Source: Planctomycetota bacterium
GTDB lineage: Bacteria; Planctomycetota; UBA1135; GCA-002686595
Length of the DNA stretch: 64,000 bases
Direction of reading: 5' to 3'
NCBI GenBank assembly: GCA_028278425.1
Contig: JANQEJ010000327.1
Span: 16,382-80,381 of the forward strand
Part shown: in pieces, positions 1-64,000 of the stretch
How the letters are laid out: each line of letters begins with the position of its first letter
How positions within the stretch are numbered: position 1 is the first letter of the stretch
Made by a program: the position numbers and the translations under genes
Notes under the pieces: generated by a model
Database searches by the model: none
Told to the model about the DNA's origin: nothing
The model's input: the letters and a program-made list of their open reading frames with translations, nothing else

Positions 1-11
1 GGAGGTGACGC

Positions 12-1238
12 ATGAAGTGGGTGAACGAAGGGCCGATCCGCCCGGCGCTGCGCATGCTCAGGAACGTGGAGACACCCTGGTGGTCGTGCTTGCCCAAGGC
101 GATGCACGGACCGCTGCTGCTTGCCGCGGCGCAGCGCGGAGAGCCCTTGCAGTCCGGGGAGCTGTCGGGAAACTACGCCGCTGGGCTGGGCGCCTTGGTG
201 GAGGGCCTGGAGGCGATCGGGTTCACGCTGTTCGAGCGTCGGTACGGCGCGAGCTTTGATGTGGAGTCCGCATCCACGGTGCTCGCGAACGAGCGGGGCT
301 ACGTGGTCGTGCAGCCGGGCCCCGGTCACGACCGTTGCCGCATGCGCCTGGCCTGGTTCAGCCACGACCCGGGCTTGCCGTCGGCAATGGAGGCGCTCAG
401 CGCCGACTTCGACCGAACCGAGATCAACAAGCGGGCCCTCTACGTCATCGCTCAGGGGCGCCATGGCCTCACCATGAGCGTCGCTTCGCGCGACATCGCG
501 CGCCCGCTCGAGCGCGGCAACTACGGCGCGCCGACGCTCGCGGCGTATGACCGAGCCGTCGCCGACCTCCAGTTGAGCGATCCGGGTGGGCGCCTGGTGA
601 TCATCGACGGCCCGACGGGCACCGGCAAGACGTGGATGATCCGCGGCCTGATGGACGCGTGTCCGCACGCACGCTTCATTCACTGCTCGCCCACACTCGT
701 CGCGAGCCTCAACGGCCCCGACTTCATGCCGCTGCTGATGGAGGACCGGCTCATGAATGAGGTGAGTATAGGCTCCGACGGCGTGCCCTTGGTGCTGATC
801 ATCGAGGACGGCGACGCGTGCTTGCTCAAGCGGGCCGGCGACAACATGAACCAGATCCAGGCGCTGCTGAACACGGTCGACGGCCTGATGAGCGCGGCAT
901 TCGATTTGCGCGCGATCGTCACCACGAACTCGAGCCACCTGCGCAACCGCAACGAGGAGATCGACGAGGCCATGACGCGGGCTGGTCGCCTGTCGGAGCG
1001 GATCACGGTGCCGAAGCTCGACGGTCCTCACCACTACGCGGTGCTCGAGCGGCTGGTGGGAGGGCCGGAGATCGAGCAGGACGCTCGGATGGCCCACGAC
1101 AAGCGATATTCGCTCGCCGAGGTCTACGCGCATGCCCGCATGCTCGGATGGACGCCTGCCGCCCTCCCCCACACCGTCCCTCCACGCCGCGGCGGCGCAA
1201 CAAGGGAGAGGGAGATCCTCGGGCGCCGGGGATATTGA
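12..1238 (+). CDS. AAA+ ATPase with uncharacterised N-terminal domain
   Basis: 408-aa ORF; Walker A GPTGTGKTW, Walker B LVLIIEDGD, arginine-finger-like TRAGRLSERI. Confidence 0.8.
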   Translation: MKWVNEGPIRPALRMLRNVETPWWSCLPKAMHGPLLLAAAQRGEPLQSGELSGNYAAGLGALVEGLEAIGFTLFERRYGASFDVESASTVLANERGYVVVQPGPGHDRCRMRLAWFSHDPGLPSAMEALSADFDRTEINKRALYVIAQGRHGLTMSVASRDIARPLERGNYGAPTLAAYDRAVADLQLSDPGGRLVIIDGPTGTGKTWMIRGLMDACPHARFIHCSPTLVASLNGPDFMPLLMEDRLMNEVSIGSDGVPLVLIIEDGDACLLKRAGDNMNQIQALLNTVDGLMSAAFDLRAIVTTNSSHLRNRNEEIDEAMTRAGRLSERITVPKLDGPHHYAVLERLVGGPEIEQDARMAHDKRYSLAEVYAHARMLGWTPAALPHTVPPRRGGATREREILGRRGY

Positions 1239-1465
1239 TGGAGAAGAAGAGGACAGGCGTTGCGCTGCGCGTCGAGCAGTACGACGACGAGGGCGAGCTC
1301 GCGCGCGTCTTCACGTGGAACCGCGAGACGCTCATGCTCGGCCGGCTCGACTGCCGCAAGAACCACACGCTCCACATCCTGTGCCCGGACGAGTCCGAGG
1401 CGCTGAAGTACATCCGCCTCTTCGTGGACCACGAGAACACGTGGGGATGGGCAGAACGGCAATGA
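1238..1465 (+). CDS. hypothetical protein
   Basis: In-frame ATG at 1238 abutting the stop of the ATPase gene; non-repetitive 75-aa product; ATGA overlap with the next gene. Confidence 0.5.
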   Translation: MEKKRTGVALRVEQYDDEGELARVFTWNRETLMLGRLDCRKNHTLHILCPDESEALKYIRLFVDHENTWGWAERQ

Positions 1466-2154
1466 GCCAGCGCGACTGGAAAGAGTCCGAGCTGTTCGGC
1501 GGTCCCGACGACGAGCGCTACTCGCACGAGTGTCCGGACGAGTACGCGCTCGATCAGCTCGATGACATGGTCCCGCGCAGCCCGATGTCGACCGAGGACA
1601 TGATCGCGTGGATGCGCCGCGAGGAGGTGGTGATCGACGTCGCCGGGTACAAGCGCGCGTCCCTCGCGAGCGACCTGATCACCCAGGGTGCCGGCTGGGG
1701 TGCGGACGCGACGATCGACTGCTGGGCCGACGAAAGTGTGCTCGACCCGGAGGACTTCCAGGGCACGGAGCAGATGCGCGATGCGCTGATGCAGGCCTAC
1801 CTCGCGGCGGCGGTGCGTCTGCTGCGAGACCGAGGAGGTCCCTGGCACTGCGAGTACGTGGTGATGCACACCTACCAGACCGAAGAGCTGGTCTCGCTGA
1901 TGCTCGGCAACAGCGGGCGCTGTGCGGTCGACGACTGGATGGCCGCGAACCAAGACCTGATCGCCGACCATGCCGGCGACGTCATCGCGATCGATCCGGC
2001 GAGGGGGATCGTCGCGGCGGCGCCGACGCTGGAGACCGTCTACTTGACGGTCGAGAGTCTCGGCCTGGTCAACGAGGTCACGCTTCACTCGGTCCCTCGG
2101 GACCTGGCGAAAGGACAAGAGGATGGGCAACCGAAAGAAGAAGAGGGTCGATGA
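1462..2154 (+). CDS. hypothetical protein
   Basis: ATG 1462 overlaps the previous stop (ATGA); acidic, protein-like composition (MSQRDWKESELFGGPDDE...). Confidence 0.55.
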   Translation: MSQRDWKESELFGGPDDERYSHECPDEYALDQLDDMVPRSPMSTEDMIAWMRREEVVIDVAGYKRASLASDLITQGAGWGADATIDCWADESVLDPEDFQGTEQMRDALMQAYLAAAVRLLRDRGGPWHCEYVVMHTYQTEELVSLMLGNSGRCAVDDWMAANQDLIADHAGDVIAIDPARGIVAAAPTLETVYLTVESLGLVNEVTLHSVPRDLAKGQEDGQPKEEEGR

Positions 2155-2641
2155 TCTGAGCGACGCGCAGGTGCGGAAGATCCGCAAGGACTACGCGTCG
2201 GGACGCAAGAGCCAGCGCGAGCTCGGCGAGAAGTACGGCCTGCGCACGCATCAGATCGGGCGCCTGACGCGGGGCGCGGCACGGGCGGACGCGGGTGGAC
2301 CGATCAGCTCGAACCTCCACAAGAAGCTGACGAAGCGAGAAGTCGCCACCCTGCGGCGCCGCTACAAGAGGGGGGAGGCCAGCCAGGCGACGCTCGCGCG
2401 CGAGTACGGTGTGAGCGCGGCCTCGGTCTCCCGCATGGTGCGGGGCTTCACCTACGACGAGGTCGGGGGCCCGCGCGTCCCGAAGGGGGGCATGCCGCAC
2501 GGGCGGAAGCTGACGCCCAAGCAGATCCTCGACGTCGCGAAGTCGAGCAGCAACATGAGCGAGCTCGCGCGCAAGTACGGCGTGAGCCGCCAGGCGATCC
2601 AGGCCCTGCGCAAGCGCTGGGCGCCGCGCCTCGCAAGCTGA
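2123..2641 (+). CDS. DNA-binding protein with three tandem helix-turn-helix repeats
   Basis: Three internal repeats: SQRELGEKYGLRTHQIGRLTRG / SQATLAREYGVSAASVSRMVRG / NMSELARKYGVSRQAIQALRKR; SD-like agagg before the ATG. Confidence 0.6.
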   Translation: MGNRKKKRVDDLSDAQVRKIRKDYASGRKSQRELGEKYGLRTHQIGRLTRGAARADAGGPISSNLHKKLTKREVATLRRRYKRGEASQATLAREYGVSAASVSRMVRGFTYDEVGGPRVPKGGMPHGRKLTPKQILDVAKSSSNMSELARKYGVSRQAIQALRKRWAPRLAS

Positions 2642-2648
2642 GGGGACG

Positions 2649-3680
2649 ATGGCGTTCCCGACTCACGAGCAGATCGGCACCTACCTCGAGGCGACGGGGT
2701 GGGTGCGCGACGCCGAGCCTGAGGAGACGATCCCCTGGATCACCTACAGCGGCCCCGGTGGCAACCGGGTGCGGCTGCTGGCTCGTCCGGACTACGGCGA
2801 CTACGAGCTGCACAACCGGAAGGCTCTTCAGGTGGTCGCCCATTTGGAGCGGCGCCCCTCCCCAGAGGATCAGGTCGCCGCCGCCGTCGCGGACCTGGGC
2901 GCGCTTGAGGGCGTCGAAGAGGTCGACGCCGCGGCCGAAAAGGGCGATTGGGCCAACGTGATGGCCTTGGCCGAACGCATGGTGAACCGCTCGCCGACCG
3001 ACAGGGCCAAGCTGTGGGGAGCAGTGGTCTACGGGATGGCGGCGTGCATGCTCAAGTACGCGCTCACCGGAGACTCCTCGCCGGTCGAGACCGTGACCGG
3101 GCGCGTGCCGTTCCCGGACCTGCGCAAGCGCGCGGCTCGCCGCGCCAAGCGCATCGCGGACGACCCGAAGCGGCAACAGAGCCTCGTCGATCCGGAGACG
3201 CTGCAGGAGGCGCAGGACAGCTTCCGCCAGCGCCTCTTCGAGGGCAAGACCCCGAAGTGCCCATGCTGCGGGCGCAAGGGGAAGGTGTACAAGCGCAAGC
3301 TCAACAGCGGCATGGCGCGCATGCTGATCCGCTTCTACGAGGTGCACTTCCGGCTGCCCTGTCAGGAGTGGGTCCACGTGCACGACCTGTTCGGCGGCTT
3401 CGGTCAGAAGCACCGCGATTGGCCGGTGCTGCGGCTCTGGGGGCTGCTCGAGCGCAAGGACAAGCGCACGGACAAGGAGAACGCGAGCGGGTTCTGGAAG
3501 CTGACGGCGAAGGGTCGCGCGTTCGTGCGCGGCGAGGGCGAGGTGCCCAAGCACGTGTTCATGTACAACCGGCAGAAGGTGGATGAGAGCGACGAGCGGA
3601 TCACGATCCGCCAGGCGCTGGGAGACGCCTTCGACTACGCGGAGCTGATGACGGTCTTCAACGCGGGTGTCCCACGATGA
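2649..3680 (+). CDS. hypothetical protein with CxxC zinc ribbon and probable winged-helix C-terminus
   Basis: 343-aa ORF; KCPCCGRKGKVYKRKLNSGMARMLIRFY motif followed by WKLTAKGRAFVRGEGEVP. Confidence 0.55.
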   Translation: MAFPTHEQIGTYLEATGWVRDAEPEETIPWITYSGPGGNRVRLLARPDYGDYELHNRKALQVVAHLERRPSPEDQVAAAVADLGALEGVEEVDAAAEKGDWANVMALAERMVNRSPTDRAKLWGAVVYGMAACMLKYALTGDSSPVETVTGRVPFPDLRKRAARRAKRIADDPKRQQSLVDPETLQEAQDSFRQRLFEGKTPKCPCCGRKGKVYKRKLNSGMARMLIRFYEVHFRLPCQEWVHVHDLFGGFGQKHRDWPVLRLWGLLERKDKRTDKENASGFWKLTAKGRAFVRGEGEVPKHVFMYNRQKVDESDERITIRQALGDAFDYAELMTVFNAGVPR

Positions 3681-4018
3681 ATGACCCGTACCGTCACGAT
3701 GAAGTCGCAGCGCTCAAGCGGCGCGTGGCCGAGCTCGAAGCTGAGCTTGAGGTGTACCAGAACCTCCCGGGGAGCGAGTGGGCTCGAACTGCGTGGCTTG
3801 CTCTGCGCCAGGCGCAGCAGGAGAGCGCAGCGGTCGATGAGTTGCAGTTGTGGGCCGCTGCGATCGAGAGGGACCGCCGCAAGCAAAGAAGGGAAGAGCG
3901 GAGCACGCGACAAGAGCAGCGTCGTGTTGCCCGGCGTCGACGTGAGGGGTGGGCGCTATGGGCGCTGCTGATGCTGGCCTTCTTCGTATTGGCGCTCGTG
4001 GGGGGGTACCCCTGGTGA
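3677..4018 (+). CDS. hypothetical coiled-coil protein with C-terminal transmembrane helix
   Basis: ATGA overlap with the previous gene; C-terminal WALWALLMLAFFVLALVGG. Confidence 0.5.
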   Translation: MNDPYRHDEVAALKRRVAELEAELEVYQNLPGSEWARTAWLALRQAQQESAAVDELQLWAAAIERDRRKQRREERSTRQEQRRVARRRREGWALWALLMLAFFVLALVGGYPW

Positions 4019-4335
4019 GCCCCGAGCTGCAACACCTGCACGAGGTCTTGGCCGCGCTCACCGAAAAGTGGCGCGATTTGGGCCTCCCGGTGGAGGATCG
4101 CCTCAATGCAAAGCTCCGGGCTGGACGGATACGACGTGCGCTCATGCCGGACTTGCTCGCGTTGGCCAAGGCGGTAGAGGAGCGCTTTGGGGTGAGTCGC
4201 GAGCAGCCCTTCGGGGCTGAAGACGCCGACCCGGTGGCTGGCACGATCGGCATCACTGAGGCCAGCTTCAATCTGCGCGCCCGCATCCGAGAGGAGCTGC
4301 GCTTGGGCCGCGATATCTACGAGGAGCGGTCATGA
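4015..4335 (+). CDS. hypothetical protein
   Basis: GTG at 4015 overlaps the previous TGA (GTGA); the upstream in-frame ATG at 3949 would overlap the previous gene by 70 nt. Confidence 0.45.
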   Translation: MSPELQHLHEVLAALTEKWRDLGLPVEDRLNAKLRAGRIRRALMPDLLALAKAVEERFGVSREQPFGAEDADPVAGTIGITEASFNLRARIREELRLGRDIYEERS

Positions 4336-4562
4336 GCTGGTTCACGGAGATGCTCAAGGGAGTGCGGCAACAGCGCAACCCGCCCGCGCCCGAGCCGACG
4401 GTCGAGGTCGACGGCATTGCCTACACCGCGGCCGACGTCCGCGAGCTGCTGGCCGAGCGTCAGCGGCTGATCCGCGAGCACGAGGCTCGCGTGATCGCTC
4501 TGCAGGAGGCCCTCTACGAGGCCTCCATGATGATCGTGGAAGGAACGAGTTCAAAGGAATGA
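4332..4562 (+). CDS. hypothetical protein
   Basis: 76-aa ORF, ATGA-coupled to the previous gene. Confidence 0.5.
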   Translation: MSWFTEMLKGVRQQRNPPAPEPTVEVDGIAYTAADVRELLAERQRLIREHEARVIALQEALYEASMMIVEGTSSKE

Positions 4563-4812
4563 GGGCCCCGGCCTCCCTTGGGCACTATCGAGCCCCGGCC
4601 CACCCGGCTGCGCGTCGTGCGTGGCGCGGATTCGGGAGCCGAAAAGGACCGGAAGAGGGCGGGTCTTCTTGCCCGGGGAGCGGTCGCGGCGCCGTCCCTC
4701 GAAAAGCCGCATTCCGCATCTGCGACATGGTCGAGCGCATCAACCAAGGGTCGGTGTTCGGATGGTCCGGGCACGCGGGTTCAAACCCCGCCGGGTGCAT
4801 TGGGGGGTCACC

Positions 4813-6108
4813 ATGAGTCAATCGACAGAGCAAGTGCATTTCACGGTGGACGGCGCGGGTTTCACCGAGCTGGTCCGCAACATCCTTCTCGGCGAGCGGC
4901 CGGACGTCGCGTGGCGGATGGCCGCGCGTGGTCTCGTGGGCGACGGCAGCGAGGCGGTCGCTCGGGGCCTGTTGGACGGCACGCTCCGCCTCGTCAACGT
5001 CTCCAAGGACACCGTCACGGCCGCGCCCGATGCCGACGAGGACTACCAGCGCGATCTCCGGTACATCTACGCGGGGCGCCGGCGTGACGCGGACGGCACG
5101 TGGTGGCGTCCGGCCGCCGTCGTGCTGGGCGCGAGCGCAGCGGCTCGCCGCGCAGCCGCAGAGAAGGCGGACACCGAGCAGCCGTCGCCCGGCGCTGCGC
5201 TGCGCGAGTGGGCGCGCCTGGTGGCCGAGTACTACGCCGACGGCCACGAGCGGGTGAGACTGGTCGGGGGGCGTTGGACGATCTGGGAGCCATGCGGCGA
5301 GCGGCCCTTCTGGTGGGACTCGCCCTCGACGTGGCAGGCCGCGTGGTCGGAGGCCGAGGCCGCGAAACGCGCGATCGAGGAGCGCGGCGCCGCCGATTCA
5401 CGAGTGCTTATCCATGAGCTTGCGCGCGAGGGCGACGCGGATTGGGTGCACGAGGTGTTTGCGCATGCCGAGGCGGAGCGGCGTGCGATCTGGCACTGGG
5501 AGCTCGGAGAGCAGGTGCGCGCGCAGGCTGGCGACGACACCTTCGAGCTCGTCGTCGAGGCGTCTGGCGACGGGCCCGAGCGGCGGCTGACGGTGCCCAG
5601 GGCACCGTTCTGGCACTGGGCGCTGGCCAGCACGAAGCTCGCCCACCTCGCGCCTCCGTGGGAGGTCGTGTCGCCGGTCGGGCTGAAGCTGACATTCGAC
5701 GACCCCTACCACAGCGACTGGATGCTGGGCGCTGGCCTCGACCTGCGGGAAGACTACAGCGCGTTCGGCTCCGAGCCGGTGAGCGACGCTGCGATGGACG
5801 CGCGCTTTGAGCTGCAGAGGCGGCTTGGTTCGTACGAGGTCGCGGTCCTGGCCGACGGCGGCGAGGTGACCGGCGTGGTGGGCAAGGACGTCGCGGTCCT
5901 CCCGACCCTCGGTCCGGAGCATGCCGAGGTCGCGATGGTGAGCCGGGCCATCATTGCGGAGCGCGGCGGCGCGTTGGCTCACCTGGCGGTCGTGGGCCGC
6001 GAGCTCGGCCTGACGATCGTCCGCGACCGAGACGCGGTCTTTCGCTACCCGAAGGGCTGCGTCGTCACCATCAATCCCAGCAACGGCACCGTGAGGATCC
6101 AGCAATGA
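4813..6108 (+). CDS. protein with C-terminal PEP-utilising-enzyme mobile (swivelling phosphohistidine) domain
   Basis: C-terminus GEVTGVVGKDVAVLPTL...AIIAERGGALAHLAVVGRELGLTIV...GCVVTINPSNGTVRI matches the PF00391-type motif GG..SH.A..ARE.G.P; start set at ATG 4813 because the upstream in-frame part is Arg-rich junk. Confidence 0.65.
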   Translation: MSQSTEQVHFTVDGAGFTELVRNILLGERPDVAWRMAARGLVGDGSEAVARGLLDGTLRLVNVSKDTVTAAPDADEDYQRDLRYIYAGRRRDADGTWWRPAAVVLGASAAARRAAAEKADTEQPSPGAALREWARLVAEYYADGHERVRLVGGRWTIWEPCGERPFWWDSPSTWQAAWSEAEAAKRAIEERGAADSRVLIHELAREGDADWVHEVFAHAEAERRAIWHWELGEQVRAQAGDDTFELVVEASGDGPERRLTVPRAPFWHWALASTKLAHLAPPWEVVSPVGLKLTFDDPYHSDWMLGAGLDLREDYSAFGSEPVSDAAMDARFELQRRLGSYEVAVLADGGEVTGVVGKDVAVLPTLGPEHAEVAMVSRAIIAERGGALAHLAVVGRELGLTIVRDRDAVFRYPKGCVVTINPSNGTVRIQQ

Positions 6109-6737
6109 CCACTGAACCCCAAGAGCCGGAGGCCCAGCCTCCCGACCAGGAGGCGCCGGAGCGATCGGAGCAGCGCTCGCCGCTGGAGAGGTGGCGAGAC
6201 GCGCCGCCCGAAGCGCGGGAGAGCGTGCTCTGCATGCTGTACCAGGAGTACCTGCGCGTCACCCGGAGCGGACACATCGCGGTGATGCGCCACAACGCGC
6301 TGCGGGAGCAGCTCAGCACGACTGAGCCGCGCGACACCGAGATCGCGATCGGCGCCACGGCTGGCGCGTATGCCAGCGTCAGGAGCGCGCAGCTCGAGGC
6401 GGCGGCGCTGGATGCGGCACACCAGGTGCTCGTGGACCAGGCGCAGCCTCAGGATTCCGGCGACGAGGGGCTTTCGTTCGCGGCGTTGGTGTCTCGCATC
6501 GCTTACGCGAAGGAGATCGTCTCCCGCTGGGAGCAGCGCTACGAGCGGCGCATCGAGGTCCTGCGCGACCGGCTGAGGGAGGAGCAGGACCCGTACACGA
6601 GGGGCGTTTTGCTCGCGAGGCAGACGGTCTACACCACCGTGCTCACGGAGCTGATGGGGGCCTGTAGCCGCGGCCAGATGCCGCGGCCGCCCGAAGAGGA
6701 CGCCGAGCTTCGGCGCGACGAGGAGCAGAGATCGTGA
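6105..6737 (+). CDS. hypothetical protein
   Basis: 210-aa ORF, ATGA-coupled on both sides. Confidence 0.55.
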   Translation: MTTEPQEPEAQPPDQEAPERSEQRSPLERWRDAPPEARESVLCMLYQEYLRVTRSGHIAVMRHNALREQLSTTEPRDTEIAIGATAGAYASVRSAQLEAAALDAAHQVLVDQAQPQDSGDEGLSFAALVSRIAYAKEIVSRWEQRYERRIEVLRDRLREEQDPYTRGVLLARQTVYTTVLTELMGACSRGQMPRPPEEDAELRRDEEQRS

Positions 6738-7321
6738 ACGACCTTCCCTTCGACATCGACAAGCCCGGGGAGATCAGGACGCTCAGCGGTCACTACCTCG
6801 ACGTGTTCGACCCGGACCCCGCGACGCTGGACATTCGCGACATCGCCCGCGGTCTCGCGCTGCGACCGCGGTACGGTGCGCAGTTGCCGGAGGACTACTC
6901 CATCGGAGAGCACTCGTGCCACGTGCATGACGTGGTGCAGCGGCTCTATCCGAAAGCCACTCGCGCGGAGCTGTTGGCGTCGCTGCTGCACGACGCGCCC
7001 GAGGCCTACATTGGCGACATGCCCAAGCCGATCAAGATGAAGCTGCCGGGCTACCAGGCGCTCGAGACCATTCTTCTCGGTGCGATCTTCGAGCGGTGCC
7101 ACCTCGACGTGTCGTTGCTCGACAAGGGCTCGCCGATCGACCGCATCGACAAGCAGATCCGCTACGCCGAGCGGTTCTGGATCTACAACGACCCCATTCC
7201 GGAGGAGGCGCCCGACTGGGCGCACAAGGTGATCGTGCGCTTCTGGAGCAGCGAGCGCGCCGAGGCGGAGTTCCTGGGACGGTACGCGGCGCTCGTGGGC
7301 CCGCTGCCGCGGGGCTACTGA
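6734..7321 (+). CDS. HD-domain phosphohydrolase (YfbR-like 5'-deoxynucleotidase family)
   Basis: YSIGEHSCHVHDVV and LLHDAPEAYIGDMPKPIK motifs; GTG start overlapping the previous TGA. Confidence 0.75.
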   Translation: MNDLPFDIDKPGEIRTLSGHYLDVFDPDPATLDIRDIARGLALRPRYGAQLPEDYSIGEHSCHVHDVVQRLYPKATRAELLASLLHDAPEAYIGDMPKPIKMKLPGYQALETILLGAIFERCHLDVSLLDKGSPIDRIDKQIRYAERFWIYNDPIPEEAPDWAHKVIVRFWSSERAEAEFLGRYAALVGPLPRGY

Positions 7322-7947
7322 TGGCGCGCCCCGAGGATGTCTCTCACGGGCACCTGCACGGCGAGCTCGTGATGATCCGCTTCGAGCGGCTCTGCGCGCC
7401 CGAGCGTGAGTTCGTGATGGAAAAGGGCTACGGCCCCGACACGGTCGCGCGCGTGGTCATGGTCTCGAGCATGGGCGACGTCGGCCTGACCCGAAGGCTG
7501 GCGGCCGAGCGCGGCTACGACCTCCGGCTCGACCCGCCGAAGGTGCGCGTCCTGACGGGGCGCGACCGGGAGACGGCGAAGCGGCTCGTGAAGCTCGCCC
7601 GGGCGGCTCGGGGCAAGGAGATGGTTACGGCCGCGATGGCTGCCATCTACCAAGCGCTCGAGGCCGCGCGAGACGAGGGGCCGCTCGCCGACGCGGGTGC
7701 GGTGCAGTTCATCCACCACCCGAACGGCGCGCTCGTCGACGCGACGCGCTGTCCCCGGCACGCGGAGGACGAAGAGGTCCGCACGGCCTACCGTCGCGAG
7801 CACGGGTCGCCTCGTGGCGTCGAGCTGCCCTGCATGTGCCGGTTGGTGGCACGAGTGATCTACGCGAGCGAGGAGGTGGAGGCGGCGGCGGTCGAAGCGA
7901 TCAAGCGCTCCTACGAGCGGAACGCAGGGGCAGCTCGGCGCCTTTGA
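7321..7947 (+). CDS. hypothetical protein; its stop codon lies inside the first hairpin repeat
   Basis: ATG 7321 overlaps the previous TGA by 1 nt; C-terminus ...NAGAARRL* is encoded by repeat copy U1 (7929-7956). Confidence 0.55.
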   Translation: MARPEDVSHGHLHGELVMIRFERLCAPEREFVMEKGYGPDTVARVVMVSSMGDVGLTRRLAAERGYDLRLDPPKVRVLTGRDRETAKRLVKLARAARGKEMVTAAMAAIYQALEAARDEGPLADAGAVQFIHHPNGALVDATRCPRHAEDEEVRTAYRREHGSPRGVELPCMCRLVARVIYASEEVEAAAVEAIKRSYERNAGAARRL

Positions 7948-8210
7948 AGCCGTGACTGGAACGAACGACGGCAGCCCGGCGCCTTCGAAGTCGGGACGTG
8001 TAGGTGTGCGCGGCGAGCCCCGAAAGGCGCCACGAGAGCGTGAAGGCAGCTCGGCGCCTTTGAAGCTGGGACCGATCGGGAAATCGCGGAGCGTGAAGGC
8101 AGCTCGGCGCCCTGAAGCCGGGACGGGGGCCAAAGGCAGCTCGGCGCCTTTGAAGCCGGGACCGCATACGGCGTGAGGAGAAGGCAGCTCGGCGCCTTTG
8201 GGTCGGGAAA
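7929..8210 (+). CRISPR. upstream CRISPR-like array: 6 direct copies of a ~28-nt hairpin repeat with irregular spacing
   Basis: Copies start at 7929, 7970, 8045, 8098, 8135 and 8183. Subfamily consensus is GGCAGCTCGGCGCCTTTGAAGCCGGGAC. Spacers are 13, 47, 25, 10 and 20 nt. The last copy is degenerate. Confidence 0.6.
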
Positions 8211-8226
8211 AAGAGGAGCGAAGAGG

Positions 8227-9693
8227 ATGGTCAAACGAAGAACGAGCTCGGTCCCGTGCCGGGTGTACAAGTACGGCGCGCTGCCCCCGGAGCCGCGCGA
8301 TGTCGTGGACGAGCAGATGTGGCTGGCGCACCGCTACTACAACGACCTGATCGAGGTCGAGCACGCTCGGCGCCAGGCCTTCGTCTGGGCGCGCGACCGC
8401 GTGTCGGCGGAGGAGCTGCGTGAGGTCTCGAAGCAGATCGAGGAGGAGCGCAAGGACGTCTGCAACGCGCGCGTCCGCGACCCTGAGTGGGGGCCCGGGC
8501 TGCGCGGCACGTGCGGGCTCTACTCGGGCACCTACCTGCTCATCGAGGCGCAGGCCGAGCAGGCGCGGAAGAAGAAGGGCGCGCCGCCTCGGTTCCGGCG
8601 CTGGACGGGGGAGGGGGCGATCGGCATCCAGTGCGCCAAGCCCATCCCCGTCTCGGAGCTGATGGACGGCACCAACCGCTACGCGTCGATCGACACGTCT
8701 CCGCGCTACCACATCCGCACGGGGCGCCCCATCAAGAACGGCGCGCTGCTCACCTGCGTCGTCGGGCCCGGAGGCACCAAGGCCAGCTTCTCGATGAAGC
8801 TGCACCGGCCGCTGCCGGAGGACGGCCTCGTGCGCTGGATCAAGATCCTGCGGCGCCGCACTGCCGAGACGAGCGTCGCGGGGGTGCGGGAGAAGTGGGA
8901 GGTCCACATCACCGTGGAGTCCTCGACGTTCATTCGGCCCGAGCGCAAGGGACCTGTCGCGGCCATCGACCTGTGTTGGTCGAAGGGGCGCGTCGGGCAC
9001 CTGCTCGGCGAGGACGGATATGAGGAGCCGATTCTGCCGCACACGGCCATCGTGAAGAAGCTCCGCTACGCCGACTCGGTTCGGTCGATCCGGGACGGGT
9101 ACCTGAACGTGGCCAAGGAGTGGGCGGCCATCAACATCGACCCGCGCGTCCGGAGCTGGCACCGGATGCACGCGAAGGGGCTGATGCGGAAGATCCGCGA
9201 GTGGAGAGAGGAGGGTCACGACGTCGCCGTGCTGGAGGCGTGGCGCCATCGCGACACCCACCTCTACCAGATCGAGCACAACGTGCGGGCCAAGGCCAAG
9301 CGCCGCCTTCAAAACGACTACCGCGTGTGGGCGCGTCGCGTCGTGGACCGCTACCCGGTGATTATCCTCGAGGACCTCGACCTGTCGGAGCTCGCGACCG
9401 AGAACAGCGGCGGCAAGTGGGGCAACCACCAGCGCTTCGTGTACGCGCCCAGTCGGCTGCGTGACGCGCTGGCCAATGCGGGCGCGCAGATCGTGAAGGT
9501 GCCGGCCGCGTACACGAGCGCGCTCTGTCACTGCTGCGGCAAGGAGGTCGGTGGCACCTACCACCGGCCTCGCTGCGAGGAGTGCGACTGGGTGGGCGAC
9601 CGGCGCGAGAACGCTGTGCGGAACATCCTCGCGGATGGCATGGAGGCGCTGGGCAGAGCGCCGAAGAGAGAGGAGGCAGCTCAACGCCCGTAG
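8227..9693 (+). CDS. TnpB/Cas12-like RNA-guided RuvC endonuclease (miniature type V-like effector)
   Basis: TnpB hallmarks in order: N-terminal CRVYKYGALPP..RYYNDLIE; PPRFRRW; RuvC-I VAAIDLCWSK; RuvC-II YPVIILEDLDLSEL; Zn ribbon AAYTSALCHCCG...RCEECDW; RuvC-III GDRRENAVRNIL. SD gaggag lies 8 nt before ATG 8227. Confidence 0.85.
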   Translation: MVKRRTSSVPCRVYKYGALPPEPRDVVDEQMWLAHRYYNDLIEVEHARRQAFVWARDRVSAEELREVSKQIEEERKDVCNARVRDPEWGPGLRGTCGLYSGTYLLIEAQAEQARKKKGAPPRFRRWTGEGAIGIQCAKPIPVSELMDGTNRYASIDTSPRYHIRTGRPIKNGALLTCVVGPGGTKASFSMKLHRPLPEDGLVRWIKILRRRTAETSVAGVREKWEVHITVESSTFIRPERKGPVAAIDLCWSKGRVGHLLGEDGYEEPILPHTAIVKKLRYADSVRSIRDGYLNVAKEWAAINIDPRVRSWHRMHAKGLMRKIREWREEGHDVAVLEAWRHRDTHLYQIEHNVRAKAKRRLQNDYRVWARRVVDRYPVIILEDLDLSELATENSGGKWGNHQRFVYAPSRLRDALANAGAQIVKVPAAYTSALCHCCGKEVGGTYHRPRCEECDWVGDRRENAVRNILADGMEALGRAPKREEAAQRP

Positions 9694-10641
9694 AAGTTGA
9701 GACTTGATGAAGGCAGCTCGGCGCCGTTGAAGCCGTGACGACCTGTTGAGGGCGCTCGGAGGCAGCTCGGCGCCGTTGAAAAGTCGAGACCTGATCGGCG
9801 TGCGTCATCCAAGGCCGTGGAAAGGCGGACTGAGGCAGCTCGGCGCCGTACAAGACCGAGACGTTGGTGTCGTCACACGTCGTCAATGACCGAGACTGGT
9901 GAAGCCGGTTGGTGAGAGGCAGCTCGGCGCCGTACAAGCCGAGACGCTACGCCGCCGCGATCGGAGGGACCGGTCACGAGATGACGGAGGCAGCTCGGCG
10001 CCGTCGAAGACCGAGACTGGTGAAGCCGGTGGTGAGAGGCAGCTCGGCGCCATTGAAAGCCGAGAGGCGAAGCAGAAGTCGGAGAGGCAGCTCGGCGCCG
10101 TTGAGCCGGGACGCAATAGGCACCTCGGCGCCGTTGAAGCCGAGACGCGAAGAGATGAGGCAGTTCGGAGCCGTGGAATCCGAAAGGCGAGCGGGAGTCT
10201 CTACGGACAACCAAGGGAGGCAGCTCGGCGCCGTTGAAGCCGGGAAGCGGGGCCATGTCAGGAGGCAGCTCGGCGCCGTTGAGCCGGGACGCAATGAATG
10301 CGGACAAAGGAGGCAGCTCGGCGCCGTTGAAGCCGAGACAGCGCCGACTCTGGCCCCTCCGAGCAGCGCATGCCCCACTACGTGGCAGTTCGGCGCCGTA
10401 GAAGACCGAGACGTTTGGGAGCCCGGCCTACTCACGACAAGGTCCGGTAGAGGTAACTCAACACCGTTGAAGTTGGGACTACTGCTGGGGCCGGTGAAGG
10501 CAGCTCGTCGCCTGAGCAAAAGACGAGACCCCGCTGCGACTGACCTGACCGGAGGCAGCTCGGCGCCGTTGAAGCCGAGACGAGCGCTCACGCACCGCCT
10601 CGTGATGACATGAGGCACCTCGGCGCCGTACAAGCCGAGAC
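9675..10641 (+). CRISPR. downstream CRISPR-like array: 18 direct copies of the hairpin repeat with irregular spacing
   Basis: Copies start at 9675, 9712, 9761, 9834, 9918, 9989, 10038, 10086, 10119, 10159, 10219, 10264, 10312, 10384, 10452, 10499, 10554 and 10614. Consensus is GGCAGCTCGGCGCCGTTGAAGCCGAGAC. Spacers are 6-55 nt. A truncated remnant lies at 9886-9897. The first copy overlaps the nuclease stop codon. Confidence 0.65.
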
Positions 10642-10688
10642 TTCCGCGCGATCGTGGCTCGGCCGGAAAAACTGCTAGGCTGAGGCGC

Positions 10689-11621
10689 GTGACCGCCGCG
10701 CCTCCCATGAACCCGAAGACGGCTCGCCTGCTCAGCAACATGGGCGAGCGGACGAGCCGGCGAACGGGTCGGCGCACCTTCCACGCCGGGATGGACATCG
10801 GTTCGCGCCAGGGCGCGGGTGCGCTGATCACGGCGTCGCAGGCCGGCACGATCGAGCACGTGCTCGCCGAAGACGACCGCCGGCGCGCCTTCCGGGGCTA
10901 CGGCAACGGGGTGATCGTCGATCACGGCGACGGCACGTGGGCGCTCTACGCCCACATGGAGCGCGTCGCGCCCGGCCTCGCGCCCGGGATGCGTGTCGAG
11001 CCCGGAACGCCGCTCGGCTACATGGGCAACACCACCAACGGCGCCTTTCGGATGCCGGTGCCCCACCTTCATCTCGAGCTCCGGCGCGCGAAGGCCGATG
11101 GCTCGAGCCCGTTCCCGGGGCCCTACCGCACCTACAACCTCGATCCGGCCGACTGGCTGAGCGGCAAGGGCATGCGGTTCGTGCGCCGCGGGGGCCTCGA
11201 GATCGACCGGGACTCCCCGATCGATCTGGCCCGGCCCCAGTGGGAGGCGATCCACCCGTACACGACCGCGCCGGGCCTGGGGCAGAGCCGTCTCTACCCG
11301 AAGCTACCGCAGCGAGTGATCGCGTCGCCGGAGATCGTGCCGATCCGCGTGGGCGGCGGCCGGTGGGCTCTCGGCGCGATGGGCCAGAAGCCGGGCATGA
11401 TGCCGGGCTACGGTCAGCCGGTGCCGTACGGCCAGAAGGGGAGCGCCTCGAGCAAGCCCGGCGTCCCCTACGATTTCAGCGTGGTGAACATCTACGAGCC
11501 GGTGCGGATGGACCGCGACGTCCTGTTCGGCCTGAGTCCGGTGGCGTGGGGCCTTCTCGGCCTCGGGCTGGCGGTGCTCGTCGGCGGCACGGTGTACGTG
11601 CTGACGACCCGCCGCGCGTAG
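10689..11621 (+). CDS. M23 family metallopeptidase with C-terminal transmembrane anchor
   Basis: HAGMDIG (HxxxD), GNGVIVDHGDGTWALYAHM and HLHLELR (HxH) motifs; C-terminal WGLLGLGLAVLVGGTVYVL. Confidence 0.8.
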   Translation: MTAAPPMNPKTARLLSNMGERTSRRTGRRTFHAGMDIGSRQGAGALITASQAGTIEHVLAEDDRRRAFRGYGNGVIVDHGDGTWALYAHMERVAPGLAPGMRVEPGTPLGYMGNTTNGAFRMPVPHLHLELRRAKADGSSPFPGPYRTYNLDPADWLSGKGMRFVRRGGLEIDRDSPIDLARPQWEAIHPYTTAPGLGQSRLYPKLPQRVIASPEIVPIRVGGGRWALGAMGQKPGMMPGYGQPVPYGQKGSASSKPGVPYDFSVVNIYEPVRMDRDVLFGLSPVAWGLLGLGLAVLVGGTVYVLTTRRA

Positions 11622-11647
11622 CGTATCCTGCGCGCCGAGGAGGAGCT

Positions 11648-12322
11648 GTGACTCAAGGGGCCGATTTCACCGACATCCAGCCGATCGACACGGGGGGACC
11701 CCTCGGCGCCGTATCGTACCAGGGCAGCTTCCTCGCCCCCAACTACGTGGGCCTCGACGCCGAGGCGGCCAAGCAGATCATCCTGCCGACCTTCAACCGG
11801 TTCCGCATCGGCATGACGATCTTCTTCGAGTTCGAGATCTTCATCGACACGCCGGGCATCACGGCGGTGCTGCTGCAGCCCTGGTGGCTGCGGCCGCAGC
11901 AGGAGTTCCGGTCGATCGGTCCGACGATCCTCAACTACATTCCCGACACGCCCGATGGGCGACCGAGCGTCGACACGTACGCGTTCGGGGCGCCGGGCGT
12001 CTCGCTCGCAGCCACCAACCGGCTCTGGCAGACGGACACGAAGCGCGAGGATCAGATCGCCCCGACCTTCCCGCTCGTGCCGGTGGGCAAGAGCTACTCG
12101 AACATGGTCGACAACGTGTGGCGCATCCCCATCAACAGCGCGCTGGTGGTGGCGGGCTACAGCTTCACCAAGTCGTGGTACTGGCCGGCGCACGGCTACG
12201 CGCTGGCGTTCACGAGCGACTTCGAGGGTCAGCCCGGGCAGGGCGAGGGGGCCTTCCCGAGCTTGCGTCTGTCCTGGAAGACGGGCAGCACGCGCTCGAT
12301 CAGCCAAGAGAACGTCGAGTAG
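11648..12322 (+). CDS. hypothetical protein (possibly structural)
   Basis: GTG 11648 preceded by aggagg; aromatic-rich, non-repetitive product. Confidence 0.5.
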   Translation: MTQGADFTDIQPIDTGGPLGAVSYQGSFLAPNYVGLDAEAAKQIILPTFNRFRIGMTIFFEFEIFIDTPGITAVLLQPWWLRPQQEFRSIGPTILNYIPDTPDGRPSVDTYAFGAPGVSLAATNRLWQTDTKREDQIAPTFPLVPVGKSYSNMVDNVWRIPINSALVVAGYSFTKSWYWPAHGYALAFTSDFEGQPGQGEGAFPSLRLSWKTGSTRSISQENVE

Positions 12323-12331
12323 GAAGAGGTC

Positions 12332-12586
12332 ATGGGCGCAGACGAGTTGATGGAGGAGCTCGCCGCGCGCGTCGAGCGCGGCGACGGGTTCATCATGCAG
12401 CTCACGGTCGACCCGCAGGGGGACAAGGTGAGCGCGGAGTTCATGCCGATCGAGCCCAAGCCCGCTTTCGCCAAGGTGGTATCGACCTTCGAGTCGGTGC
12501 GCGATCAGGTCTCGCCGGTGTGGGCGATGCTCCAGAGCGGCGTGCAGACGCTGCTCGCGTCGGCGAACATCGAACGCCGCGCGTGA
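12332..12586 (+). CDS. hypothetical protein
   Basis: 84-aa ORF with protein-like composition. Confidence 0.5.
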   Translation: MGADELMEELAARVERGDGFIMQLTVDPQGDKVSAEFMPIEPKPAFAKVVSTFESVRDQVSPVWAMLQSGVQTLLASANIERRA

Positions 12587-12789
12587 AGCTGCGCCTCACC
12601 GACCACGAGACGGCGAGGGTCCTGCTCGATGCGCTCACGCGCCGCGGCGACGTGCCTCCCGGCGAGCACTGCTGCGTCGTGTTTCGGCCGAAGACGCCTG
12701 AGAGTGAGTTCGAGGCCGTGGTGATGTGGGGGGACGACCTGCCGGCCGAACCGATGGCCGAGCTGATCGCGCTCGACGACTACCGCTGA
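12583..12789 (+). CDS. hypothetical protein
   Basis: GTG 12583 overlaps the previous TGA (GTGA); 68 aa. Confidence 0.4.
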   Translation: MKLRLTDHETARVLLDALTRRGDVPPGEHCCVVFRPKTPESEFEAVVMWGDDLPAEPMAELIALDDYR

Positions 12790-12820
12790 GCGTCGCGAGG
12801 CCACGGGCACTCGAGCGGCA

Positions 12821-13444
12821 TCAGGAACCGCCGTACTTGCCGCGCAACAGCTCTACGTCGAAGCCGGTCAGGCGAGGCGGGAACTGGCGGTCGGGCGTCG
12901 GTCCGAGGGGGTAGAGGTCGGGGTCGCGGCAGATGCTGGCCTGGTGATCGTCGTGCTCGAGGCCGAGGCAGTGGCAGCCGAGCTCGTGGTGGAGCACCTG
13001 GAAGAGCATCTCGTCGGTGCCGGTGTTCGACGTCTGTGCGAGGCACATCTCGTAGGTGGTGCCGGTGCCGGTGAGCTCGGCGTAGCCGTGGCTGTAGGCC
13101 CAGTGCGAGCTCGCGTCGGCGGGCACCCCGATCACGACGAGGACGTCTTGTTCCTCGGCGTCAGCGCCGTGGCCGCTGTACCGGAAGACGCCGCCGGGGA
13201 GGTCGACGCGGTCGTTGATGCGGTCGATGACGGCCTCGACCTGCTCGCAGGGATAGTCGTCGGGCCCGGTCGGCGCGTACGTGGCGCAGCCGACCGCGAG
13301 CGGCATGTGGTCCCAGGAGTTGGCGGGGTCGACGAAGCCGGGCTCACGGTGGCCCGGGATCCCGATCAGGAGCAGGATGATGGCGACGAGGAAGATCGTC
13401 AGGACGACGCCTCCCATGATCCAGAATTTGGCGTTCTTCGGCAC
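12821..13444 (-). CDS. membrane-anchored metzincin-like zinc protease with atypical motif
   Basis: N-terminal anchor FWIMGGVVLTIFLVAIILLLIG; LHHELGCHCLGLEHDDH resembles HExxHxxGxxH with one extra residue. Start is uncertain (GTG 13444, ATG 13417 or ATG 13579). Confidence 0.5.
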   Translation of the reverse strand: MPKNAKFWIMGGVVLTIFLVAIILLLIGIPGHREPGFVDPANSWDHMPLAVGCATYAPTGPDDYPCEQVEAVIDRINDRVDLPGGVFRYSGHGADAEEQDVLVVIGVPADASSHWAYSHGYAELTGTGTTYEMCLAQTSNTGTDEMLFQVLHHELGCHCLGLEHDDHQASICRDPDLYPLGPTPDRQFPPRLTGFDVELLRGKYGGS

Positions 13445-13588
13445 GCCTCCGAGCGTAACCCAACCGGCGGTCGTCCGGCACCCGTCCGCTTGCGTTCCGG
13501 CCGATCGAGATGCAAGGCTCCCGCGAACCAACGAGCCGCGGGGGCGCTCGCCCCCGACCGGACGCTCGCTTCCAGTCACGGAGTATCT

Positions 13589-14281
13589 ATGCGACGCAAC
13601 CGCGCCATCTCACGCCTGTTGTCTCTGCTCGCCCCTCTCGCGCTGCTCGTGGCGCTGCTCGCGCCCGGGCCCGGTACAGCGCAAGATCAGCGTCGCCGGC
13701 GCCTGACCCGCGCCGAGCTGCGCCTGCTCGAGCTCGAGTCGAAGCTGTCCTTCAACGAGGCGGGCGACTCCTACCACGACGCGGCGCTCATCCATCAGAT
13801 CGTGGAGGGAAAGGGCGAGACGCTGGTTGAGCGGATCCGGTGGATCGAGGACCACTCCCGGTGCGTCTCGGGCGTCCTGACGCAGGACCAGGCGAACGCT
13901 CGCGAGGGCAACTGCCGTTGGACCCGGAACCTGCACCAGGACGGGCGCCGGCCGCGCGGATGGAACCGCGCGTTGGATGGGCGGTGGAGCTGGACGCGTC
14001 GGCGCTGGGTGAACCACGTGCCGGTGGTGCGCCGCTTCGTCACGGGCGAGGACGACTACCGCCCGTGCGAGGAGCAGCCCGACTCGTGGGACGGCGTGCG
14101 CTACGGCCGCGCCTGCATCGAGCGTGGCGCGGACTGCCCGCCGATCATGCAGAGGACGGCCTCGAGGCGTGCGCGCCGGCCGCGGCGCGTGCTCGATTGC
14201 GCGGTGCCGTATACCCGCGATCCCGCGGCGGAGGGGCTCCACAACTTCGCGGTGGACCTCAATCCGAGCGGGCCGAGCTGA
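13589..14281 (+). CDS. secreted hypothetical protein (signal peptide; Trp/Arg/Cys-rich)
   Basis: MRRNRAISRLLSLLAPLALLVALLAPGPGTAQ signal-like N-terminus; ATG 13589. Confidence 0.55.
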   Translation: MRRNRAISRLLSLLAPLALLVALLAPGPGTAQDQRRRRLTRAELRLLELESKLSFNEAGDSYHDAALIHQIVEGKGETLVERIRWIEDHSRCVSGVLTQDQANAREGNCRWTRNLHQDGRRPRGWNRALDGRWSWTRRRWVNHVPVVRRFVTGEDDYRPCEEQPDSWDGVRYGRACIERGADCPPIMQRTASRRARRPRRVLDCAVPYTRDPAAEGLHNFAVDLNPSGPS

Positions 14282-14289
14282 TCGATCGA

Positions 14290-14718
14290 ATGGCCCGATC
14301 GTGGTACGATCGGGCCGGAGGAGCCATGCACCGACGACCGAACTCTCACATCTGGAGCGAGCACGCTCAGGGCCGCAGTCGCTCCACCGAAGACATCATG
14401 ACGGGTGTCGGCCTCGGCGCCGACGCGCTCGACCAGGTGACCAAGGACGTCACCGGTCACGGCGTGATGTGCAAGTTCGACTGCTCGCACTGCGGGCGCC
14501 AGACGGCGCTGCTGACGACGTGGCCCGAGCTCGCGAGCTTCTTCCGCGGCGTGAAGGTGAAGGGCTCGACCGCGACGCACCAGGGGCTGATGCAGCGTAT
14601 CCGCTGCCGCTGCCGTCGCGTCAACCGGCTGCTCTGGGGCTGGGACGAGATCCACAACTTCGTCACTCAGGCGGTTCGGCTTCGTCGGCTTCCGCCCGAC
14701 GTGTTGAACGTCCGGTAG
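14290..14718 (+). CDS. hypothetical Cys-rich protein
   Basis: CKFDCSHCGRQ...CRCRRVN; start uncertain (14290, 14326 or 14398). Confidence 0.4.
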   Translation: MARSWYDRAGGAMHRRPNSHIWSEHAQGRSRSTEDIMTGVGLGADALDQVTKDVTGHGVMCKFDCSHCGRQTALLTTWPELASFFRGVKVKGSTATHQGLMQRIRCRCRRVNRLLWGWDEIHNFVTQAVRLRRLPPDVLNVR

Positions 14719-15178
14719 CAAACGCGCTCTCGAAGCGCTTGGGCCCCCCGGCGTCGTGGAAGCAGGCCTGCGCGGTGGCCGCGAGGCCGGCGAGCAGCAG
14801 GCCCCCGTACACGAAGGGCGTGCGCGCCGGCAGCCCGAAGCCGAGCTCCTTCATCGCCTCATCGAGGATGTGGAAGCGGTGCGCCCAGGCGTCGAAGTAG
14901 GGGAAGTCGCCGCGGCGGACGTAGTAGGCGACGTCCTTCGCGCTCGTGCGCTCGAGCATGTAGATCCACTGCTGCGCGTACTCGGGTAGCGCCCCCAGCG
15001 GCAGCTCGGCGATCATCTTCTGCAGCCGGTCCCACTCGACGCGCATGGAGCGGTGCCCACCGCGGAAGTGTTCGGGCCAGAGGTGCCTTTCCTGGAACCG
15101 AAACGCCGCGCGGCTGATGAGCACGCGGCGGTTCATGGCGGCCTTCTTCGGCTTCTTCTTCGCCCTGCGCTTACTCAT
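14663..15178 (-). CDS. hypothetical protein
   Basis: Start at MSKRRAKKKPKK; 171 aa; the upstream in-frame part is low-complexity. Confidence 0.5.
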   Translation of the reverse strand: MSKRRAKKKPKKAAMNRRVLISRAAFRFQERHLWPEHFRGGHRSMRVEWDRLQKMIAELPLGALPEYAQQWIYMLERTSAKDVAYYVRRGDFPYFDAWAHRFHILDEAMKELGFGLPARTPFVYGGLLLAGLAATAQACFHDAGGPKRFESAFATGRSTRRAEADEAEPPE

Positions 15179-15434
15179 CGGGCACCGCATGGCGGTGCTC
15201 ACGGCGCCAGCACCGGTCGCAGACGCGCGACTGCCCGGTGACGTAGGGGCCGTGCGCGGTGCCGTCGAAGAGGAAGTGACTGTCGAACCAGCCGTCGGGG
15301 TCCGTATCGCCACCGACGGACCAGACGTGTCCGTGAAACCGGCACCGCGCCACTCGCCAGAGAAAGTCCGCGATCTCGCCCGCGCCGTCGCGCACGATCT
15401 CGACGCGCTGGCGCCACCGCGCGAGGGAGCTCAT
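15171..15434 (-). CDS. hypothetical protein
   Basis: 87-aa ORF coupled to its neighbours. Confidence 0.45.
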   Translation of the reverse strand: MSSLARWRQRVEIVRDGAGEIADFLWRVARCRFHGHVWSVGGDTDPDGWFDSHFLFDGTAHGPYVTGQSRVCDRCWRREHRHAVPDE

Positions 15435-15880
15435 CGCTGCATGAGGATGTAGCGCTCGAACATCATGTTCGTGAGCGCTTCGCCCGAGGGCGCGTTGCGC
15501 TTTCTCTTGACGGTCTGGATCGCTTTCTTCGGATCGTGGCCGAGGCGCACCATGGTGAGTGCCGAAAGCAGGCCCGACCGGTTGCGGCCCTGGGCGCAGG
15601 TGGTGAGCACCTTGCGGCCGGCGCGGATGTGGCGCGCGAGCCCGCGGCTGATTTCGCGCAGCTTGCGGTCGTCGTCGTACGTGATCGGGCTGTACTCGGT
15701 GTCGTCCATGGGGACGAGGATCACCGTCTTGCCGCGAGGAGGCCGGAACCGTTTGGGCTGGAGCTCCTCGGCCGCGAAGACGACCACGTCGAAGCCCGCC
15801 TCGTACGGGGCGATGAGGGGCTCGGGGTAGGACCCCTGGCCCAGTCCGGGTATGATCCAGTCAAAATCCAGCGCCGACAC
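15431..15880 (-). CDS. dual-specificity / tyrosine protein phosphatase
   Basis: CX5R(S/T) active-site loop VLTTCAQGRNRSGLLSA. Confidence 0.75.
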   Translation of the reverse strand: MSALDFDWIIPGLGQGSYPEPLIAPYEAGFDVVVFAAEELQPKRFRPPRGKTVILVPMDDTEYSPITYDDDRKLREISRGLARHIRAGRKVLTTCAQGRNRSGLLSALTMVRLGHDPKKAIQTVKRKRNAPSGEALTNMMFERYILMQR

Positions 15881-16014
15881 GGCGTGTATCTTACGGAGGT
15901 CCGGTGGGATCTGGCAATGCGGGGGCCGGCGGTTCCCTAGACTCGCGCCCGAGGCTCATGCTACGCAAAGCGTGGGCCGGGGACGGGTCGGGCACGCCCG
16001 GAAGGTGACGGCGC

Positions 16015-17109
16015 GTGGGTAAATGGCAGATCCGGGTGGGGAACCCGCTGGGCGGTGGAGTCGCGCCGTCGATCGATGACCACTTCGCGCCCACGATCAT
16101 CGTCGGCAACCAGCTCGCCGGCGACCCGGCGGCCGCGCAGGCCGCGCCCTTCCAGTACATCGGCGATCCGGGCGACGGCTCTGGCATCGCGACGGCGCTC
16201 GCGGCGGCTGCCGGCACGGGCGGCTGGGTCCACATCCGCCGCGGGACCTACACGATCTCGCCGCAGCTTCTGCCGCTGAGCATCGCCGGCTGCATCGTGA
16301 CCGGCCAGCTCGAGGGCACGACGCTCGTGGGCGACTCGGTCGCGCGCAGCATGATCACGATGACGCTCTCCGGCGGCTTCGCGCCCATCCTGCGCGACAT
16401 GGTCCTGCGGCCGCCGCTGGCCGATGTGGGCGCGGGCGGGACACGTCTGATCGACGCGACCGGCGCGCCGCGCGGCGAACTCACCAACGTCCGTGTCTTT
16501 GGCCCGGGGGCTGAAACGGACAACGCGAACGAGAGCCTCACCTCCATCTTCGCCATGGGGTCAGGGCTCGTTTTGCAGTCCTCGCGCATCGTGTTCGGCT
16601 TCTTCAATACAGCGACTCCGGTGTATGGAGTCCGCTTGTTCGGCAACGGTCTGACCATCGACCGCTGCCTCTTCAATCGCGCGGCGGACGTGGCGGTCGG
16701 GGTCGATGCGACCGTGTTGGCCCCGGGTCAAATCGTCATCGGCGAGACGCTCTTTCTCTCGTCGAGCCTCGTCACCTCTCGCGCCGTGCAGCTCGACTTC
16801 GGCTCGCAGCACGCGATCGTCAATAACCGCTTCCGCGGCAACGCGGGTGGCCTCGTCGCGGACCAGGTCGTGGTGCAGACCCCAGGGGTGAGCATCACGG
16901 GAAACGCGTTTGTGGATCCGAGTGGCGTGGGCAGCGACGGCATTCGCCTCGAGGACGAGAACAGTGTGGTGAGCGCGAATGTGATGGACGGCCACGACAT
17001 CACGATCACGGCGGCGGCCGTGGACAACATCATCCTGGGCAACCAGCTCCAAGGGGGCACCCTCAGCAACCTCGGCACGGGCACTGAGATCGCCCACAAC
17101 CAGGTGTAG
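16015..17109 (+). CDS. right-handed beta-helix (pectate-lyase-fold) tailspike or fibre-like protein A
   Basis: DPGDGSGIATAL motif; repetitive G/N/V-rich turns; C-terminus NIILGNQLQGGTLSNLGTGTEIAHNQV is shared with two paralogs. Confidence 0.7.
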   Translation: MGKWQIRVGNPLGGGVAPSIDDHFAPTIIVGNQLAGDPAAAQAAPFQYIGDPGDGSGIATALAAAAGTGGWVHIRRGTYTISPQLLPLSIAGCIVTGQLEGTTLVGDSVARSMITMTLSGGFAPILRDMVLRPPLADVGAGGTRLIDATGAPRGELTNVRVFGPGAETDNANESLTSIFAMGSGLVLQSSRIVFGFFNTATPVYGVRLFGNGLTIDRCLFNRAADVAVGVDATVLAPGQIVIGETLFLSSSLVTSRAVQLDFGSQHAIVNNRFRGNAGGLVADQVVVQTPGVSITGNAFVDPSGVGSDGIRLEDENSVVSANVMDGHDITITAAAVDNIILGNQLQGGTLSNLGTGTEIAHNQV

Positions 17110-17111
17110 GG

Positions 17112-17729
17112 ATGGCCACGAGGACGCCGCCGCTGCAGACCCGCTCTCGGTTCCATCGGGACTGGGGCAACTTCACGTCGGACACGCTCCTCCCCAACGC
17201 CTCCGGTGCGCCGCTTGCGGCCGCGATGTTCGATCTCGAGGCCGGCGACCAAGCCTTCAACGACGGGTCGGTCGGCGGCCTGCTCAGCGTCTATGTCTGC
17301 ATCAGCGCCGGGACGGCCGGCGGCGGCGACGCGGTCTGGCGTCCCGTCGGGCTCGGCGCCCAGCTCGGCTGGGGCAACGACTCCATCGGCAATGGGCTGG
17401 CGACTCGCTACCTGGCACCGGGGTGGGATGACGGCCTCGCGGCGACGGTGACGCGAGAAATCCGACTGACGCGCGACGTGGTGTTCACGGACATCTACGC
17501 GCGCCACTCCAACCCCGGCGGCAGCGGCGCCACGATCACCTACACGCTGCGCCTCAACGGCATCGCGTCCGCGGTCACGGTGGCCCTGGCCACGACGGCC
17601 TCGAACGCGGCCACGACCGGCCTTGCGGTGGCCGGAGCGGCCGGCGACGTGCTCGACCTCGAAGTCACGCGTGTCGCGACGGCGGGCGGCGGGCAGCGTC
17701 GGCCCGGCATCACGGTAGGATACCTCTGA
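17112..17729 (+). CDS. fibre-family protein carrying the shared N-terminal module
   Basis: MATRTPPLQTRSRFHRDWGNF...LPNASG...GDQAF...VYVCISAGTAGGGDAVW aligns with the N-termini of the 18677 and 20853 genes. Confidence 0.55.
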   Translation: MATRTPPLQTRSRFHRDWGNFTSDTLLPNASGAPLAAAMFDLEAGDQAFNDGSVGGLLSVYVCISAGTAGGGDAVWRPVGLGAQLGWGNDSIGNGLATRYLAPGWDDGLAATVTREIRLTRDVVFTDIYARHSNPGGSGATITYTLRLNGIASAVTVALATTASNAATTGLAVAGAAGDVLDLEVTRVATAGGGQRRPGITVGYL

Positions 17730-18664
17730 TGGCGATCGTCGTCCGACAATACGTGCTGGAGGGTCCCGACAACGCGACGCTCGCGATGTTCGCGGGGGGC
17801 GCGCCGAGCGGCTCGGCGACGGACACGCAGGTCCTCAAGTCGGTGACCTACGACGACGCCGTCGTGGACACCGAAGACCTCGACGAGATCATGGCCGAGT
17901 GCGGCTGGGCGCCGGTCGTCTCGCCCGCCGTCCAGGGCTCGAGCGAGGGCGTGTCGGATTTCAGCGCGGCCAACAACTACGCGGCGGCCGCGGCCACGCT
18001 CCGTGGCGACGCGACGGGCTTTACGGTCATGTCGCTCATCCGGCTGATCGGCTCACGCGCTTCGGCCGGCGACATCTTCGCCAACTACCGCGTGTTCCAG
18101 CCCGACGGAGGCTGGGGCATCTCCATTACGGACGACGACCGAATCTTCTTCTCGATCGGCCAGCAATCCGACGGCCAGGTCGTTTCGAACTTCAACGGCG
18201 CCTACGTGAGCGGCACGGGCACCGGCAACACCACGTGGCGCAAGTACGGCAGGCTGTTTCTGGCGGCGATGGTCTACGACGGCAGCGAGGCGTTCCTGCA
18301 CGTGAACGCCGAGGAGTTCGGATCGTTGACGCCGGGGAGTGGCTACGAGATTGCCGACGCGGCGCTCACTCCGTTCATCGGGCGCAACAACAGCGGCGGT
18401 CTCCCGATGCCCGTGGAGGGTCTCGAGGTCATCGGCTGCGGATACGTCGAGTCCGCGATCGCACAGAGCGAGCTCATCGATCACCAGCTTGCCTGTATGG
18501 AAGCGGGTCGGTTCGTGGATTTGCCGACAACGAGCTTCGACAGCTATTGGAACTTTGACGGCGAGACGTCGGCGCCCGCTGCGCTGATTGATCAGGGCGG
18601 AGGCGGCGTGAACTTCACGCTTGCGGGCGCACTCGACCTCACTTTGCGAAAGTCGATCTGGTAA
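17729..18664 (+). CDS. LamG / concanavalin-A-like lectin-fold protein
   Basis: GDIFANYRVF...GWGISITDDDRIFFSIG...LFLAAMVYDGSEAFLHVNAEE...FIGRNN pattern typical of Laminin_G_3-type jelly rolls. Confidence 0.5.
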   Translation: MAIVVRQYVLEGPDNATLAMFAGGAPSGSATDTQVLKSVTYDDAVVDTEDLDEIMAECGWAPVVSPAVQGSSEGVSDFSAANNYAAAAATLRGDATGFTVMSLIRLIGSRASAGDIFANYRVFQPDGGWGISITDDDRIFFSIGQQSDGQVVSNFNGAYVSGTGTGNTTWRKYGRLFLAAMVYDGSEAFLHVNAEEFGSLTPGSGYEIADAALTPFIGRNNSGGLPMPVEGLEVIGCGYVESAIAQSELIDHQLACMEAGRFVDLPTTSFDSYWNFDGETSAPAALIDQGGGGVNFTLAGALDLTLRKSIW

Positions 18665-18676
18665 GGAGATAGGGAA

Positions 18677-20314
18677 ATGGCCGTTCGCACTCCTGGACTG
18701 CAGCAGCGCAGCCAGTACCACCGGAACTGGGGCAACTACACCGACGGTGGCCAGACCACCCCGGCCAACGGGGATCTGCCCAACCAGCCGTCGAATGCGC
18801 TGGCCAACCCCGAGTTCAGCAAGCTCGAGGCGGGTGATCTCGCGTACGTCACGACGACCGACCCGGGCGTCTACTACTGCGTGAGCCCTGGGACGGTGGG
18901 CGGTGGCGACGCGACCTGGACGCTACTGGCGGCCGGCGGCGCGGTCGTCCAGACGATCCGTGACGCGCACCAGATCGTCGTCGGCCAGAGCTCGGCGCCG
19001 TACAGCAACGTGCTGAACCAGGACGCGGATGTGCTCGACCCCGGCGACGGGACCGGCATCGAGACCGCACTGGCCAACGCCTCGGCGCTCATCGCCGGCG
19101 GATACGCGGGTGTCGACGTTCGCGTGCGCCCCTGCGCGATCACGCTCAACCCCGCCAACCTGGCCGCGGTGCCGCTCAGCGTGGACACGAACGTGCGGCT
19201 GATCGGGGCCGGCCACGGGATCTCGCTGATCACCGGCGGCGACGGCACCGGCGCCACGAGCCAGGACCTCTTCCAGCTCAACGCGTTCTCGAGGCTCGAG
19301 GACTTCACGCTGACGTCGCCGGCGCCGGCCGCGGCCCCGGGCGTGGGCAACGGCATGATCGACTGCCTCTCGTCGGGTGCGAAGGTCAGCAAGTGCCGCT
19401 TTCTGATGCAGCGCTCGATCACCGTCCCTCGCAACGGCACGACGCGGTGCGTCTACACGGTGGCGCCGGACGAGTTCGAGGTCGACGACTGCTTCTTCGA
19501 CGTCGACGACCTGATCCCTGACGCGCAGGTCGGTACGGGCGTGGAGATCGAAGCGGCGTCGGACCGTATCGACTACGACCCGGTCATCAAGAACTGCAAG
19601 ATGCGCGACGGCAACCGTTTCGTGTACTTCCGCGACCACGAGGGTGGCGTGGTCCAGAACTGCCAGCACGACGGTGCGATCGATCCCAACGGCTCGATCC
19701 GCTGGGACTTCGTCAGCGCGCCGACGGGCGCCACGCCGCTGCGGGGTCCTCGTATCAGCGGTTTCCGGCTGGACGTGGCCGACTCGGATCAGAACCCGCA
19801 CGTGGGGATTCAGATCTTCACGAGCCAGGCCGACGCGGAGGTCAACGGGATCGAGATCTCGGACTGCAAGCTGCTCTGGAACGGCGTCGCGCAGCCGGGC
19901 AACAGTCGCACGGGCATCTTCATCGCGACGTCGGGTCCCGGTGGTGCCGCGACGGCTGAGATCGCCGAGGCCGGGATCGCCAACGTGAACATCGGCGGTC
20001 CCACGGCCATCGCTCCCAGCAACGCGGTCATCTTGGCCGCGCAGGGTGAGGACGATGTCATCCAGAGCGTTTCGATCACGAACCTGCAGACCACGAACAA
20101 CTCCGAGCGAGGTGTCTACATGAACCCGTCCGGCGCGAACGCGTCGGTCGAGTTCTGCTCGGTGGCCAACAGCAAGATCCGCAACGCGGGGACCGCCGCG
20201 GTCGAGCTCGTGGCCGGATGCCTGGACTGCATCATCCTCGGCAACAACTTTAACAACAGCTTCGCCGGGATCGTCGACGCCGGGACCGGCACCGAGGCGG
20301 CCCACAACATCTGA
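18677..20314 (+). CDS. right-handed beta-helix tailspike or fibre-like protein B
   Basis: Shared N-module MAVRTPGLQQRSQYHRNWGNY; LDPGDGTGIETAL; C-terminus CIILGNNFNNSFAGIVDAGTGTEAAHNI. Confidence 0.7.
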   Translation: MAVRTPGLQQRSQYHRNWGNYTDGGQTTPANGDLPNQPSNALANPEFSKLEAGDLAYVTTTDPGVYYCVSPGTVGGGDATWTLLAAGGAVVQTIRDAHQIVVGQSSAPYSNVLNQDADVLDPGDGTGIETALANASALIAGGYAGVDVRVRPCAITLNPANLAAVPLSVDTNVRLIGAGHGISLITGGDGTGATSQDLFQLNAFSRLEDFTLTSPAPAAAPGVGNGMIDCLSSGAKVSKCRFLMQRSITVPRNGTTRCVYTVAPDEFEVDDCFFDVDDLIPDAQVGTGVEIEAASDRIDYDPVIKNCKMRDGNRFVYFRDHEGGVVQNCQHDGAIDPNGSIRWDFVSAPTGATPLRGPRISGFRLDVADSDQNPHVGIQIFTSQADAEVNGIEISDCKLLWNGVAQPGNSRTGIFIATSGPGGAATAEIAEAGIANVNIGGPTAIAPSNAVILAAQGEDDVIQSVSITNLQTTNNSERGVYMNPSGANASVEFCSVANSKIRNAGTAAVELVAGCLDCIILGNNFNNSFAGIVDAGTGTEAAHNI

Positions 20315-20646
20315 TGAAGCCTCCCGCGTACGTACCGTGTGGCCCCTACCGCTCGCAGGCCCTCGAGGAGGGTCTCGCGAGCGAAGAGGCCGTGGCGAGC
20401 AAGCTCGAGGTCGCGGCCGCGGACTTGAGCTGGCTCCCGTACGCCGGCGCCGGCATCCTGTACATGAGTCGGTCGGCACAGCTCGACGACGACGCGGAGC
20501 TCAACAGCAACGCGATGATGGTGATGAAGAAAATGGGGCACGGTGTGTTCGCCCGGATGGCGATCCGAGGCCCCGTAGTGGTCTTCCCCGAGGGCGTGCC
20601 GTGGGGGCCGCTCCAAGGTGATCTTCGACCGGGGGTCGGAACATGA
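20314..20646 (+). CDS. small protein downstream of fibre B (candidate assembly chaperone)
   Basis: ATGA-coupled; C-terminal GVFARMAIRGPVVVFPEGVPW resembles the end of the 22583 gene. Confidence 0.45.
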   Translation: MKPPAYVPCGPYRSQALEEGLASEEAVASKLEVAAADLSWLPYAGAGILYMSRSAQLDDDAELNSNAMMVMKKMGHGVFARMAIRGPVVVFPEGVPWGPLQGDLRPGVGT

Positions 20647-20849
20647 GCGCGCACTCACAGTGGGCTGACGAAGTCGAGGCGTGCGTGAAGAACGAGCCCG
20701 GCTGCAACGAGCAGGACATCGCCGCGCACACCGACCTGTCCCTGCAGACGGTGCGCGATGTGCTGTATCGCGTCTGCGCGTTCCGTGGTCGAATCTTCTG
20801 GATCGGCCAGACGCTTCCTGACCGCCGCTTCTACTTTTCGGGCGACTGA
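20643..20849 (+). CDS. small hypothetical protein (possible winged helix)
   Basis: 68-aa ORF; NEQDIAAHTDLSLQTVRDVLYRV. Confidence 0.4.
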   Translation: MSAHSQWADEVEACVKNEPGCNEQDIAAHTDLSLQTVRDVLYRVCAFRGRIFWIGQTLPDRRFYFSGD

Positions 20850-20852
20850 TCG

Positions 20853-22586
20853 GTGGCGACGCGCACGCCGCCGGCCGACGGGCTCACCGTCGCGCCGTCT
20901 GATCTGAGTGAGCTGGACAGCCACCGCTACTGGGGCCGCTACGCGGCCGCGGCCGACCTTCCCAACGCCGCTTCGAATGCCGCGAGCAGCCCGTCCTACG
21001 ACGCCCTGCAGCCCGGCGACGTCGCATTCGTGACCGGGCTCGGGGAACTCTATGTGTGCACCGCGAAAGGGACCTCCGGCGGCGCGGACGCCACGTGGGT
21101 TTCTTTGAGCGGCGGAGGGGGCACGACCACTCCGCGTTCGTCGCACGTGCTGGTCGTGGCGGAGGAGGCCTACCTGCAGCCGCTCGCGGCCGTGGCGAGC
21201 CCCCCGATGCCCAGCAACAACGCCAACCTCGACCCGGCGGTCGGCGCCGGCGACGTGGTCGGCACGACGTGCGACTACCTGGATCCGGGGGATGGCACTG
21301 AGATCGAGCAGGCGCTCCTCGCCGCGGCGAGCGTGTCGACGGGGATCGACATCCGGCTGCGGCCGATGAACATCGCGTTCGACCCGAGCGCGATCACGAG
21401 CCTCCCGCTCGTCATCCCGGACGACTGCCACCTGATCGGCGCCGGCCGCGAGGCGACGACGCTGACCGGCGGCAACGCCGACGGTGCCACGACGCAGCAG
21501 ATGTTCGCGATGGGCGAGCGCTCGTCGATTCAGTCGATGAGCCTGATCAGCCCAGCGCCGTTCGGGGTGCCTCCGGCCAACGCGGTGTTCGGGGTCATCA
21601 GCAACGACACCGGCTCCACGGGCGAGGACTGGGTCGTCCGGGACTGCAATCTGCAGATCACCTTCTCGGCCTCCGATCGCGTCGAGCGCGCGATGATCCA
21701 CGACCAGACGGGCACCGCGCGCGTGTTCGACTGCGACTTCGTCGGGGGCAACGGTTGGGCGCAGACGAGCTCGGGCGAGGCCGTGGCCATCTTCTACGGC
21801 CAGATCAACTTCAGCATCGCGGCGCTCCCCACCGAGCCAGGGCAGGTACGCAACTGCCGCTCGAGCGGCTTCAACACGCTGGTCGCGATCGAGAACGTCA
21901 CGCGGCCGATCATCGTCGACGGCTGGCACGCGCGCGACGTTTACGCACCGTTCGGCGCGTTCCGCTGCCGCGCCGACTACACGGTCAACCAGATCTTCCG
22001 CGGTCCCTACTGGAGCAACCTCCACGTCGACGTCAACAACTTCTTCTTCGGCGCTCCGAACAGCGAGCGCGCGGCCTTCTTCATCGACGTGGACCGCTCG
22101 GCGACGATCGAGGACTTCCACGTGGCGAGCTGCGGCGCCAACTTCGCGAACCAGGGCACGCCTCAGCCGACCTACGGCGTGTGGCTGCGTTCGGACGCGA
22201 CGCTGCAGTTCGGGTCGGTGCGTGGGGTGAACGTGACGAGCATCTTCGGGTCGGTGACGATCGGCGCGCATTTGGATGTGGCGGCCGGCGCGAGCGGCAC
22301 GCGCGCGATCAACAGCGTGCGCATGAGCGAGGTCAACGTGGAGGCGCCGACGACCAACGGCGGTGTGGGGGGCCGCGGCGCCTACTTCAACGCGAGCGGG
22401 GGCCTCGGTTCCATCAACGAGTGCTCGATCCTCAACTCGGACCTCTCGGGCGCGCAGGTGGCGGGGGTGGAGATCACGGCGCTCGTGAACAACACCCAGG
22501 TCGGCTGGGACGTGCTGACGCCCGGCGCAGGCGTGGCGATCATCGACGCGGGCGTCGGGACGATCCAAGCCAACAACGTGCCGTGA
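20853..22586 (+). CDS. right-handed beta-helix tailspike or fibre-like protein C
   Basis: GTG start; N-module VATRTPP...HRYWGRY...LPNAASN...GDVAFV...LYVCTAKGTSGGADATW; LDPGDGTEIEQAL; C-terminus IIDAGVGTIQANNVP. Confidence 0.7.
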   Translation: MATRTPPADGLTVAPSDLSELDSHRYWGRYAAAADLPNAASNAASSPSYDALQPGDVAFVTGLGELYVCTAKGTSGGADATWVSLSGGGGTTTPRSSHVLVVAEEAYLQPLAAVASPPMPSNNANLDPAVGAGDVVGTTCDYLDPGDGTEIEQALLAAASVSTGIDIRLRPMNIAFDPSAITSLPLVIPDDCHLIGAGREATTLTGGNADGATTQQMFAMGERSSIQSMSLISPAPFGVPPANAVFGVISNDTGSTGEDWVVRDCNLQITFSASDRVERAMIHDQTGTARVFDCDFVGGNGWAQTSSGEAVAIFYGQINFSIAALPTEPGQVRNCRSSGFNTLVAIENVTRPIIVDGWHARDVYAPFGAFRCRADYTVNQIFRGPYWSNLHVDVNNFFFGAPNSERAAFFIDVDRSATIEDFHVASCGANFANQGTPQPTYGVWLRSDATLQFGSVRGVNVTSIFGSVTIGAHLDVAAGASGTRAINSVRMSEVNVEAPTTNGGVGGRGAYFNASGGLGSINECSILNSDLSGAQVAGVEITALVNNTQVGWDVLTPGAGVAIIDAGVGTIQANNVP

Positions 22587-22852
22587 ACGCTGTGCTCCAC
22601 ACGCTCGAGGGACGCGGCAGCAAGCGCGTGAGCGTCGCGTCGCGCGGCGAGGCGGCGGCGCTGATCGGCACCGAGCCGTCCGACGTCACGACGCTGCCGT
22701 ACCGCGGCGGCGAGATGGCGATGAGCGAGCGCGCGCAGCGGGACGAGACGCCCGTCAACCAGAACGCGTCGCGCATCGTGCAGAAGCTCGGGGGCGTGCG
22801 TGTCGCGGTGCGTGGCCGCGCGCTGGCGTTCCCGCGGGGGCTCCCGTGGTGA
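22583..22852 (+). CDS. small protein downstream of fibre C (candidate assembly chaperone)
   Basis: GTGA-coupled; C-terminus GGVRVAVRGRALAFPRGLPW is paralogous to the 20314 gene. Confidence 0.45.
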   Translation: MNAVLHTLEGRGSKRVSVASRGEAAALIGTEPSDVTTLPYRGGEMAMSERAQRDETPVNQNASRIVQKLGGVRVAVRGRALAFPRGLPW

Positions 22853-23511
22853 GCGTTGGGGCGTGCCGCCCGGGTGTTTCATGAGCGTGAACAGAGCGCC
22901 GTCCACGGGATCTCCCCGGGCACCATGCCCCGGCGGCACACGCCGTTCTACCATCCGCATCCGCGTCGATGGCGTCATGAACCATGGGGAGATGGTGCCC
23001 TGCTACCGCGCCAGCGCGGGCGCGGTGTCGACTCTCGGGCCCAACCCGCATGAGGCCTTCTGGCACCTGGTCCGGCGGCTCCGGCTCGCGGGGAAGTAGA
23101 ACGCCGTCTCTCCGGCTGTCACGACTTCTGGCTTTGACTCGACCTACGCGGGGGGCGAAAACCCGCGATCATCGCTCGACTGGGCCAGTGTTTGGGTCAC
23201 GGGGGATGGGTAGTCCGCTTGCCGTCGTTCTCCCAGCAGACGATCCGAGTGCCTGCCAGCCCGCCGCCCGAATACCGCCGGCGCTCGAGGACGACCCGAG
23301 GTTGGGGTCGCGCCGCCATGCTAGCGCGTCCCTGTGGTAGGCTCAACGCCGCTGGGGCGGGACCCCCGAAAAGGCACCACGACAGTATATACGGCCTGCG
23401 CCGGTCTATCGGCGCGAACTCATTAGATCCAGCGGAGACAGCCATGCTACGCGTGGCGACGCCCCGGCGAGGTAGGCGCCGGGGCGTTCGTCTACGTGCT
23501 ACCGTGGTCGG

Positions 23512-23967
23512 ATGTCGTGGCTGATCGTCGCGGCCGTCGTCGGACTCCTGATGACGGCCCTCACCGCTTGGGTATTCGACCCCATCGTCGACCTCGTGCG
23601 CGCGCACCCTCAGGCAGCCCTCGTATTCCCTCGCTCCGGCGGTCTTGTAGGAAGGGTGCTGATCCGCATGCTCGCTCCGCTGGTGTTGGCGCCGGGGAGC
23701 CTGTGGATGGCCTTTCGCGGCTGGAGGTGGATGCGGCAGACATGGCCGGCCGAGCCACTGGGACCGCGCCGCCTCCTCAACCTCACGCGCGCGATGCTGC
23801 TGGACCTGATCCTCATGCCGAGGGCCGCGCACTTCCCACTGGCGGCGCAAGACATCTCCGAGGCCGGCTACGAGCACTTCGTGCCGTGGCTGGTCCCTCT
23901 ACTCAAGAAGCTGGTCGAGCCCGAAGTCGCTGACGACTCGGAGGATTCGACGCCGCTGTCGCCCTGA
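23512..23967 (+). CDS. hypothetical membrane protein
   Basis: 151 aa with several hydrophobic segments (MSWLIVAAVVGLLMTALTAWVF...). Confidence 0.5.
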   Translation: MSWLIVAAVVGLLMTALTAWVFDPIVDLVRAHPQAALVFPRSGGLVGRVLIRMLAPLVLAPGSLWMAFRGWRWMRQTWPAEPLGPRRLLNLTRAMLLDLILMPRAAHFPLAAQDISEAGYEHFVPWLVPLLKKLVEPEVADDSEDSTPLSP

Positions 23968-24705
23968 CATGAGGTGCTCGGTGCGCGTCTGCCCGCGCCG
24001 AATGCCGGCCCACTCCTTGGCGCGCAGGCTCGGCCGACGCGGGTCGATCCCACGGGGTCGCTCGGCGCCGACCGCGGCGAACAGGAGATCGAGCTCGTCA
24101 TCGGGCGCGGCCACCAGCCGCTCGTAGCGGACGAGGGTGAAGAGGGACGGGTCGAGCCTGGGGACGGCCAGGTACGTGACGCACCACCACGCGGCGAGCC
24201 ACTCGACCGCGCCCTCGAGCCGCGAAACCGCGCCTCGGATGTGGGGATGCTCGGCGATCACGTGGGCCATCGCCTTGATGTCCATGGGTGTGCCCTTCTC
24301 GTGCGCACCGACGCGGAGCTGGCTGTTCACGGCGTCGCATGGGTCGCGGACGATCACGTAGGTGCCTCGGATCGGCATGCGGCAGAGCACGGGGAGCAAA
24401 CGCCCTGCGCGCACGAACTTGCCCACCACGCCGATGGTCGGCACGCCGTGCAGGCCGGCCCCAGACCGCGTCGTGCCCTGGAACTCCTCCGCTCCAGTGA
24501 GCATCCGCGTCAGTGCCTCGTGCGCCCGTGGTGAGGGGCCCGGACGCCACGCGTCGCCGAGGTGCTCCGCGACGCAGGGGTACCCGGGCCGGATCGGCTC
24601 GAAGAGCATCGCGTAGCCGGGCATCTGCGCCAGCATCTGGGCGAGCCACGTCGTGCCGCATCGGTGGTTGCCGACGACGGCGATCGCGTTCTCGAGGGGC
24701 GTCAC
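23899..24705 (-). CDS. sulfotransferase family protein
   Basis: PAPS 5'-phosphosulfate loop VVGNHRCGTTWLAQML and 3'-phosphate motif YVIVRDPCDAVNSQ. Confidence 0.7.
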   Translation of the reverse strand: MTPLENAIAVVGNHRCGTTWLAQMLAQMPGYAMLFEPIRPGYPCVAEHLGDAWRPGPSPRAHEALTRMLTGAEEFQGTTRSGAGLHGVPTIGVVGKFVRAGRLLPVLCRMPIRGTYVIVRDPCDAVNSQLRVGAHEKGTPMDIKAMAHVIAEHPHIRGAVSRLEGAVEWLAAWWCVTYLAVPRLDPSLFTLVRYERLVAAPDDELDLLFAAVGAERPRGIDPRRPSLRAKEWAGIRRGQTRTEHLMSGRQRRRILRVVSDFGLDQLLE

Positions 24706-24896
24706 CCCCAGCGGCGCAGGCGGCGGCTACGCGTACGCATCTGCGCGGTGCGCGTGCCCATGTACGCCACGAGGCCGAGCCCGAGCCCGAGCACCAGGCC
24801 CCCGCCGATCAGCACGGGCCACGGCGACGGCTGCGCGGAGACTTCCCCCAAGAAGCGGACGGGTCGGCGGCGCTGAGGAGCGAGCGGGCGGTACAT
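24702..24896 (-). CDS. small membrane protein
   Basis: 64 aa; PWPVLIGGGLVLGLGLGLVAYMG hydrophobic core. Confidence 0.4.
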   Translation of the reverse strand: MYRPLAPQRRRPVRFLGEVSAQPSPWPVLIGGGLVLGLGLGLVAYMGTRTAQMRTRSRRLRRWG

Positions 24897-24905
24897 GCGG
24901 GTCCT

Positions 24906-25127
24906 TCAGTCGCCCCGTCGGAGCGAGTCGATCATGAGGTAGTTGCGGCCGTTGAAGAGGACGGTCGCGATGCCCGCGCCGGCGAGCAGGAAGCGCGCGA
25001 CCCGCTGCCGCGGGGTGTACGCGTTCATGTGGTAGGCGCCGTACATCATCAGCGGGCCGATGACGAAGACGTCGTACAGCCGGATGAGCTGGGCCTTGGC
25101 GATCAGGTTGGCGTCCTCGGGGCTCAC
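24906..25127 (-). CDS. small membrane protein
   Basis: GTG 25127; two hydrophobic segments (VFVIGPLMMYGAY, FLLAGAGIATVLF). Confidence 0.4.
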   Translation of the reverse strand: MSPEDANLIAKAQLIRLYDVFVIGPLMMYGAYHMNAYTPRQRVARFLLAGAGIATVLFNGRNYLMIDSLRRGD

Positions 25128-25141
25128 GGGTCGAGTATAGC

Positions 25142-25462
25142 TCAGGGAGCCTCGATGACCGCCAGCAGCGCGTTCGAGAGCGCACCCTCGCGCGTCCGGA
25201 GCATGTCCTCGGGTTCGATCTCGTACCACTGATCGAGGAGCGGCTCCGCCTGGGCCTGCACGTGCGCGATCGTCTCGCGCAGGCCGCGTTCGGTGCCTCC
25301 CGCCCGGAGGTACTCGCAGCCCGCGGACTTGATGCGGTGCACCTCCGGAGTATGCCCCTGCGCTCGACGAAAGAGGTAGGTGTAGACGGCCGCGCCGAAG
25401 CGCTCGAGGATCTGGAGCCGTCGCGGGATGTAGCCGCCCCGCGGTCGAGCTCTACGCGGCAC
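25142..25462 (-). CDS. hypothetical protein
   Basis: 106-aa ORF. Confidence 0.45.
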   Translation of the reverse strand: MPRRARPRGGYIPRRLQILERFGAAVYTYLFRRAQGHTPEVHRIKSAGCEYLRAGGTERGLRETIAHVQAQAEPLLDQWYEIEPEDMLRTREGALSNALLAVIEAP

Positions 25463-26024
25463 GGCGCCGGCGCGGTGGCGGTTCGGGGGGCATGGAGGCG
25501 TAGACGATCACGGCGCCGACGCCGAACAGCATCGCCCACACGAACCAAGGCGCGAGCGGCTCCGCGGCCGCGGGTGCCGGCGCCGGCTGCTGTGCGGCGA
25601 TCGAGGGCGGCGGCGCGTAGCGGCCGTAGAGCTCCTGCCACTGTCCGATGCCGGCCTTGGGCATCGCGCGGTAGACCTCGAGGTCGAGCTTGCCGAAGAG
25701 CGTCTGACCCCGAGCGATCTTCTGCATGATCCGGCGCGCGCGCCATGTCGGAACCAGGCAGCGTCGGCGCAGCGTGCGCCCGGGGCCGCACGTCCCGACC
25801 TCTCCCCACTTCGACCAGCGCCACAGGCGTGCGTCGTAGACGTGGTAGGGACCGCCGGGCCCCTCTCCGAGGTAGCGCCCGGCGGGGAAGGGTGCTCCGA
25901 TCTCCAGGCGGCCGCGCTCGACCAGATCGGGCGGTGCCTCGGAAGCCGGCACGAGCGCCATGCCCCGTCGTCGCGCCTCGCGCAGCGACATGAACGTCAT
26001 GGGCCGATTATAGCCCGACGACAC
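25452..26024 (-). CDS. hypothetical protein with C-terminal transmembrane helix
   Basis: 190 aa; WFVWAMLFGVGAVIVYA near the C-terminus. Confidence 0.5.
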   Translation of the reverse strand: MSSGYNRPMTFMSLREARRRGMALVPASEAPPDLVERGRLEIGAPFPAGRYLGEGPGGPYHVYDARLWRWSKWGEVGTCGPGRTLRRRCLVPTWRARRIMQKIARGQTLFGKLDLEVYRAMPKAGIGQWQELYGRYAPPPSIAAQQPAPAPAAAEPLAPWFVWAMLFGVGAVIVYASMPPEPPPRRRRAA

Positions 26025-27830
26025 TCAGCGGCGCGAGCGGCGGCGCCTGCGCTTGACCCGGACGCGCGCGGCGCGGCGCGGCAGCACGAAGTCACTCATT
26101 GGCTGGCTGGTGCACTCGAGCACGTAGAAGTCACCGCCACCGTGCTCGTCGCTGTAGTCGCCGACGTCCTCGAGCTCGCCCCCAAGCGACCGCCACCGCT
26201 TGTCGGCCTCCCACGAGCGCGACGTATCGGAGGCGAAGGGACGCCGGTAGACGAAGCACGCAACGTCCGCCGCGATCTCGTAGAGGTGCGTGCCCACACC
26301 CTGACGGCGCAGGGCGGCGTTCACGCCCGAGCCGTAGACGGCCATCACGCCGCGCGGGCCGGCGTAGTCGTAGTCGCGGTTCTCTACGCCCACGCTGCCG
26401 ATGCGGGGCCACATGCCGGCGTCGATCCCGGTGTGGCGAGCTTTGGGCGGCGGCGGCGCGTCATCGGGCACTCGCGCCTCGACGAGGTAGTCGTCGTCGC
26501 TGTAGGGGCGTACGCGGTACTCGACCGGCTGTTCCTGGCGCTGGCCGTGCTCGTCTTCGTAGACGACGGTGCCGCGCGTGCCCAACGGGAGGACCGACAG
26601 CCGTCCGAACTCGACCGCGGCCGCGCCCTCGGGGTTCTGACGAAGGTAGCTGGGCCGCGGCGAGCGGCCACCGCAGCCGACGCATTGGATGTCGTCCTCG
26701 TCGTACTCGATCGGGAAGCCGAAGACGTGCTCGGCGATCACGTCCGCCCGTCGCTCGGCGCCCTTGGGCAGCCCGTGGAGCTCCAGGCGCTCGCAGACGA
26801 CGCTGCGCGGATAGCGGAAGTCGATCGCGTGGCCCAGCTCGTGCGCCATGAGGCCCAAGATGTGGCTGTCGGGAAGCTTCTCGACCTTCGGGGCGAAGGC
26901 GACCGTGAGGCGTCCGTCGTTGTGGGCCTGGCAGAACGCGAACTGGCGCTCGCCCCCCTCGCCCGCACGCTCGTCGGAAGCGAGGTGGATCCAGCCCAAG
27001 TCGTCGAAGGGGCTGACGTCGAGCTCGTCCATGAGGTCATCGAAGATGGCCTGCGTTCGGGGGAGCGCGTGGTTGCGGCGGTTGCCGACGAGTCGCCGCT
27101 CCTGCGCCTCCCGGTAGCGCTCGCGGAGCGAGCTGCGGCGCGCGAACGAGTCTTGGGCCGCCTCCACGAGCTCGCTCGGGGGCACATGCGCGAGCGAGCC
27201 GCCCATCCGGCTTTCGATCAGCCGACGCGTGTGCAGGGCGAGCGCGTCCTCCATGGTCTGCATCGGGAAGCCGATCTGGTCCTCCGGCCACACGTCGCGC
27301 ACGTGCTCTGGATCGAAGTCCCAGCCCCAAGCGTGGCGCGCGTAGGCTTCGGGGTCCTCGGAGACAGCCAGGTAGCGCTCGTACAGCGCGGACAGTGCGC
27401 CGGTGAGGTCCTCTTCGACCGGAGGCGCGAGCCGGCCCGGGCCGAGCCTCCCGCTCGGCCCCACGTCCAGCTCCCCGGGCTCTCGCTCGTCGACCTCGAT
27501 GCTCTCCGCGAGCTCGCCCTCGAGCCCTTCCAGCTCCTCGGCCTTGATCGCGTAGGCCTCGTCGAGCCGCTCGGCGAGCGCGAAGTTGCCCTGCGCGTAC
27601 GCGTCCATGGCGCGTTCCTCGAGCGCGTCGAGCTCGCGCAGCCGGCGGAGCAGCTCGTCGCGTTCGGTCGAGGAAAGGCGCCGGAGGCGCTCGGGGTTGG
27701 CGAGGACGCTACGGAGCGCCGCATGCTCGAAGGAACTCGTCCTCTGCGGCCTCCCGGTCATCGTGGCCATGCGCGCTGAGACTGAAGTCGGTCGAGCTCG
27801 CTGCTCTGACGGACCTTCAGGTTGGTACAC
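26025..27830 (-). CDS. fusion protein: HExxH zinc-metallopeptidase-like domain plus GNAT acetyltransferase-like domain
   Basis: LMAHELGHAIDF (HExxH) mid-protein; downstream VNAALRRQGVGTHLYEIA (GNAT Q/RxxGxG/A acetyl-CoA motif); start uncertain. Confidence 0.55.
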   Translation of the reverse strand: MYQPEGPSEQRARPTSVSARMATMTGRPQRTSSFEHAALRSVLANPERLRRLSSTERDELLRRLRELDALEERAMDAYAQGNFALAERLDEAYAIKAEELEGLEGELAESIEVDEREPGELDVGPSGRLGPGRLAPPVEEDLTGALSALYERYLAVSEDPEAYARHAWGWDFDPEHVRDVWPEDQIGFPMQTMEDALALHTRRLIESRMGGSLAHVPPSELVEAAQDSFARRSSLRERYREAQERRLVGNRRNHALPRTQAIFDDLMDELDVSPFDDLGWIHLASDERAGEGGERQFAFCQAHNDGRLTVAFAPKVEKLPDSHILGLMAHELGHAIDFRYPRSVVCERLELHGLPKGAERRADVIAEHVFGFPIEYDEDDIQCVGCGGRSPRPSYLRQNPEGAAAVEFGRLSVLPLGTRGTVVYEDEHGQRQEQPVEYRVRPYSDDDYLVEARVPDDAPPPPKARHTGIDAGMWPRIGSVGVENRDYDYAGPRGVMAVYGSGVNAALRRQGVGTHLYEIAADVACFVYRRPFASDTSRSWEADKRWRSLGGELEDVGDYSDEHGGGDFYVLECTSQPMSDFVLPRRAARVRVKRRRRRSRR

Positions 27831-27863
27831 CGTCGCGGGTACCCACCGGAGGCGGTAGGCTCG

Positions 27864-28124
27864 TCACCATGAGATGTCGAACTCATGAGCTAGCTTCCCC
27901 AGCCGGCGCCCTAGTGCATCAGCGCGCCGCGTGACACCCGCGACTCCGCGGCCCGCACGCTCTAGCGTGTCGATCCTCGCGTAAGCGCTCCCCAGCGCCA
28001 TTGCGGCCTCCATGAGTTCGGCGACAGCCCCTTGATTCTTTTTGGCGGCACGCTGCAGGGCATCATTCGCGTCCTCCAGGGCGGCGCGCACGTCTTCACT
28101 CGTCAGATCGACCACAATGGGCAT
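27864..28124 (-). CDS. hypothetical protein
   Basis: 86-aa helical ORF. Confidence 0.45.
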   Translation of the reverse strand: MPIVVDLTSEDVRAALEDANDALQRAAKKNQGAVAELMEAAMALGSAYARIDTLERAGRGVAGVTRRADALGRRLGKLAHEFDISW

Positions 28125-29058
28125 TGCTTGCTCCTTCTGCGATACCCTCGGAGCCTAGCAGATCGACCAGCTCGTCGGGCACGCCCTCTTGTGCCGCTTC
28201 CGACGCGTCGACCGTGTTGGCGAGCTCGGCGAGCTGCTCTTCGATCCCGTCGAGGCTCGGTAGCTCGAAGGGGTTGCTGGGTTTGAGGTCGAACAGCTTG
28301 GCCTGGTCGAGCACAGCGCGGCCCTGGTGCGTCGCGAGCTGCTGGTCGATCACGTAGGCGGGGAGCTGCGTCGCCTCCATGAGCGCGAGCACCACGTCCT
28401 TGAACTCGGTCGGCGCGAAGCCGGCCTTGACACGGTCGAGGAGCGCCTCGCGGATTTGGTCGAGCTTCTCGGGGGAGGCCTCCAGCTCGTCGTTCTTCAG
28501 TCGCGGCACCGCGATCACGTCCCCGGTGTGGGGGTTTCGGTGGACGACCTGACCGGTCTCGTCTTGCAGGCGCTCGCCGAGCTCGCCGCCGGCCGTCAGG
28601 GGTTCCGGGAAGTCGTCGATCACGTGCGGATCGTGCTCGCTGCCGACGCTGACCGACGGGCGCGCGGAACCCTCGAGCTCGGCGAGGGTCATCGGCGCGT
28701 ACTCGGCCCGGGGCGCCGTGAGGCAGGCAGGCTTGTCGGCGCCCCCGGTGACCTCGTTCCACGCGTCGTCCTCGATCGCCGAAAGGGGGGTGTCCGCGTA
28801 CTCGTAGGCGAAGCGGTGCAGGTCCGCGGCGCTTCGCTGGGTCAGCTCGTCCTCCGAGAGCGCGACGCTGGCGATCACCGCGGCGCAGACGCCCTGATCG
28901 ACGCCCTCGTAGAAGGCGGCATGCTCGAGCTTGCCCAGGTTGCGCAGGATGTCGCTGCACAGCTCAGGGCTGCCGCGAAGCGCCTGGGCGATCCGTAGGT
29001 AGAGCTCCACGCGGATGGCGTGGTAGCGGACCTCGTCCTCCGTGCGCCGAAACCTCAC
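28096..29058 (-). CDS. hypothetical acidic protein
   Basis: 320-aa ORF with non-repetitive composition. Confidence 0.5.
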   Translation of the reverse strand: MRFRRTEDEVRYHAIRVELYLRIAQALRGSPELCSDILRNLGKLEHAAFYEGVDQGVCAAVIASVALSEDELTQRSAADLHRFAYEYADTPLSAIEDDAWNEVTGGADKPACLTAPRAEYAPMTLAELEGSARPSVSVGSEHDPHVIDDFPEPLTAGGELGERLQDETGQVVHRNPHTGDVIAVPRLKNDELEASPEKLDQIREALLDRVKAGFAPTEFKDVVLALMEATQLPAYVIDQQLATHQGRAVLDQAKLFDLKPSNPFELPSLDGIEEQLAELANTVDASEAAQEGVPDELVDLLGSEGIAEGASNAHCGRSDE

Positions 29059-29456
29059 TGCTTCGCCTCCGCCGCTTCGCCGACGGCCTCGCCCATCTGC
29101 CGGAACAGGGAGAGGATCACCACCTGAGCGATCCGCTTGGTCAGCCCGGGGCCGAAGCTCGAGACGGCGTGCCCCGGGCGGAGCAGGATCCGGCCCTTGA
29201 AGGCGCGCATCTGGCCGCGGTTCTTCTGAGGGGGCAGCCGGAGCTTGCGGAAGCGGCGCCGCTTGACGGTGAGGCGTTCGAGCGAATCGAGGATCTCGCG
29301 AAGGATCGCGGGGTCGACGTCGTCATTCATGAGGATGGTGTGGTTCAGGTCGCCCGTCTTGGCGTTGTAGTTGGCTCCGATGAGCACGTGCCCCGGGGGC
29401 ACCAGTCCCTCGGAGCTACCGCCAGCGGCAGCCTCCGGATCGTCGTGTTCGCGCAT
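29055..29456 (-). CDS. hypothetical protein
   Basis: 133-aa ORF; its start overlaps a divergent ORF start, so one of the two starts is probably internal. Confidence 0.45.
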   Translation of the reverse strand: MREHDDPEAAAGGSSEGLVPPGHVLIGANYNAKTGDLNHTILMNDDVDPAILREILDSLERLTVKRRRFRKLRLPPQKNRGQMRAFKGRILLRPGHAVSSFGPGLTKRIAQVVILSLFRQMGEAVGEAAEAKQ

Positions 29457-30180
29457 GCCCGACTCCTTTGGGTTAGACTACCCGCGTCCCGTGACCTTCG
29501 CGACCGTCATCGCTCTTGGGCTGCAGCCCTACCGGATCAGCCAGGAAGACAAGCTCTGGGCGGCGCGCGCCGCGCAGTTCGAGGGGCACGACCCGGCAGA
29601 CACGCTCTGGACGTGGACGCAGCGCCACACGCTGCCGGCCTTCCGACGCCGCTACCCGCAGCTCCACGAGCTGATCAAGGCCCACAGCCAGCCCGTCAAC
29701 CCGATCTGGCGTCGCACCGGATCCAAGTGCCGGCCCGGGGGTTCCTACCACGGCACCGATCACTGTTCGGAGGGGCGGTTGCAGCGGCGCGATCAGGCCG
29801 CGTCGCTGTCGTTCTCGCAAACCCGGCCGGATGTCCAGGCGGCGGTGCAGGCCTGGGCTGAGGGGCGCCTCCCCAACCCGGTGGACAAGGCGGTGGATTT
29901 CGCGGCGCCGGGCGTGGCCCAGTCGTTTATGAGGCGCAATCCCGGTAGCCGTCTGGTCAAGCAGGCCGGCAACTGGTTCATCGCCACCAGCGAGTCGCTC
30001 CGATGGCCCAGCGGGCGCGTCCGGATGCAGCCCGCGTCTGGCGTGCAGCGCATTCTTCCTGCGCGGAGCGGCAAGCCTGGCGCGTGGATCGTGCCTGCGC
30101 TCGTGCTGGGGAGCGCGGGTACGCTCATGGCGACCCTGTTCTACGTCGCGTGGAAGCGGCGCCCTGGGAGAAGTCGATGA
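29455..30180 (+). CDS. hypothetical protein with C-terminal transmembrane helix
   Basis: In-frame ATG 29455; C-terminal WIVPALVLGSAGTLMATLFYVAW; start uncertain. Confidence 0.45.
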   Translation: MPDSFGLDYPRPVTFATVIALGLQPYRISQEDKLWAARAAQFEGHDPADTLWTWTQRHTLPAFRRRYPQLHELIKAHSQPVNPIWRRTGSKCRPGGSYHGTDHCSEGRLQRRDQAASLSFSQTRPDVQAAVQAWAEGRLPNPVDKAVDFAAPGVAQSFMRRNPGSRLVKQAGNWFIATSESLRWPSGRVRMQPASGVQRILPARSGKPGAWIVPALVLGSAGTLMATLFYVAWKRRPGRSR

Positions 30181-30905
30181 ACGTCGTGATCATCGGGGAC
30201 AGCCACGTCGAGGCGATGGGTCCCCAGCTCACCCAGAAGTTGCCGACCGTGGGCGTCCGCGTGATGGGCTACACGACGCGGCGCGGTTGGTCGACCGACC
30301 GCTACAACGGTCGCGGCGACCTGGCCCGGCTCGTGACGCGCCCCGAGCACGGCGGCAGCGGGACCCCCGACGCGGTGGTCGTGAGCCTTGGCGGCAACGG
30401 CCGGCCGCGCAGCAAGTCGTCGTACCGATCCATCCTGCAGCGGGCGGTCAACAAGATCCGCGAGTCCGGCGTGCAGCGCATCGTCTGGGTGGGGCCCGCC
30501 ACGTCGGTCGCCGAGCGGTCCGCCGCAGCCGCTGATGCGCACCGGCGCCACGAGCAGAACGCCGAGTGGCAGCGCGAGCTGCTCCCCCAGATGGGCGTGA
30601 CGTGGATCGACTCGCGGCCGATGACGCGGAGCGGCCATGCCCCCGATGGCGTGCACTTCACGTTCCGGGAGGGCTACCCACGGTGGGCTGATCAGCTCAA
30701 GCATGAGATCGCTCACGCACTGGCGGGGCCCGCTCCGAGCGGCGGAGCGCCCTCCGGCGGCAAGCCGGGGCCCGGCCGACCGGCGGGCGGGATGCCGCTC
30801 AAGGGCAGCGCGGCTTCCTTCTGGGTGCCGGTCGCGATCCTGACGGTGGCGACCGGCATCTTCCTGGGGACGATCTTCCTCGTGCGGCCGCGGCCGGCCT
30901 ACTAG
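30177..30905 (+). CDS. SGNH/GDSL-family hydrolase with C-terminal membrane anchor
   Basis: Block I VVIIGDSHV, block II/III VVSLGGNG, block V APDGVHFT; C-terminal FWVPVAILTVATGIFLGTIFLV; ATGA-coupled. Confidence 0.7.
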   Translation: MNVVIIGDSHVEAMGPQLTQKLPTVGVRVMGYTTRRGWSTDRYNGRGDLARLVTRPEHGGSGTPDAVVVSLGGNGRPRSKSSYRSILQRAVNKIRESGVQRIVWVGPATSVAERSAAAADAHRRHEQNAEWQRELLPQMGVTWIDSRPMTRSGHAPDGVHFTFREGYPRWADQLKHEIAHALAGPAPSGGAPSGGKPGPGRPAGGMPLKGSAASFWVPVAILTVATGIFLGTIFLVRPRPAY

Positions 30906-30986
30906 GGGACGAGCCCGAGCAGCACCGCTGCGTAGGCACCCAGTAGCGCCAGGATGGACGCATAGCGAGCGGCGGCGAAGAGCGCG

Positions 30987-31355
30987 CTACGCACGGTCTC
31001 TCCAGTGCTGCAGCGCCGCGTGGACACCCTGGTGGGTCGGAACGGGCAGCGCGTCGAGCTCGAACCAGCCCGCGTCGTCGTGCTCGTCGTTGAGGTCGAC
31101 CTCGAACTCCTCGGGGAGCTTGACCAGCAGCGTCGCGTAGTCGTCTCGATCGAGCCTGTCGGCGATGTGCAGGAAGCCGCGGTAGCCCGTCTCCTCCTCG
31201 AGCTCGCGCAGGGCCGCGTCGCGAACGCTCTCCCCGGGCTCAATGTTGCCGCCGGGGATCGACCACAGGCCCGGGGATCCACCCTGGTCGGAGCGCAGCA
31301 GGAGGAGCACGCGGCCGGTCGTGTTCACGACGATGAGGGTGCCCGCCGATCTCAT
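30987..31355 (-). CDS. Nudix (MutT-family) hydrolase
   Basis: Nudix box GGNIEPGESVRDAALRELEEETGY. Confidence 0.8.
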   Translation of the reverse strand: MRSAGTLIVVNTTGRVLLLLRSDQGGSPGLWSIPGGNIEPGESVRDAALRELEEETGYRGFLHIADRLDRDDYATLLVKLPEEFEVDLNDEHDDAGWFELDALPVPTHQGVHAALQHWRDRA

Positions 31356-31393
31356 GGTGACGAGCCTACCACCGAGGGGTACGATGGCGAGCG

Positions 31394-31912
31394 GTGGCGA
31401 CGTACCTGGAGATGCCCGAGGAGCTCATCGAGCCGAACGGCGGCTCGAAGTGGGAGGTCGTCTACGATCCGTCCGTCGTCTATCGTTGGCTGAAGCCGGT
31501 CCGCGTGGTGGGCCTGATGCCGAAACGCAAGCGGCGCCGTCGACCGAAGCGCTCGTCGATCCCCGATCTGCTGAACGCGATCGTCGACCACGACCGCGAA
31601 GCGATCTACGTGGCGATGCTCACCAAGCAGCAGCGCGTGTTCGCGGTGTACGTGCTGGGCATCGGGGGCCCGAACGCGACGACGGTGGACCGTACGACGC
31701 TGCTGCGGTCGGTGCTGCTCGCCAATCCAGACGGTGGCGTCGTGCTCATCCACAACCATCCCTCGGGTCGGAAGAGGCCCTCGACCGACGACGCGCATCT
31801 TACGAAGAGCGCGAGCGAGCTGCTCGGCCGCTTTGGCTACAAGCTGGTGGATCACCTCGTGATCGCACGCGACGGTGTCTTCTCGTTCGAGCAGGCCGGG
31901 ATGGTGGGCTGA
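31394..31912 (+). CDS. radC: RadC-like JAB/JAMM domain protein
   Basis: HNHPSGRKRPSTDDAHLT JAMM motif; GTG start. Confidence 0.8.
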   Translation: MATYLEMPEELIEPNGGSKWEVVYDPSVVYRWLKPVRVVGLMPKRKRRRRPKRSSIPDLLNAIVDHDREAIYVAMLTKQQRVFAVYVLGIGGPNATTVDRTTLLRSVLLANPDGGVVLIHNHPSGRKRPSTDDAHLTKSASELLGRFGYKLVDHLVIARDGVFSFEQAGMVG

Positions 31913-32427
31913 TGGCGACGTACGATCCGCTTCCCGAGCAGCTATTCCCCAACGCGCCCGACCCGCTGCTGGGCGACATCGGTGAGCTCGAGATGCGCAC
32001 GACGTTGGCCTACGACGGGGCACCCCCAACTCACCGCGCGACGAAGTCATCGCGAGAGCTCGTCCGCTACGTCCTCGAGCGCGGTATGGAGCCAGGCGAA
32101 GTCGTCATTGTTGCTCTCGACAGCCAGATGGTGCCGCTGAACTCGTTTCCGGCGCCCTACGACGCCGCAGCGGACGAGGAAGACTTCCTGATCGCGGCGG
32201 CGAAGGTCGCGGTGCTTTCGGGCGGCATGATGGCGATCGTAGTGCGCATGATCGAGCATCCGCCGAGCGCAGACGACCTCGGCGACGACCCGGTCGTCGA
32301 GGATCTGCGCGAGCTCCGAGCCGGCACAGCGAGCACGAGAGGAAAGGTCGGCGTCGACTTCCTCGACTACATCATCCTCGGCCCGACCGGGAGCTACCGC
32401 AGCGCGCTGGACGAGGGCCGCATCTAG
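31912..32427 (+). CDS. degenerate RadC-like paralog lacking the JAMM metal motif
   Basis: Begins MATY like the upstream RadC; the equivalent region reads VRMIEHPPSADDLGDD instead of HNHPSG..S..D; TGATG-coupled. Confidence 0.5.
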   Translation: MATYDPLPEQLFPNAPDPLLGDIGELEMRTTLAYDGAPPTHRATKSSRELVRYVLERGMEPGEVVIVALDSQMVPLNSFPAPYDAAADEEDFLIAAAKVAVLSGGMMAIVVRMIEHPPSADDLGDDPVVEDLRELRAGTASTRGKVGVDFLDYIILGPTGSYRSALDEGRI

Positions 32428-32780
32428 CTCTGGTCGGGTGGCGGCTCCGAGGGGATCGGGTCGGTCGGCACGGGCAGGCCGGCCTTGCGTAGCTCGAGCT
32501 CCATGATCATGCGCAGGCGCTTCTCCGCGTCACGCGCGGTGCGAAGGTCGGCCATGCCGGCTCCGCCGTCGCTCCAGGAGGCGTTCATGATGCGGGCCAT
32601 GAGCAGCTCGAGCTCGTCACGCCTCTCGCCGGTGACCGAGTCAGCGCCGGCGGCGATCGCCCAGGTGATGAGCGCTTCGACGGCCTCGGGGAGGTTGCGG
32701 GCGATGTAGAGCTCGCGCCGCTCGGATGGAGGCAGGAACCAGGAGCGCGAGCTTCGACGCCTCGGGTCGTGCTTGGACAC
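32424..32780 (-). CDS. hypothetical protein
   Basis: 118-aa ORF. Confidence 0.5.
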   Translation of the reverse strand: MSKHDPRRRSSRSWFLPPSERRELYIARNLPEAVEALITWAIAAGADSVTGERRDELELLMARIMNASWSDGGAGMADLRTARDAEKRLRMIMELELRKAGLPVPTDPIPSEPPPDQS

Positions 32781-32789
32781 AACTCACCT

Positions 32790-33215
32790 TTACAGCGTCT
32801 TCAGCACGCGTGCTACGCGGACGCCCGGCGTACGCCGGCCCCAGTTCATCAGCGCGACCACACGCTTCGGCGTCGCGTGCATCCGGCCCGTGCCGTAGCG
32901 CTTGCCCTGGGCCTTCATCTGCGCCTCGTGCCGCTTGATGAATGCGACGGTGCGACGGGCCTTGTCGCGCATTGCGCGCGTCCACCGCGCCGGCTTGGTT
33001 GCCTTGGTGCGGGCGAGCAGCGGCAGCTCGCGGCGGATGTGCGGTAGCGAGGCTTCCTTGCTGCGCGGATCCTTGGCCCAGCGACGGATCTGTGCGGGGC
33101 TCATGTTCACGAGGCGCTTGAAGTCGCGCTCGACCTGCGCGTCGGTGGCCCGAGACGTGCGCCGACGTCGCGGCCGGTTGCGCGATGTGCGCCGGCGCGA
33201 TGTGCGCCGCCTCAC
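32790..33215 (-). CDS. Arg-rich basic protein, DUF3140-like
   Basis: VNMSPAQIRRWAKDPRSKEAS ... VAFIKRHEAQ resembles the DUF3140 pattern as I recall it; N-terminal RRRTSRRRTSRNRPRRRR tail. Confidence 0.4.
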   Translation of the reverse strand: MRRRTSRRRTSRNRPRRRRTSRATDAQVERDFKRLVNMSPAQIRRWAKDPRSKEASLPHIRRELPLLARTKATKPARWTRAMRDKARRTVAFIKRHEAQMKAQGKRYGTGRMHATPKRVVALMNWGRRTPGVRVARVLKTL

Positions 33216-34258
33216 AGCCGCTCCTCGAGCGAGCCGAGCGCATCGGCGACGTTCGCGCGGACCTCGCCGATCTTGCTCTCGAACGACCGACGCACGCCGA
33301 CGAGCTGTGTGAGATAGCGCTCGGTGGTCGCCAGGCTCTCGTGGCCCAGGAACTCCTGGATCCCCCGAACGTCGACGCCGGCCTTCTCGAGCGTGTGCGC
33401 GGCCATGTGTCGCAGGGCGTGGACGTGGACGTGGGGTTCATGCTCCAGCCCGACGCGCGCGGCGGCCCGCTTGAGGATCCGGGCCATCTCCCGGGGCCTC
33501 AGCGGCTCGTGGGGATCGCGGTGCGCGCAGCGGGTCATTCCCTCCTCGGAGGCAGCAAAGACCGCATGGTCGGAGCGCATGCTCTGAAGGCGGCGGGACG
33601 CGACCCAGTATTCGCCGATCGCCACCCAGGCGGTTTCGGGCAGCTCCCAGCGCAGCCATCGGTTGCCCTTCACCCGGCAGCGGTAGGCATACGGCTTGGC
33701 GCCCACGTCGAGATCGCGCACGCGCAGCCTGGCCACCTCGGCGCGGCGCCGACCGGTGAAGGCGAAGAAGAGCAGGACGGCTCGATCGCGCAGGCCCATC
33801 GGATCGCCAGGGATCGCGCGGAGGATCTTCTCGAACGTCTCCCAGCGCATCGCTTCGATGACGCCTTGGGGGACGACGTCGGTGCGCGAGATCGCGCGAA
33901 CGGGGTTGTGGGCGACGAGGCCTCCGGTCGACGCGCTCTGCGGCCGGCGCAGGAACTCGAAGAAGGCGGACAGGGCGCTCAGGCGCTGATAGACGGTGGC
34001 GTCGGAGCGGCCGCTCTGTTGGAGCTGGAGCTTGTAGTCGGCGACCATCGCCGCGTCGACGTCGCGAGGGCACGGCCAGTCGTAGGCCTCGAAGAACTGC
34101 CGGATCGCGGTGCGATAGGAGCGGCGGGTGTTCTGGTTCTTGTCGGCCAGGAAGGCGTACAGGGCGCGCAGGAAGAGGCGCGTGCCTTCCTCGGACCCGC
34201 CGCCGAAGCGGATCAGCGCGATGTCGCTGTTGGGACCGAGCTGCTCGAGCACGCCCAA
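33212..34258 (-). CDS. tyrosine recombinase / phage integrase (XerC/D-like)
   Basis: C-terminal catalytic region HALRHMAAHTLEKAGVDVRGIQEFLGHESLATTERYL (HxxR ... Y); upstream RRAEVARLRVRDL. Confidence 0.85.
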   Translation of the reverse strand: MGVLEQLGPNSDIALIRFGGGSEEGTRLFLRALYAFLADKNQNTRRSYRTAIRQFFEAYDWPCPRDVDAAMVADYKLQLQQSGRSDATVYQRLSALSAFFEFLRRPQSASTGGLVAHNPVRAISRTDVVPQGVIEAMRWETFEKILRAIPGDPMGLRDRAVLLFFAFTGRRRAEVARLRVRDLDVGAKPYAYRCRVKGNRWLRWELPETAWVAIGEYWVASRRLQSMRSDHAVFAASEEGMTRCAHRDPHEPLRPREMARILKRAAARVGLEHEPHVHVHALRHMAAHTLEKAGVDVRGIQEFLGHESLATTERYLTQLVGVRRSFESKIGEVRANVADALGSLEERL

Positions 34259-34279
34259 AGCGTATCACGTGGTGGGCGC

Positions 34280-34528
34280 CTACCCTTCCGCGGCGACAAC
34301 GGGAGCTGTGCCATCCACCACGGCGCGGAGGTTCCGTTCGGAGGGTCCGCGCTTCCGCGTCCGTTCGGCGCGCCGGACGGCATTCGTCATGGACTGGCGC
34401 GCGTGCTCGCCTTCGGCGTGGAGCTCTTGAAGGAGCTTCGTGACCTGGGTGGGCTCCTCGGCGTCCTCCTCCTCGTCGCTCTCGAGCTCGTCGGGGGCGT
34501 CGGGGATCCGGGGGATGCGGTGGGTCAT
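34280..34528 (-). CDS. hypothetical acidic protein
   Basis: 82-aa ORF. Confidence 0.45.
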   Translation of the reverse strand: MTHRIPRIPDAPDELESDEEEDAEEPTQVTKLLQELHAEGEHARQSMTNAVRRAERTRKRGPSERNLRAVVDGTAPVVAAEG

Positions 34529-35037
34529 CGTTCGGGCCTCCTCATCGCGCCCTGCAGCATCGCGCTGAGCTTCTCGATGGACTGCGTCGCGGTGCGCATG
34601 GTCTGCAACTGCTCGGCGTGCAAGGCACGGATGTCATCGTACCGCTTTTCATGGAGCGATGTATTCGCGGCCCGCTCGGCCGCAAGCTCATTGCGGAGCC
34701 GCTCGAGGTCGGCCGTCATGCGCTCGATCTCGCGATCGTCTCCGACGACCACGGCCGCGAGGCTCTGGAGCAGCGAGTCGATCTGGCTCCTCAGGACTGC
34801 CCGGGTCTGCTCGACGGCCTCGTCGAGGTCATGCAGGCTGGCGCGGCGCTTCTTGCGCTCCTCGGGTGTGGAGGCCTCGCCTTCGCCTTCGCCGAGGATC
34901 ATGTCGAGCAGCTTCTGGTTTCGGTCCCAGAGCTTCCAGAGGAAGAACCCCTGGGCGGCCATGATGGCGAGGCACAGGGCCACCGGCAGCCCGTAGCGCG
35001 TCATCGCCTCTCCGAAGAGCTCGATCAGCGCATCCAC
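34525..35037 (-). CDS. membrane-anchored coiled-coil protein
   Basis: N-terminal GLPVALCLAIMAAQGFFLW followed by heptad-like helical sequence. Confidence 0.5.
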   Translation of the reverse strand: MDALIELFGEAMTRYGLPVALCLAIMAAQGFFLWKLWDRNQKLLDMILGEGEGEASTPEERKKRRASLHDLDEAVEQTRAVLRSQIDSLLQSLAAVVVGDDREIERMTADLERLRNELAAERAANTSLHEKRYDDIRALHAEQLQTMRTATQSIEKLSAMLQGAMRRPER

Positions 35038-35113
35038 AGGTCCACACCGCCTTCAAGCCCGACACCCCCAGCCTGGGACACCGTCGGCCAGCAGGCAAGG
35101 ATATTTCCGCACC

Positions 35114-35386
35114 TCACCGTTCGTCGTGCTCGACGAGGCCGTTCTTGCGCAGGGCGTAGTAGACGATCAGCGAGACGGTGATCGAGCCCGATGCAGCCAT
35201 CGCGACGCCGAGAAGACGGCGCCCGCGGTACGGCGTGACGAGGTAGAGGCCGGGAAGGATGAAGACGGTCCGCAGGATCGTCGCCTCGAGGACGCGGCCG
35301 ACCGACCCCTCCTCACCCTCGAGCAGGGATTGGATCGCGTACGAGGAGGGTGGCGAGCCGCGGCGGACGAGGTTCGATCGGGGCAC
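35114..35386 (-). CDS. small membrane protein
   Basis: 90 aa; two hydrophobic segments. Confidence 0.5.
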   Translation of the reverse strand: MPRSNLVRRGSPPSSYAIQSLLEGEEGSVGRVLEATILRTVFILPGLYLVTPYRGRRLLGVAMAASGSITVSLIVYYALRKNGLVEHDER

Positions 35387-35425
35387 GTCTCGAGTGTAGC
35401 GGGTTCTGGGCTCGACGGTCGCGCG

Positions 35426-36370
35426 CTACAGCTTCCACAGCTTGGCCGGCACGATCGCGTTGGCGACTGACCGGGGCCAGAGGCCCGCCTTCACGCCCTT
35501 GCTGACGGCCCGACGCGTGTGCGGGTAGCGCTTCTCACGCCACTTGCCGTAGGAGCTCCGGCCGAGCCGGCGCACCAGGCTGGCGGCGAACTTGCCGACG
35601 TCCTCACGGTGGACCGTGTCCCCGACGCTGCGCAGCGCGCCGGTGAGCGCCCGTGCGGCGGGGCCCGGCCCGTTGACGCTGAACGAGTGGTAGACGCACA
35701 TCGCGAGGTCGAGCTCGTGCGCCAGCGCTTCGGCGCGAAGGCCGATCGGGGAATCGAGCCCGGTGGTGTGGCTGCCGTAGCCCTTCATCTCCAACGCGGT
35801 CCGCGACTTGGCCATCCACTCGGCGGCGTAGGCGACCTGCGCCGGGCGGGTCGCGGGGTGCGCGAGCAGCTCGTGGAACCGCAACGCCCACCGCTTGGCC
35901 TGCTCCCACTTCTGGTTCTTGCCGCGCCGCGTGGGCGCGGGGACGTTCCCGTTGTTGGGCGTGAAGAGGTTGCGGATCGTGCGTCCAGGGACCGGGTGAC
36001 CCGTCGCCCGCGAGCGAAGCTTGCCGTCGCGCGCGACGTAGTAGCCCTCCTGCTCGAGCGCGTTCCACAACGCGGTGAGGGGAGGACAGCGGCGCGTCAT
36101 GACCTCGATGCGTCGCAGCAGCCCGAAGAGGCTGCTCTGGGTCATCGTCTTCGGCGCCACCGCGATGTTGTGGAGCAGGCCGCCGCTCATGGCGGCGCCG
36201 TCGTAGGACTGCACCATCCCCCAGCTCGGCGCCTCGAGCTGGCTCGTGAGCCAGACGGCCCTGTCCATGTGCATCGACAAGTCGAAGTCGTCGAGGGAGA
36301 CGGAGTCGGTGCCGCGCACGAGCGCGCCGGCCTTGGTCTTGCGGAAGCGGACGTGGCGAACGTTCGGCAT
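35426..36370 (-). CDS. hypothetical protein
   Basis: Start set at MPNVRHVRF (ATG 36370); non-repetitive 314 aa. Confidence 0.5.
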   Translation of the reverse strand: MPNVRHVRFRKTKAGALVRGTDSVSLDDFDLSMHMDRAVWLTSQLEAPSWGMVQSYDGAAMSGGLLHNIAVAPKTMTQSSLFGLLRRIEVMTRRCPPLTALWNALEQEGYYVARDGKLRSRATGHPVPGRTIRNLFTPNNGNVPAPTRRGKNQKWEQAKRWALRFHELLAHPATRPAQVAYAAEWMAKSRTALEMKGYGSHTTGLDSPIGLRAEALAHELDLAMCVYHSFSVNGPGPAARALTGALRSVGDTVHREDVGKFAASLVRRLGRSSYGKWREKRYPHTRRAVSKGVKAGLWPRSVANAIVPAKLWKL

Positions 36371-36438
36371 GACTGCGAGCATACCGCAGGGACATCGACC
36401 ATTGCATCCCACCGCTGCATGCGCGATGCTCGTAGGCC

Positions 36439-36822
36439 GTGCTGCCGGACCCCGACTTCGACCCCAATCGCCCCACCAACTTCACAGTCGCCATCATAGG
36501 GCTGCTGTTGTTCGTCGCCCTGAGCGTGACCACAGGCGTCGTGGTGGCGAACGTACTGATGGCTCGCGAGCTCGACAGGCTGACACCGGAATCCGACGCG
36601 CCCGTGGTCGTGCTGGGCGCGGAGGAGCAGCAACTCTGCGAAGCGTACTGCGTTGGGCGCGAGTCTTCGCTGTTCGTGCTCGACCGCCAGCGCCACACGT
36701 GCGTGTGCGCAGACGGCGCGGTGTACGACACCGGCCTGCGCCGTGCTCGCGACCCGCTGCTAACCTACGACCTGTTCTGCAACCGGTTCGACCCGGGTCT
36801 CGATCACTGGGCCGGCCGCTAG
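36439..36822 (+). CDS. Cys-rich membrane protein
   Basis: FTVAIIGLLLFVALSVTTGVVVANVLM helix, then a CEAYC...C.C motif. Confidence 0.45.
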   Translation: MLPDPDFDPNRPTNFTVAIIGLLLFVALSVTTGVVVANVLMARELDRLTPESDAPVVVLGAEEQQLCEAYCVGRESSLFVLDRQRHTCVCADGAVYDTGLRRARDPLLTYDLFCNRFDPGLDHWAGR

Positions 36823-37079
36823 GGCTGCTCGTCGCCTTCCAGTTGCGCGATCGCGTGATCGAGGTAGAAGCGGGCCTTCTTCAGGTCCTCGACGAGCTTG
36901 GCCGGATCCTTCTTGCCGGCGCGCGCGACGTACTTGATCACCTGGAACTTCATCGCGCCCAGGTTCTCTTCGGGCGTCAGCCACGCGTCGGTGACCTTGA
37001 TGACTTCGTAGACCGTGTCGCCGCCGTAGTGGAGTGGGTGGTTGACGGCCTCGATCTCTTCGGCGGTGGGTTCGGTCAT
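36819..37079 (-). CDS. DUF3310-family phage protein
   Basis: NHPLHYGGDTVYEVIKV...MKFQVIKYVARAGKKD...DLKKARFYLDHAI matches the DUF3310 pattern. Confidence 0.6.
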   Translation of the reverse strand: MTEPTAEEIEAVNHPLHYGGDTVYEVIKVTDAWLTPEENLGAMKFQVIKYVARAGKKDPAKLVEDLKKARFYLDHAIAQLEGDEQP

Positions 37080-37780
37080 TTCTCTCCAGAGAGCATCAGG
37101 CGATGCTGGATCCAAGGGGCACGGAGGTTGGCGATGAAGGGTCCGCCGAAGCGAGCTCCGCGTGAGGCCCATCCCATGGTGCCAGGTTGGGTGGTCGAGA
37201 AGCGGCCGGTGCTCTCCCGCATTGGGTAGCCGAACATTGCGGCGTGTTCGAACGCAGCCAAGTTGCCTGCTTGGCGCAGCTCGTTGTAGTGTGCGAGGTC
37301 GTCCTCGGGGTCCTCGTAGTTGACGCGGCCGCGCGCGCATCGCGCAACCGACAGCCGGAGGAGCGTCGCGTCATCGTAGAAGGGCAGCCGAGACGCTGGC
37401 CAAGGAAGGCGCGAGCCCGTCTGAAAGACGAACGGGAGATGCCACATCCCGGGCGCGAGCGCTTCGGGCTCGCTGGCGTCGCGCGCGGCTTTCATCGCCT
37501 TGGCGAGGTTGCGGACCCCCGGGAGCGGATCGCGTAGCCGCCGCGCGAAGAAATCGTCCCACTCGGTCGCGGAGACGACTTGGCTGGTCAGCGCGTAGCC
37601 GGCGCCGCCACGCAGGTACGAGACACCACAACGAGAGAACTCTCGGCTCGGGAAGAGGGGCTGTGTGTGCGCGTCGAGGAGCTGCGCGTAGGCGAACGTG
37701 CACCAGAGAGTGGTCAGGCGGACGCCCTGGGCCTCCGAGTCGGCCAACACGAACGCCTCGTAAGGCCCGGGCGCCTCCAT
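37076..37780 (-). CDS. hypothetical protein
   Basis: Start MEAPGPYEAF at 37780, 1-nt overlap with the upstream stop. Confidence 0.5.
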   Translation of the reverse strand: MEAPGPYEAFVLADSEAQGVRLTTLWCTFAYAQLLDAHTQPLFPSREFSRCGVSYLRGGAGYALTSQVVSATEWDDFFARRLRDPLPGVRNLAKAMKAARDASEPEALAPGMWHLPFVFQTGSRLPWPASRLPFYDDATLLRLSVARCARGRVNYEDPEDDLAHYNELRQAGNLAAFEHAAMFGYPMRESTGRFSTTQPGTMGWASRGARFGGPFIANLRAPWIQHRLMLSGEK

Positions 37781-38148
37781 CAGCAGAAGCTCTCGACGAA
37801 GATGCTTGCGCGCGCGATCTCGGCCTGGTCCTGATGACCCAGCCGGTACTCGAGCACGAGCCGCTCGCCACCGCTGAGCTCGCGCTCTTCGCCGGTGTCG
37901 AACGACTCGTCGTCGACCAAGTCGTTCACGATCGTCTGGGTGATGGTCTCGCGGGCGCCGCCTCGGTAGAGCGAGAGGCGCGTGTCGGCGTTCTTGGCCG
38001 ACAGCATGCCGATCCCGACGCGGCATCCGTGCGTGAGCTTGAGCTCTGGCACCTCGAGCGAGAGCACCTCCCGCCACTCGGTGCTGTCCTCCGTCATGAC
38101 GGGCGCGTCGAGCTCGGCCTCGAGGTTCAGATCCGTTCCAGTTGTCAT
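37780..38148 (-). CDS. hypothetical protein
   Basis: ATG 38148 preceded by ggagagag SD; 122 aa. Confidence 0.5.
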   Translation of the reverse strand: MTTGTDLNLEAELDAPVMTEDSTEWREVLSLEVPELKLTHGCRVGIGMLSAKNADTRLSLYRGGARETITQTIVNDLVDDESFDTGEERELSGGERLVLEYRLGHQDQAEIARASIFVESFC

Positions 38149-38161
38149 AGTCTCTCTCCTC

Positions 38162-38698
38162 TCAGGCCCCCGGCTTGAATCGCAGGGGCCGTAGCTTCGT
38201 GTCCTTGGCCAGGCGCAGCGGATGGCGGGGGTGGCCGTTGTTGGTGTCCTTGGTGCCGAGCCGGAAGGGCTGCGCGCCCCAGCTCCAGAGCTGCTGGAGC
38301 ATCTCGTGCCCGCGCCCGTTGAGGGAGCCGTGCGCGCCCCACGCGCAGATGACGGTGGACGTGTTGGCGACAGCGCGCAGCACGTGCTCTCGGTTGTCGG
38401 GGCCGATCGGATCCTCGGCCTTCTTGAGGTCGCGCGGGTGCGTGGCGCGGAAGCCAAAGAGGTTGACGACCTGCAGGCCGCCGTAGCCCCATGCCTTCGA
38501 AAAGTTGATGCAGCGCCGAATCGTCGCGTCGTCGATGTCGGCATCGGCGGTCGAGGGGTTGAGCATGATCCAGACAGGGTCCTCGCGCGTGTTGCCGATG
38601 TCCCAGCACCGCGTCAGCAGGTAGCGGTAGAGACCGCACTCGGAGATCACGGCGGTGCGCCGGACGCTCGGGATGAGCGAGAGCTGGCGCGTCTTCAT
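38162..38698 (-). CDS. DUF1643-family protein
   Basis: GLYRYLLTRCW...VWIMLNPSTADADIDDATIRRCINFSKAWGYGGLQVVNLF matches the DUF1643 pattern. Confidence 0.6.
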   Translation of the reverse strand: MKTRQLSLIPSVRRTAVISECGLYRYLLTRCWDIGNTREDPVWIMLNPSTADADIDDATIRRCINFSKAWGYGGLQVVNLFGFRATHPRDLKKAEDPIGPDNREHVLRAVANTSTVICAWGAHGSLNGRGHEMLQQLWSWGAQPFRLGTKDTNNGHPRHPLRLAKDTKLRPLRFKPGA

Positions 38699-38925
38699 TC
38701 GCTCTCCGGCGCGCCCATCGGACGCCCACTCAAGAGGTTGCGAATGAATCGACCCGAGGGATCGAACCGGACGACCCAGAGGGACATCCACAAGAACGCG
38801 AGCGCCGCCACGACCAGCGCGACACGCCAAAGCCCGCGGGGGGCACACGTCAACGGGAGGGAGAGCCAGAAGGCGCTCCCCACGAGTCGCCACATCACGC
38901 TCCGATCGAGCGGCGACCCGTTCAC
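38695..38925 (-). CDS. small membrane protein
   Basis: 76 aa with two hydrophobic helices. Confidence 0.4.
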   Translation of the reverse strand: MNGSPLDRSVMWRLVGSAFWLSLPLTCAPRGLWRVALVVAALAFLWMSLWVVRFDPSGRFIRNLLSGRPMGAPESE

Positions 38926-39132
38926 CCGCCTTTCCTCTCGGGCGCATCAGCGCAGGCGCCGTCCGATTCGGGCCGCGTCCTGCGTCGTTCACTGCGCGTC
39001 TGCTCGTCGTCGGGCCACTGCGGCGAAGCCAGGGTGTGACCGATCAGGATCTGGTGCTCGGGCAGCTCGAACCATTTGGGGTCGGTCATTGCTGCTGCGC
39101 TCGTTGCTTGATTCGTTCGCTGCGCTTCATGT

Positions 39133-40041
39133 TCACGTCCCCTCGCTCTCCGGCGCGCCCATCAAGTCCTGGTGCCTGTGCTCGACGATGGCCATGAGTT
39201 GCTCGGAGTGCTTCTCGGCCATGCGCAGCAGGTTACGCCACAGCTTCCGCCTGTGATGGTCCTGCGTGTCTTCTATCAGCGCCGCGAAGTCGCCAACATC
39301 CGCGTGCCACTCGCCGGCCAACCCTCGTAGCCTGGAGCGAAGGTCCGCGATGTCGGCGACGTGCGCTTCGGTCAGCTCCGCCATCAGCTCCATGGCGAGC
39401 AGCGCTTTCTCGTCTTGGCCGGCCCGGAAGGCGCGGAGCAGCAGGCGTCCTACGTCGGTCCGAGTGGGGGGCCACGTAGACCAGCGTTCGGGGCCTTTGC
39501 CGCTGACCCACGCGGCCGCCTCTTCATTGATGCTGAAGGAGGAGCTCTCGGGCAGCTCGGGCGTGACGGCCTGACAGTTGCCCTCTTCTGATCCGCAGTC
39601 GGCGCATTTCCCGACCGCATCCAGCGCGCTCCGTAGGAGCTCGCGGGCCTCGGCCCAGTGTGGGTGCTCTTCGGCTTGGCGCGCTGCCTCCACCACCGCC
39701 TCGAGCTGCCGCACGTGTTCGCGCATCGGGTCCTCGGTGGACCGCATCGCCCAGCCGCTCGCCGGATGGAGCTCGTCGGAGAGGTCGATGATCTGCTCGC
39801 CCTCGAGCCAGCGGCGAACGAGCGCGGGCGGGGTGCGCTGCTCCCGGAACCACTTCTCGATGAATGCCTTCGCTTGCGCGTAGCCCTCGGCGGTGAGGCC
39901 GGGGAATTCCCTCAGCGCGTCTTGCTCGTCGTAGTCGCGAGCGAGCCAAGCCGGGAGCCGGGTGCGTCCGATCGTGGGCCAGCCGCCGCAGACCTCCGGG
40001 TTGGTGAAGATGCCGGGGGCGACTTCGCGGTATTCGCTCAC
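39133..40041 (-). CDS. DUF433-domain protein with long C-terminal extension
   Basis: N-terminus NPEVCGGWPTIGRTRLPAWLA...FPGLTAEGYAQAKAF resembles DUF433. Confidence 0.5.
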   Translation of the reverse strand: MSEYREVAPGIFTNPEVCGGWPTIGRTRLPAWLARDYDEQDALREFPGLTAEGYAQAKAFIEKWFREQRTPPALVRRWLEGEQIIDLSDELHPASGWAMRSTEDPMREHVRQLEAVVEAARQAEEHPHWAEARELLRSALDAVGKCADCGSEEGNCQAVTPELPESSSFSINEEAAAWVSGKGPERWSTWPPTRTDVGRLLLRAFRAGQDEKALLAMELMAELTEAHVADIADLRSRLRGLAGEWHADVGDFAALIEDTQDHHRRKLWRNLLRMAEKHSEQLMAIVEHRHQDLMGAPESEGT

Positions 40042-40334
40042 TTCGATTCCTCGCTGGTTCTGCGGGCGCTGGGGCGCCGTTTCGGCTCGGTGTTCTCGCG
40101 TAGCATGCGGTCGAGCTCGTCACGTAGGGCCTCTGCGCCCGTGCGGTCGAGGGTGGCTCCGCGCCAGCGGTCGAGACAGAGCTGGATTCGAAACCGCTCC
40201 CCATTCGTCGAGTAGTGCTTACGCCCCCACCGCCGCACGACCTGCAGCGCGCCGCGCACCGTGTCGACCTCCACGAGCTCCTCGATACCGGGAAGGGTGT
40301 CCGCGGGGATGGTCCGCGATGCGTTCTTGGCCAT
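40038..40334 (-). CDS. hypothetical protein
   Basis: 98-aa ORF. Confidence 0.5.
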   Translation of the reverse strand: MAKNASRTIPADTLPGIEELVEVDTVRGALQVVRRWGRKHYSTNGERFRIQLCLDRWRGATLDRTGAEALRDELDRMLRENTEPKRRPSARRTSEESK

Positions 40335-40456
40335 CAGTACCGCCGGGTGCCCGAGCGGCCCATAGGGATGCCCAGGCAGCGCCAGAGGAGTTGGTTGCGC
40401 AACTCGTAGGCGCGGCGAACAGCGGCACGCGCGAGCTGCTCGAGGTAGCTGGTCAT
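40334..40456 (-). CDS. small hypothetical protein (40 aa)
   Basis: ATG 40456 preceded by ggagagggg; its stop overlaps the next start (ATGA); below the ORF-track length cutoff. Confidence 0.3.
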   Translation of the reverse strand: MTSYLEQLARAAVRRAYELRNQLLWRCLGIPMGRSGTRRY

Positions 40457-40508
40457 CCCCTCTCCATCGCCCTTCGCGCGAGCGGGCGCCACCCGACCGG
40501 GGCAGCGC

Positions 40509-40703
40509 TCACGTCACGTCCTTGAAGCGTTTCTGGAAGCGTTCGAGCAGGGTGTCCGCTCCGTTCGAGGCGTGCTGGACGCCTTTGCCGGCGGCGAGCT
40601 GCGCGGCGACGAACACGACCCAAACCATGCTGTCGCGACGTCGCTGCGCCTGCCGCTCGTAGTCGCGTTCCCCCGCATCGACGTCTTTTCCATCTTCACT
40701 CAT
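40509..40703 (-). CDS. small hypothetical protein
   Basis: MSEDGKDVDAGERDYERQAQ...; hydrophobic core WVVFVAAQLAAG. Confidence 0.4.
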   Translation of the reverse strand: MSEDGKDVDAGERDYERQAQRRRDSMVWVVFVAAQLAAGKGVQHASNGADTLLERFQKRFKDVT

Positions 40704-41067
40704 CGGGTACCTGCTCGTATTCTTCGGCCAACGCGGGTGCGAGCGCATCCACCGCCTCGCGCCATTCGCGCTCGCGCGCGATCCAGCCTGCGGTCGTGTA
40801 TCCGCGCTCGGGGTCCGCAAAGGGTTCGTGTTTCCACGCGACCGAGGTCTTGGCGATGCGCAGGAGCGCCGCCGCCAGGTTGTGCAGGCGCGCGATGCCG
40901 ACGGCATCCGCAGGGCCTCCGCTCGCGCGATGGTCGGTGAGGCGCGGGGGGTTGGCGACCTTGTCGCTGCCGCACCACACGCCATTCGCGTCGGCGCGCC
41001 AGCGGCCGCGGCTCATCTTGTCGAGCTCGGCCTCCAGGCGTTCGAGCTGTTCTCGGAGCTCCTCCAT
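40696..41067 (-). CDS. hypothetical protein
   Basis: 123-aa ORF. Confidence 0.5.
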   Translation of the reverse strand: MEELREQLERLEAELDKMSRGRWRADANGVWCGSDKVANPPRLTDHRASGGPADAVGIARLHNLAAALLRIAKTSVAWKHEPFADPERGYTTAGWIAREREWREAVDALAPALAEEYEQVPDE

Positions 41068-42044
41068 CAGACAGCGACGGGCGCGGTGATCTTCGGGTGC
41101 GGTGTGTAGCCGTGGAGTCCGATGTTCTCCCAGCGGATGGACATCAGCGCCTCAAGCGGAGAGCAGTTCTCCGGGGTGCCACCGACGTAGAGCTGGGGAG
41201 ACGGAGCGGGCATGCGCGACAACTGCTCCTTCACCTGCTCGACGTGGTTCTTGTAGATGTGGACGTCGCCGAACGAGACGACCAGGTCGCCGGCCCGATA
41301 GCCGAGCACCATGGCGATCATCTCAGTCAGCAGCGCGTAGCTCGCGATGTTGAAGGGGACGCCCAGAAAGACATCCGCGCTGCGCTGGTACATGTGGCAG
41401 CTCAGGACGCGCCGATAGCGCCGCTCGTGATCGGGGGTGTGGCCGTAGGGGGAAGGGTGCGGAGAATCTTCCTCGTGCGTTTCGAACTGGAAGAGCGTGT
41501 GGCAGGGAGGCAACGCAACGGTGTTGGCCTCGCGCGGGTTCCAGCCTGAAACGATGATGCGTCGGGAGTCGGGCGAGTTCTGGAGCAGATCGAGCGCGTT
41601 GGCGATCTGGTCGAAGCCGTCGTCTCGGTAGCTGAGGCGGGATACTCCTGGCGAGCCCATGATGTGGGTCCGCGTTCCTGGTGTCGCACCGAACCGCCTC
41701 CACTGATGTCCGTAGACTGGACCGAGGTCGCCTTCTGCACGTCCGAAGCGCGCACACTGCTCCTTCGTGGCCCACTCCTTCCAGATGTCCACGCCAGCTT
41801 CGCGTAGCTCTTTCTCGTCCGTCGAACCGCGCAGGAACCAGAAGAGCTCCTCGGCGATCCAGCGCAGCGGGAGCTTCTTGGTCGTCAGCAGCGGGAAGCT
41901 GTGGCGCAGGTCGAACACCAGCCGCTCACCGAAGAGCGACAGCGTGCCGGTGCCAGTGCGGTCGCCCTTCGAGCGACCGTGAAAGAGGATCTGCCGGAGC
42001 AGAGCCAGGTAGGCGAGGTCGTGGTAGCGGTGCGGTGGTTTCAT
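41067..42044 (-). CDS. thyA: thymidylate synthase (ThyA type) with insertions
   Basis: GDRTGTGTLSLFG, LLTTKKL, FWFLRGSTD, DLGPVYGHQWR, SRRIIVSGWNP, active-site PPCHTLFQF, YQRSADVFLGVPFNIASYALLT, GDVHIYKNH. Confidence 0.9.
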   Translation of the reverse strand: MKPPHRYHDLAYLALLRQILFHGRSKGDRTGTGTLSLFGERLVFDLRHSFPLLTTKKLPLRWIAEELFWFLRGSTDEKELREAGVDIWKEWATKEQCARFGRAEGDLGPVYGHQWRRFGATPGTRTHIMGSPGVSRLSYRDDGFDQIANALDLLQNSPDSRRIIVSGWNPREANTVALPPCHTLFQFETHEEDSPHPSPYGHTPDHERRYRRVLSCHMYQRSADVFLGVPFNIASYALLTEMIAMVLGYRAGDLVVSFGDVHIYKNHVEQVKEQLSRMPAPSPQLYVGGTPENCSPLEALMSIRWENIGLHGYTPHPKITAPVAV

Positions 42045-42072
42045 GGTTCGCCTGCTCGGTGGGATGAGACGC

Positions 42073-42654
42073 CTACTCGTGCTCGGTGAGCCACGGCGGC
42101 AGCCCAGGCGCGAGGACGACATCGGTGAAGGTGGTGGGGACTTCGATCCATCGAAGGCCGTCACCGTCGGTGGTGGTGGGCAGGTTGTGCTCGGGGTCGC
42201 CGTCTTGCACCCGCGTGTAGAGGACTGCGGGATCGCCTGGACGCGACTCGGACGGGATGGCCTCGAGCGCTGCTGCCAGGCTCGGGTACTCGCGGGAGTT
42301 GACGGACCACCGACGCCTGCGCGTCACTTTCTTGGCCGACGGCAGAGCGGCGAGGGTAGAAGCGAGCCACTCGAAGGAGTACGTCGACTCCGCGTTCGGG
42401 TCCCGCGATTTGAGCACCGCCGTTGCTGCCTCCGCCACGGCCTCGAGCTCGGCGATGCGGGCGAGGGCTCGGTCTACCGCCTCCTCTAGACTGGCCGGAC
42501 CGTCGGCGCCCACTGCAGCCACAAGCCGCTGTGCCGAGGGGCGCCTACCCTCGCGCCGCACTTTCCGCAGCACCGCAACCAGTTCTGACTCGAACTCTGC
42601 TGCGACCGCCTCCTCCTGCACCAGAGCGGCGACGATGTACTCGACGCGCACCAC
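42073..42654 (-). CDS. hypothetical protein
   Basis: 193-aa ORF. Confidence 0.5.
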   Translation of the reverse strand: MVRVEYIVAALVQEEAVAAEFESELVAVLRKVRREGRRPSAQRLVAAVGADGPASLEEAVDRALARIAELEAVAEAATAVLKSRDPNAESTYSFEWLASTLAALPSAKKVTRRRRWSVNSREYPSLAAALEAIPSESRPGDPAVLYTRVQDGDPEHNLPTTTDGDGLRWIEVPTTFTDVVLAPGLPPWLTEHE

Positions 42655-42656
42655 CG

Positions 42657-43004
42657 CTACTCCTCCTCGTCGTGCGCGGCGTCGTCGTCCTCGGGCGGCA
42701 TGTGCGCGGCGAGCTCCTCGAGCAGGTCGCGCATCCGGGCGACGACCTGGCTCGTGTTGCGCGCGATCGTCGCGACCTGCTCGCCGAGCGCGCGCACCTC
42801 CGAGTCGTCGTGCGAGTGGTCGACGGACCCGTTGCCGATCAGCGTGGCCGCGTTTGCGAGCTCGGCTTGGATGCCGTTGTAGCGCAGCGCGATGCGCTTC
42901 ACCGAGTCAATGTCAGCCGCGAGCATGGCGCGCAGCTCATCAACGGTGATCTCGCCTTCATCGACCAGCACCGTGGATGCGTTGAAATCGCGGGTAGCTG
43001 TCAT
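42657..43004 (-). CDS. hypothetical acidic protein
   Basis: Start MTATRDFNAS at 43004. Confidence 0.5.
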   Translation of the reverse strand: MTATRDFNASTVLVDEGEITVDELRAMLAADIDSVKRIALRYNGIQAELANAATLIGNGSVDHSHDDSEVRALGEQVATIARNTSQVVARMRDLLEELAAHMPPEDDDAAHDEEE

Positions 43005-43021
43005 AGCGTGCAAACTCCCTC

Positions 43022-43050
43022 TTGCTGAATGCCTGCGCATCCGGTAATAC
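43022..43050 (+). promoter_or_regulatory. candidate sigma70-type promoter TTGCTG-N17-TAATAC
   Basis: Located in the only clearly lower-GC stretch of a divergent intergenic region (43005-43112), upstream of the long + strand operon. Confidence 0.35.
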
Positions 43051-43068
43051 CACGAAACGCGAGCCCGA

Positions 43069-43084
43069 GATAACACATCTTATC
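43069..43084. promoter_or_regulatory. operator-like palindrome GATAA-CACATC-TTATC
   Basis: Perfect 5-nt inverted arms between the candidate -10 and the SD (aagga) of the 43113 gene. Confidence 0.3.
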
Positions 43085-43112
43085 GGCCGCAAAAAAACGT
43101 AAGGATTTCGAC

Positions 43113-43577
43113 ATGGCTGATTCCGACTCCAACCCGACCGTCCGCGAGGACATGCACACGATCCTCAGCCTCATCGACGGCGCGCCCGAGGCGGTGGCCG
43201 CGTGGCACCGTGTGGCGGCGGTGCTCGACGGGTCGCCCGACATGACCCCGGCGCCGACGTCCGAGCCGATCCGCAACCTCGAGGTGCTCGTGCCCTCGGA
43301 GACCGTGCGCCAGATCGCCGAGGCGAAGACGAAGGAACACGAGGACAAGGCCGAGTCCTACCAGAAGCAGCGCGACGACATGGAAGCGGCGGGCACGGCG
43401 GACGACGACCCCAATCTCAGCCACGACGTGCTGCGCGACATCAAGCGCCGCATCAATGGCCACCGGGAGCAGGCGACCTTCTTCGGCTTCCTGAGCTCGC
43501 ACATCCCGGCCGGCCGCGTCTACCAGCTCGGCATCGGTGACCTTCGAGTGCTCGGCCTCACGGACCGGCACTTCTGA
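43113..43577 (+). CDS. hypothetical protein
   Basis: 154-aa ORF with SD taagga. Confidence 0.55.
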   Translation: MADSDSNPTVREDMHTILSLIDGAPEAVAAWHRVAAVLDGSPDMTPAPTSEPIRNLEVLVPSETVRQIAEAKTKEHEDKAESYQKQRDDMEAAGTADDDPNLSHDVLRDIKRRINGHREQATFFGFLSSHIPAGRVYQLGIGDLRVLGLTDRHF

Positions 43578-43930
43578 TGGGCGCACCGAGCGACAACGAC
43601 CCCGTGGGTGGTGCGGCGGCCGACCACGCGGCCTCTCAGCTTCTCAAGGAGGAGCGCGATCGGCTCGTCGCCGAGATTCGCGAGATCGATGGCCAGGAGG
43701 AGCAGGTTCTTGCCGGCATCCGGCGCGACAGCGCGCACCCGCGCAACGCGCTCCTCGACCGGCTGATCCGGATCGAGCACGTGATCGCGATGCAGAGCCT
43801 CTCGGGCGCCATCGTCATTGGCGGCGGCTTCGAGATGTTGGGCGGCTATCTCTCCGGCCACGCGAGCAGAAACACCCTCGCCGATCTCCTCGAGAACCTC
43901 AGTTCGAAGAGCGGGAAGAAATCGCGATGA
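43577..43930 (+). CDS. hypothetical protein
   Basis: TGATG-coupled, 117 aa. Confidence 0.5.
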   Translation: MGAPSDNDPVGGAAADHAASQLLKEERDRLVAEIREIDGQEEQVLAGIRRDSAHPRNALLDRLIRIEHVIAMQSLSGAIVIGGGFEMLGGYLSGHASRNTLADLLENLSSKSGKKSR

Positions 43931-44196
43931 CGGCGAAGGCGGAGAGGCAGCCGGGCGCCTCGGCCGATCGGTGGGACATCCGCACCGAGCCCTACACCGG
44001 CGTCAGCTTCAACAAGAAGACGGGCGTCATCAAGAACGTGACCGGAACTCGGATCCGCTACCGGCCGAAGGGCACGCGCGGTCGGTTCCGGGAGTTCACC
44101 GTCGTGGGCAATCTCCCAAGCGCGCCGCTCGCCGACATCGTCAGCAAGTACGAGGACGAGCTGGTCCCCAAGTACAGGAAAGAGATGGGGCGCTAG
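43927..44196 (+). CDS. hypothetical basic protein
   Basis: ATGA-coupled, 89 aa. Confidence 0.45.
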   Translation: MTAKAERQPGASADRWDIRTEPYTGVSFNKKTGVIKNVTGTRIRYRPKGTRGRFREFTVVGNLPSAPLADIVSKYEDELVPKYRKEMGR

Positions 44197-44217
44197 CGGC
44201 GCCGGGAGGAGTGCATC

Positions 44218-45033
44218 GTGTACCAAGTCACGCTCGCCATCATCAAGCCCGACGCTGTGAGGTTGAACGTCGTCGGGGAGATCCTCGCTTTCATCGGCAG
44301 ACCCAAGCGGGCGCGCCGAGGGAGAAGTCGTCACCACCACCTGAACCTGCTCACCAAGCTAGACTCGGCCGCTCGCGAGGGACGCCTGCAACCCATCGCT
44401 ATCCAGATGGCGACCGGCGGCTTCGACTTCTGGGCAACCTTCTACGAGGAACACGCGGGCAAGCCCTTCTTCGACGAGCTCTGCACGTTCATGGCCTCTG
44501 GGCCCAGCGTCTTCGTGGTGTTGGAGGGCGACGACGCGATCAGCGAGTGGCGTGAGCTCATGGGCGCCACCAACCCAGCCGAGGCCGCGGAGGGAACGCT
44601 GCGCCGGCTGTACGGAACGAGGGGTCCAGCGAACGCGGTGCACGGATCCGCCAGCCAAGCGGATGCGGAACGCGAGCTGAATCTGGTGGAGCGGCTGCTC
44701 TCCTACGGGTCCCTGCGCGATCAGCACGAGGCACTCGGGCGCGAACTCGATCAACTGCGGACCAACGTGGGCAGCACCGTGGAGCGAATGGTCGTGATCT
44801 GCGAGCGCTGGGAGACCGACTCTCGCTACGCGCTCTGGGAGGCAGCGCGCCACCTTCAGCGATTGCTGGATGCAGGCTCAGAGCGTGCTCCCCGTGCGCT
44901 CGCCCACCCGACCACGCAGGAGCTCCTCCGGACAGTGCTGGAGTGGTCGGAGAACGACAACCCGGCCGCCCCGGAGATCATCGAGGCGCTCGGACCGTGG
45001 GTCGAAGCGGGGTGCCCGGGGCTCGAGCGATGA
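44218..45033 (+). CDS. ndk: nucleoside diphosphate kinase with internal insertion and ~115-aa C-terminal extension
   Basis: TLAIIKPDAV, FYEEHAGKPFFDELCTFMASGPSVFVVLEG, LMGATNPAEAAEGTLRRLYG, NAVHGSAS. Confidence 0.8.
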   Translation: MYQVTLAIIKPDAVRLNVVGEILAFIGRPKRARRGRSRHHHLNLLTKLDSAAREGRLQPIAIQMATGGFDFWATFYEEHAGKPFFDELCTFMASGPSVFVVLEGDDAISEWRELMGATNPAEAAEGTLRRLYGTRGPANAVHGSASQADAERELNLVERLLSYGSLRDQHEALGRELDQLRTNVGSTVERMVVICERWETDSRYALWEAARHLQRLLDAGSERAPRALAHPTTQELLRTVLEWSENDNPAAPEIIEALGPWVEAGCPGLER

Positions 45034-45284
45034 AGGGCATCGAGGTGATCGCGGTGGTGGTGCGGTTCCTGGTCGTCGTGGCCATCGCTGTCCTCTCGTG
45101 GGTCTTCGCGCTGCGGGCCGTCCTGCAGTCGAGTTACGGGCCGGCGGTGCTCCTCTGCTTCATGGGGGCCGTCGCGACGGTCATGGTTGCGATCTTCGTG
45201 TGGCAGCCGCTACGCGATTCCTGGCGCAGATGGCAAGCGCGTCGCGTTGCGCGGCGAGGGCGAGAAGAGGAGGAAGAACGATGA
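45030..45284 (+). CDS. small membrane protein
   Basis: ATGA-coupled; three hydrophobic segments. Confidence 0.5.
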   Translation: MKGIEVIAVVVRFLVVVAIAVLSWVFALRAVLQSSYGPAVLLCFMGAVATVMVAIFVWQPLRDSWRRWQARRVARRGREEEEER

Positions 45285-45814
45285 AGGCTTGGGGAAAGAA
45301 GTACCGCGAGATGGCGCGCGACGAGGACAAGGTCCTGATCAAGCTCGCCCTCAACCTCAACGAGGTCCCCGGCGGTGGAGGACCGAAGTCGCGCGCCGCG
45401 ATGAGGCTCGGCGTCGCCGAGTACGTGGGCGTGATCGACCCCGACAAGGCCGCGCTCATCGGGGACATCGTCATGCTGGGCAAGAACCCGGGCGCCGCGA
45501 TCAAGCGCATGTCGAGCTGGGTGCGCTGGGCCCACGCGACGCTGCGTCGCTTCGGGCTCGACGACGAGGCGCAGGCCGTGCGTCCGATGATCGAGGCCGG
45601 CGACTTCGAGCCGGATGAGCGGGGCGCCCAACCCAACCCCTCCATCGCGGCGGCGATCCAGGAGAACGAGAAGGCCACGAAGGACGCGCTCGCGGCCGAC
45701 ATCGAGCACGTCCGCGAGTTCGTGTCCTCGTCGATGCATGCCGAGGACACCCTCGTGCACGAGAAGGCCGGCGACGCGCTCTGTGCGCTGGAGCGCATCC
45801 AGGCTGCGCTGTGA
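45281..45814 (+). CDS. hypothetical protein
   Basis: ATGA-coupled, 177 aa. Confidence 0.5.
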   Translation: MKAWGKKYREMARDEDKVLIKLALNLNEVPGGGGPKSRAAMRLGVAEYVGVIDPDKAALIGDIVMLGKNPGAAIKRMSSWVRWAHATLRRFGLDDEAQAVRPMIEAGDFEPDERGAQPNPSIAAAIQENEKATKDALAADIEHVREFVSSSMHAEDTLVHEKAGDALCALERIQAAL

Positions 45815-46059
45815 CCCGCAGCGTTCACGACGATCTCGAGCGGGAGCGCCAACGGCAACGGCGCACACGGGAGATCCAAGACAAGGCGGCTGAGAGCGCG
45901 AAACGCTGTCTGGAGGAGCTTGACCCTCGTGGGCTGCTTGCTTCGATGCAGAGCTTGGACCTCCACTACGTGCCGAAGTCGTTGCGCAAGGCGCTTTACG
46001 AACACGTGGCCGACGTGTTCAGCTTCGCTGCGCGGCGTCTCGATCGGGATGACCCGTGA
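45811..46059 (+). CDS. hypothetical protein
   Basis: GTGA-coupled, 82 aa. Confidence 0.45.
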   Translation: MTRSVHDDLERERQRQRRTREIQDKAAESAKRCLEELDPRGLLASMQSLDLHYVPKSLRKALYEHVADVFSFAARRLDRDDP

Positions 46060-46382
46060 AGCCCATCGATCATCCCGTGGGCGGCCTGGTCGCACCCGCC
46101 GCCGAGCTTGGTGTCTACCAGGTGCAGGAGGACGGGTTCTCGGTGTGGCACTGGGTGATCGCGTCGAGCGAGGAGGACGCGCGCGCCGTGTGGGAAGAGC
46201 AGCAGCGCGACTACGGGCTCGATGAGGCACAGATCGCCGAGCGCACCGTGACGGCGAAGCGGCTCTCCCCCTCGGCCGCGGCCGCGGTCGAGTACGTTGG
46301 GCACGCCGACGAGCCCAAGGACATGTGGGCCCAGTTCTGCCGCGACCCGTCCCGGCGGCACGTGGCCTGCTCCGAATACTGA
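46056..46382 (+). CDS. hypothetical protein
   Basis: GTGA-coupled, 108 aa. Confidence 0.45.
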   Translation: MKPIDHPVGGLVAPAAELGVYQVQEDGFSVWHWVIASSEEDARAVWEEQQRDYGLDEAQIAERTVTAKRLSPSAAAAVEYVGHADEPKDMWAQFCRDPSRRHVACSEY

Positions 46383-46390
46383 GGAGACCG

Positions 46391-46693
46391 ATGCATCAGG
46401 AAGACGACATGAGAGACCTGGCGGCCGCGCTCGACGAGGATGACGAGCTGAGCAGCGACTTCGCCGACGTGCACCCGAACGCTGCGCACAACGCGCTCGT
46501 GGATCAGGTCGAGGCCGCCATCACCAAGAGCCTGGGGCAGATGACGCAGGGCACCCAGGCCAACAGCCCGCAGCTCGACCGGCTCGTCCGGATCCGCACG
46601 ATGCGGGCTCTCGAGCGCATCGCCGCCGCCGTCGAAGGGATCCGACGGTTCGAACCGTTCGGCGGGGCCGTTGAGCGTCCGGAGGAGGCATGA
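46391..46693 (+). CDS. hypothetical acidic protein
   Basis: ATG 46391 preceded by gaggag. Confidence 0.5.
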   Translation: MHQEDDMRDLAAALDEDDELSSDFADVHPNAAHNALVDQVEAAITKSLGQMTQGTQANSPQLDRLVRIRTMRALERIAAAVEGIRRFEPFGGAVERPEEA

Positions 46694-46863
46694 GCAAGCG
46701 CTACCGGCTCTTCGTGACGCTGGATCTCGGCGAGATGGAGGTTCCGGCGCGCGATGAGAGCCACGCCCGGGAGCATCTCACGGGCTTCATCAAAGAAGAG
46801 GTGTCGCGTCGTCTCGACGAGTTCGTCGACTGGGACGCGATCGAGGAGGTCACGGATGGTTGA
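46690..46863 (+). CDS. small hypothetical protein (57 aa)
   Basis: ATGA-coupled; MSKRYRLFVTLDLGEMEV...; below the ORF-track cutoff. Confidence 0.35.
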   Translation: MSKRYRLFVTLDLGEMEVPARDESHAREHLTGFIKEEVSRRLDEFVDWDAIEEVTDG

Positions 46864-47185
46864 ACCGGCAGAGGAGGAGCGCGCCGAGGGCATGATGAAG
46901 GCCGCCGGCCTCGTGCGACGCATCCAGTCGCAGTACGAGGAGCAAGCCGCCCAGGCGGGAAGCGGATCGGAGCGGACCCACTACGAGTCCTGCGCTGGCG
47001 TGGCATCGCAGTGCATCAGCGCGATCGAGCGCGGCGTCGCGGGGGGCGCCCACCACGGGCCCAGCGCGCGCATTCAGATCGAGCAGCTCGCCGCGCACTT
47101 GATGACCAACCACGCCGGAGAGGTGCGTCCCGGCGAGAGCGTGGTGGACGCCGCGATCCGGCTGCTTGCGTCGAAGGCGGGGTGA
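46856..47185 (+). CDS. hypothetical protein
   Basis: In-frame ATG 46856, 109 aa. Confidence 0.45.
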   Translation: MVEPAEEERAEGMMKAAGLVRRIQSQYEEQAAQAGSGSERTHYESCAGVASQCISAIERGVAGGAHHGPSARIQIEQLAAHLMTNHAGEVRPGESVVDAAIRLLASKAG

Positions 47186-47508
47186 CGGTGGCCGAGGAGC
47201 AGGAAGACGCCGCGGCGGCGCCCGGGATCCTCGACGACCTGTGCGCCCTGTTCGGTCGCTCGGAGTTCGAGGGCTACACGAAACCGCGCGAGCGCTGGCT
47301 GCATCTCGCCAACCTCGTACGCGAGCAGCACCGCGAGCTGAGGCGCATCGAGAACCGCAACCAGCAGCTCGAGCTTCGCATCGAGTCGCTGAAGGCCGTC
47401 GCCGACGGGGCGCTGACGATCGATCACCTCGGTGAGATCGTCGAGCTCAAGGGGCGCGTCGCCGAGTTGCAGAACCAGCTCGCTCGCGGGAGTACCGAGG
47501 AAGAATAG
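47182..47508 (+). CDS. hypothetical coiled-coil protein
   Basis: GTGA-coupled; heptad-like RELRRIENRNQQLELRIESLK. Confidence 0.45.
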   Translation: MTVAEEQEDAAAAPGILDDLCALFGRSEFEGYTKPRERWLHLANLVREQHRELRRIENRNQQLELRIESLKAVADGALTIDHLGEIVELKGRVAELQNQLARGSTEEE

Positions 47509-47510
47509 GC

Positions 47511-47543
47511 GCGGCCCCCAGGCCGCGAAATCCTGGGGGCCGC
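47511..47543 (+). terminator. perfect 12-bp GC hairpin immediately after a stop codon (terminator-like, no U tract)
   Basis: gcggcccccagg-ccgcgaaat-cctgggggccgc, starting 3 nt after TAG 47506-47508. Confidence 0.45.
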
Positions 47544-47614
47544 TGGAGCTATGACACGGACCGAAACCGGTCCCCGCACGAAGCGTAGCGCGGGCCGGCC
47601 GAGAGGAGCAAGAC

Positions 47615-48232
47615 ATGGTCAAAGCAACCTGGCGTCAGCCCCCTCCTTTGATTCCGCTGGAGACAGGCGCTCGCACGTCCGACGACGTCCTCGCCATCCA
47701 CCTCACGTTCAATGCGGGAGGGTGGGCGACTTTCTACATCGACGACGCGCGCGGCACGCTCGCGGTCGTGAGCGACTGGGGCTCCTGGTCGCATCGCTGG
47801 GGGCGCGGGCCGTGGCTGGCCGTGGAGCCCCCGTGCCTGTCGCGCGCCCTCGCCGAGAACTTCGGGAAGGACGTTCACTACGTCGCCAAGAAGCTCTGCT
47901 ACGGCGTCAACGACGAGTACGACGCGAGGGCCACCCGGGTGGAAGTCCTGAGCCACATCCTCCAGCGACGTCGCGAGGGGACACTGACTCAGAGCCAAGC
48001 ACGTGAGGCGTGGGACTACGCCGAGCTGATCGAGTGGGAGCACGGGCCCTATGTGGTCGCCGAGGAGCTCAACAGCGCCACGATGGTCGACGTGATGGGC
48101 TGCGAATACTACGAGTTCATCGAGTACACGCCGCCCACCAGCTACTTCGTGCTGCGCGAGCAGCTCCTGCCTCGGTTCCACGAGGCGCTGCAGCTCCACT
48201 TCGCCGAGAGCGAGAAGGCGGCGGCCTCGTGA
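47615..48232 (+). CDS. hypothetical protein
   Basis: 205-aa ORF with SD gaggag. Confidence 0.55.
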   Translation: MVKATWRQPPPLIPLETGARTSDDVLAIHLTFNAGGWATFYIDDARGTLAVVSDWGSWSHRWGRGPWLAVEPPCLSRALAENFGKDVHYVAKKLCYGVNDEYDARATRVEVLSHILQRRREGTLTQSQAREAWDYAELIEWEHGPYVVAEELNSATMVDVMGCEYYEFIEYTPPTSYFVLREQLLPRFHEALQLHFAESEKAAAS

Positions 48233-48534
48233 CGACGATGACCGCCGATGGTGCGCGCCTGGCACGGCGCGAGCTCCTCAACGAGCTGCGTGCGCTCGCC
48301 GAGCAGCAGACCGAGGCGCAGCGGCGCCTGGAGCGGCTGGCGAAGCGCCTGCACGAAACCGGACAAGCGCCGCTCACCGAAAGCACCGCAGTCGCAAAGG
48401 CGCACCACGTCGCAGACATGCAGTGCACCTCCCAGCACGTCAGCGACGCCTACCGCTACCTCGTCTACGTGAACAAGTACCTGTCCCGCGCCGTCAGCGC
48501 GGTGGACCCGGGTAGCCCCGCGAGCAACGCATGA
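48229..48534 (+). CDS. hypothetical protein
   Basis: GTGA-coupled (alternative ATG 48238). Confidence 0.45.
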   Translation: MTTMTADGARLARRELLNELRALAEQQTEAQRRLERLAKRLHETGQAPLTESTAVAKAHHVADMQCTSQHVSDAYRYLVYVNKYLSRAVSAVDPGSPASNA

Positions 48535-50255
48535 CGGCCACCCTCAAGCTCGGGCCCGGTCTCCGGCTCCCCTTGGACGCGGTGACGCAGACCGTCGCGT
48601 TCCTGGCGCGCAAGGGCGCCGGCAAGTCCTACGCGGCCGGCGTGCTCGTCGAGGAGCTCCACGCTGCCGGCGCTCAGGTCGTCGTGTTGGATCCGGTGGG
48701 GATCTGGTACGGCCTGCGGCTCGACGCTCGCGGCAAGCCGGGCGGCCTGGACATCCCGCTCTTCGGCGGCGACCGCGGGGACGTGCCGCTGTCGCCCGAT
48801 GGGGGCGCCCTGATCGCTGACGTGGTCGTCGACCACAACACGAGTGCGATCCTCGACGTGAGCCCCTTTCGGAAGAAGGGACGCAAGCGCTTCGTCGAGG
48901 CGTTCGCCGAGCAGCTCTTCCAGCGCAAGAAGTCCTCGCGCACGCCGCTGCACCTGGTGTTCGAGGAGGCGCAGATGTTCGCGCCGCAGCGGCCCGGCCG
49001 CGGAGACGAGCGCATGCTGGGCGCGGTCGAGGACATCGTCCGGCTGGGTCGAAACTACGGCATCGGCGCGACGCTGATCAGCCAGCGCCCACAGAGCGTG
49101 AACAAGGAGGTCCTCAACCAGGTGGAGGCGCTGTTCGTGCTCCAGCTCAACGGGCCTCACGAGCGCAAGGCGATCGAGGCCTGGGTAGTCGAGAAGGGGA
49201 TCGACGTCGGCGAGATGGTGGACGAGCTACCCTCGCTCCCCGTGGGCCACGGCTACCTGTGGTCCCCGCAGTGGCTGGGCGTCCTGAAGCGCGTCCGGAT
49301 CCGGAAGAAGCGGACCTTTGACGCGAGCGCGACACCGAAGTTGGGCGCCCGGGTCGTGACGCCGGCCAAGCTGGGCGCGATCGAGATCGAGAAGCTGCGC
49401 AAGGCGATGGGCGCGGCCACGAAGCGCGCGGAGGAGAACGATCCGAAGGCGCTCCGCAAGAGGATCGCGCAGCTCGAGCGCGAGCTCGCCAAGAAGGGGG
49501 GCACGAAGGTCGAGCGTGTGGAGGTGTCGGTGCTCACCGACGAGGACCGCGAGCTTCTGGGCAATGGGATGAAGCTGACTCGGGCCGCGATCGAGGGTCT
49601 AGAGAAGGAGCTCGCTGCCTTGGCTCCTAAGCTGGATCTCGTGCCGACGGCGCCGCGACGGCGGCGAACACAGGCACCGTCGCCTGTCGCCCGATGGGGG
49701 ACCCCGCGCGCGCCGCGTACGTCGTCGCCCGCGGCGTCGCCGCCGCCGGACGTACGGCTGAAGCGCGGTGCGCGAAACATGCTTCGCGCGCTCGCGAGCA
49801 TGGGAGCGCCGTTGACGCGCCCCCAGATCGCCACGCTCGCCGGCCTCTCCCCTCGGTCGGGGACGTTCAGCAACTACCTCGGCGACCTGCGCAGGGGTGG
49901 CTTCATCGCGGAAGGAGCTGACGGGAAGGCGCAGATCACGGAGACGGGGATAGAGTCCCTCGGCGGCGACTACGGCGAGCCTCCCGCGTCCACCGAAGCG
50001 CTCGCGGCGCTCTGGAAGTCGAAGCTCAAGGCGGGCGAGCGGCGGATGCTCGACCATCTGCTCGACATCTACCCGGAGTGGACGAGCCGCGCCGACCTGG
50101 CTGAGGCCGTGGAGATGTCCGACCGCTCCGGGACCTTCTCGAACTACCTCGGCACCCTCCGCCGCAACGGTCTGATCGAAGAGACCAATGACCTGCGTCG
50201 TGGCGCCGACCTGCGCGCCGGCGAGGCCTTCTTCTTGTCGGCGGCCTCGTCGTGA
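48531..50255 (+). CDS. HerA/DUF87-like P-loop ATPase fused to two C-terminal winged-helix repeats
   Basis: Walker A LARKGAGKSY, Walker B LHLVFEEAQMF, RLGRNYGIGATLISQRPQSV; C-terminal repeats LSPRSGTFSNYLGDLRRGGFI and MSDRSGTFSNYLGTLRRNGLI. Confidence 0.7.
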   Translation: MTATLKLGPGLRLPLDAVTQTVAFLARKGAGKSYAAGVLVEELHAAGAQVVVLDPVGIWYGLRLDARGKPGGLDIPLFGGDRGDVPLSPDGGALIADVVVDHNTSAILDVSPFRKKGRKRFVEAFAEQLFQRKKSSRTPLHLVFEEAQMFAPQRPGRGDERMLGAVEDIVRLGRNYGIGATLISQRPQSVNKEVLNQVEALFVLQLNGPHERKAIEAWVVEKGIDVGEMVDELPSLPVGHGYLWSPQWLGVLKRVRIRKKRTFDASATPKLGARVVTPAKLGAIEIEKLRKAMGAATKRAEENDPKALRKRIAQLERELAKKGGTKVERVEVSVLTDEDRELLGNGMKLTRAAIEGLEKELAALAPKLDLVPTAPRRRRTQAPSPVARWGTPRAPRTSSPAASPPPDVRLKRGARNMLRALASMGAPLTRPQIATLAGLSPRSGTFSNYLGDLRRGGFIAEGADGKAQITETGIESLGGDYGEPPASTEALAALWKSKLKAGERRMLDHLLDIYPEWTSRADLAEAVEMSDRSGTFSNYLGTLRRNGLIEETNDLRRGADLRAGEAFFLSAASS

Positions 50256-50746
50256 GTGGCGGCGAGGACACCGTGCCGATCCGTCCGCCGCAGCGGGGAC
50301 TGTGGTTCGATGTGCCGCGACGCCCTGGTTGGGGCGACGGGCGGATCCACCAGTGCGTCAGCGAGCGCCCACGCGCCGTCACGCACTACGAGCTCGTGTT
50401 CAATGACACTCTCCCCGCGGACGCCCGGCTCCTCCTCAACGTTGTCCTCGTGCACAAGGGCCGGCGCATTCTTCAGATGTGTGCACCGTGGCTCGGTTCG
50501 GGCGAAGTGGCGCTTCACTTGCCGATGATCCTTGAGGGCCGCGTCGAGGTCACGCTCCGCGCGCTCACGCAGCGCGACCCGAGAGGCGAGTGGACTCAGC
50601 CCCCGGATTGGCGTCTTCGCTTCCGCGTCGCCCTCGTGCACGCGAACTGCGCCGAATGCGGCAAGCAGGGGGACCTGTACTTCCGTGTGGTGGACGGCGA
50701 ACCGGACGTGGTGTGTGAGGAGCACCGGCTGGGAGGGACCTCGTGA
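50252..50746 (+). CDS. hypothetical protein
   Basis: GTGA-coupled, 164 aa. Confidence 0.5.
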   Translation: MSGGEDTVPIRPPQRGLWFDVPRRPGWGDGRIHQCVSERPRAVTHYELVFNDTLPADARLLLNVVLVHKGRRILQMCAPWLGSGEVALHLPMILEGRVEVTLRALTQRDPRGEWTQPPDWRLRFRVALVHANCAECGKQGDLYFRVVDGEPDVVCEEHRLGGTS

Positions 50747-50997
50747 GGGTCGCGAAGCTGCCGCCTCGCCTCCGCGAGCAGATCGAGCGGTGGACGGGAT
50801 CGCGCTCAGCCACGCGGCTCACGTTCGAGCCAAACGGAGAGGGCGCGCTCGACATGCGCCTCGATGGGCGTCTGATCGGCCAGATGTGGGTTGAGGGCGA
50901 TGAGCTGCACATCAGCCCCGTGAAGCGCGTGGCGATCAGCAAGGGCGAGCTCCGCAACCTCATCGACGAGGCCATCGGAGGGATCTTCGATGGCTGA
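50743..50997 (+). CDS. hypothetical protein
   Basis: GTGA-coupled, 84 aa. Confidence 0.45.
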   Translation: MRVAKLPPRLREQIERWTGSRSATRLTFEPNGEGALDMRLDGRLIGQMWVEGDELHISPVKRVAISKGELRNLIDEAIGGIFDG

Positions 50998-51751
50998 GCG
51001 TCCGGCGATCTTCCAGGACTTCAGCATCCGGCGGATCCGCGCGGACGCGAAGCACCAGACGCGGCGCGTGAACGGCCTCGCGGACATCAACGCCGAGCCG
51101 GACCGTTGGAGCTACATCGGCTGCTCTGACGACGGCGCGCACCGCTTCACGAACACCGATGGCGAGGCCGTGTCCAAGCGGTGCCGCTACGGAGTGCCGG
51201 GCGACCTGCTCTACATCAAGGAGACGTGGAGTCCCGACCATGCGGACGTCTACCCGTGCTACCCGGTGGTCTACCGAGTCGACGGCTATCCCACCGACGA
51301 GGATCGCCGAGAGCATGTCCGCGGGTGTCCCGCTTCCCCGACAGCCATTGCACTCGCGAAGGCCGAAGGCATTCCAACGGTAGGTCTGGCGCGCGCGGAC
51401 TGCTTGGCCTGTGCGGGGTTCCGGTGGCGTCCGTCGATCTTCATGCCGAAGCGGCATGCTCGGATCTGGCTCCGTGTGCTCGACGTACGCGTGGAGCGGC
51501 TGCAGGAACTGAGCGAACAGGACGCGCGAGCTGAGGGCGCCGAGTGCCGATCCGATCTCGCGTGGATGGACCAATGGACGCCGGCCGGGTGCGCCGACCC
51601 TTACGAAGCCGCGGTGGCCAGTGGTCATCGCGCTGACTTCCGGAGAATGTGGGACTCGTTGAATAGCCCGCGTGGCTTCGGGTGGGATCCCAACCCGTGG
51701 GTCTGGGCGATCACCTTCAGGCAGATCGACAGAAGGGCGCGACGGCGATGA
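50990..51751 (+). CDS. hypothetical protein, possibly ASCH/PUA-like
   Basis: FSIRRIRADAKHQTRRVNG ... GVPGDLLYIKETW resembles the ASCH-type pattern common in phages; weak. Confidence 0.4.
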   Translation: MAERPAIFQDFSIRRIRADAKHQTRRVNGLADINAEPDRWSYIGCSDDGAHRFTNTDGEAVSKRCRYGVPGDLLYIKETWSPDHADVYPCYPVVYRVDGYPTDEDRREHVRGCPASPTAIALAKAEGIPTVGLARADCLACAGFRWRPSIFMPKRHARIWLRVLDVRVERLQELSEQDARAEGAECRSDLAWMDQWTPAGCADPYEAAVASGHRADFRRMWDSLNSPRGFGWDPNPWVWAITFRQIDRRARRR

Positions 51752-52275
51752 ACGAGGAACGCAATCCGTACATGGACCGCGCGCTCGCGGACCGGCAACG
51801 GCAGATCGAGCGCGAGAGTGACTGGCGACTTCGGCGCAAGCCCGCGCATCTGCTCGATCGGAAGGACCGCGATGCCTTCTTCGCGCTGTTCGACGAGAGC
51901 GATCCGCTCTCCGACATCAACGTCCGTCGCTGCTGGTGGAACGGAGACCCTCCCTTTCACGAGTGCGGCGTGCTCACGATGTGGCACCCGATGCTGTTCG
52001 AGCAGATCCCGGGGCCTGCGCTGAACCTGCTCATCATGCCGTTGTTCCAAGGCTTCGATCTCGACGAGGCGTTTCTCTGGCAGTCAGAGGAGACGCGTTG
52101 GGTCTATCTCAGTCGCTGCGACCCCAACCACAACCTCGGCGACGAGGACGACGGCTACCCCTACAGCGGTGTTCTCGGCGAGAAGCCCAAGCCGGCCTAC
52201 GTCCCCACGCGCTACGTCCAGCACATCACTTGGGGCGACCGACGCCTCATCTTCAAGACGATCTCCGCGAGCTGA
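51748..52275 (+). CDS. hypothetical protein
   Basis: ATGA-coupled, 175 aa. Confidence 0.5.
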   Translation: MNEERNPYMDRALADRQRQIERESDWRLRRKPAHLLDRKDRDAFFALFDESDPLSDINVRRCWWNGDPPFHECGVLTMWHPMLFEQIPGPALNLLIMPLFQGFDLDEAFLWQSEETRWVYLSRCDPNHNLGDEDDGYPYSGVLGEKPKPAYVPTRYVQHITWGDRRLIFKTISAS

Positions 52276-52277
52276 GC

Positions 52278-53489
52278 ATGACGCCTACCACGATCGAATG
52301 GAGCGACTGGGTCTGGAACTTCCTGCGCGGCTGCCGTCGCGTCTCGCCCGGGTGCGTGAACTGCTATGCCGAGGGCGTCGCCAGGCGCTTCAGCGGACCC
52401 GGGCTGGCCTACGAGGGCCTGGTGCAGATCCGCGACGGCAAGCCGATCGCGCGGTGGAACGGCAAGCTGCGCATCCTTGAGGACAAGCTCGACGCGCCGC
52501 TGCGCAAGCGCAAGGGCCTGCGCATCTTCGTCAACTCCATGAGCGACCTCTTCTACGAGGAGGTCCCGTTCGAGGTGATCGCGGCCGCGTTCGGGATCAT
52601 GGCGGCGAGCCAGCGTCACATCTATCAGATCCTGACGAAGCGCCCCAAGCGCATGCTGGAGTTCTTCGCGTGGCTCGAGCGGCAGACCGACCGTGGGCCT
52701 CACCATGAGCCTCTGCACCCGATCGGTGTCTGCCTCCATTACGCGCAGCAGTACAGCGAGCACGAGGCGCTTCTCGACACCGCGCCGATCCTGCGGCGCG
52801 CGTGGCCGCTCACCAACGTGCACGTCGGCGTGAGCATCGAGGACCAGCAGCGCCTCGAGGAGCGGCTTCACCTGCTGATGCAGGTGCCGTCCTGGGTTCG
52901 CTGGGTTTCGTTCGAGCCGGCGCTCGGCTGGGTCGACTTCAAGGGCCTGCATGGCTCTCCGCCGACGTGGCCCGCGCTGCCGCCTTCCATCTTCTCCGCT
53001 AGTTGTCGACCGAACCAGGAGACGCTGAACGCGGTCGCTCACCACCGGCGCATGGCGAACCTGGCCAGGCTGCGACACGTCCAGTCGACTGTCGCGCAAC
53101 CCTCGCGCTGGTCTACTGGCACCGGCTACCTCGATTGGCTCGTCGTGGGGGGCGAGAGCGGTCCCAAGGCGCGTCCCTTCAACGTCCGCATGATCCCGCG
53201 GCTCATCGAGCAGTTCTCGGCCGCGGGGGTGCCGCTGTTCGTGAAGCAGCTCGGCTCGCGTCCGATCGAGCGCTACGGCTACCTCGAGACACCGTGCTCG
53301 GGCAACGGCTGCGGCGACGGTGACTGGTGCTCCGCGCACAGCGCGCGGCCGCTGAAGCTGAAGCACAAGAAGGGGGCCGACCCGGCCGAGTGGCCCGAGG
53401 GTATGCACGTCCAGCAGCGTGCGCCCGAGATCACCCGTGAACAGGAGGCGGAGCTTGTTGCGGCGCAGGAGGCGGCGCGCGCCGCCTGA
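52278..53489 (+). CDS. phage Gp37/Gp68 family protein (DUF5131)
   Basis: TTIEWSDWVWNFLRGCRRVSPGCVNCYAE, IFVNSMSDLF, WVSFEPALG, WLVVGGESGPKARP, LFVKQLGS. Confidence 0.75.
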   Translation: MTPTTIEWSDWVWNFLRGCRRVSPGCVNCYAEGVARRFSGPGLAYEGLVQIRDGKPIARWNGKLRILEDKLDAPLRKRKGLRIFVNSMSDLFYEEVPFEVIAAAFGIMAASQRHIYQILTKRPKRMLEFFAWLERQTDRGPHHEPLHPIGVCLHYAQQYSEHEALLDTAPILRRAWPLTNVHVGVSIEDQQRLEERLHLLMQVPSWVRWVSFEPALGWVDFKGLHGSPPTWPALPPSIFSASCRPNQETLNAVAHHRRMANLARLRHVQSTVAQPSRWSTGTGYLDWLVVGGESGPKARPFNVRMIPRLIEQFSAAGVPLFVKQLGSRPIERYGYLETPCSGNGCGDGDWCSAHSARPLKLKHKKGADPAEWPEGMHVQQRAPEITREQEAELVAAQEAARAA

Positions 53490-53503
53490 GGAGGAGAGAC
53501 GAG

Positions 53504-53746
53504 ATGGCAGGCAAGACGGTGCGGCTCGCAGACGAGACGCGGAAGCTCATGGACGAGGTGATCGACCTGTTGCACCAGCGCGGGCTCGATCGGCTCCCGC
53601 TGAGCGTGCGGGAGGGCGCGCACGAGCTGGGCGACGGTCGCGTGCGGATCACGCAGCCGATGGTGACCCACCTCGGCTTGCTGGCGCTCCAGCGGCACCT
53701 GTCGCTCTCGGAGCCGGAGGTTACGCCGGCGTCCGAGTCGCGGTAG
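53504..53746 (+). CDS. hypothetical protein
   Basis: 80-aa ORF. Confidence 0.45.
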   Translation: MAGKTVRLADETRKLMDEVIDLLHQRGLDRLPLSVREGAHELGDGRVRITQPMVTHLGLLALQRHLSLSEPEVTPASESR

Positions 53747-53756
53747 GCTACGCAAC

Positions 53757-54182
53757 ATGGCCCGCGAAATCCCGAACGGTCCGGCGCCCGCCCGGCTCGG
53801 CGACAACCCCATCATCGAGCTCGCTGACGGAACGAAGGTGGGCGCGAAGCACTTCGAGCTCGCGGTGTATCGCCTCACGGCCGCCAGCCGCGCGCGGCCG
53901 TTCCAGTTCAGACAGCCACCCAAGAAGCAGGGGGGCGAGCCCACGGTGATCACGGCCGACTGGAAGGCGGTGCTGTCGGAGCTGAGGCGCCTTGCCCACG
54001 ACCCAAAGGCGAGCTGCGCCCAAACGCTCGTCGACTACATGAGCGCGCAGGCGCTGGTGATCGCCGGCAACGGGAAGCTGACGTGCGGCATCCGCGAGGT
54101 CGTTCTCGCCTCGGACAAGATCGCGCGCCGCAACCAGGGTGATCTCCTGCTCGATCGCAAGCGACTGATAGCTCGCTCGTGA
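53757..54182 (+). CDS. hypothetical protein
   Basis: 141-aa ORF. Confidence 0.5.
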   Translation: MAREIPNGPAPARLGDNPIIELADGTKVGAKHFELAVYRLTAASRARPFQFRQPPKKQGGEPTVITADWKAVLSELRRLAHDPKASCAQTLVDYMSAQALVIAGNGKLTCGIREVVLASDKIARRNQGDLLLDRKRLIARS

Positions 54183-54436
54183 CCAAGGCTCAGCGCCAGA
54201 TGCTTGAGCTGCTCGGGCGCAAGGAGTCTCCCTTCCCTCCCGGCCTGTTGGGCGCAGAGCTATGGGGTGCGCCCAACAGTAGGAAGCCGCAGCACTACGC
54301 ACGACCGGCGTGCAACGTGCTGCGTGCTCTCGAACGACGTGGCCTCGCCATGCGGGAGCAACTGTTCGGTTTCTCACCGGGGCACATGGGCTGGGTGATC
54401 ACTCGCGCCGGCCGACGCGAGCTCAGATCCGGTTGA
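54179..54436 (+). CDS. small winged-helix (MarR-like) protein
   Basis: KAQRQMLELL...ACNVLRALERRGLAMRE; GTGA-coupled. Confidence 0.45.
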   Translation: MTKAQRQMLELLGRKESPFPPGLLGAELWGAPNSRKPQHYARPACNVLRALERRGLAMREQLFGFSPGHMGWVITRAGRRELRSG

Positions 54437-55064
54437 TGTGCTTGGGCTTGCGGTCCAGGTGCACGAGGACGGGCCCGTCCGGGTCCGGCGGTAGGAGCTG
54501 AATCCCCGCTGCCTCGGCGTTTTCGCAGATCTGAGCGTCTGCCCCCGTCCGATAGGGCCGGCCGCGGTAGCTCACCGCCGCGCGCGCCTCTCGGGACCAG
54601 AGCTGGCAGCCGCCTGTGATGAACGTCCGCGGCCCGTGCGCCGTATAGTCCTGCAGGAAGGCGCCGGCGTTGGTGCGGCGCGCCCAGTCGAACCAGCGCC
54701 GGCCGCGCAGGTCGATCATGCGGACTGCCTGGATCGTGCCCGGGTTGGCGGGGAGCGACTCGACCCATCCGCCGAGGCCGAGCGGCATGATGTCGTCGTC
54801 CGTGCGCAGCACGAAGTCGCAGCTCTCGTTGAGCGCGTCGAAGGCGGCCGCGATCTGGTCGCCCTGGTGCTTGGGCCCGTCGGGCATGTGGATCACCCGC
54901 AGCCCGTAGTAGATGCCCGAGCCGGCGCCTTCACCCAACGCCTTGACGACACCGTCACCGCCGGCGACGGCGACGAGCGCACCGCGTTTGAGCCAGTCGA
55001 GCACGAGGTGTTGGAGCAGCGGCGCGCACCGGCCGTTGCTCGCGATCGCGACCCCGACGGTCAT
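54423..55064 (-). CDS. glycosyltransferase-like protein
   Basis: DxD-like VLRTDDDIM; last gene of a coupled glycan-modification operon; weak on its own. Confidence 0.4.
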   Translation of the reverse strand: MTVGVAIASNGRCAPLLQHLVLDWLKRGALVAVAGGDGVVKALGEGAGSGIYYGLRVIHMPDGPKHQGDQIAAAFDALNESCDFVLRTDDDIMPLGLGGWVESLPANPGTIQAVRMIDLRGRRWFDWARRTNAGAFLQDYTAHGPRTFITGGCQLWSREARAAVSYRGRPYRTGADAQICENAEAAGIQLLPPDPDGPVLVHLDRKPKHINRI

Positions 55065-55723
55065 CAGGCCTGGACGAGCGTCTCGACGAGGTCGCGGCGG
55101 AAGATGACAAGCGCCTCTTGGTGCTTGGGGCGCTTGGGATTCGGCATCAGGGTGATGTCCACCTCGACACCCATCGCGGCCGCCTCGTACTCGAGCAGCG
55201 GCAGCGATACGACCACATCGTAGTGGCCGGCCTTCTTCCATCCTCCGCCATGGCGAGGCGCGATCGAGGTGTAGCCGATGCCCATCGCGACCATGGGTGC
55301 GCAGCGAAGGGCGGCGAGCACCATCGGGGCCCAGTGCGACTGGTGTTGAAGCACGCCGCGGGCGAAGACGAGGTCCGCGCCGAAGTTGCGCGCGACGACG
55401 AGCTGATCCTCGAGGAGAAAGTCGCCGCAGATGACGCCACGCGAGGGGCCGTCGTGCCCTCCGGGCTGGTGGATGATCTCGCCGGCCCGCTCCAGCGCTC
55501 GCTCGCTGATGTCGAAACCGAGGTAAGCACCCTCGAAGCCGCGCTTGAGCATCTCGCCCACGATGTGGCCGGCGCCGCACCCGATCTCGATCACGCGGTC
55601 GCGGCTGCTCGCGAGCTCGAGCAGCGCCTCGGTCATCGCGGAGCCGCGGTGCTTCTCCCACATCCAGTCCCAGAAGTCGGCCTTCTGGTCTCGCCATGTC
55701 TGCCCGAACTGATTCTCGCTCAC
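55064..55723 (-). CDS. class I SAM-dependent methyltransferase
   Basis: Motif I VIEIGCGAGHIV, DLVFARGVLQH; GTG 55723 preceded by gggagg. Confidence 0.7.
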   Translation of the reverse strand: MSENQFGQTWRDQKADFWDWMWEKHRGSAMTEALLELASSRDRVIEIGCGAGHIVGEMLKRGFEGAYLGFDISERALERAGEIIHQPGGHDGPSRGVICGDFLLEDQLVVARNFGADLVFARGVLQHQSHWAPMVLAALRCAPMVAMGIGYTSIAPRHGGGWKKAGHYDVVVSLPLLEYEAAAMGVEVDITLMPNPKRPKHQEALVIFRRDLVETLVQA

Positions 55724-56460
55724 GGATCCCACCTCCCGACGAAGTCTCTTGGGACCTGCGCATCGTAGACGGCCTGGGCCCGCATGGACATGCCCGTACG
55801 CCATTTTGCGAGCCGCTTCTCGACGTCGCCGGCCGCTGCCGTGCTCGCGTTCCATCCGACAGGCCCGATGGTCTCGACTGGGCGGCGCAGCGGGAGCTCA
55901 AAGTGCTCGCCGATCCGAGCGATCCAGCGCGCCGGGGCGCGCACGACGTCCTCGTAGCGAATCGCCAAGACAGGGACACGGAGCCACGTGCTCACGTGCC
56001 GCATCCAGTGGGCAAAGATCGTCTCCTTGGGCGTCGCCCGGTAGCCCGGGCTGCCCTGCCAGTCGATCGGGCGCGAGATGTACTGCTCGAGCGTGAGCTC
56101 CTCGAGCGCAGAGGGACGGAAGCGCGACCATGCGTGCATCGAGAGCGCGACGTCGCGGCCGTCGCGGTAGATGTAGAGCGCGGGCGAGTCGAAGCGGGGC
56201 GGCAGACGGTGATGGCCGAGCAGCTTGCCGTAGGGAACCAGCGTCGTGCCGACGTCACCCTCGGTCGTGTCGTCGCCGTAGGTGAAGCTCGCGTCGGGCG
56301 CGCGGCGGCGGCTCTGACGGCGGCTCCAGTGGCCTGTGCCGTGAGGGTCCACCTCGAGCGCCATGTCCGCGTCGTCGTCGTAGAAGTGGCGATGCAGCAT
56401 CGCCGCCAGGTAGTGGTTGCCCGAGCGCGGGTGCCCGTAGACCCGAAGGTGTTCGCTCAC
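55720..56460 (-). CDS. sulfotransferase-domain protein
   Basis: VYGHPRSGNHYLAAML (PSB loop) and LYIYRDGRDVALSMH (3'-PB motif), AIRYEDV; GTGA-coupled. Confidence 0.6.
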   Translation of the reverse strand: MSEHLRVYGHPRSGNHYLAAMLHRHFYDDDADMALEVDPHGTGHWSRRQSRRRAPDASFTYGDDTTEGDVGTTLVPYGKLLGHHRLPPRFDSPALYIYRDGRDVALSMHAWSRFRPSALEELTLEQYISRPIDWQGSPGYRATPKETIFAHWMRHVSTWLRVPVLAIRYEDVVRAPARWIARIGEHFELPLRRPVETIGPVGWNASTAAAGDVEKRLAKWRTGMSMRAQAVYDAQVPRDFVGRWDP

Positions 56461-58025
56461 GCGGCCTCGATCGTGTGCAGAGACCACGGCCAGTGCTGCT
56501 CGAGCAGATCGCGGTGCACGCCTGCCTTGCGCTTCATGCGCGCGTAGAGCGTCGCCCCCGCGGGAAGCTGCTGCTGTTCGATCTCTCGGCCGCTGTGCGC
56601 GATGGCGCGCAGCGGGATCCGCTGCTCCTGCGCGAGCGCCCCAAACCACACGTCGGCCATGCCGCGGCCGGTCACGAGCTGCTCCTTCTTCGTCGGGAGC
56701 TCCAGTAGGTCACGCGCGAAGGCGAGGACCCCGGTGCCGAGCACGTGCACCCAGGTCGACTCGCGGACGGGATGGCGGCAGTGATGCACCTTCCGGCGCT
56801 TGTAGTAGTTGGTGGGGGCGCCGTCGAGGAGCTCGACGCCGTGGTAGCCGACGGCGGCCCGCTTCTTGTGGATCTCCACGAAGTGGAGAAGCCGGTCCAC
56901 GTAGTCCGGTGCGTAGACGAGATCGTCGTCGACGGTGAGGAGGTAGCCGGCGTTGCGGAGCTCGTTGGAGGGGTAGAACTTGCCCATGTCGCTGAGGTCC
57001 CCGAACCCGCTCGCGTCGCTGCGGTAGGTCGTGATCTTCGGATGCGACAGGAAGCCGGGTGTCGTCTCGGAGCCGTAGTTCAGGTAGATGACGAGCTGGT
57101 CGACCTGTTTGACGAGCGACGCGACGGTCTTGCGGAGCTGCTTCTGCCGATCCGGAATCGTCGCCATGCTGGCAATCACGGGACCGGCCCCGAGCGCGAG
57201 GGTGCGCGCGCGCTGCGGGCCGTCGACGAAGTCGTGCGTCGGGATCGAGATGTGGACGCGACGGTTCTGGTTCATGGCCGACGGGGCCGCGACGTGCACC
57301 GTGAGCGACTTCTTGGTCTGGTAGATGTGCCAGCCCTCGTTCACGAGGCGCTGCGACACGACCTGCCACACGCCGCTCGAGAGCTGTGCGATCCCCTCGC
57401 CCTTCCATCGGTCGCTTGAGATCTGGGGGACCTCGGGCAGCGCGTGGAACAGCCGCCCGGTCGCGAACCAGATCCCGTCGGTCCAGCCCGAACAGATTCC
57501 GCCGGCGCGCGCGTGCGGGACGATCTTGGTCCAGCAGGCCTTGCCGACGCGGTTGCGGTCGAGGTGGAGGTTGAGGAGGACCTTGCGAGGGTCGCGGATC
57601 GCGTCCCATGTCTCCCGGGCGCGCACGAAGAACCCCTTGCAGAGCCGCATGTCGTCCGCGAGAAAGACGATCTCGGTGGCACCCCGCTCTTTGGCCTCGC
57701 GCAGGAGGCGGTTGACGGTGTCCCGATAGCCGCGCTTGCCTCGGTTCTTCCGGGCGCGCAAGTACTGGCCCCCGAGCTCGCCGACGAGCTGCCGGACGGC
57801 CGAGTAGTCGCTGGGAGAAGCGTCGTCGAGCACGACCAGGTCGTCGAAGTGCTTGCGCTGCGCAGCCAGGTCGGAGAGCAGGCGCGCGCACAGGTCGGGT
57901 CGGTCGTAGGTCGGCAGGAGCACGACGCAGTAGCGTTCTGCGCCCCGGTGCCGGGTGGGCCCCATGTCGCCGGCGGCGATCCGCCGGACGCGGAGGTGGC
58001 GGCGCCGCTTGTTGGCCTTCGACAC
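56457..58025 (-). CDS. two-domain glycosyltransferase (N-terminal GT2-like)
   Basis: YCVVLLPTYDRPDLCARLLSDLAAQ...VVLDDASPSDY; second half VIASMATIPDRQKQLRKTVASLVKQ. Confidence 0.65.
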   Translation of the reverse strand: MSKANKRRRHLRVRRIAAGDMGPTRHRGAERYCVVLLPTYDRPDLCARLLSDLAAQRKHFDDLVVLDDASPSDYSAVRQLVGELGGQYLRARKNRGKRGYRDTVNRLLREAKERGATEIVFLADDMRLCKGFFVRARETWDAIRDPRKVLLNLHLDRNRVGKACWTKIVPHARAGGICSGWTDGIWFATGRLFHALPEVPQISSDRWKGEGIAQLSSGVWQVVSQRLVNEGWHIYQTKKSLTVHVAAPSAMNQNRRVHISIPTHDFVDGPQRARTLALGAGPVIASMATIPDRQKQLRKTVASLVKQVDQLVIYLNYGSETTPGFLSHPKITTYRSDASGFGDLSDMGKFYPSNELRNAGYLLTVDDDLVYAPDYVDRLLHFVEIHKKRAAVGYHGVELLDGAPTNYYKRRKVHHCRHPVRESTWVHVLGTGVLAFARDLLELPTKKEQLVTGRGMADVWFGALAQEQRIPLRAIAHSGREIEQQQLPAGATLYARMKRKAGVHRDLLEQHWPWSLHTIEAA

Positions 58026-58037
58026 GCCGGTGAGAGC

Positions 58038-58433
58038 TCAGCGGCGCGCGCCGCGGAAGAACTGCGCGGCCGCAGGGCCGAGGACGGCACCCAGCGAGAG
58101 GCCCACGCTGAACCCGATCGCCGCGGTGATGAATTGCATCTTGATGTACTCGCGCATGTCGTGAGACGGCACGAGCACGTAGCCCCGTCGGCGGGTGAAC
58201 GCCTCCAGGAGGTTGCGCGCGTGGTCCTCCTGTTCGGGCGTCATGAGGATCGGCGGCTCGCTGGGGACCTGCCCGAGCAACGGCTCCTGGATGTAGGAGC
58301 CCATGGCGAAGTCCGGGTGCTCGGGCACGCGGTTGGGTGCGAAGCTCCAGACGGTGGTGGGGACCGAGCGCTGACGCCGGATGCGCCGCTGGAGCCGGGC
58401 CGCCTTCATGCGACCGACGGGGACGAAGCTCAT
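58038..58433 (-). CDS. hypothetical protein with C-terminal transmembrane helix
   Basis: 131 aa; FITAAIGFSVGLSLGAVLG. Confidence 0.45.
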   Translation of the reverse strand: MSFVPVGRMKAARLQRRIRRQRSVPTTVWSFAPNRVPEHPDFAMGSYIQEPLLGQVPSEPPILMTPEQEDHARNLLEAFTRRRGYVLVPSHDMREYIKMQFITAAIGFSVGLSLGAVLGPAAAQFFRGARR

Positions 58434-58434
58434 C

Positions 58435-58752
58435 TCAGCGGCCCCGTCGATGGGGCGCGTAGCCCATGGCCCGCGGCTGCCGGCTGGCGCCCCAGGTGCG
58501 ATGCGCGAACCACCCGAGCGCCGCTCCGACGCCCAGGCCGAGGAGCGGTCGCTCGCTCAGCGCGCCGATGAGGCCGGCGCCGGCGCCAACGAGGATCATC
58601 GTGAGCTGCGGCCGGCCGCGCAGGGGCACTGTCTGCCGCGCTGTCACCGACGTGTCCTCGAGGATTTGACCGCCTTCGTCGATGAGCGTCTGCGTCTCGT
58701 CGATGAGGTCGGCCTGCCCGTAGGCGTACGCGTTGTACCAGGGCGCCGTCAT
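58435..58752 (-). CDS. small glycine-zipper membrane protein
   Basis: MTAPWYNAY...; ILVGAGAGLIGAL...LGLGVGAALGWF. Confidence 0.45.
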   Translation of the reverse strand: MTAPWYNAYAYGQADLIDETQTLIDEGGQILEDTSVTARQTVPLRGRPQLTMILVGAGAGLIGALSERPLLGLGVGAALGWFAHRTWGASRQPRAMGYAPHRRGR

Positions 58753-59261
58753 CGTCGTCTCTCCTTCATGGGCTGCCCGAACCCCTGTGCGAGGGCGATT
58801 GCGGGGGTGATCAGCGGGAAGGCGCCGCCGACAAGCGCCCATCCCAGCGCCCAGAGGACCTTCCCTCGGTGACGCCGGTATCCGTGGTAGGCCATCGCCG
58901 CGGCCGCGAGCGGCCTCAGGATGGTGTACACGCGCGAGGCGGTCGCGTAGACCGGCCCGAGTCGCTGCGCTCTCTCGGAGACGTCCAGTCGCGCGATCGG
59001 GGCTGGGGACGGGTCCTGGCCCAGAATGCCGCGGTACGGATCGCGGCCGTAGCGGAAGATCGAGGGCTGCCCCGTCTCCCACGAGCCGTGTTCGATGTAG
59101 GGCGCCAGAGGCAGCCCCTGCCGCTGCAGCGCGCCATAGTCGGGGAAGCGCGTCTGCCCCTCCGGGAGGTACATCGGGGAGAGCAGACCGGGGACGACCT
59201 TGGGCGCCCCACCGAGCACGGCGAACATGGTCCGATGATACCCGAGGCGACGGTGCCTCAC
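58749..59261 (-). CDS. hypothetical protein with C-terminal membrane segment
   Basis: 170 aa; VLWALGWALVGGAFPLITPAIALA. Confidence 0.5.
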   Translation of the reverse strand: MRHRRLGYHRTMFAVLGGAPKVVPGLLSPMYLPEGQTRFPDYGALQRQGLPLAPYIEHGSWETGQPSIFRYGRDPYRGILGQDPSPAPIARLDVSERAQRLGPVYATASRVYTILRPLAAAAMAYHGYRRHRGKVLWALGWALVGGAFPLITPAIALAQGFGQPMKERRR

Positions 59262-59304
59262 CAGTCGGCTTCCAGCGGCCCCTCACGCATGGTACCTCTA
59301 CAGC

Positions 59305-60087
59305 GTGGGCGTGATGGATGAAGGGCTGCTCGACGACGATGGAGACGTCGACGTCGACTACGCCGAGCTGCCCCCCTCGCTCGAGATCGAAGAGGTGATC
59401 GTCCTCTACCGGCACCTGCTCGCGCACCTGGGCCTGCGCACGCTCGAGCAGTGCCTCGGAGAAGGAGCGCACGGGGCGGTCTTCGAGGTCGCGCGGCCGG
59501 CCGGCCCGATCGCGCTCAAGCTGACCACCGACGCGGACGAGGCCATCGCGAGCGCCCACCTCGTGAAGAACCCATGCGACCATGTGGTCCGCATCCGCCG
59601 CGTGGCCGGGCTCCCCGACACGGTGACGCAGCCCGACTTCGCTCAGTGGTTCGTGGTGGAGCGGGAGCTGCTCGAGCTCCCCTCGGAGCGGGACAAGAAG
59701 ATCCTCAACGCGATCTGGAACGTCTACGAGGACCACGACTTTCTCACCGTCCCGACGAGCCGGCGCATGCTCGACCGGTGGCGGGACGTGCTCCGCGGCT
59801 TCGTCTCGCCCACGGACCTCAAACGCGCCGTCTGGATTCTTCGCGACGCCGGCCGCGGCGCGCGCGAGCTCGGCGCGCTCGGTCTCGAGTGGAGCGATTT
59901 GCACGACGAGAACCTGATGCGGCGCCCGGGCGCGCGGACCCACTACGTGATCGCCGATCCGGGTCCCGGCGTCATGACCGGATGGCGTGAGGATCGCCCG
60001 ATCCGCATCCCCGCGTTCCGGGCCGGACAGGTGCCGCGTCTGCGCAGCGAGGCGCCAGCTTCAGTGGCTCAGCAGGTCACCGGGTGA
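59305..60087 (+). CDS. protein kinase-like fold protein
   Basis: Gly-rich loop LGEGAHGAVFEV, lysine PIALK, catalytic-loop-like DLHDENLM, DFG-like VIADPG; start GTG 59305 or ATG 59314. Confidence 0.6.
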   Translation: MGVMDEGLLDDDGDVDVDYAELPPSLEIEEVIVLYRHLLAHLGLRTLEQCLGEGAHGAVFEVARPAGPIALKLTTDADEAIASAHLVKNPCDHVVRIRRVAGLPDTVTQPDFAQWFVVERELLELPSERDKKILNAIWNVYEDHDFLTVPTSRRMLDRWRDVLRGFVSPTDLKRAVWILRDAGRGARELGALGLEWSDLHDENLMRRPGARTHYVIADPGPGVMTGWREDRPIRIPAFRAGQVPRLRSEAPASVAQQVTG

Positions 60088-60095
60088 ATTTGAAC

Positions 60096-60129
60096 GGCCC
60101 CCGCCACCAGCGCGCTGGTGACGGGGGCC
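60096..60129 (+). terminator. 15-bp GC hairpin (one mismatch) after the kinase-like gene, followed by ttgcttc
   Basis: ggcccccgccaccag-cgcg-ctggtgacgggggcc, 9 nt after the stop. Confidence 0.5.
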
Positions 60130-60162
60130 TTGCTTCAAAAAAAGGCAGCCTGTGGACAGCGC

Positions 60163-60206
60163 GGCCCCAGAGAGTCGTACGCCCCTCTGGGGCCTCCTTT
60201 TTGTCC
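60163..60206 (+). terminator. second hairpin followed by a T-rich tract, adjacent to the tRNA 3' end
   Basis: ggccccagag-N12-ctctggggcc then tcctttttgtcc; could terminate + strand read-through or act for the convergent tRNA. Confidence 0.4.
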
Positions 60207-60207
60207 T

Positions 60208-60279
60208 TTGCGCGAGAGGGACTTGAACCCCCGGCCTCCGGGTTATGAGCCCAGCGAGCTACCACTGCTCCACCGCGCG
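60208..60279 (-). tRNA. initiator-type tRNA-Met (anticodon CAT), no encoded CCA
   Basis: Reverse complement: CGCGCGG-TG-GAGC-AGTGGTA-GCTC-G-CTGGG-CTCATAA-CCCGG-AGGCC-GGGGG-TTCAAGT-CCCTC-TCGCGCA-A. It has the C1xA72 mismatch, three consecutive G-C pairs closing the anticodon stem, and A11:U24. Confidence 0.85.
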
Positions 60280-60337
60280 AGCCGATCATAGCACGGCGCT
60301 GTTTAGATCGAGCGCCCTCAAATGAGGTGTCCGAAAG

Positions 60338-60598
60338 TTAGCTGGCCTGCAGCTTCTCCCACTGTTCCAGCAGGGATTCCCTAGCCTTGGCCACCGCCTC
60401 ATCGAAGCTGTCCGCCGAGAACCCCAAGGCCTTCAGCGCCATGCCGTGGTGCCTGATCAGGGCGCAGTAGACTTCCGTGTCGGCCACGTCCTCTTGCGTC
60501 ACAGGGTCCTTCTGCTGGCGCTTCCACAGCTCGACCGTGTTCGGCGCCCCGTCCTGCGTCGTCTGGACGGCCAACTCACGTAGAACTTCACTCAACAT
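60338..60598 (-). CDS. hypothetical protein
   Basis: ATG 60598 preceded by gaggagagag; 86 aa. Confidence 0.5.
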   Translation of the reverse strand: MLSEVLRELAVQTTQDGAPNTVELWKRQQKDPVTQEDVADTEVYCALIRHHGMALKALGFSADSFDEAVAKARESLLEQWEKLQAS

Positions 60599-60786
60599 CT
60601 CTCTCTCCTCTCGCCCCGGGGGGTCCCTCATCAACGTCGAGCTCCGCAGCAAAGGCAGCGGTCGTTCCCGACTTCAACTCGCGACCATTGCCAGCGGCGT
60701 CGCGTCACCTCATGCGGCTGGAAGTAGTAGCTGCGCGGCACGAAGGCCCACACGTGCCCGAAGAGCAGGCAGAGCCAGCGCATGAC

Positions 60787-61137
60787 CTACTCGCGCGACT
60801 CGCGCTTCTGCCGCACGAGGCCGGCGTCGATGAGGTCGAAGTCCGAGTACCATTCGCCGTCGCTCAGCAGCAACTCGCTCTCGGAACCGCCGATGTTGCC
60901 CACGGTGTACGTGCGCTCCTCGATCGGCTCGTCCTCGTAGTGCAGCTTCGTTCGGACCCAGACATCGCCGACCTCATCCTCCGGCCCGTCCTGCGGACGG
61001 AGGGCCTCCTTCAACGCTCGAATCTTACGCTCGATCTCGTGCGTCTTCGGGTCGTTCGGCAAACCGCAGCAGAACTTGCCGGTGATCGGACGGTCGCACC
61101 GGCCGCAGAGGAGGGTTTGGGCTTCAGCGCTCGACAT
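60787..61137 (-). CDS. zinc-ribbon protein
   Basis: LLCGRCDRPITGKFCCG at the N-terminus. Confidence 0.5.
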   Translation of the reverse strand: MSSAEAQTLLCGRCDRPITGKFCCGLPNDPKTHEIERKIRALKEALRPQDGPEDEVGDVWVRTKLHYEDEPIEERTYTVGNIGGSESELLLSDGEWYSDFDLIDAGLVRQKRESRE

Positions 61138-61312
61138 GCGTTCCTTCTCCAGAGCGAGCCTTTCCTGAGCACAGGCACTCGAACTCCCTCACCTTGTGCG
61201 CCGGCGCGATGACCGCCGCGCACTGCTGCGGCGCGAACCACCCGGCCAACAGCAGCCCCGCCAGGACCACGTGGAGCCATGACCAAGCCAGTCTGCGGTC
61301 TTCCGGGTTCAC
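61124..61312 (-). CDS. small membrane protein
   Basis: 62 aa; WSWLHVVLAGLLLAGWF. Confidence 0.35.
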   Translation of the reverse strand: MNPEDRRLAWSWLHVVLAGLLLAGWFAPQQCAAVIAPAHKVREFECLCSGKARSGEGTHVER

Positions 61313-61587
61313 GCGGCACCCCGCCGCTGCGCGCGCTCCCAGAAGAAGTTGACCGCATCGATCTCGACGAGGAACACGCGCAGGTGCACGTCGAGGGCCG
61401 CGGCCACGCGCTCGAGGGTCGCCAGGTCGATGCAGTGCACAGCACGCTCGATGCGGCTGAACACCGGCCGGTGCATCTCGGCGCGCTGGGCGACATCGTA
61501 CTGAGTCAGACCGCGCTCGACGCGCACCTCGCGAATCCGTCGCGCGAGCCGCACCCGGATCGCGATGTGGCGCCAGTCAGTCACCAT
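61309..61587 (-). CDS. XRE-family helix-turn-helix transcriptional regulator
   Basis: RRIREVRVERGLTQYDVAQRAEMHRPVFSRIERAVHCIDLATLERVAAAL. Confidence 0.7.
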   Translation of the reverse strand: MVTDWRHIAIRVRLARRIREVRVERGLTQYDVAQRAEMHRPVFSRIERAVHCIDLATLERVAAALDVHLRVFLVEIDAVNFFWERAQRRGAA

Positions 61588-61589
61588 GA

Positions 61590-62246
61590 TCAGGAGGCGT
61601 CGGTGGGGAGCTCGCCGTGCGGCTCGTCCTCTTCGTCCGCTTCATCGCCCACGCCGTGCACCTTCGCGGCGGCGGCGGCAGCCCCCATCAGCACGTCGCC
61701 CCCGCGCTCCACGACCTTGTCGATGAACGCGTCGGTCATGACGCCCGTGCGCGCGCGTAGCTCGGCGTCCTTCTGGTCGTTGAGCGTCTCGTGGAAGACC
61801 GCGTCGTGCGGGACCAGCGTATGGTAGCCGCACCCGTCGGCGGGGCACGGCCCCGTGTAGTTGGCGAGCTCGCCGCCGACCTCCTCGAGCACCTTGGCGT
61901 CCGCCGGATCGCGCGGATCGAACTCCAGCGTCGCGCTCCATCCGCACGAGATGCACCGGTAGTGCATCTTGTACTCGCCCTCGCGCGTGGGCGCGCGCTG
62001 GATGTGTGCGCTGCGCATGTCCTGGGCGCGCGACTCAACCGCTGGCTGCCGCGCGAGGGCGACGGGGTTGTAGCGCTCGATCGGGGCGGTCGTTCCCGTC
62101 GCGTCGGCGCCGGGCACGCCTCCCTTGGAGCGGTCGGCTCGCCGAGCCTCCTCCTCGCTCCGGCGGCGCTCGATCTCCTTGTACTGGTCGGAGAGGCTGC
62201 TGCTCTTCGCGAGCTCGCCGCCCGTCTTCGTGATGTCGTCGCTCAT
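61590..62246 (-). CDS. hypothetical protein with zinc-ribbon-like cysteines
   Basis: YRCISCGWS...GPCPADGCGYH. Confidence 0.5.
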   Translation of the reverse strand: MSDDITKTGGELAKSSSLSDQYKEIERRRSEEEARRADRSKGGVPGADATGTTAPIERYNPVALARQPAVESRAQDMRSAHIQRAPTREGEYKMHYRCISCGWSATLEFDPRDPADAKVLEEVGGELANYTGPCPADGCGYHTLVPHDAVFHETLNDQKDAELRARTGVMTDAFIDKVVERGGDVLMGAAAAAAKVHGVGDEADEEDEPHGELPTDAS

Positions 62247-62428
62247 TTGCTCGTTCCCGGCTTGTCCTGACGCGCGGCCTCCTCCTCGATGAGCACGCGC
62301 ATGAGCTGGCTCAGGTTGGGCTTGCCGCTGAGGCCGATGAACCGGCGCCCGATGGCCAGCTTCTCCGCGACCTTGACCAGCTCGGGCGAGGCGCGGAACT
62401 CGATGCGTTTCTCTGGCTTGGGAGCCAT
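62243..62428 (-). CDS. small ribbon-helix-helix-like protein
   Basis: KRIEFRASPELVKVAEKLA...LSQLMRVLIEEE. Confidence 0.4.
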   Translation of the reverse strand: MAPKPEKRIEFRASPELVKVAEKLAIGRRFIGLSGKPNLSQLMRVLIEEEAARQDKPGTSK

Positions 62429-62429
62429 C

Positions 62430-63230
62430 TCAGCTACTCAGGTCGACGTCGAGGGCCGACTGTACGAAGAAACGCCTCACGTGCGCGACGTCGAAGTAGT
62501 GCAGGAGCGTGATCTCCTTGCCGTCCTCGCCCTGTCCCTTCGCGCGCGCCTCAAGCACACCGTCGCCGAGGTGGCGCAGCGAGTCGGCCCGGAGACGCGA
62601 CGGTTGCTCGACGACCGCGTACTCGACCCGCGCCACATCGGCCTCGCTGGTAGGAGGGAGGCCCTGCGCGTTGCTCATCAACGGCTGCACGTCCTGCTGC
62701 TGCTCGTCGAGCACAAGCATCACCGGCACGTCGCCGAGGCTCTCGATGATGCGAAGCATGCGTCCCCGCGCCCGATGGGGATCGGTCAGCGGCCGGCCGT
62801 CGTTCGCGGAGCTCGCCGGTTTCTCGTTTGCCGTTCCGGGTTGGCGGATCTCCCCGTTCGGGAGAATCTCCACGTCCTCTTCGTCGTTCAAGATCGCCTC
62901 GAGTTCATCGAGCGTCGGCTTCCGGCTATTGCTCATCTGATCACCTTTGTCAGTTCGTCTTCTGCGCGCGACGACGCGCTCGGCGACGGCGAGCTCGCGG
63001 AGAGCATCGAGGTCGAGGGCGCCGCCCTGGTTGAAGATGGCGTCGAGCTTCGCTCGCTGCTCAGGACCACCGCAGTCGGGGCAGACGTGCCACCCCTTCT
63101 CGTTCGTGGTCCACCCGATCATCCGGAGGAACTCGGCCCGTTCTTCCGGGTCCATCCCGCGCACCTGCTGCTGGCGCATGCACAGCTCACCCGACTCGAG
63201 CTCGTTGTCACAAACCACGGCGAGCGTCAC
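62430..63230 (-). CDS. hypothetical protein (Cys-containing N-terminal part)
   Basis: GTG 63230 overlaps the upstream TGA (GTGA); an alternative internal start is ATG 62936. Confidence 0.45.
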   Translation of the reverse strand: MTLAVVCDNELESGELCMRQQQVRGMDPEERAEFLRMIGWTTNEKGWHVCPDCGGPEQRAKLDAIFNQGGALDLDALRELAVAERVVARRRRTDKGDQMSNSRKPTLDELEAILNDEEDVEILPNGEIRQPGTANEKPASSANDGRPLTDPHRARGRMLRIIESLGDVPVMLVLDEQQQDVQPLMSNAQGLPPTSEADVARVEYAVVEQPSRLRADSLRHLGDGVLEARAKGQGEDGKEITLLHYFDVAHVRRFFVQSALDVDLSS

Positions 63231-64000
63231 GACGCGGCCTCCTTCAGGCTCACGACGTCGGCGATCAGGCCCGTCGCGTACATCTTCCACGGCTCCATCC
63301 GGCGCTCCCATCGAGCGTCGAACGCGACGGCGGTGTTCTGCAGCGTGGACGCAGCACGCCGCATCTGAGGCAGGTGGCGGAGCGCGCGGAGCGTCGCGTC
63401 GGCAATCACGCAGGGATTGACGAGGGGAGCGATGCCCTCTTCGCCGTGAAGCGGGCCCACAAACTCAGGTTCGGGGCAGAGCAGGCCATCGGTCCAGACC
63501 CCTTCCCATGCCGGGTGTCCGTCGTGCTCGGCGCCGAAGTCCTCGAGAAAGTCGTACTCCCCCGTCTCGTACGTGGTGACGAGCGGGACCCCGGCCACCA
63601 TCGCAGCGAGCGCGACCATGCCGTAGCCCTCAGCGCGCGAGGGCTGAAGGACGAGATCGACGTCGGCCATCGCCTCGAACAGTTCATGCGGTAGCGACCC
63701 GCGCAGTGCCCCGCTGGATGCGACGCGGACCTCGGGATCGAGCAGACCCTGGTCGGCGCAGTGGTAGTAGATCGCGTCGCGCATCACCTCGACGGCGTGG
63801 ATCACCAGCTCGACGGGTCGCGCTGCATCAGCGCGGATCGTGGGCCACGCCTCGATCAACTCCTGTGTGCCCTTGCGCCCCGGCCAGTACCAGTCGCTCG
63901 TGAAGTGAGCGATTCGAAGCGGCTCGTTGCGGGCCTCGCGGCGTCGCTGCCGTTCGCGAACCGAGCGACGACCCTCGAAGAACACGTCGTGCACGCCGAG
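63227..64000 (-). CDS. GT-B (group 1 / GT4-like) glycosyltransferase, probably 5'-truncated by the window edge
   Basis: LVLQPSRAEGYGMVALAAMVAGVPLVTT (E..G....EAMA.G.P motif); the frame stays open to position 64000. Confidence 0.65.
   Translation of the reverse strand, partial: LGVHDVFFEGRRSVRERQRRREARNEPLRIAHFTSDWYWPGRKGTQELIEAWPTIRADAARPVELVIHAVEVMRDAIYYHCADQGLLDPEVRVASSGALRGSLPHELFEAMADVDLVLQPSRAEGYGMVALAAMVAGVPLVTTYETGEYDFLEDFGAEHDGHPAWEGVWTDGLLCPEPEFVGPLHGEEGIAPLVNPCVIADATLRALRHLPQMRRAASTLQNTAVAFDARWERRMEPWKMYATGLIADVVSLKEAAS

Follow-up and report, generated by a model that had tools for sequence, protein, structure and literature searches.

The window, i.e. the whole 64-kb stretch of DNA that was analyzed, carries on its plus strand an intact 488-aa ORF (positions 8227-9693) that is flanked on both sides by arrays of short hairpin repeats. 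The encoded protein is identical to a 488-aa ORF called independently in a public collection (P0001) and, as given in a preliminary description of this DNA, contains its motifs in the order YKYGAL (residue 14), PPRFRRW (120), AIDLCW (246), ILEDLDL (380), CHCC/CEEC (434/450), and GDRRENA (457). The GC3 value of the gene (0.91) is similar to that of its neighbors, and the family-invariant residues are retained. An upstream ORF on the same strand (208 aa, 7321-7947), for which Pfam and PHROGs gave no family match, terminates inside the loop of the first repeat. This repeat opens the upstream array of six hairpin repeats (7929-8209, plus strand; fuzzy search and covariance model), the last and most degenerate of which ends 17 nt 5′ of the start codon of the 488-aa ORF. 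Direct reading of the intervening plus-strand leader (8210-8226) gave AAAGAGGAGCGAAGAGG, a purine-rich, Shine-Dalgarno-like sequence at the 'guide' position of the last upstream repeat. The downstream array comprises 18 hairpin repeats (9675-10641, plus strand; same two methods).

Pfam and PHROGs scans of the gene calls in the whole 64-kb window identified genes for a terminase, an integrase, ThyA, and an M23 lysin-like peptidase but none for Cas1, Cas2, Cas4, a Y1 transposase, or a serine recombinase. Both the phage-like neighborhood and the absence of tnpA, cas1, cas2, and cas4 noted previously were thus borne out. A conserved accessory gene adjoining the 488-aa ORF was considered and rejected, as every relative has different neighbors. 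Scans for promoters and terminators yielded nothing above shuffled expectation, and at 68% GC promoter scans are uninformative.

A phmmer search against the PDB matched the protein to Cas12m (23vw_A, E 2.3e-32 over aa 112-470) and to UnCas12m4a (2e-12). The top four PDB matches of its AF2 model (pLDDT 89) in Foldseek were Cas12m2 (8hhm, 8hhl, 8hio) and GoCas12m (8pm4) with E values of 1e-22 to 1e-19 and TM scores of 0.62-0.68, followed at a distance by Cas12f (~1e-13), TnpB (~1e-11), and Cas-lambda (3.5e-5). The corresponding fold search of BFVD retrieved only TnpB/Fanzor-like viral proteins (1e-14 or worse). The only Pfam domain detected was Cas12f1-like_TNB, with its CxxC...CxxC zinc ribbon formed by C434, C437, C450, and C453 (9526-9585, plus strand). 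NCBIfam TnpB models aligned to the C-terminal part only and scored far below cut-off (NF040570, 48.9 versus 100 bits; NF038281, 23.7 versus 425). On the basis of sequence and modeled fold, the 488-aa protein belongs to subtype V-M (Cas12m). These profile and structure searches had been proposed in the preliminary description, and its view that the locus is not a plain IS element agrees with the sub-cut-off TnpB scores and the four Cas12m top matches. Its term 'TnpB/Cas12-like' nuclease was right in pointing to a type V effector, but the protein is not an unclassified one, since phmmer and Foldseek assign it to a named subtype. The locus represents an unusual form of a known CRISPR subtype and not a new kind of system.

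In comparison with characterized V-M proteins (MmCas12m2, GoCas12m, PmCas12m; formerly V-U1), with which it shares fold, sequence family, TNB zinc ribbon, an altered RuvC site, and carriage by a mobile element, the window protein is small: complete relatives from metagenome loci comprise 532-765 aa, and the two solved Cas12m proteins matched by sequence 577-614 aa. Approximately 50 residues fewer are found in the region of the REC helical insertion (query 82-112 versus chain 93-176). The family alignment revealed a conserved His-Arg pair in the motif LHRPLP (H193/R194) that probably corresponds to the crRNA-reading His269/Arg270 of Cas12m2 (inferred from PMC10442227). Small size is also a property of Cas12f (V-F), Cas12j, and Cas-lambda, the latter two being likewise of phage origin and independent of a tracrRNA; the Foldseek values (1e-13 or worse for Cas12f, 3.5e-5 for Cas-lambda) separate the window protein from Cas12f and Cas-lambda. 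All three are DNA-cutting enzymes, and Cas12f depends on a tracrRNA and acts as a dimer.

The alignment assigned the RuvC-I residue to Asp248 in AIDLCW (8968-8970) and the RuvC-II residue to Glu382 in ILEDLDL (9370-9372), both on the plus strand. In the RuvC-III region (D458-R459-R460; 9598-9606, plus strand), the position of the canonical catalytic aspartate is occupied by R460, which aligns with D401 of AsCas12f and with the second Asp of the family motif WDQDxNA. The resulting triad is D-E-R (D248, E382, R460) instead of the D-E-D of nuclease-active type V effectors. Thus, the catalytic residues are not intact as had been supposed; the motif GDRRENA is present, but it holds an arginine at the decisive position. 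R460 was found in all four members of the clade to which the protein belongs, and the RuvC-I position varies across the family between D, N, and H. The D-E-R triad lies outside the combinations given for the four published Cas12m clades (HEK/HQK, HDD, DED/NED, and DED/DND/NED; PMC10442227). Two residues N-terminal of R460, D458 is conserved, and residual or rearranged catalysis may therefore be possible. Binding without cutting was seen alike for Cas12m variants with the triads D-E-D, H-D-D, and N-D-D (PMC11013384), and all Cas12m proteins tested in that study and in a preprint (10.64898/2026.03.26.714355) left the bound DNA uncut.

A fuzzy search counted exactly 24 repeat copies, all on the plus strand, in agreement with the six upstream and 18 downstream same-strand repeats of ~28 nt described before; ten matches to the 28-mer with ≤3 mismatches were obtained versus 0.00 expected by chance. 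A covariance model built from the repeats and run over the whole window recovered these 24 copies and a single weak match on the minus strand (34924-34966, E 0.07). Within the window, the copies are confined to 7929-10641 and are not the gene-independent, dispersed REP/MITE-like repeat that the preliminary description had named as an alternative. Neither a mismatch search nor the covariance model revealed a reverse-complement copy anywhere in the window or a tracrRNA-like anti-repeat. No Rfam family was matched over 7000-11500 at E values up to 1, and the matches listed from genome contigs for a degenerate 24-nt repeat pattern, which was too loose, were single chance occurrences in GC-rich genomes. 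An interpretation of the array region as a repeat protein (ORF 9909-10613) was rejected because its translation passes through the repeat in two or more reading frames and the stem changes are compensatory as RNA.

The upstream repeats (7929-7956, 7970-7997, 8045-8072, 8098-8124, 8135-8162, and 8183-8209) represent a sub-type with the loop TTTGAA and the stem end CCGGG, and are separated by 13, 47, 25, 10, and 20 nt. The first downstream repeat (9675-9703) overlaps the stop codon of the cas12m-like gene and has a compensated stem (CTCAAC/GTTGAG); the downstream intervals are 8, 21, 43, 55, 43, 20, 19, 6, 12, 32, 17, 21, 44, 39, 19, 24, and 32 nt. Intervals in both arrays thus range from 6 to 55 nt, versus ~36 nt in other V-M arrays; 17 of the 22 comprise at least 17 nt, and five (6, 8, 10, 12, and 13 nt) are too short for guides. 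The repeat periods vary from 33 to 84 nt, and the regular spacing of V-M arrays is retained only in five near-regular units (75, 73, 71, 72, and 68 nt; 5/22 within 68-75 nt). Interval comparison identified a remnant of a repeat 3′-end, GACCGAGAC (9888-9896, plus strand), within the 55-nt interval, and the part of this interval following the remnant has a near-duplicate at 10018-10037. Repeat 14 together with GCAAT (10086-10118, plus strand) is a shortened duplicate of repeat 18 and its spacer (10264-10311). The window and an independent Logan assembly (L003) have the same sequence over 1-10113, where the L003 contig ends at the repeat-14 duplicate, so the irregular spacing up to this position is not an artifact of one assembly; beyond 10113, the downstream array (its second half) is covered by a single assembly.

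Each repeat contains a 3-bp 5′ helix (-28 to -26 with -17 to -15) and a 6-bp stem (-23 to -18 with -8 to -3) followed by 2 nt; the stem and its distance to the variable segment had been described correctly. In the covariation analysis, 97.8-98.6% of the cells were paired, double changes occurred in six to seven of the nine pairs, and none of 500 shuffles reached the observed scores. The third pair of the 5′ helix was CG in 73, UA in 21, and UG in nine cases, though this helix lies outside the covariance model. In the window alone, nine of 216 pair cells were doubly compensated (in four units) versus nine unpaired, and the 5′ helix was disrupted in no unit. Single-sequence folding formed the hairpin with z-scores of only -1.2 to 0; the structural support therefore derives from covariation and not from folding energy. 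Comparison with the description of the PmCas12m crRNA (preprint 10.64898/2026.03.26.714355), whose helices lie at the same positions, identified all elements of the V-M scaffold, namely the 5′ helix, a stem of -23 to -20 with -6 to -3, and a guide starting 2 nt later; in the window repeat, conservation does not extend to the 5′-terminal 8 nt of the usual 36-nt repeat. For PmCas12m, cleavage after nucleotides 2-3 of the direct repeat and at guide nucleotides 17-18 is reported, with an optimal guide length of 17 nt (same preprint). The predicted geometry specifically matches the Cas12m crRNA scaffold and, as far as sequences can tell, supports the initial proposal of a small phage-borne type V effector with a tracr-independent repeat geometry and arrays of its own.

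The protein belongs to a small clade of four members with 488-520 aa. Repeats of the same type are located 3′ of homologues that are 67-72% identical (L001, L002) and also of those with 28-36% identity (L005, L010, L132, L167). The upstream array is missing in the two closest relatives, and L167 likewise has an array on either side of the gene. In L005 the gene-proximal units are regular and the distal ones irregular, and in L010 the unit sequences diverge far more than those of the window with the structure conserved. Most Cas12m loci carry arrays with a 72-75-nt period, and a rough neighbor-joining tree without support values places the clade inside the Cas12m family among lineages with such arrays. 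This nesting, together with the 68-75-nt units of the window itself, makes the irregularity look secondary and not primitive; the sequences suggest that an originally canonical array has decayed and been rearranged. The nested position also argues against the transposon-to-CRISPR intermediate considered earlier, and the locus alone does not show a TnpB-to-CRISPR transition. Likewise, the lack of cas1, cas2, and cas4 had been held against a canonical CRISPR-Cas locus, but V-M loci are normally devoid of adaptation genes (PMC10691335), as is the window. From the clade, a representative library of 1.84 billion proteins contained one full-length cluster at 50% identity and a truncated fragment (P0124). 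A relative in the same clade (L131) is a truncated pseudogene, and no related loci were retrieved from IMG/VR with the window protein.

The comparison of the variable segments with other DNA, suggested at the outset, gave no target. No protospacer was found for the intervals in the rest of the window (best match 14 nt), for the whole locus in GenBank phages, for the downstream array in PLSDB plasmids, or for two 20-mers in IMG/VR; matches of the intervals to the cas12m gene, and to each other in antisense, were at chance level only. Spacers of L005 gave three partial matches of 16-20 nt in the window, none of which extends or begins at the guide 5′ end, and these were treated as chance.

Taken together, the locus is probably a CRISPR-like module of subtype V-M (Cas12m-type) that is encoded by a phage and lacks adaptation genes, with guide-directed DNA binding and silencing without cleavage as its most likely function. 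Transcription of the plus strand would run through the upstream array, cas12m, and the downstream array, and each repeat folds as a Cas12m crRNA scaffold, as shown by covariation. By analogy to characterized Cas12m, the 488-aa protein would bind the scaffold, cut the precursor itself, and retain ~17 nt downstream as guide. The complex would then bind matching dsDNA beside a PAM and block transcription or replication with the DNA left uncut; binding without cutting fits the arginine at the RuvC-III Asp position. The uneven intervals may be explained by internal deletions, partial duplications, and rearrangement of a once-regular array with a ~72-nt period in a genome that cannot add spacers. 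As only the first ~17 nt after the repeat matter to Cas12m, spacer length beyond this point could drift. A likely role of such a module in a temperate phage would be to compete with other mobile elements or to repress genes of the host or the phage.

A bolder interpretation, which we regard as rather unlikely, is that the arrays are not immune memory but individually selected, fixed guide genes, that the Arg-containing phage Cas12m of the small clade (488-520 aa) serves the phage as its own repressor of transcription at multiple targets and may also regulate itself, and that arrays of this style, as in L010 and L167, represent a recurrent adaptation-independent mode of guide-array evolution. 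Fixed guide units would be old enough for compensatory stem changes, would be free in spacer length above ~17 nt, and would be allowed on either side of the gene including the cas12m mRNA leader.

It is unlikely that the locus is a decaying relic, in which an old CRISPR array has eroded, useful guides are gone, and the protein may be nearing loss or kept for other reasons. Such decay would account for the 6-55-nt intervals with five too short to guide, the repeat remnant and shortened duplicates, the fruitless target searches, the pseudogene in the same clade, and the single full-length cluster of the clade in the protein library. The intact ORF with its neighbor-like GC3 and retained family-invariant residues does not fit, nor do the 17 of 22 intervals that still reach guide length and the 5′ helix that is disrupted in no unit. 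The compensated double substitutions (nine cells in four units) also argue against neutral decay, under which compensation is not expected.

Less plausible still is a hard-wired regulator, whose fixed, individually selected guide genes would repress host or phage promoters and whose leader repeat would autoregulate expression by sequestering the ribosome-binding site. Conserved structure in units of diverged sequence within one array, as in the window and more strongly in L010, suggests old units that were kept individually, and Cas12m is a natural programmable repressor (PMC11013384). The missing adaptation module, the Shine-Dalgarno-like sequence adjoining the last upstream repeat, and the two-sided arrays of L167 are consistent with this role, but the intervals are without a match in the 64 kb of phage DNA and in the cas12m gene itself, and neither of the two closest relatives has an upstream array.

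An IS200/IS605-type TnpB element, or REP/MITE-like repeats beside a transposon nuclease by coincidence, is very improbable. The locus does share with such elements a RuvC and zinc-ribbon core, a weak partial NCBIfam TnpB match, and a repeat unit that begins within the 3′-terminal part of the gene and overlaps the stop codon, as does the omega RNA at the end of tnpB. However, the TnpB scores are far too low (49 versus a cut-off of 100, 24 versus 425), Cas12m is preferred over TnpB by ~9 orders of magnitude in Foldseek, and neither tnpA, a serine recombinase, nor element ends are present in the window. Instead of a single ~150-nt omega RNA, for which Rfam gave no match, there are 24 units with a ~30-nt scaffold, on one strand and with none in the other 61 kb, and the repeat stays with the gene in homologues whose identity is 28-72%. 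Solitary repeats and mini-arrays of phages are known to act as RNA anti-CRISPRs (review PMC11656645), but a decoy mimicking the host CRISPR repeat to soak up host Cas proteins is extremely improbable here, as the phage itself encodes the cognate effector, the repeat co-varies with the effector lineage, and no host V-M system is known.

For the preferred V-M module, the unusual features are the small size (488-520 aa in the clade), the Arg substitution, the two-sided arrays, the 6-55-nt spacers, and compensatory stem changes within one array. Compact DNA-binding platforms for base and epigenome editors are under development from Cas12m, for which natural proteins of ~580-600 aa are used. A naturally occurring relative of 488 aa, in which the REC insertion is shortened, shows which parts are removable and is a candidate for a smaller tool. 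The locus also presents a guide array to which spacers cannot be added: selection maintains the hairpins, spacer length drifts, and units are duplicated, shortened, and relocated to both sides of the gene. It is thereby relevant to the evolution of arrays in the absence of Cas1-Cas2, an issue raised for the many type V variants without adaptation genes.

V-M systems in plasmids and prophages have been published, and one preprint describes a myxophage Cas12m. The window locus is a further case among the few V-M systems carried by viruses. The virus-encoded MvCas12m of myxophage MV-1 comprises 610 aa and is reported to have a D-E-D triad (preprint 10.64898/2026.09.14.751636); an assignment of P0008 or P0009 (610 aa) to this protein was rejected because neither has D, E, and D at residues 305, 463, and 555. 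In GenBank, Virus Rctr197k (KX853510) contains an unlabeled Cas12m homologue of ~620 aa with an array period of 72-74 nt. Both resemble the window locus in a virus-encoded Cas12m with an adjoining array, no adaptation genes, and no identified targets, but the identity between the window protein and relatives of such length does not exceed 29-36%.

The open reading frame at 8227-9693 (+) encodes a protein of 488 aa, identical to one in the public collection (P0001) that is located on a 106-kb contig, and all TnpB/Cas12 motifs quoted in the preliminary description were found in it (residues 14, 120, 246, 380, 434/450, and 457). A fuzzy search for the repeat GGCAGCTCGGCGCCGTTGAAGCCGAGAC gave 24 copies, all on the + strand, with six in an upstream array (7929-8209) and 18 in a downstream array (9675-10641), the numbers initially counted. 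The exact repeat pattern with ≤3 mismatches yielded 10 matches versus 0.00 expected, and a covariance model built from the repeats and run against the whole 64 kb gave only one weak match beyond the locus; within the window, the repeats are confined to the locus. The single outside match (34924-34966, − strand, 16.9 bits, E 0.07) is probably due to chance. The intervals between successive repeats measured 13, 47, 25, 10, and 20 nt upstream, and 8, 21, 43, 55, 43, 20, 19, 6, 12, 32, 17, 21, 44, 39, 19, 24, and 32 nt downstream. The GC content of the window was 68.4%; the intervals (7957-10613) were purine-rich on the + strand (A 0.24 and G 0.37 versus A 0.16 and G 0.35 in the window), and purines still made up about 57% after 3 nt had been trimmed from the 3' end of every interval.

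A plain TnpB identity was rejected, as the NCBIfam TnpB models matched only the C-terminus, far under their cut-offs, and PDB sequence and fold matches favored Cas12m. Pfam identified the Cas12f1-like TNB domain only. In phmmer searches against PDB sequences, residues 112-470 matched a chain named 'Cas12m' (23vw_A) with an E-value of 2.3e-32, followed by UnCas12m4a with 2e-12; TnpB and Cas12f chains scored 0.1 or worse. An AlphaFold2 model was built on a 43-sequence alignment (mean pLDDT 89), and its four best Foldseek matches in the PDB were three Cas12m2 structures and GoCas12m (E 1e-22 to 1e-19, TM 0.62-0.68), ahead of Cas12f (about 1e-13) and TnpB (about 1e-11). The window protein is a member of the Cas12m family, a large one with 243 clusters (E < 1e-30) among the 1.84 billion representatives of a protein library. 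Its own clade, formed with the homologous proteins P0002-P0004 (67-72% identical, 488-520 aa), is represented in that library by one full-length cluster at 50% identity and a truncated fragment. The nearest relatives outside the clade are ≤40% identical; complete relatives recovered from loci have 532-765 aa, and the representative search added a few proteins of 498-517 aa with about 38% identity, aligned in one stretch. The main site of the size difference is the REC helical insertion region: in the phmmer alignment, query residues 82-112 are matched to residues 93-176 of the solved Cas12m, and blocks present in this region of the homologue P0007 are missing from the small clade (protein alignment A3). 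At a metagenome locus (L131 2134-2727, Ga0214472_10008550), a homologue 75% identical to the window protein is preserved over its N-terminal 199 aa, past which the sequence continues into unrelated genes on the minus strand; no repeats were found at this locus, and the fragment appears to be a pseudogene remnant belonging to this clade.

At the RuvC site, D248 and E382 are present. The third RuvC motif, W-D-Q-D-x-N-A in the family consensus, reads G-D-R-R-E-N-A in three clade members and G-D-R-R-I-N-A in P0004, with Arg460 in place of the second Asp in 4/4 members and in no other sequence examined; D458, two residues upstream, is the conserved Asp. In pairwise HMMER alignments, R460 was paired with the second Asp of the 'DQD' and 'DRD' motifs of the two solved Cas12m, with the Asp of the Fanzor2 motif 'DRDENAA', and with residue 401 of AsCas12f, the RuvC-III catalytic Asp (D401) of that enzyme. 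Because R460 thus occupies the canonical RuvC-III Asp position, the RuvC triad is D-E-R, and the catalytic residues are not intact, contrary to the preliminary description, the GDRRENA motif carrying Arg at the position of the third Asp. The triads of published Cas12m clades are HEK/HQK, HDD, DED/NED, and DED/DND/NED (PMC10442227), tested Cas12m variants with D-E-D, H-D-D, or N-D-D bound DNA and did not cut it (PMC11013384), and a gradual inactivation of the V-M RuvC site was noted earlier (PMC10691335).

Covariation was first evaluated for 51 aligned repeats from the window, an IMG/VR virus (L005), and a JGI metagenome locus (L010). The 6-bp stem and a 3-bp helix, in which the first three nucleotides (GGC) pair with the loop start (GCC), were 97.8% paired, with both-sided changes in six of the nine pairs; 0 of 500 shuffles reached the observed scores, and sliding the helix partners lowered pairing to 25-49%. 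In a wider set of 116 model matches from ten sources, pairing was 98.6%, with double changes in 7/9 pairs, and the third pair of the 5' helix, a helix that is not in the model, was CG in 73, UA in 21, and UG in 9 cases. The window alone contained nine doubly compensated cells (e.g., CTCAAC/GTTGAG, TTCGGA/TCCGAA, CTCGTC/GACGAG, and GGT/ACC) versus nine unpaired ones, of which four were alignment gaps. Single-sequence folding predicted the hairpin with a nonsignificant z-score, and an Rfam search of the repeat region gave no family match. According to the cryo-EM description of PmCas12m, nucleotides −28 to −26 pair with −17 to −15, and −23 to −20 with −6 to −3; the mature crRNA, made up of some 33 nt of repeat and some 17 nt of guide, is reported to be generated by cleavage after nt 2-3 of the repeat and at nt 17-18 of the guide (preprint 10.64898/2026.03.26.714355). 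These helix positions are exactly those of the window repeat, which forms an RNA structure and is a Cas12m crRNA scaffold.

The same type of repeat accompanies the gene elsewhere. The contig of L001 (protein 72% identical) ends within a repeat overlapping the stop codon, an overlap also present in the window, and that of L002 (67%) ends in a repeat 120 nt past the stop. In L005 (112.9-kb contig), a homologue of 605 aa (28% identity; tblastn E-value 3e-35) is followed by at least 37 repeats of this type, and covariance-model matches also adjoin homologues in L010, L132, L167, L148, L156, and L172. As repeat and gene travel together across relatives, a REP/MITE-like coincidence is excluded within the available data.

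Metagenome loci with a clear array mostly showed a period (repeat plus interval) of 72-75 nt with occasional shorter units (e.g., L133, L135, L136, L138, L148, L162, and L172). In L005, the ten gene-proximal units are regular, with intervals of 41-49 nt including a conserved 5' repeat extension, and the distal ones are irregular (11-49 nt). The window periods of 41, 75, 53, 37, and 48 nt upstream, and 37, 49, 73, 84, 71, 49, 48, 33, 40, 60, 45, 48, 72, 68, 47, 55, and 60 nt downstream cluster in two groups, near 72 and near 48. Within the 55-nt interval, the 3' end of a lost repeat precedes a near-duplicate of another interval; unit 14 repeats unit 18 in truncated form, and the upstream repeats form a sequence sub-type of their own. 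Window positions 1-10113 recur without any difference in an independent Logan assembly of this phage (L003), so the irregular spacing is reproducible up to this position. The Logan assembly stops after repeat 14; this repeat and the adjoining GCAAT are a duplicate of repeat 18 and the beginning of its spacer. The array sequence beyond 10113 derives from a single assembly. The transposon-to-CRISPR intermediate originally proposed is at odds with a rough neighbor-joining tree without support values, in which the window clade is nested in the Cas12m family beside regular-array lineages. The irregular arrays look derived, and those of the window would represent a canonical array that underwent deletions and partial duplications, as well as a rearrangement through which units came to flank the gene on either side.

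The upstream array was not found in L001 or L002. Directly 5' of their cas12m start codons, these loci contain a conserved motif, GTTGTTTCGACGCnCTTTTGGTT (L001 7975-8000, L002 3158-3184), a possible promoter or leader element; the window lacks this motif and has the upstream array in its position. Arrays on both sides recur in an unrelated lineage, L167 (Ga0187892_10006359), with spacers of 16-20 nt. Its units lie at 340-430, 3244-3423, and 5322-5782, scattered among neighboring ORFs; as with the window gene, the final unit upstream adjoins the start codon, and RuvC-III of the L167 Cas12m homologue reads NQQ. The extreme form is L010, with about 20 units whose stems are wholly different yet always paired. 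These units (7329-8690, JGI 3300077578) occur downstream of a homologue of 586 aa and an ORF of 189 aa, are spaced by 35-140 nt with no 72-nt period, and have stems such as CCCCGC/GCGGGG, CTCAGG/CCTGAG, CTCATG/CATGAG, and CACGGG/CCCGTG. The L005 array (6343-10385, IMGVR_UViG_3300018432_000013) is broken by 1.6 kb with a 222-aa ORF, beyond which two repeats follow; a 20-nt 3' part common to two of its spacers points to duplication with 5' truncation.

No targets were found when the intervals were compared with the window and the cas12m gene, the whole locus with GenBank phages, the downstream array with PLSDB, and two 20-mers with IMG/VR. A myxophage Cas12m of 610 aa with an eight-spacer array is likewise reported without targets (September 2026 preprint 10.64898/2026.09.14.751636), V-M loci carry arrays without other cas genes (PMC10691335), and GenBank phage record KX853510 holds a homologue, not labeled as such, beside an annotated CRISPR. 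This kind of system is therefore already known: the small phage-borne type V effector with arrays proposed in the preliminary description stands, and belongs to subtype V-M rather than to a new kind of system. The novel elements are the small D-E-R clade and arrays that are two-sided and irregular in length yet conserved in structure. We infer expression of the module and self-processing of its precursor, guide-directed binding without cleavage by the protein, and likewise the decay history of the arrays and the biological role of the module. The homologue in KX853510 (L183 3459-6875; Virus Rctr197k, 197 kb; 29% identity, 99% coverage) is annotated as 'similar to transposase', and the adjoining CRISPR spans 1.5 kb with a 72-74-nt period.

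PHROGs and Pfam searches identified a terminase large subunit (48531-50255), a tyrosine integrase (33212-34258), an M23 peptidase/lysin-like protein (10689-11621), and thymidylate synthase, NDK, and a dNMP phosphatase in the window; many ORFs had no match in either. The same scans of the 64 kb detected neither Cas1, Cas2, or Cas4 nor a Y1 transposase or serine recombinase, bearing out the earlier impression that tnpA, cas1, cas2, and cas4 are missing; adaptation and transposase genes are absent from the window. The gene upstream of cas12m in L001 is the counterpart of window 13679-14122, 5 kb from the window cas12m, and ThyA and NDK upstream of cas12m in L002 correspond to window 41070-44700, >30 kb away; thus, the cas12m-array cassette occupies different sites in related phages. 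Phage accessory genes (30987-31912, 38162-38992, 15431-15880, 23899-24705) encode a NUDIX hydrolase, a RadC-like JAB protein, a DUF1643 protein, a dual-specificity phosphatase, and a sulfotransferase-like protein. In a Logan locus (L004 582-7557, SRR24908268), Csf3 (PF27782), a PF08798 protein (CRISPR_assoc), a protein resembling PAPS reductase, and a DNA polymerase III beta clamp are encoded in the same gene block as a 38%-identical Cas12m-like gene, which places type IV-like components beside a V-M-like effector in one element.

Follow-up and report, generated by a model that had tools for sequence, protein, structure and literature searches.

The locus comprises a single cas12m-like gene flanked by two arrays of a short hairpin-forming repeat, set among co-directional genes within the 64-kb window (the whole stretch of DNA that was analysed). 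Its features, all on the same strand, are as follows.

7318..7947, + strand: co-directional upstream ORF (GC3 frame plot)
7927..8209, + strand: upstream mini-array of six repeats (covariance-model matches, E 6e-12 to 6e-6)
8227..9693, + strand: cas12m-like gene, 488 aa (PDB, PADLOC, Pfam and Foldseek matches)
9673..10641, + strand: downstream array of 18 repeats, consensus GAGGCAGCTCGGCGCCGTTGAAGCCGAGAC, periods 33-84 nt (covariance model)
9866..9897, + strand: decayed repeat copy, with the 3' arm (...GACCGAGAC) retained and the 5' arm gone (sequence comparison)
10707..11621, + strand: co-directional peptidase M23 gene (Pfam PF01551 at 7e-19; GC3 frame plot)

The upstream ORF has no match in Pfam, PADLOC or NCBIfam, and its stop codon, TGA, falls within the loop of repeat copy U1. 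The start codon of cas12m is found 17 nt beyond the end of the last upstream copy, the first downstream copy overlaps the cas12m stop codon, and the peptidase gene forms the distal boundary of the downstream array. Both arrays are non-coding according to the GC3 frame plot, and a coding repeat was rejected on this ground.

The 488-aa product matches the Cas12m entry 23vw_A of the PDB (E 2.3e-32, residues 112-470), Cas12u1 of PADLOC (4.8e-50) and Pfam PF07282 (6e-10). The top four Foldseek matches to its AlphaFold2 model (pLDDT 90.8) are the Cas12m2 structures 8hhl, 8hhm and 8hio and the GoCas12m structure 8pm4 (E 1e-22 to 8e-21, TM 0.63-0.70); Cas12f comes next at 3e-13, and the Cas12m structures stand ahead of both Cas12f and TnpB. 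In its sequence and its predicted fold, the protein is a relative of Cas12m, the effector of type V-M systems. It contains a TNB domain with a CxxC...CxxC zinc finger, and a helical REC insertion is missing. It is around 100 residues shorter than the Cas12m proteins that have been studied, which are of ~600 aa. dN/dS values of 0.20-0.29 against two orthologs indicate that the gene is under purifying selection.

Alignment identifies D248 as the RuvC-I and E382 as the RuvC-II catalytic residue, and places R460, in the motif GDRRENAVRNI, at the RuvC-III position, where Asp is replaced by Arg to give a D-E-R triad. Among the 62 homologs compared, this triad is restricted to the clade of the window protein, and it is absent from the triads given for four Cas12m clades (PMC10442227), although a non-canonical RuvC site is common in the family. 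The first-pass annotation of this DNA had labelled the gene a nuclease, a label that is at odds with the arginine at RuvC-III and with the characterised Cas12m proteins, which bind DNA without cleaving it (PMC11013384). By analogy with these, and from its own active-site residues, the protein is probably not an active nuclease. Indeed, given both the substitution at RuvC-III and the loss of some 100 residues, activity of the protein cannot be assumed.

A covariance-model search of the full window, with filters off, returned 24 copies of the repeat, exactly the number first counted, all on the + strand and all at E <= 4e-5, with the next best match at E = 0.31. This model was used in place of a homemade hairpin finder that proved too loose in GC-rich DNA, and nhmmer overlooks covarying copies, such as those in the related locus L299. 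The repeats are confined to two blocks on either side of the one gene, 7927-8209 (6 copies) and 9673-10641 (18 copies), and are found nowhere else in the window, so that a dispersed element of the REP or MITE kind was rejected. No Rfam family was matched in a scan of positions 7000-11500 at E <= 1.

The conserved part of the repeat is ~30 nt long, compared with a repeat of 36 nt in type V-M systems. In the upstream mini-array the copies start at 7927, 7968, 8043, 8096, 8133 and 8181, giving periods of 41, 75, 53, 37 and 48 nt; over the window as a whole the periods average 54 nt (sd 14), with extremes of 33 and 84 nt. Spacer lengths cluster at 16-22 nt; in six cases the spacer is under 15 nt, which is below guide length by the standards of Cas12m2. 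At least three paralogous units of repeat plus spacer are present, and the spacer after the decayed copy at 9866-9897 is a paralog of that after copy D6 (9878-9909 versus 9999-10030, 91% identity). The regular spacing and unique spacers of near-constant length that strictly define CRISPR are therefore not what is seen in the window arrays.

Comparison with related loci places this irregularity in context. Repeats lie just downstream of the cas12m-like gene, and co-oriented with it, in L001, L002, L004, L006, L013, L043, L051 and L117, that is, in every fetched locus that contains both the gene and sequence beyond it; in L001 and L002 the contig ends inside the first copy. At the window locus and in L001 and L004 the first repeat either overlaps the 3' terminus of the gene or adjoins it directly, and in L013, L043 and L051 it begins ~60-90 nt past the stop codon. 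The arrays of these loci span a range from a regular 72 nt to an eroded 38-60 nt. L051 has 28 copies with a period of ~72 nt, and L013 has 23 copies with a period of 73.6 +/- 2.6 nt together with a three-copy array upstream of the gene, analogous to the mini-array of the window. The regularity of the L051 and L013 arrays shows the shared repeat to be a genuine CRISPR repeat, and with sister loci of this kind in view the window arrays look like CRISPR arrays altered by duplication and deletion in which the hairpin has been selected. A locus search with a single protein in viral and genome collections gave none that was confirmed, and a DNA pattern scan of genome contigs yielded, among the matches listed, single chance matches in GC-rich genomes, none of which was confirmed by the covariance model. 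The motif CTGCTAGGCT, common to the window and L001, was rejected as a shared element, being at chance level in the window.

The same observations might be read in another way, with the arrays as dead relics of a formerly regular CRISPR array that no longer yields functional guides and whose hairpins are inherited rather than selected. Irregular spacing, the half-decayed copy at 9866-9897, duplicated spacers, the six spacers under 15 nt and the lack of targets found would all be expected of such remnants, and in L043 the period falls from 72 nt beside the gene to 40-60 nt at the far end, as erosion predicts. What bears most directly on this possibility is the pattern of substitution in the stems, for which the following copies are the most informative.

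7968..7997, + strand: copy U2, stem CCCGGC/GTCGGG (covariance-model copy)
9673..9703, + strand: copy D1, stem CTCAAC/GTTGAG, with pairs 4 and 5 both changed from G-C to A-U
10157..10186, + strand: copy D10, stem TTCGGA/TCCGAA, found in this copy only
10450..10479, + strand: copy D15, GGTAA-CTCAAC-ACC...GTTGGG, a compensated stem
10497..10529, + strand: copy D16, stem CTCGTC/GACGAG with a loop of 12 nt, with pair 5 changed from G-C to U-A

In U2, pair 2 has gone from U-A to C-G, the intermediate U·G being present in neighbouring copies, and pair 5 is G·U. In D10, pair 1 is changed from C-G to U-A and pair 6 from C-G to A-U, and in D15 the compensation extends beyond the stem to a flanking pair of triplets, GGC/GCC having become GGT/ACC. 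All the stems quoted in the first-pass annotation (at 9675, 10452, 10159, 10499 and 7970) are present as it gave them, as are the wobble stem CTCGGC/GCCGGG at 8098, 8135, 10086, 10219 and 10264 and the drift in loop length from 8 to 12 nt. In a gapless alignment of 25 copies, 97.9% of cells are paired and five of the six pairs have changed on both sides. None of 500 shuffles matched either the observed pairing percentage or the covariation score, and sliding the partner by 1-3 columns reduced pairing to 19-40%. Alignments made with the covariance model lean towards the modelled structure, a bias from which the gapless alignment is free. A set of 150 copies drawn from 12 loci is 98.3% paired, again with five of six pairs covarying and with none of 500 shuffles equal.

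Because the shuffle test ignores the relatedness of duplicated copies, we rely instead on independent loci and on compensated stems that each occur in one copy alone. Covariation of this helix is seen in some ten further contigs, with compensated stems that include CCCCGC/GCGGGG, CUCCGC/GCGGAG and CGCUGC/GCAGCG in L299, CACGGC/GCCGUG in L117, CUCGGU/ACUGAG and CUCGGA/UCCGAG in L013, and UUCAGC/GCUGAA and CUCAGU/ACUGAG in L043. The thermodynamic stability of single copies is ordinary when compared with shuffles, so the evidence for the hairpin is its covariation and not its energy. Around 31-34 stem substitutions can be counted in the window, of which 16 lie in compensated pairs, 13 give G·U, and only 2-5 are disruptive, with no clear A·C. 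Neutral decay would yield equal numbers of A·C and G·U and many broken stems, so this pattern opposes the idea of dead remnants; furthermore, the stems unique to D10, D16 and U2 are not explicable by gene conversion, and the adjoining cas12m gene is under purifying selection. We therefore regard dead remnants as very improbable. Compensatory pairs, shuffle tests and independent loci together bear out the original proposal that the hairpin is under selection.

The wobble pairs also indicate which strand is folded. The 13 G·U cells of the window (9 when counted by distinct variants) are accompanied by no clear A·C, the sole candidates being three copies with an extra A that the model aligns as a bulge, and across loci the distinct stem variants contain 22 G·U cells and a single A·C. 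The asymmetry first noted in the window is thus seen over all loci, and it supports the + strand, in the sense of cas12m, as the strand of the folded RNA. Were the repeat to act instead as DNA, whether as a palindromic protein site or as a recombination or cruciform element, or to be transcribed from the - strand, an inverted repeat would equally be expected, and a perfect copy does fold nearly equally on both strands. The wobble copies, however, lose the hairpin on the - strand, where the canonical form is the minimum-free-energy fold of 11/24 copies compared with 19/24 on the + strand. All 24 copies have one orientation, that of the gene, as do those of all the sister loci, and the repeats have no U/T tract for a terminator. 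Combined with the ratio of 22 to 1 in the gene sense, these observations leave a role in DNA or on the - strand with hardly any credibility.

The cas12m stop codon, TAG at 9691-9693, sits in the loop of copy D1, and since this first downstream copy starts ahead of the stop there is no space for a terminator between gene and array, in keeping with what the initial reading of the sequence had claimed. Nor was any terminator-like site found on the + strand in 6500-11500, so that co-transcription of the array with the adjacent gene, also proposed at that stage, is plausible. The repeats themselves were rejected as terminators or attenuators because they are without a T tract. Homology and the G·U bias suggest that the arrays are transcribed and processed.

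The layout of the repeat, GGC-A-G-[6 bp]-GCC…-[6 bp]-A-C, can be compared directly with a crRNA of known structure. In the cryo-EM structure of Cas12m2, crRNA nucleotides -29 to -1 are ordered. A stem is followed by A(-24), which is flipped out, by G(-23) paired with A(-2), by a 6-bp helix of C(-22..-17) with G(-8..-3), and by C(-1), after which the guide forms a 17-bp heteroduplex (PMC10442227). The elements of the window repeat follow in the same order, piece by piece, including the 3-bp pseudoknot stem, which is 99% paired and has 2 compensated cells; the compensated form GGT/ACC is that of window copy D15 and is found again in L043. This correspondence supports the identification of the hairpin as the 6-bp helix of a type V-M (Cas12m) CRISPR repeat, at its 3' end and just ahead of the guide. 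No match to the covariance model on the - strand of the window suggested a tracrRNA, and no anti-repeat longer than 12 nt was found near the locus, a lone 12-mer lying inside a coding region 3 kb away.

The setting of the arrays is phage-like. The loci of orthologs contain phage-type genes of replication and nucleotide metabolism. A terminase-like ORF is found in the window; it has one distant uncultured match only. Of the neighbouring ORFs that were run against Pfam and PADLOC, none matched Cas1, Cas2 or Cas4, and such adaptation genes are usually absent from V-M loci and from phage loci (bioRxiv 10.64898/2026.09.14.751636). With the first 16-18 nt of spacers of at least 16 nt and up to 2 mismatches allowed, no protospacers were detected in the window; the downstream array gave chance-level matches only against GenBank phages, and the comparison of all arrays with all fetched loci revealed no convincing protospacer.

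The phage-like context brings into consideration a further class of RNA. The Racr and Cracr/crlRNA elements are crRNA-like, and if the hairpins were decoys or regulators of this type they would load the Cas12m of the host, or the phage's own, with short guides of partial match to silence host defence or cas genes, and would not be an immune memory. Such elements act through Cas binding without cleavage, and crlRNA/Cracr arrays have divergent repeats and short variable spacers (bioRxiv 10.1101/2024.10.29.618823; PMC10651486), are phage-borne and are sometimes stacked in arrays, all of which resembles the window. The phage-like context, with its terminase-like ORF and the phage-type genes of ortholog loci, fits this reading, as do the retention of the hairpin even where the spacer is too short for a guide, the position of the last upstream copy just ahead of the cas12m start codon, and the array of L299, which has no cas12m gene, albeit on a contig of only 2.6 kb. 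These elements, however, hijack a host Cas; what marks them is partial complementarity of the spacer to the promoter of a host cas or toxin gene, or a repeat that mimics that of the host in the absence of a cognate cas gene, whereas here a cognate, co-oriented cas12m adjoins the array in every locus with gene and sequence beyond, and a phage with its own adjacent cas12m would not need a stand-alone decoy. Seeds of 9-12 nt, moreover, gave no match of at least 10 nt to the locus or window above chance. A function as decoys or regulators of this kind is accordingly one that we consider very unlikely.

The nearest known systems are the type V-M Cas12m loci, formerly V-U1, represented by MmCas12m2 and GoCas12m. 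The effectors are alike in sequence and fold, the repeat ends in the same succession of stem, flipped base, G·A pair, 6-bp helix, AC and guide, a single crRNA may suffice here too, no tracrRNA being evident at the window locus, and the array is again downstream of the gene and co-oriented, with no adaptation genes nearby. The window differs in its shorter protein and D-E-R triad, its irregular spacing, its paralogous spacers, its second array upstream and its phage context. Myxophage MV-1 encodes a Cas12m beside a CRISPR array, for which no cas1/cas2/cas4, tracrRNA or protospacers were found; MvCas12m has 610 aa and retains the D-E-D triad intact, and its one array has eight spacers (bioRxiv 10.64898/2026.09.14.751636). 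Compared by description, the two loci share a phage Cas12m next to an array, without adaptation genes or known protospacers, but differ in protein size (610 and 488 aa), in triad, and in the single array of the one and the two irregular arrays of the other. Identity to the window protein is no more than 32-34% for the 610-aa homologs P0008 and P0009. The omega RNA of TnpB, with which the effector shares ancestry, offers a parallel in that, at the window locus and in L001 and L004, the first unit falls where the gene ends. TnpB, though, has one long omega RNA per gene, inside the ends of an IS200/605 or IS607 transposon, whereas the window has many short guide-bearing units and no IS ends; with two arrays and 24 short units, this candidate was rejected. 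The window protein also falls far short of the cut-off of the TnpB models of NCBIfam (48.9 versus 100 bits).

Very probably, the 24 copies are repeats that make up two arrays of CRISPR type, which serve a compact effector of the Cas12m family (type V-M) in a phage-like genome. This reading is founded on the copies and their strand, their covariation, the excess of G·U, the family of the protein and the scaffold match to the Cas12m2 crRNA, all of which the analysis establishes. The arrays would be transcribed on the + strand within the co-directional gene block of cas12m. In each repeat the 5'-GGC would pair with the first three loop bases, GCC, to form the pseudoknot stem, one A would be flipped out and a G would pair non-canonically with the penultimate A, and the 6-bp helix CUCGGC/GCCGAG would close the loop of 8-12 nt, with the final C leading into the guide. 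Cas12m is expected to bind this handle and to process the transcript at a site in the repeat or ahead of it. With the ~17 nt after the repeat as guide, the protein would then bind, without cutting, complementary DNA flanked by a PAM, and so block transcription or replication of the target. If it is the shape of the helix and not its sequence that the protein reads, stem mutations would persist only where they remain paired, giving rise to G·U intermediates and then to compensated pairs. The arrays themselves are likely to have changed through duplication of units and deletions that shorten spacers, erosion that would account for the irregular spacing. Irregular periods, six spacers under 15 nt, paralogous spacers and the lack of a protospacer in the searched sets were counted against this explanation.

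A more speculative extension, which we hold with low confidence, is that the arrays constitute a hard-wired, adaptation-independent set of guides and not a Cas1-Cas2 memory. Such a set would grow by duplicating units of repeat plus spacer and shrink by deletion, and selection on the hairpin plus a guide of ~17 nt would explain why spacer lengths cluster at 16-22 nt. In combination with a D-E-R Cas12m that is nuclease-dead, the set might function as a multiplex transcriptional silencer of host or rival-phage genes, with the short-spacer units and the upstream mini-array, the latter placed in the 5' leader of cas12m, serving as protein-titrating or autoregulatory sites.

Cas12m systems and phage-borne Cas12m are already known; what is different here is the D-E-R site, the length of 488 aa and the irregular arrays on both sides of the gene. 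The locus adds to the family a clade whose members are some 100 residues smaller than the characterised proteins, and it reveals the form in which a CRISPR array can persist in phages that are without adaptation genes, which is relevant to the building and upkeep of arrays and to the use that phages make of Cas12m. As far as sequence can tell, the hairpin is the Cas12m-binding handle of a guide RNA, kept foldable through many paired mutations while the array turned irregular. Small effectors of the Cas12m type are in development as compact base and epigenome editors, and the repeat copies record which mutations the Cas12m crRNA handle has tolerated in nature, a form of mutational scan that would be directly useful in designing guides for small DNA-binding effectors. 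Any Watson-Crick or G·U pair is accepted at five of the six positions of the helix and at one of the pseudoknot, while the flanking GGC, the ends of the loop and the final AC are invariant.

The repeat is a unit of ~30 nt with the consensus GAGGCAGCTCGGCGCCGTTGAAGCCGAGAC, and its copies lie on both sides of the cas12m gene.

7927-8209, + strand: upstream array, 6 copies
8227-9693, + strand: cas12m gene, 488 aa
9673-10641, + strand: downstream array, 18 copies

A covariance model built from 25 gapless copies, run over the whole window with filters off, recovered exactly the 24 copies claimed in the first-pass annotation (E 3e-12 to 4e-5) and no further copy, the next match having E = 0.31. Hairpin loops are 8-12 nt, and every stem quoted in that annotation is correct in sequence. 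There is no codon bias in either array. The downstream array starts ahead of the cas12m stop codon. That codon (TAG, 9691-9693) and the TGA of the upstream ORF (7945-7947) both fall inside repeat loops, the first copy of each array overlapping a coding 3' end.

In the gapless alignment (A2), 97.9% of stem cells are paired and both-side changes occur in five of the six pairs; none of 500 shuffles matched either the percentage paired or the covariation score, and shifting the 3' partner by 1-3 columns left pairing at only 19-40%. This shuffle test ignores kinship among duplicated copies, and stems inexplicable by inheritance were therefore sought. Three such stems, each requiring two or four matched changes, are found in one copy only: UUCGGA/UCCGAA in the tenth downstream copy (D10), CUCGUC/GACGAG in the sixteenth (D16), and CCCGGC/GUCGGG in the second upstream copy (U2). 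The window stems carry ~31-34 substitutions, with 16 within compensated pairs, 13 yielding G·U, no clear A·C, and 2-5 that break pairing. Stems are substituted at ~11% of sites, as against ~3% for the flanking GGCAG, and pairing is nevertheless kept; this combination is the signature of a helix that is read by its shape. Single-copy folding energies are unremarkable compared with shuffles, and the case for the hairpin thus rests on covariation, which bears out the earlier proposal of a selected hairpin with compensatory mutations.

Further evidence comes from other loci. The two closest orthologs of cas12m (72 and 67% identity) are on contigs that end within the first repeat copy; the stem is CUCAGC/GCUGAG at L001, compensated relative to the window, and CUCGGC/GCCGAG at L002. 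When viral and metagenome collections were scanned for DNA patterns and then screened with the covariance model, the family turned up in around ten further contigs. In all, 150 copies from 12 loci show 98.3% pairing, with covariation in five of six pairs. Fully compensated stems include CCCCGC/GCGGGG, CUCCGC/GCGGAG, and CGCUGC/GCAGCG (L299), CACGGC/GCCGUG (L117), CUCGGU/ACUGAG and CUCGGA/UCCGAG (L013), and UUCAGC/GCUGAA and CUCAGU/ACUGAG (L043). By our count, at least ~16 independent double substitutions are required in the 6-bp helix.

Strand-symmetric mutation is expected to yield equal numbers of G·U and A·C. With every distinct variant of the stem scored a single time at a given locus, the tally is 22 G·U, 1 A·C, and 6 other mismatches, which identifies the gene-sense strand as the one that folds. 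The canonical hairpin is the minimum-free-energy fold of 19 of the 24 window copies on the + strand, as against 11 of 24 on the - strand, and the inference of a + strand RNA from wobble pairs is therefore upheld. The 22:1 excess of G·U runs counter to a repeat that acts at the DNA level or as RNA of the - strand. Type V repeats have the handle 5' and the guide 3', on the same strand as the gene, and the wobble-inferred orientation agrees with this. All genes from 6734 to 11621 lie on the + strand, and 6500-11500 contains no + strand terminator-like site, in line with the earlier report of none between gene stop and array; judged from sequence, co-transcription of the arrays with cas12m is plausible.

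A Cas12f1-like TNB domain is present in the 488-aa protein. Among proteins of solved structure, Cas12m 23vw_A is its closest match (E 2e-32), and PADLOC matches it to Cas12u1 (5e-50); V-U1 is the former name of type V-M (PMC11013384). Foldseek ranked four Cas12m structures first (E 1e-22 to 8e-21) against its AlphaFold2 model (pLDDT 90.8), with Cas12f and TnpB far behind. It is ~100 residues shorter than characterised Cas12m proteins and lacks the long helical insertion of 600-aa relatives. The RuvC-I Asp and RuvC-II Glu are retained, whereas the RuvC-III motif reads GDRRENA in place of the WDQD.NA of relatives, the catalytic Asp being replaced by Arg. Among 62 homologs, this D-E-R triad is restricted to the window protein and three close relatives. 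The gene has a dN/dS of 0.20-0.29, a mark of purifying selection, and the Asp-to-Arg change is thus a stable trait; it appears in keeping with the DNA binding without cutting that Cas12m proteins with several kinds of triad are reported to show (PMC11013384).

In the Cas12m2 structure, positions -29 to -1 of the 36-nt repeat scaffold are ordered and comprise, in sequence, a stem, a flipped-out A(-24), a G(-23)·A(-2) pair, and a 6-bp helix, C(-22..-17)/G(-8..-3); C(-1) is followed by the guide, which forms a 17-bp duplex with its target (PMC10442227). The window repeat, GGC-A-G-CUCGGC-GCC GUUGAA-GCCGAG-A-C, has its parts in identical order. This likeness predicts a second helix between the 5' GGC and the loop GCC, and 99% pairing was found in 109 distinct copies; 11 cells are U·G, and window copy D15 and one copy at L043 carry the compensated form GGU/ACC. 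Support for the 3-bp stem is modest but consistent. Some copies at L279 have a 4-bp pseudoknot stem (GGCU/AGCC). Taken together, protein family and scaffold match identify the hairpin as the crRNA handle of a type V-M system, with each handle most likely kept foldable by selection.

The element is a phage or prophage, as indicated by a terminase-like ORF in the window, genes for DNA polymerase A, UDG, thymidylate synthase, and NDK at ortholog loci, and several sister arrays on IMG/VR contigs of 41-135 kb. Cas1, Cas2, and Cas4 were not found among the neighbouring genes tested, and no anti-repeat was evident in searches of the window and locus. A small ORF ~5.6 kb 5' of the locus (2123-2641) has two helix-turn-helix/sigma-70 region 4-like motifs and weakly matches a homing endonuclease.

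Repeat periods are 33-84 nt in the window, 72 nt at L051, and 73.6 +/- 2.6 nt at L013. At L043 they are ~72 nt in nine gene-proximal units and 40-79 nt (mean 57) farther off, falling with distance from the gene (Spearman rho -0.37, P 0.03). Since regular arrays occur in the same family, those of the window most likely go back to an ordinary CRISPR array, which would since have been altered by duplication and deletion without new acquisition. Related repeat-plus-spacer units are found at D8/D12 (with GCAAT), D4/D14 (with GTT), and 9878-9909/9999-10030, and at 9866-9897 a copy is left without its 5' arm. If 2-3 nt are assigned to the start of the following repeat, nine window spacers are 16-22 nt, five are 36-44 nt, and six are <15 nt. 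Spacers could be trimmable from the distal end to ~17 nt, and the 16-22 nt cluster would fit the 17-bp duplex of Cas12m2. No spacer targets were found in the window, GenBank phages, or the fetched loci. The pairing statistics and the selection acting on cas12m are at odds with pure decay. Short-spacer units and leader copies might have a decoy or regulatory role, as in the crRNA-like Racr and Cracr/crlRNA; it need not be invoked, since the cognate gene adjoins the array at every locus that holds the gene and sequence beyond it.

The upstream mini-array ends 17 nt ahead of the cas12m start codon. A two-sided layout also occurs at L013, whose protein is 26% identical to that of the window.

7371-7513, - strand: L013 upstream array, 3 copies, short-spaced
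4151-5800, - strand: L013 downstream array, 23 copies, regular

The L013 protein is likewise 488 aa and, like that of L051, has Asn at the RuvC-I position. The close orthologs L001 and L002 lack an upstream array and share a conserved element just 5' of the start codon (L001 9955-10000, L002 3158-3184), GTTGTTTCGACGCxCTTTTGGTT.

Already known are Cas12m, the structure of its repeat, and its non-cutting mode, and a September 2026 preprint (bioRxiv 10.64898/2026.09.14.751636) described a Cas12m encoded by a phage together with an array lacking adaptation genes. New here are the short D-E-R clade, the two-sided, eroded arrays with compensatory evolution inside one array, and the graded set of sister loci, which runs from regular arrays to eroded ones.

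Several sister loci have features of their own. L043, a 113-kb viral contig, has ~40 copies (8000-10400, - strand) adjoining a 605-aa Cas12m-like gene and two more (6343-6423, - strand) 1.6 kb past the main array. L299 (930-1275, - strand) has eight copies at periods of 38-49 nt, with four types of fully compensated stem; its 2.6-kb contig lacks a cas12m-like gene, as does the 13.5 kb fetched of L270, where 7.5 kb separate a lone copy (1835-1863) from an array of 10 regularly spaced copies. At L279 (1-1800), an array of a related repeat has a regular period of 72 nt, mixes several loop variants, and is broken by ~290 nt holding a short ORF. The L003 locus (1-5000), which encodes a 38%-identical Cas12m-like protein, also has genes with matches to Csf3 (type IV), a Cas6/Cse3-type domain (PF08798), PAPS reductase, and the beta clamp of DNA polymerase III. 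At L117, a tRNA-like sequence (13650-13730, - strand), which may mark an integration site, lies right behind an irregular 4-copy array that follows a distant cas12m-like gene.

Follow-up and report, generated by a model that had tools for sequence, protein, structure and literature searches.

The window, as we call the whole 64-kb stretch of DNA analyzed here, contains a gene whose product is, by sequence and predicted fold, a homologue of the type V-M effector Cas12m, and this gene is flanked on both sides by arrays of irregularly spaced repeats. The locus belongs to the known type V-M and displays an eroded-array pattern which recurs across a phage-borne family, the window being an extreme case. 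We consider it likely that the locus is carried by a phage and represents a type V-M CRISPR-Cas12m system with two co-oriented arrays in an operon, which were built by a ruler, became eroded and are now frozen.

Effector Gene and Flanking Arrays

In a phmmer search the effector matched the PDB entry 23vw_A, "Cas12m", over residues 112-470 (E = 2.3e-32), and its Pfam match was Cas12f1-like_TNB. An AlphaFold model of the protein (pLDDT 86.6) was compared with known structures using Foldseek. The top four matches were Cas12m2 and GoCas12m with E values of 2e-21 to 1e-18, and Cas12f and TnpB were found at ~1e-12. The open reading frame is intact with coding-like GC3, and the protein keeps the RuvC-I Asp (AAIDLCW), the RuvC-II Glu (VIILE) and a CxxC...CxxC zinc ribbon. 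Its RuvC-III motif reads GDRRENA versus WDQDxNA in the family, and a motif alignment places Arg at the Asp position in the window's subclade. This subclade is conserved, with 67-72% identity, on three other contigs, each of which has a repeat after the gene; the contigs carrying P0002 and P0003, two of the closest relatives (67-72% identity), end at the first repeat. An IS200/IS605 TnpB-omegaRNA element was rejected because many short handles instead of one omega RNA are present, the NCBIfam TnpB models remain far below their cut-off on the effector (48.9 vs 100 bits) and the nearest folds are those of Cas12m. The phage context is apparent from a terminase PHROG match, an M23 peptidase and the location of the relatives on viral contigs. 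Pfam scans of 17 neighboring ORFs within ~8 kb revealed no Cas1, Cas2 or Cas4, and no plus strand promoter or terminator was predicted in 6000-12000.

Manual and structure-based parsing yielded 18 repeat units downstream and six units upstream of the gene, all on the plus strand (Table 1); solitary handles outside the arrays were absent from the 64-kb window. The core GGCAGCTCGGCGCCGTTGAAGCCGAGAC with ≤3 mismatches gave 10 matches in the window, exclusively on the plus strand (shuffles, 0/100). The start-to-start distances downstream are 37, 49, 73, 84, 71, 49, 48, 33, 40, 60, 45, 48, 72, 68, 47, 55 and 60 nt, where the core-based caller had given 115 nt for 68 + 47 nt by skipping one divergent unit. 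The upstream spacers measure 13, 47, 25, 10 and 20 nt. Both lists agree exactly with a preliminary description of this DNA, which had called the spacing (33-84 nt from start to start) non-CRISPR-like. Its unit boundaries had to be shifted, since nearly all "spacers" in the window arrays end with GA or AA. The conserved unit thus begins 2 nt earlier (30 nt), and the variable segments, 6-55 nt after the downstream handles as first parsed, are ~2 nt shorter.

The conserved part of the window repeats comprises only the 3' 28-30 nt (the handle) of the 36-nt repeat of the family. Canonical units at 71-75 nt account for 4 of 22 (18%), and seven of 22 (32%) lie below a floor of 48 nt which is seen across the family (see below); the handles of these sub-floor units are perfect. 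About 16 of the 22 segments are long enough to guide. Five or six measure 6-13 nt, which bears out the earlier remark that some are too short as guides, the guide-target duplex of Cas12m2 being 17 bp (PMC10442227). A leader is absent from the window arrays. The preceding ORF (7321-7947) ends within the first upstream unit, which overlaps its stop codon, and the cas12m stop codon (TAG, 9691-9693) lies inside the first downstream handle (9675-9703). No ORF with coding-like GC3 extends over either array. For this reason, and because the periods are not multiples of 3, a reading as coding repeats was discarded.

Two duplications were detected. The segments 9878-9931 and 9999-10051 agree in 50 of 54 positions, with only one indel of 1 nt, and the repeat ahead of the first copy has lost its 5' half, as in the previously noted ~44-nt block whose first copy follows a truncated repeat. 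The second duplication, previously given as an identical 32-nt string, is exact over 34 nt. Here, GCAAT|A of the 6-nt spacer aligns with GCAAT + 15 nt + A of the 21-nt spacer, in line with the deletion of 15 nt that had been postulated. No further spacer-spacer likeness in the window exceeded shuffled controls. Apart from the two duplications, the spacers are thus mutually unrelated, which fits the capture of diverse DNA and not internal generation.

Table 1: Repeat arrays, effector gene and duplicated or broken units in the window.
Feature	Positions	Strand	Remarks
Upstream mini-array, 6 units	7929-8209	+	Variant handle GGCAGCTCGGCGCCTTTGAAGCCGGGAC; periods 41, 75, 53, 37, 48 nt; independent assembly L003 agrees
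Last upstream handle (8183-8209) plus 17 nt with AGAGGAG ribosome-binding site	8183-8226	+	Abuts the cas12m ATG at 8227
cas12m-like effector gene, 488 aa	8227-9693	+	Assigned by sequence and predicted fold
Downstream array, 18 units	9675-10641	+	28-31-nt handle (GA)-GGC-AG-CTCGGC-GCC-loop-GCCGAG-AC
Broken repeat, 3' half only (CGTCGTCAATGACCGAGAC)	9878-9897	+	Within an apparent 55-nt "spacer"; duplicated 21-nt spacer comes next
Second block copy: 3' half of repeat, spacer TGGTGAAGCCGGTGGTGAGA, start of next repeat	9999-10051	+	Aligned to 9878-9931
Exact 34-nt duplicate (handle + GCAAT) of 10262-10295	10084-10117	+	Followed by a single A and the next handle (6-nt "spacer")
Other copy of the exact 34-nt duplicate	10262-10295	+	Identical to 10084-10117; followed by the full 21-nt spacer GCAATGAATGCGGACAAAGGA

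The short units might be spurious products of collapsed or chimeric repeats. Short-read assemblies indeed break in such arrays (the contigs L001, L002 and L003 end at repeats), the exact 34-nt duplicate occurs at 10084 and 10262, and positions 10113-10641 are supported by a single assembly. However, an independently made Logan assembly, L003 (SRR20820740), agrees with the window at 100% identity from 5227 to 10113 and breaks off within the exact 34-nt duplicate. It therefore reproduces the upstream array and the first eight to nine downstream units, including the spacers of 8, 13 and 10 nt. Moreover, the in- and out-junctions of the 34-nt duplicate require two copies per genome, and many contigs of independent origin, as well as a GenBank phage, show similar irregularity. 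An assembly artefact, which would have overturned the preliminary description, is thus contradicted by a second assembly as far as position 10113 and is exceedingly improbable overall.

Structure of the Repeat Handles

The conserved 3' 28-30 nt of the repeat form a hairpin with a 3-bp pseudoknot as in published Cas12m crRNAs. This architecture, which ends with GAC and lies on the same strand as the gene, is identical to that of the published Ms, Tf, Ap and Un Cas12m crRNAs; the experimentally used Ms crRNA reads GUAGCAAC-GCC-UA-GCUCAG-GGGC-UCGAAAA-CUGAG-AC plus a 20-nt spacer (PMC11013384 Table S5). The 30 nt conserved in the window also equal the length of the repeat-derived part of mature GoCas12m crRNA (~30 nt, PMC11013384). 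Across 19 arrays, 90% of the stem/pseudoknot cells pair and compensatory changes occur in 9/9 pairs. None of 500 shuffles was as high, and slid controls paired at 31-43%. Within the 24 units of the window, 97.9% of the stem and pseudoknot positions are paired, with compensatory changes in six of the nine pairs (shuffles, 0/500), and twelve G-U cells are compatible with the plus strand only. MFE folding gave no significantly higher stability for single units than for shuffles; consequently, the structural claim rests on covariation. The handle structure is under selection.

No anti-repeat (tracrRNA) was found on either strand of the 64 kb, where the pattern with ≤3 mismatches matched only the plus strand arrays. 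Rfam yielded no match in the array region, neither at the gathering cut-off nor with E values of up to 1.

Spacing in Related Loci

The window was compared with 22 related loci, mostly IMG/VR viral contigs, comprising 320 units. The family loci in IMG/VR were obtained by an alignment-based search; a single-protein peptide-pattern search of IMG/VR gave no match, and no Cas12m homologue was present in the single-hit metagenome loci L047-L060. Units were called with an indel-free 14-nt core, a fuzzy regex having missed many of them. Matching 36-nt repeats read GTAGAAGC/GTCGCAAY + GGCAGCTC... The usual period of the family is 72-74 nt, and 198 of the 320 units lie at 69-77 nt. In 19 of 20 arrays the unit next to the gene is canonical and follows a leader of 120-270 nt. 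Short units (106/320) are enriched far from the gene (mean relative position 0.60 vs 0.45, p ≤ 0.0004). Only 11 of 320 (3%) are shorter than 48 nt, which constitutes a sharp floor (binomial p = 3e-17 vs a uniform 28-68 null).

The same repeat type as in the window occurs in canonical form in L054 (36-nt repeat, 34-37-nt spacers) and in eroded form in L046 and L012. In the GenBank phage Rctr197k the proximal units are regular and the distal ones eroded. A regular array of ~36-nt repeats and ~36-nt spacers is thus the canonical form in relatives but is not found in the window. The preliminary description had proposed a comparison with related genomes, in which regular arrays with uniform spacers would have spoken against its reading; irregular units do recur there, but the dominant period is regular at 72-74 nt.

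The 72-74-nt mode of the family, the canonical first units with their leaders, the distal position of the short units and the four window units of 71-75 nt point to polarised ruler-based acquisition followed by erosion. Hence, a ruler-type integrase probably built the arrays, which eroded later. It had been stated before that the array was not built, or not maintained, by a ruler. The second half of this statement is in agreement with the lack of Cas1, Cas2 and Cas4 within ~8 kb and with the duplications and deletions; the first half conflicts with the family period and the canonical first units.

An adaptation-independent origin had also been suggested. The units could, for example, have arisen de novo when a guide module resembling omega RNA was duplicated over and over, or they could have been inserted by a non-Cas1 process without a length ruler. 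This idea, which was raised in a myxophage preprint for its V-M array (bioRxiv 10.64898/2026.09.14.751636), would fit the absence of adaptation genes nearby and the demonstrable activity of duplications. It is nevertheless very improbable in view of the unrelated spacers, the ruler-like period and polarity, the canonical units within the window itself and the regular L054 array of the same repeat type.

In mostly regular relatives, short units retain the full 36-nt next repeat, and their true spacers are 12-18 nt long. This contradicts in part an explanation of the floor as a handle plus a spacer of at least 17 nt, which was dropped. The floor is instead one of the distance from handle to handle and corresponds roughly to the length of a mature Cas12m crRNA (30-nt handle + 17-20 nt). 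The window units of 33-47 nt are most likely recent, non-guiding by-products. Since sub-floor units are more frequent in the window than in the family (7/22 vs 11/320, Fisher p = 3e-5), an account of them as rare by-products is weaker here than elsewhere.

Several searches for spacer targets were performed. The window spacers matched the array-masked window only by chance (12-14 nt). A search with the array in INPHARED phages and PLSDB plasmids (E ≤ 10) gave a best match of E = 0.09 and no protospacer. Exact 20-mers from three full-length spacers gave 0 matches in IMG/VR, and 327 family spacers matched 646 kb of related loci only at chance level.

These results would be in accordance with a dead array, a decaying pseudo-CRISPR without present function whose spacing is neutral mutational debris, as would the sub-floor units, the visibly broken repeat, the missing leader and adaptation genes and the RuvC-III Asp to Arg exchange in the subclade. 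We regard this as unlikely. Compensatory changes hold the handle structure unit by unit, and the effector gene is an intact 488-aa ORF with coding-like GC3 and a confident Cas12m fold. In addition, the subclade persists in three other contigs, each with a repeat after the gene, and the family-wide floor is incompatible with neutral deletion. Furthermore, Cas12m works without RuvC cleavage (PMC11013384, PMC10442227). The earlier suggestion that the array is decaying therefore applies to the spacing and not to the handles or the effector.

Proposed Mode of Action and Comparison with Known Systems

By analogy with characterized Cas12m, the spacers of the proposed ruler-built and eroded arrays would function as guides. 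Transcription would run through the region from upstream genes, and each 28-30-nt handle, folded into hairpin and pseudoknot, would be bound by Cas12m. Cleavage of the RNA would take place immediately 5' of the handle, with trimming of the RNA 3' end. The guide would consist of the first 17-20 nt past the handle and the target of PAM-flanked double-stranded DNA, which Cas12m would bind without cutting, so that a competitor element or host gene could not be transcribed or replicated.

The original period of 72-74 nt would represent a 36-nt repeat and a ~37-nt spacer inserted by a ruler-type integrase at a leader close to the gene. Where adaptation module and leader are missing and the phage genome is tight, the parts outside the mature crRNA, i.e., the first ~6 nt of the repeat and the 3' end of the spacer, would be dispensable. 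They would have been lost by deletion, some units having been duplicated by unequal recombination, and shrinkage would have reached its limit at ~48 nt, roughly the length of the mature Cas12m crRNA plus the protein footprint. Spacer uptake by the window arrays has presumably ceased. A further-reaching proposal is that the floor is a physical ruler of the Cas12m ribonucleoprotein footprint. The phage arrays would then be naturally minimised to back-to-back guide cassettes of mature length, and the handle-only units which bracket cas12m, 17 nt before its start codon and over its stop codon, would be self-processing sites that limit Cas12m expression and cut the operon transcript. We offer this extension as rather doubtful.

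Alternatively, some or all units may be non-guiding. Those with short spacers would be handle-only RNAs which titrate the Cas12m of a host or rival (RNA anti-CRISPR), or Cas12m binding or cleavage sites controlling cas12m and its neighbors. The handles tightly bracket the ORF and are perfect even in sub-floor units. In the distant relative L020 the last upstream repeat ends 24 nt before the ATG, and in L045 the gene has an array on either side. Furthermore, standalone repeats are often found upstream of cas12a and have been implicated in autoregulation (bioRxiv 10.1101/2023.03.03.530964). On the other hand, a pure decoy role is unnecessary where the cognate effector is present, and about 16 of 22 segments are of guide-capable length. 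The closest relatives L001 and L002 have no upstream array, which is thus not conserved in the window's subclade. The 6-nt unit, which looks the youngest of the short ones, is a recent exact copy from which 15 nt have been deleted, and seems to be an accident. Finally, the upstream spacers show no complementarity of ≥15 nt to other window sites, the local promoter region included, and shorter seeds were indistinguishable from chance. Overall, a non-guiding role of the units seems improbable. The decoy or sponge of the preliminary description gained no positive support, with the cognate effector located between the arrays; individual handle-only units may nevertheless act in this way, and the handle 17 nt before the cas12m ATG might be regulatory.

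If arrays of this kind did arise by ruler-based acquisition and erosion, they would represent a natural deletion experiment. The retention of a ~30-nt handle and ~20 nt would mark the required parts of the array and predict processing sites, the V-M crRNA processing site being still unresolved (PMC11013384). Frozen arrays would also evolve through partial loss of units and local duplication instead of the loss of whole units. Standard CRISPR finders, which assume regular spacing, would truncate or miss them. The compact effector of 488 aa with its altered RuvC-III and 30-nt handle, compared with 577-614 aa for the solved Cas12m structures, could interest builders of compact DNA-binding tools.

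Among known systems, the locus corresponds to type V-M Cas12m (MmCas12m/Cas12m2, GoCas12m, MsCas12m; Wu et al. 2022; PMC10442227; PMC11013384), to which the effector is homologous as judged from sequence and predicted fold. Shared features are the order of the repeat (5' flank, pseudoknot arm, stem, pseudoknot arm, loop, stem, AC) with the handle 5' and the guide 3', the mobile-element setting and the lack of a tracrRNA-like anti-repeat and of an adaptation module. In contrast to characterized members, the window effector is ~100 aa smaller (488 vs roughly 540-655 aa) and has GDRRENA in the place of WDQDxNA. Conservation of the repeat is confined to the mature-handle part, the spacing is 33-84 nt instead of regular, and the arrays flank the gene, abut coding sequences and have no leader.

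MvCas12m of the myxophage MV-1 (bioRxiv 10.64898/2026.09.14.751636) is likewise a phage Cas12m in high-GC surroundings with an adjacent array, without cas1, cas2, cas4 or tracrRNA and with no spacer targets found. According to its description, it differs from the window in its size of 610 aa, its intact D-E-D triad and an array of one consensus repeat and eight spacers for which no irregular spacing is reported. The 2026 preprint calls this phage Cas12m the first. Cas12m-like genes with arrays are common on viral contigs, with 35 IMG/VR loci and a 2016 GenBank phage, where the gene is annotated "transposase".

Standalone repeat-like elements, virus mini-arrays and solitary repeat units (bioRxiv 10.1101/2023.03.03.530964; PMC11656645) resemble the window in having repeats directly upstream of the effector gene and short or partial spacers on a virus. 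The window differs from them by six upstream units, a full effector gene and the lack of detected complementarity to a cas promoter. Cr-like autoregulatory repeats (V-A, tracr-L) are single repeats beside an effector gene with a partial spacer that matches the cas promoter or 5' region. The handle 17 nt before the ATG has such a position, and the upstream spacers had no complementarity of ≥15 nt to other window sites, shorter seeds being at chance level. A host-dependent mini-array was excluded because of the full effector gene, and the cognate cas12m between the arrays speaks against phage RNA anti-CRISPRs or solitary repeat units, hairpins that imitate host repeats and have no effector of their own.

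Minimal Cas12a arrays are engineered arrays shortened on the principle that sequence removed during maturation is dispensable. The same applies to engineered shortened Cas9 arrays, in which such sequence can be deleted from repeats and spacers with targeting kept, natural arrays being "longer than necessary" owing to acquisition (PMC10478742). Engineered arrays are designed in the laboratory, whereas shortening of the window type is apparently natural and appears repeatedly in the sequences of phage genomes.

Repeat units on both sides of the effector gene

The repeat core GGCAGCTCGGCGCCGTTGAAGCCGAGAC was found on reading positions 9000-11400 and 6700-8400. With up to three mismatches it occurred 10 times in the window, exclusively on the + strand, and not at all in 100 shuffled sequences. 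Structure-aware parsing resolved two arrays (see the table) and confirmed the irregular spacing noted in the preliminary description, whose distances and spacer lengths were all correct. The duplications claimed there were borne out by pairwise comparison of the segments. Positions 9878-9931 and 9999-10051 agree at 50 of 54 positions with a single 1-nt indel, the former copy following a repeat that lacks its 5' half. The 34-nt stretch 10084-10117 is identical to 10262-10295, and the 6-nt segment GCAATA aligns to a 21-nt spacer with a gap of 15 nt. The remaining spacer pairs were no more similar than shuffled controls; thus, most of the variable segments are unique. Nearly all segments end in GA or AA, so the true conserved unit comprises approximately 30 nt. 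The arrays are not covered by any ORF with coding-like GC at third positions.

An independent Logan assembly (contig L003 from SRR20820740) is identical to window positions 5227-10113 and terminates within the exact 34-nt duplicate. Thus, it reproduces the complete upstream array as well as the first half of the downstream one, with the 8-, 10- and 13-nt segments; positions 10113-10641 are supported by a single assembly.

Features of the locus (window positions)
Feature	Position	Strand	Description	Basis
Upstream array	7929-8209	+	6 units	structure-aware parsing
cas12m homologue ORF	8227-9693		488 aa	sequence and predicted fold
Divergent RuvC-III motif	9587-9607		protein residues ~455-468	motif alignment
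Downstream array	9675-10641	+	18 units	structure-aware parsing
tRNA gene	60208-60279	minus		Rfam RF00005, 59.6 bits

The Cas12m-like effector and its genomic setting

The protein encoded between the arrays matched the Pfam Cas12f1-like TNB domain and PDB entry 23vw_A ("CRISPR-associated DNA-binding protein Cas12m", E=2.3e-32), and scored far below the cut-off on TnpB models. Its AlphaFold2 model, calculated from a 24-sequence alignment, had a mean pLDDT of 86.6. The top structural neighbours were Cas12m2 (8hhm, 8hhl, 8hio) and GoCas12m (8pm4) with E values of 2e-21 to 1e-18, followed by Cas12f and TnpB at ~1e-12. Typical family members are about 100 aa longer, and the protein's subclade is the shortest of the family (488-520 aa as called). 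Both the RuvC-I Asp and the RuvC-II Glu are retained. The window protein and its three close relatives (P0002-P0004) carry the motif GDRR(E/I)(N/G)A, and 19 other family members carry (W)DQDxNA. Judged against other Cas12 and TnpB proteins, we read this as a probable Arg at the position of the presumed RuvC-III catalytic Asp.

ORFs near the locus encode an M23 peptidase, an HD-like protein, an AAA ATPase, an HTH protein and a PEP-utiliser domain protein. Cas1, Cas2 and Cas4 were not found among the neighbouring ORFs scanned. A terminase-like gene and the tRNA gene in the window, together with the DNA polymerase A, UDG, ThyA and NDK genes beside the relatives' loci, point to a phage-like setting. 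Window positions 41069-42025 (minus strand) share 75% nucleotide identity with L002:1759-2706, a thymidylate synthase gene (Pfam Thymidylat_synt) on the contig of a close relative. Thus, phages with related Cas12m share other genes in a different arrangement.

No + strand promoter or terminator was predicted between 6000 and 12000. Each array begins on the stop codon that ends the gene before it, which suggests that both lie within an operon. One handle, the conserved part of a unit, lies 17 nt ahead of the cas12m start with a ribosome-binding site in the gap, and another covers the cas12m stop codon. A regulatory role of these two handles is possible; L020 and L045 independently possess arrays on both sides of the gene, but the closest relatives lack the upstream array. 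In the two closest relatives (L001:5965-5998, L002:3158-3184) a conserved motif, TTGTTTCGACGCnCTTTTGGTT, immediately precedes the cas12m start, at the position taken by the six-unit array in the window.

Handle conservation and unit spacing in the family

The protein search yielded three close relatives (67-72% identity), whose contigs stop at the first repeat, and more than 100 distant ones. A repeat-pattern scan retrieved a 113-kb IMG/VR contig (L004, identical to L012) with a 27.6%-identical gene and ~40 units. Two orphan handle units, GGTAGCTCAGCACCTTCGAAGCTGAGAC and GGCAGCTCAGCACCTTTGAAGCTGGGAC, were observed on this contig (L004:6340-6445, minus strand; IMGVR_UViG_3300018432_000013) ~1.6 kb past the end of the main 40-unit array with several small ORFs between; GGTAGCTCAGCACCTTCGAAGCTGAGAC contains a compensated pseudoknot GGT/ACC. 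The alignment-based scan added 35 viral loci and six MAG contigs. In the metagenome scan, L046 showed an irregular array of the window's repeat type and L054 a regular one (36-nt repeat GTAGAAGCGGCAGCTCAGCGCCTTTGAAGCTGAGAC, periods 67-73 and one of 51). The latter repeat is almost identical to the window's upstream variant. This array (L054:9341-9996) lies on the 19-kb contig Ga0193723_1000293, which also carries three isolated repeat copies (L054:1837-1862, L059:4220-4245, L059:5083-5108). None of 120 family proteins matched the retrieved 13.5 kb around it. A 153-kb viral contig (IMGVR_UViG_3300032770_000005) contains two Cas12m-like genes ~50 kb apart (L010 51766-65067; L029 2787-16448), and an array was detected beside the L010 copy only.

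Consensus repeats of 19 arrays share one layout. After a 5' flank (frequently GTCGCAAY), a 3-4-nt arm and, two bases on, a 5-6-bp stem arm are followed by the complement of the first arm; a loop then leads into the second stem arm and a terminal AC. This is exactly the layout of published Cas12m crRNAs such as the Ms one, in which GUAGCAAC-GCC-UA-GCUCAG-GGGC-UCGAAAA-CUGAG-AC precedes a 20-nt spacer (PMC11013384, Table S5). In the 19-array alignment 90% of the cells were paired, with compensatory changes at all 9 pairs; 0 of 500 shuffles scored as high and slid controls were 31-43% paired. For the window's 24 units the values were 97.9% and 6 of 9 pairs (for example CTCAAC/GTTGAG, CTCGTC/GACGAG, TTCGGA/TCCGAA and GGT/ACC), and the 12 G-U cells are compatible with the + strand only. 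By its layout and this covariation the window repeat is a Cas12m crRNA handle under selection, which the earlier term "decaying" understates.

Cas12m pre-crRNA is cleaved inside the repeat, of which ~30 nt are kept and folded as triplex and pseudoknot in a crRNA of ~50-60 nt (PMC11013384); the guide-target duplex of Cas12m2 comprises 17 bp (PMC10442227). In the window the ~6-8-nt 5' flank of the repeat is missing. Together with the published layout and the ~30 nt retained, this means that just the mature-crRNA part is conserved.

Units were placed via the indel-free 14-nt core of each array's own repeat. Among 320 units outside the window the main peak of the period was at 72-74 nt (198 units at 69-77). 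A second population had a sharp lower edge, with 23 units at 48-50, 19 at 51-53, 15 at 54-56 and only 11 below 48 nt (p = 3e-17 against a uniform 28-68-nt null for short units). Short units lie more distal from the gene (mean relative position 0.60 versus 0.45, permutation p <= 0.0004), and the trend persisted when the two largest arrays were left out. In 19 of 20 arrays the first unit was canonical, and the gene-to-array gap is 120-270 nt. These data indicate that the family arrays were laid down at a fixed ~73-nt period next to a gene-proximal leader and later shortened with age.

In the window this shortening has gone furthest, and unequal recombination has added recent duplicates. Of its 22 units just 4 are canonical and 7 fall below 48 nt (Fisher p = 3e-5), and a leader is lacking; comparable erosion was found only in L035, L020, L012 and L016. 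Spacer acquisition in the window has evidently stopped. The preliminary description was thus right that no ruler maintains the array and that recombination has taken place; its suggestion that a ruler never built the array is probably wrong in view of the ~73-nt family period.

Short units of mostly regular arrays keep a full next repeat and therefore have spacers of only 12-18 nt, whereas eroded arrays (L012, window) have lost the 5' flank and carry spacers of 17-20 nt at the 48-nt floor. Thus, the limit acts on the handle-to-handle distance. The 48 nt approximate a handle (~28-30 nt) plus ~20 nt and come near the length of a mature Cas12m crRNA; we favour a footprint or processing constraint. 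In the minimum free energy fold of 10084-10150 two handles 6 nt apart pair outer with outer and inner with inner arms instead of forming two hairpins (z = -1.18). Very close handles may therefore misfold, which is consistent with such a constraint, though not significant. The seven units below the floor retain good handles, and we regard them as by-products that do not guide; the shortest, an exact duplicate with a 15-nt deletion, is consequently recent.

Relation to known type V-M systems

The searches run found no spacer targets, and none were reported for the myxophage locus either (bioRxiv 10.64898/2026.09.14.751636). We infer a probable guide function of the window units from their place in the Cas12m family and from the selection acting on the handle. 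V-M systems bind DNA without cutting and show enrichment on plasmids and in some prophages (PMC11656645). A preprint of September 2026 presented the myxophage locus, a 610-aa Cas12m with eight spacers in its array, as the first phage case (bioRxiv 10.64898/2026.09.14.751636). Virus Rctr197k, a 2016 GenBank phage (KX853510.1, 110803-114219), has a gene labelled only "similar to transposase" that is Cas12m-like (29% identity, 99% coverage) and adjoins an annotated CRISPR. This record and the 35 IMG/VR loci suggest that phage-borne Cas12m is much commoner than the preprint implies.

In the open-access papers searched, neither irregular, partially deleted units nor a length floor had been described for V-M arrays; engineered array shortening (PMC10478742) comes closest as a concept. 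We regard the locus as a variant type V-M system in which the gene of a compact Cas12m, divergent in its RuvC-III motif, is flanked by naturally minimised, frozen arrays. The significance lies in the family-wide 48-nt floor and its implications for how Cas12m crRNAs are made and how such arrays can be detected.
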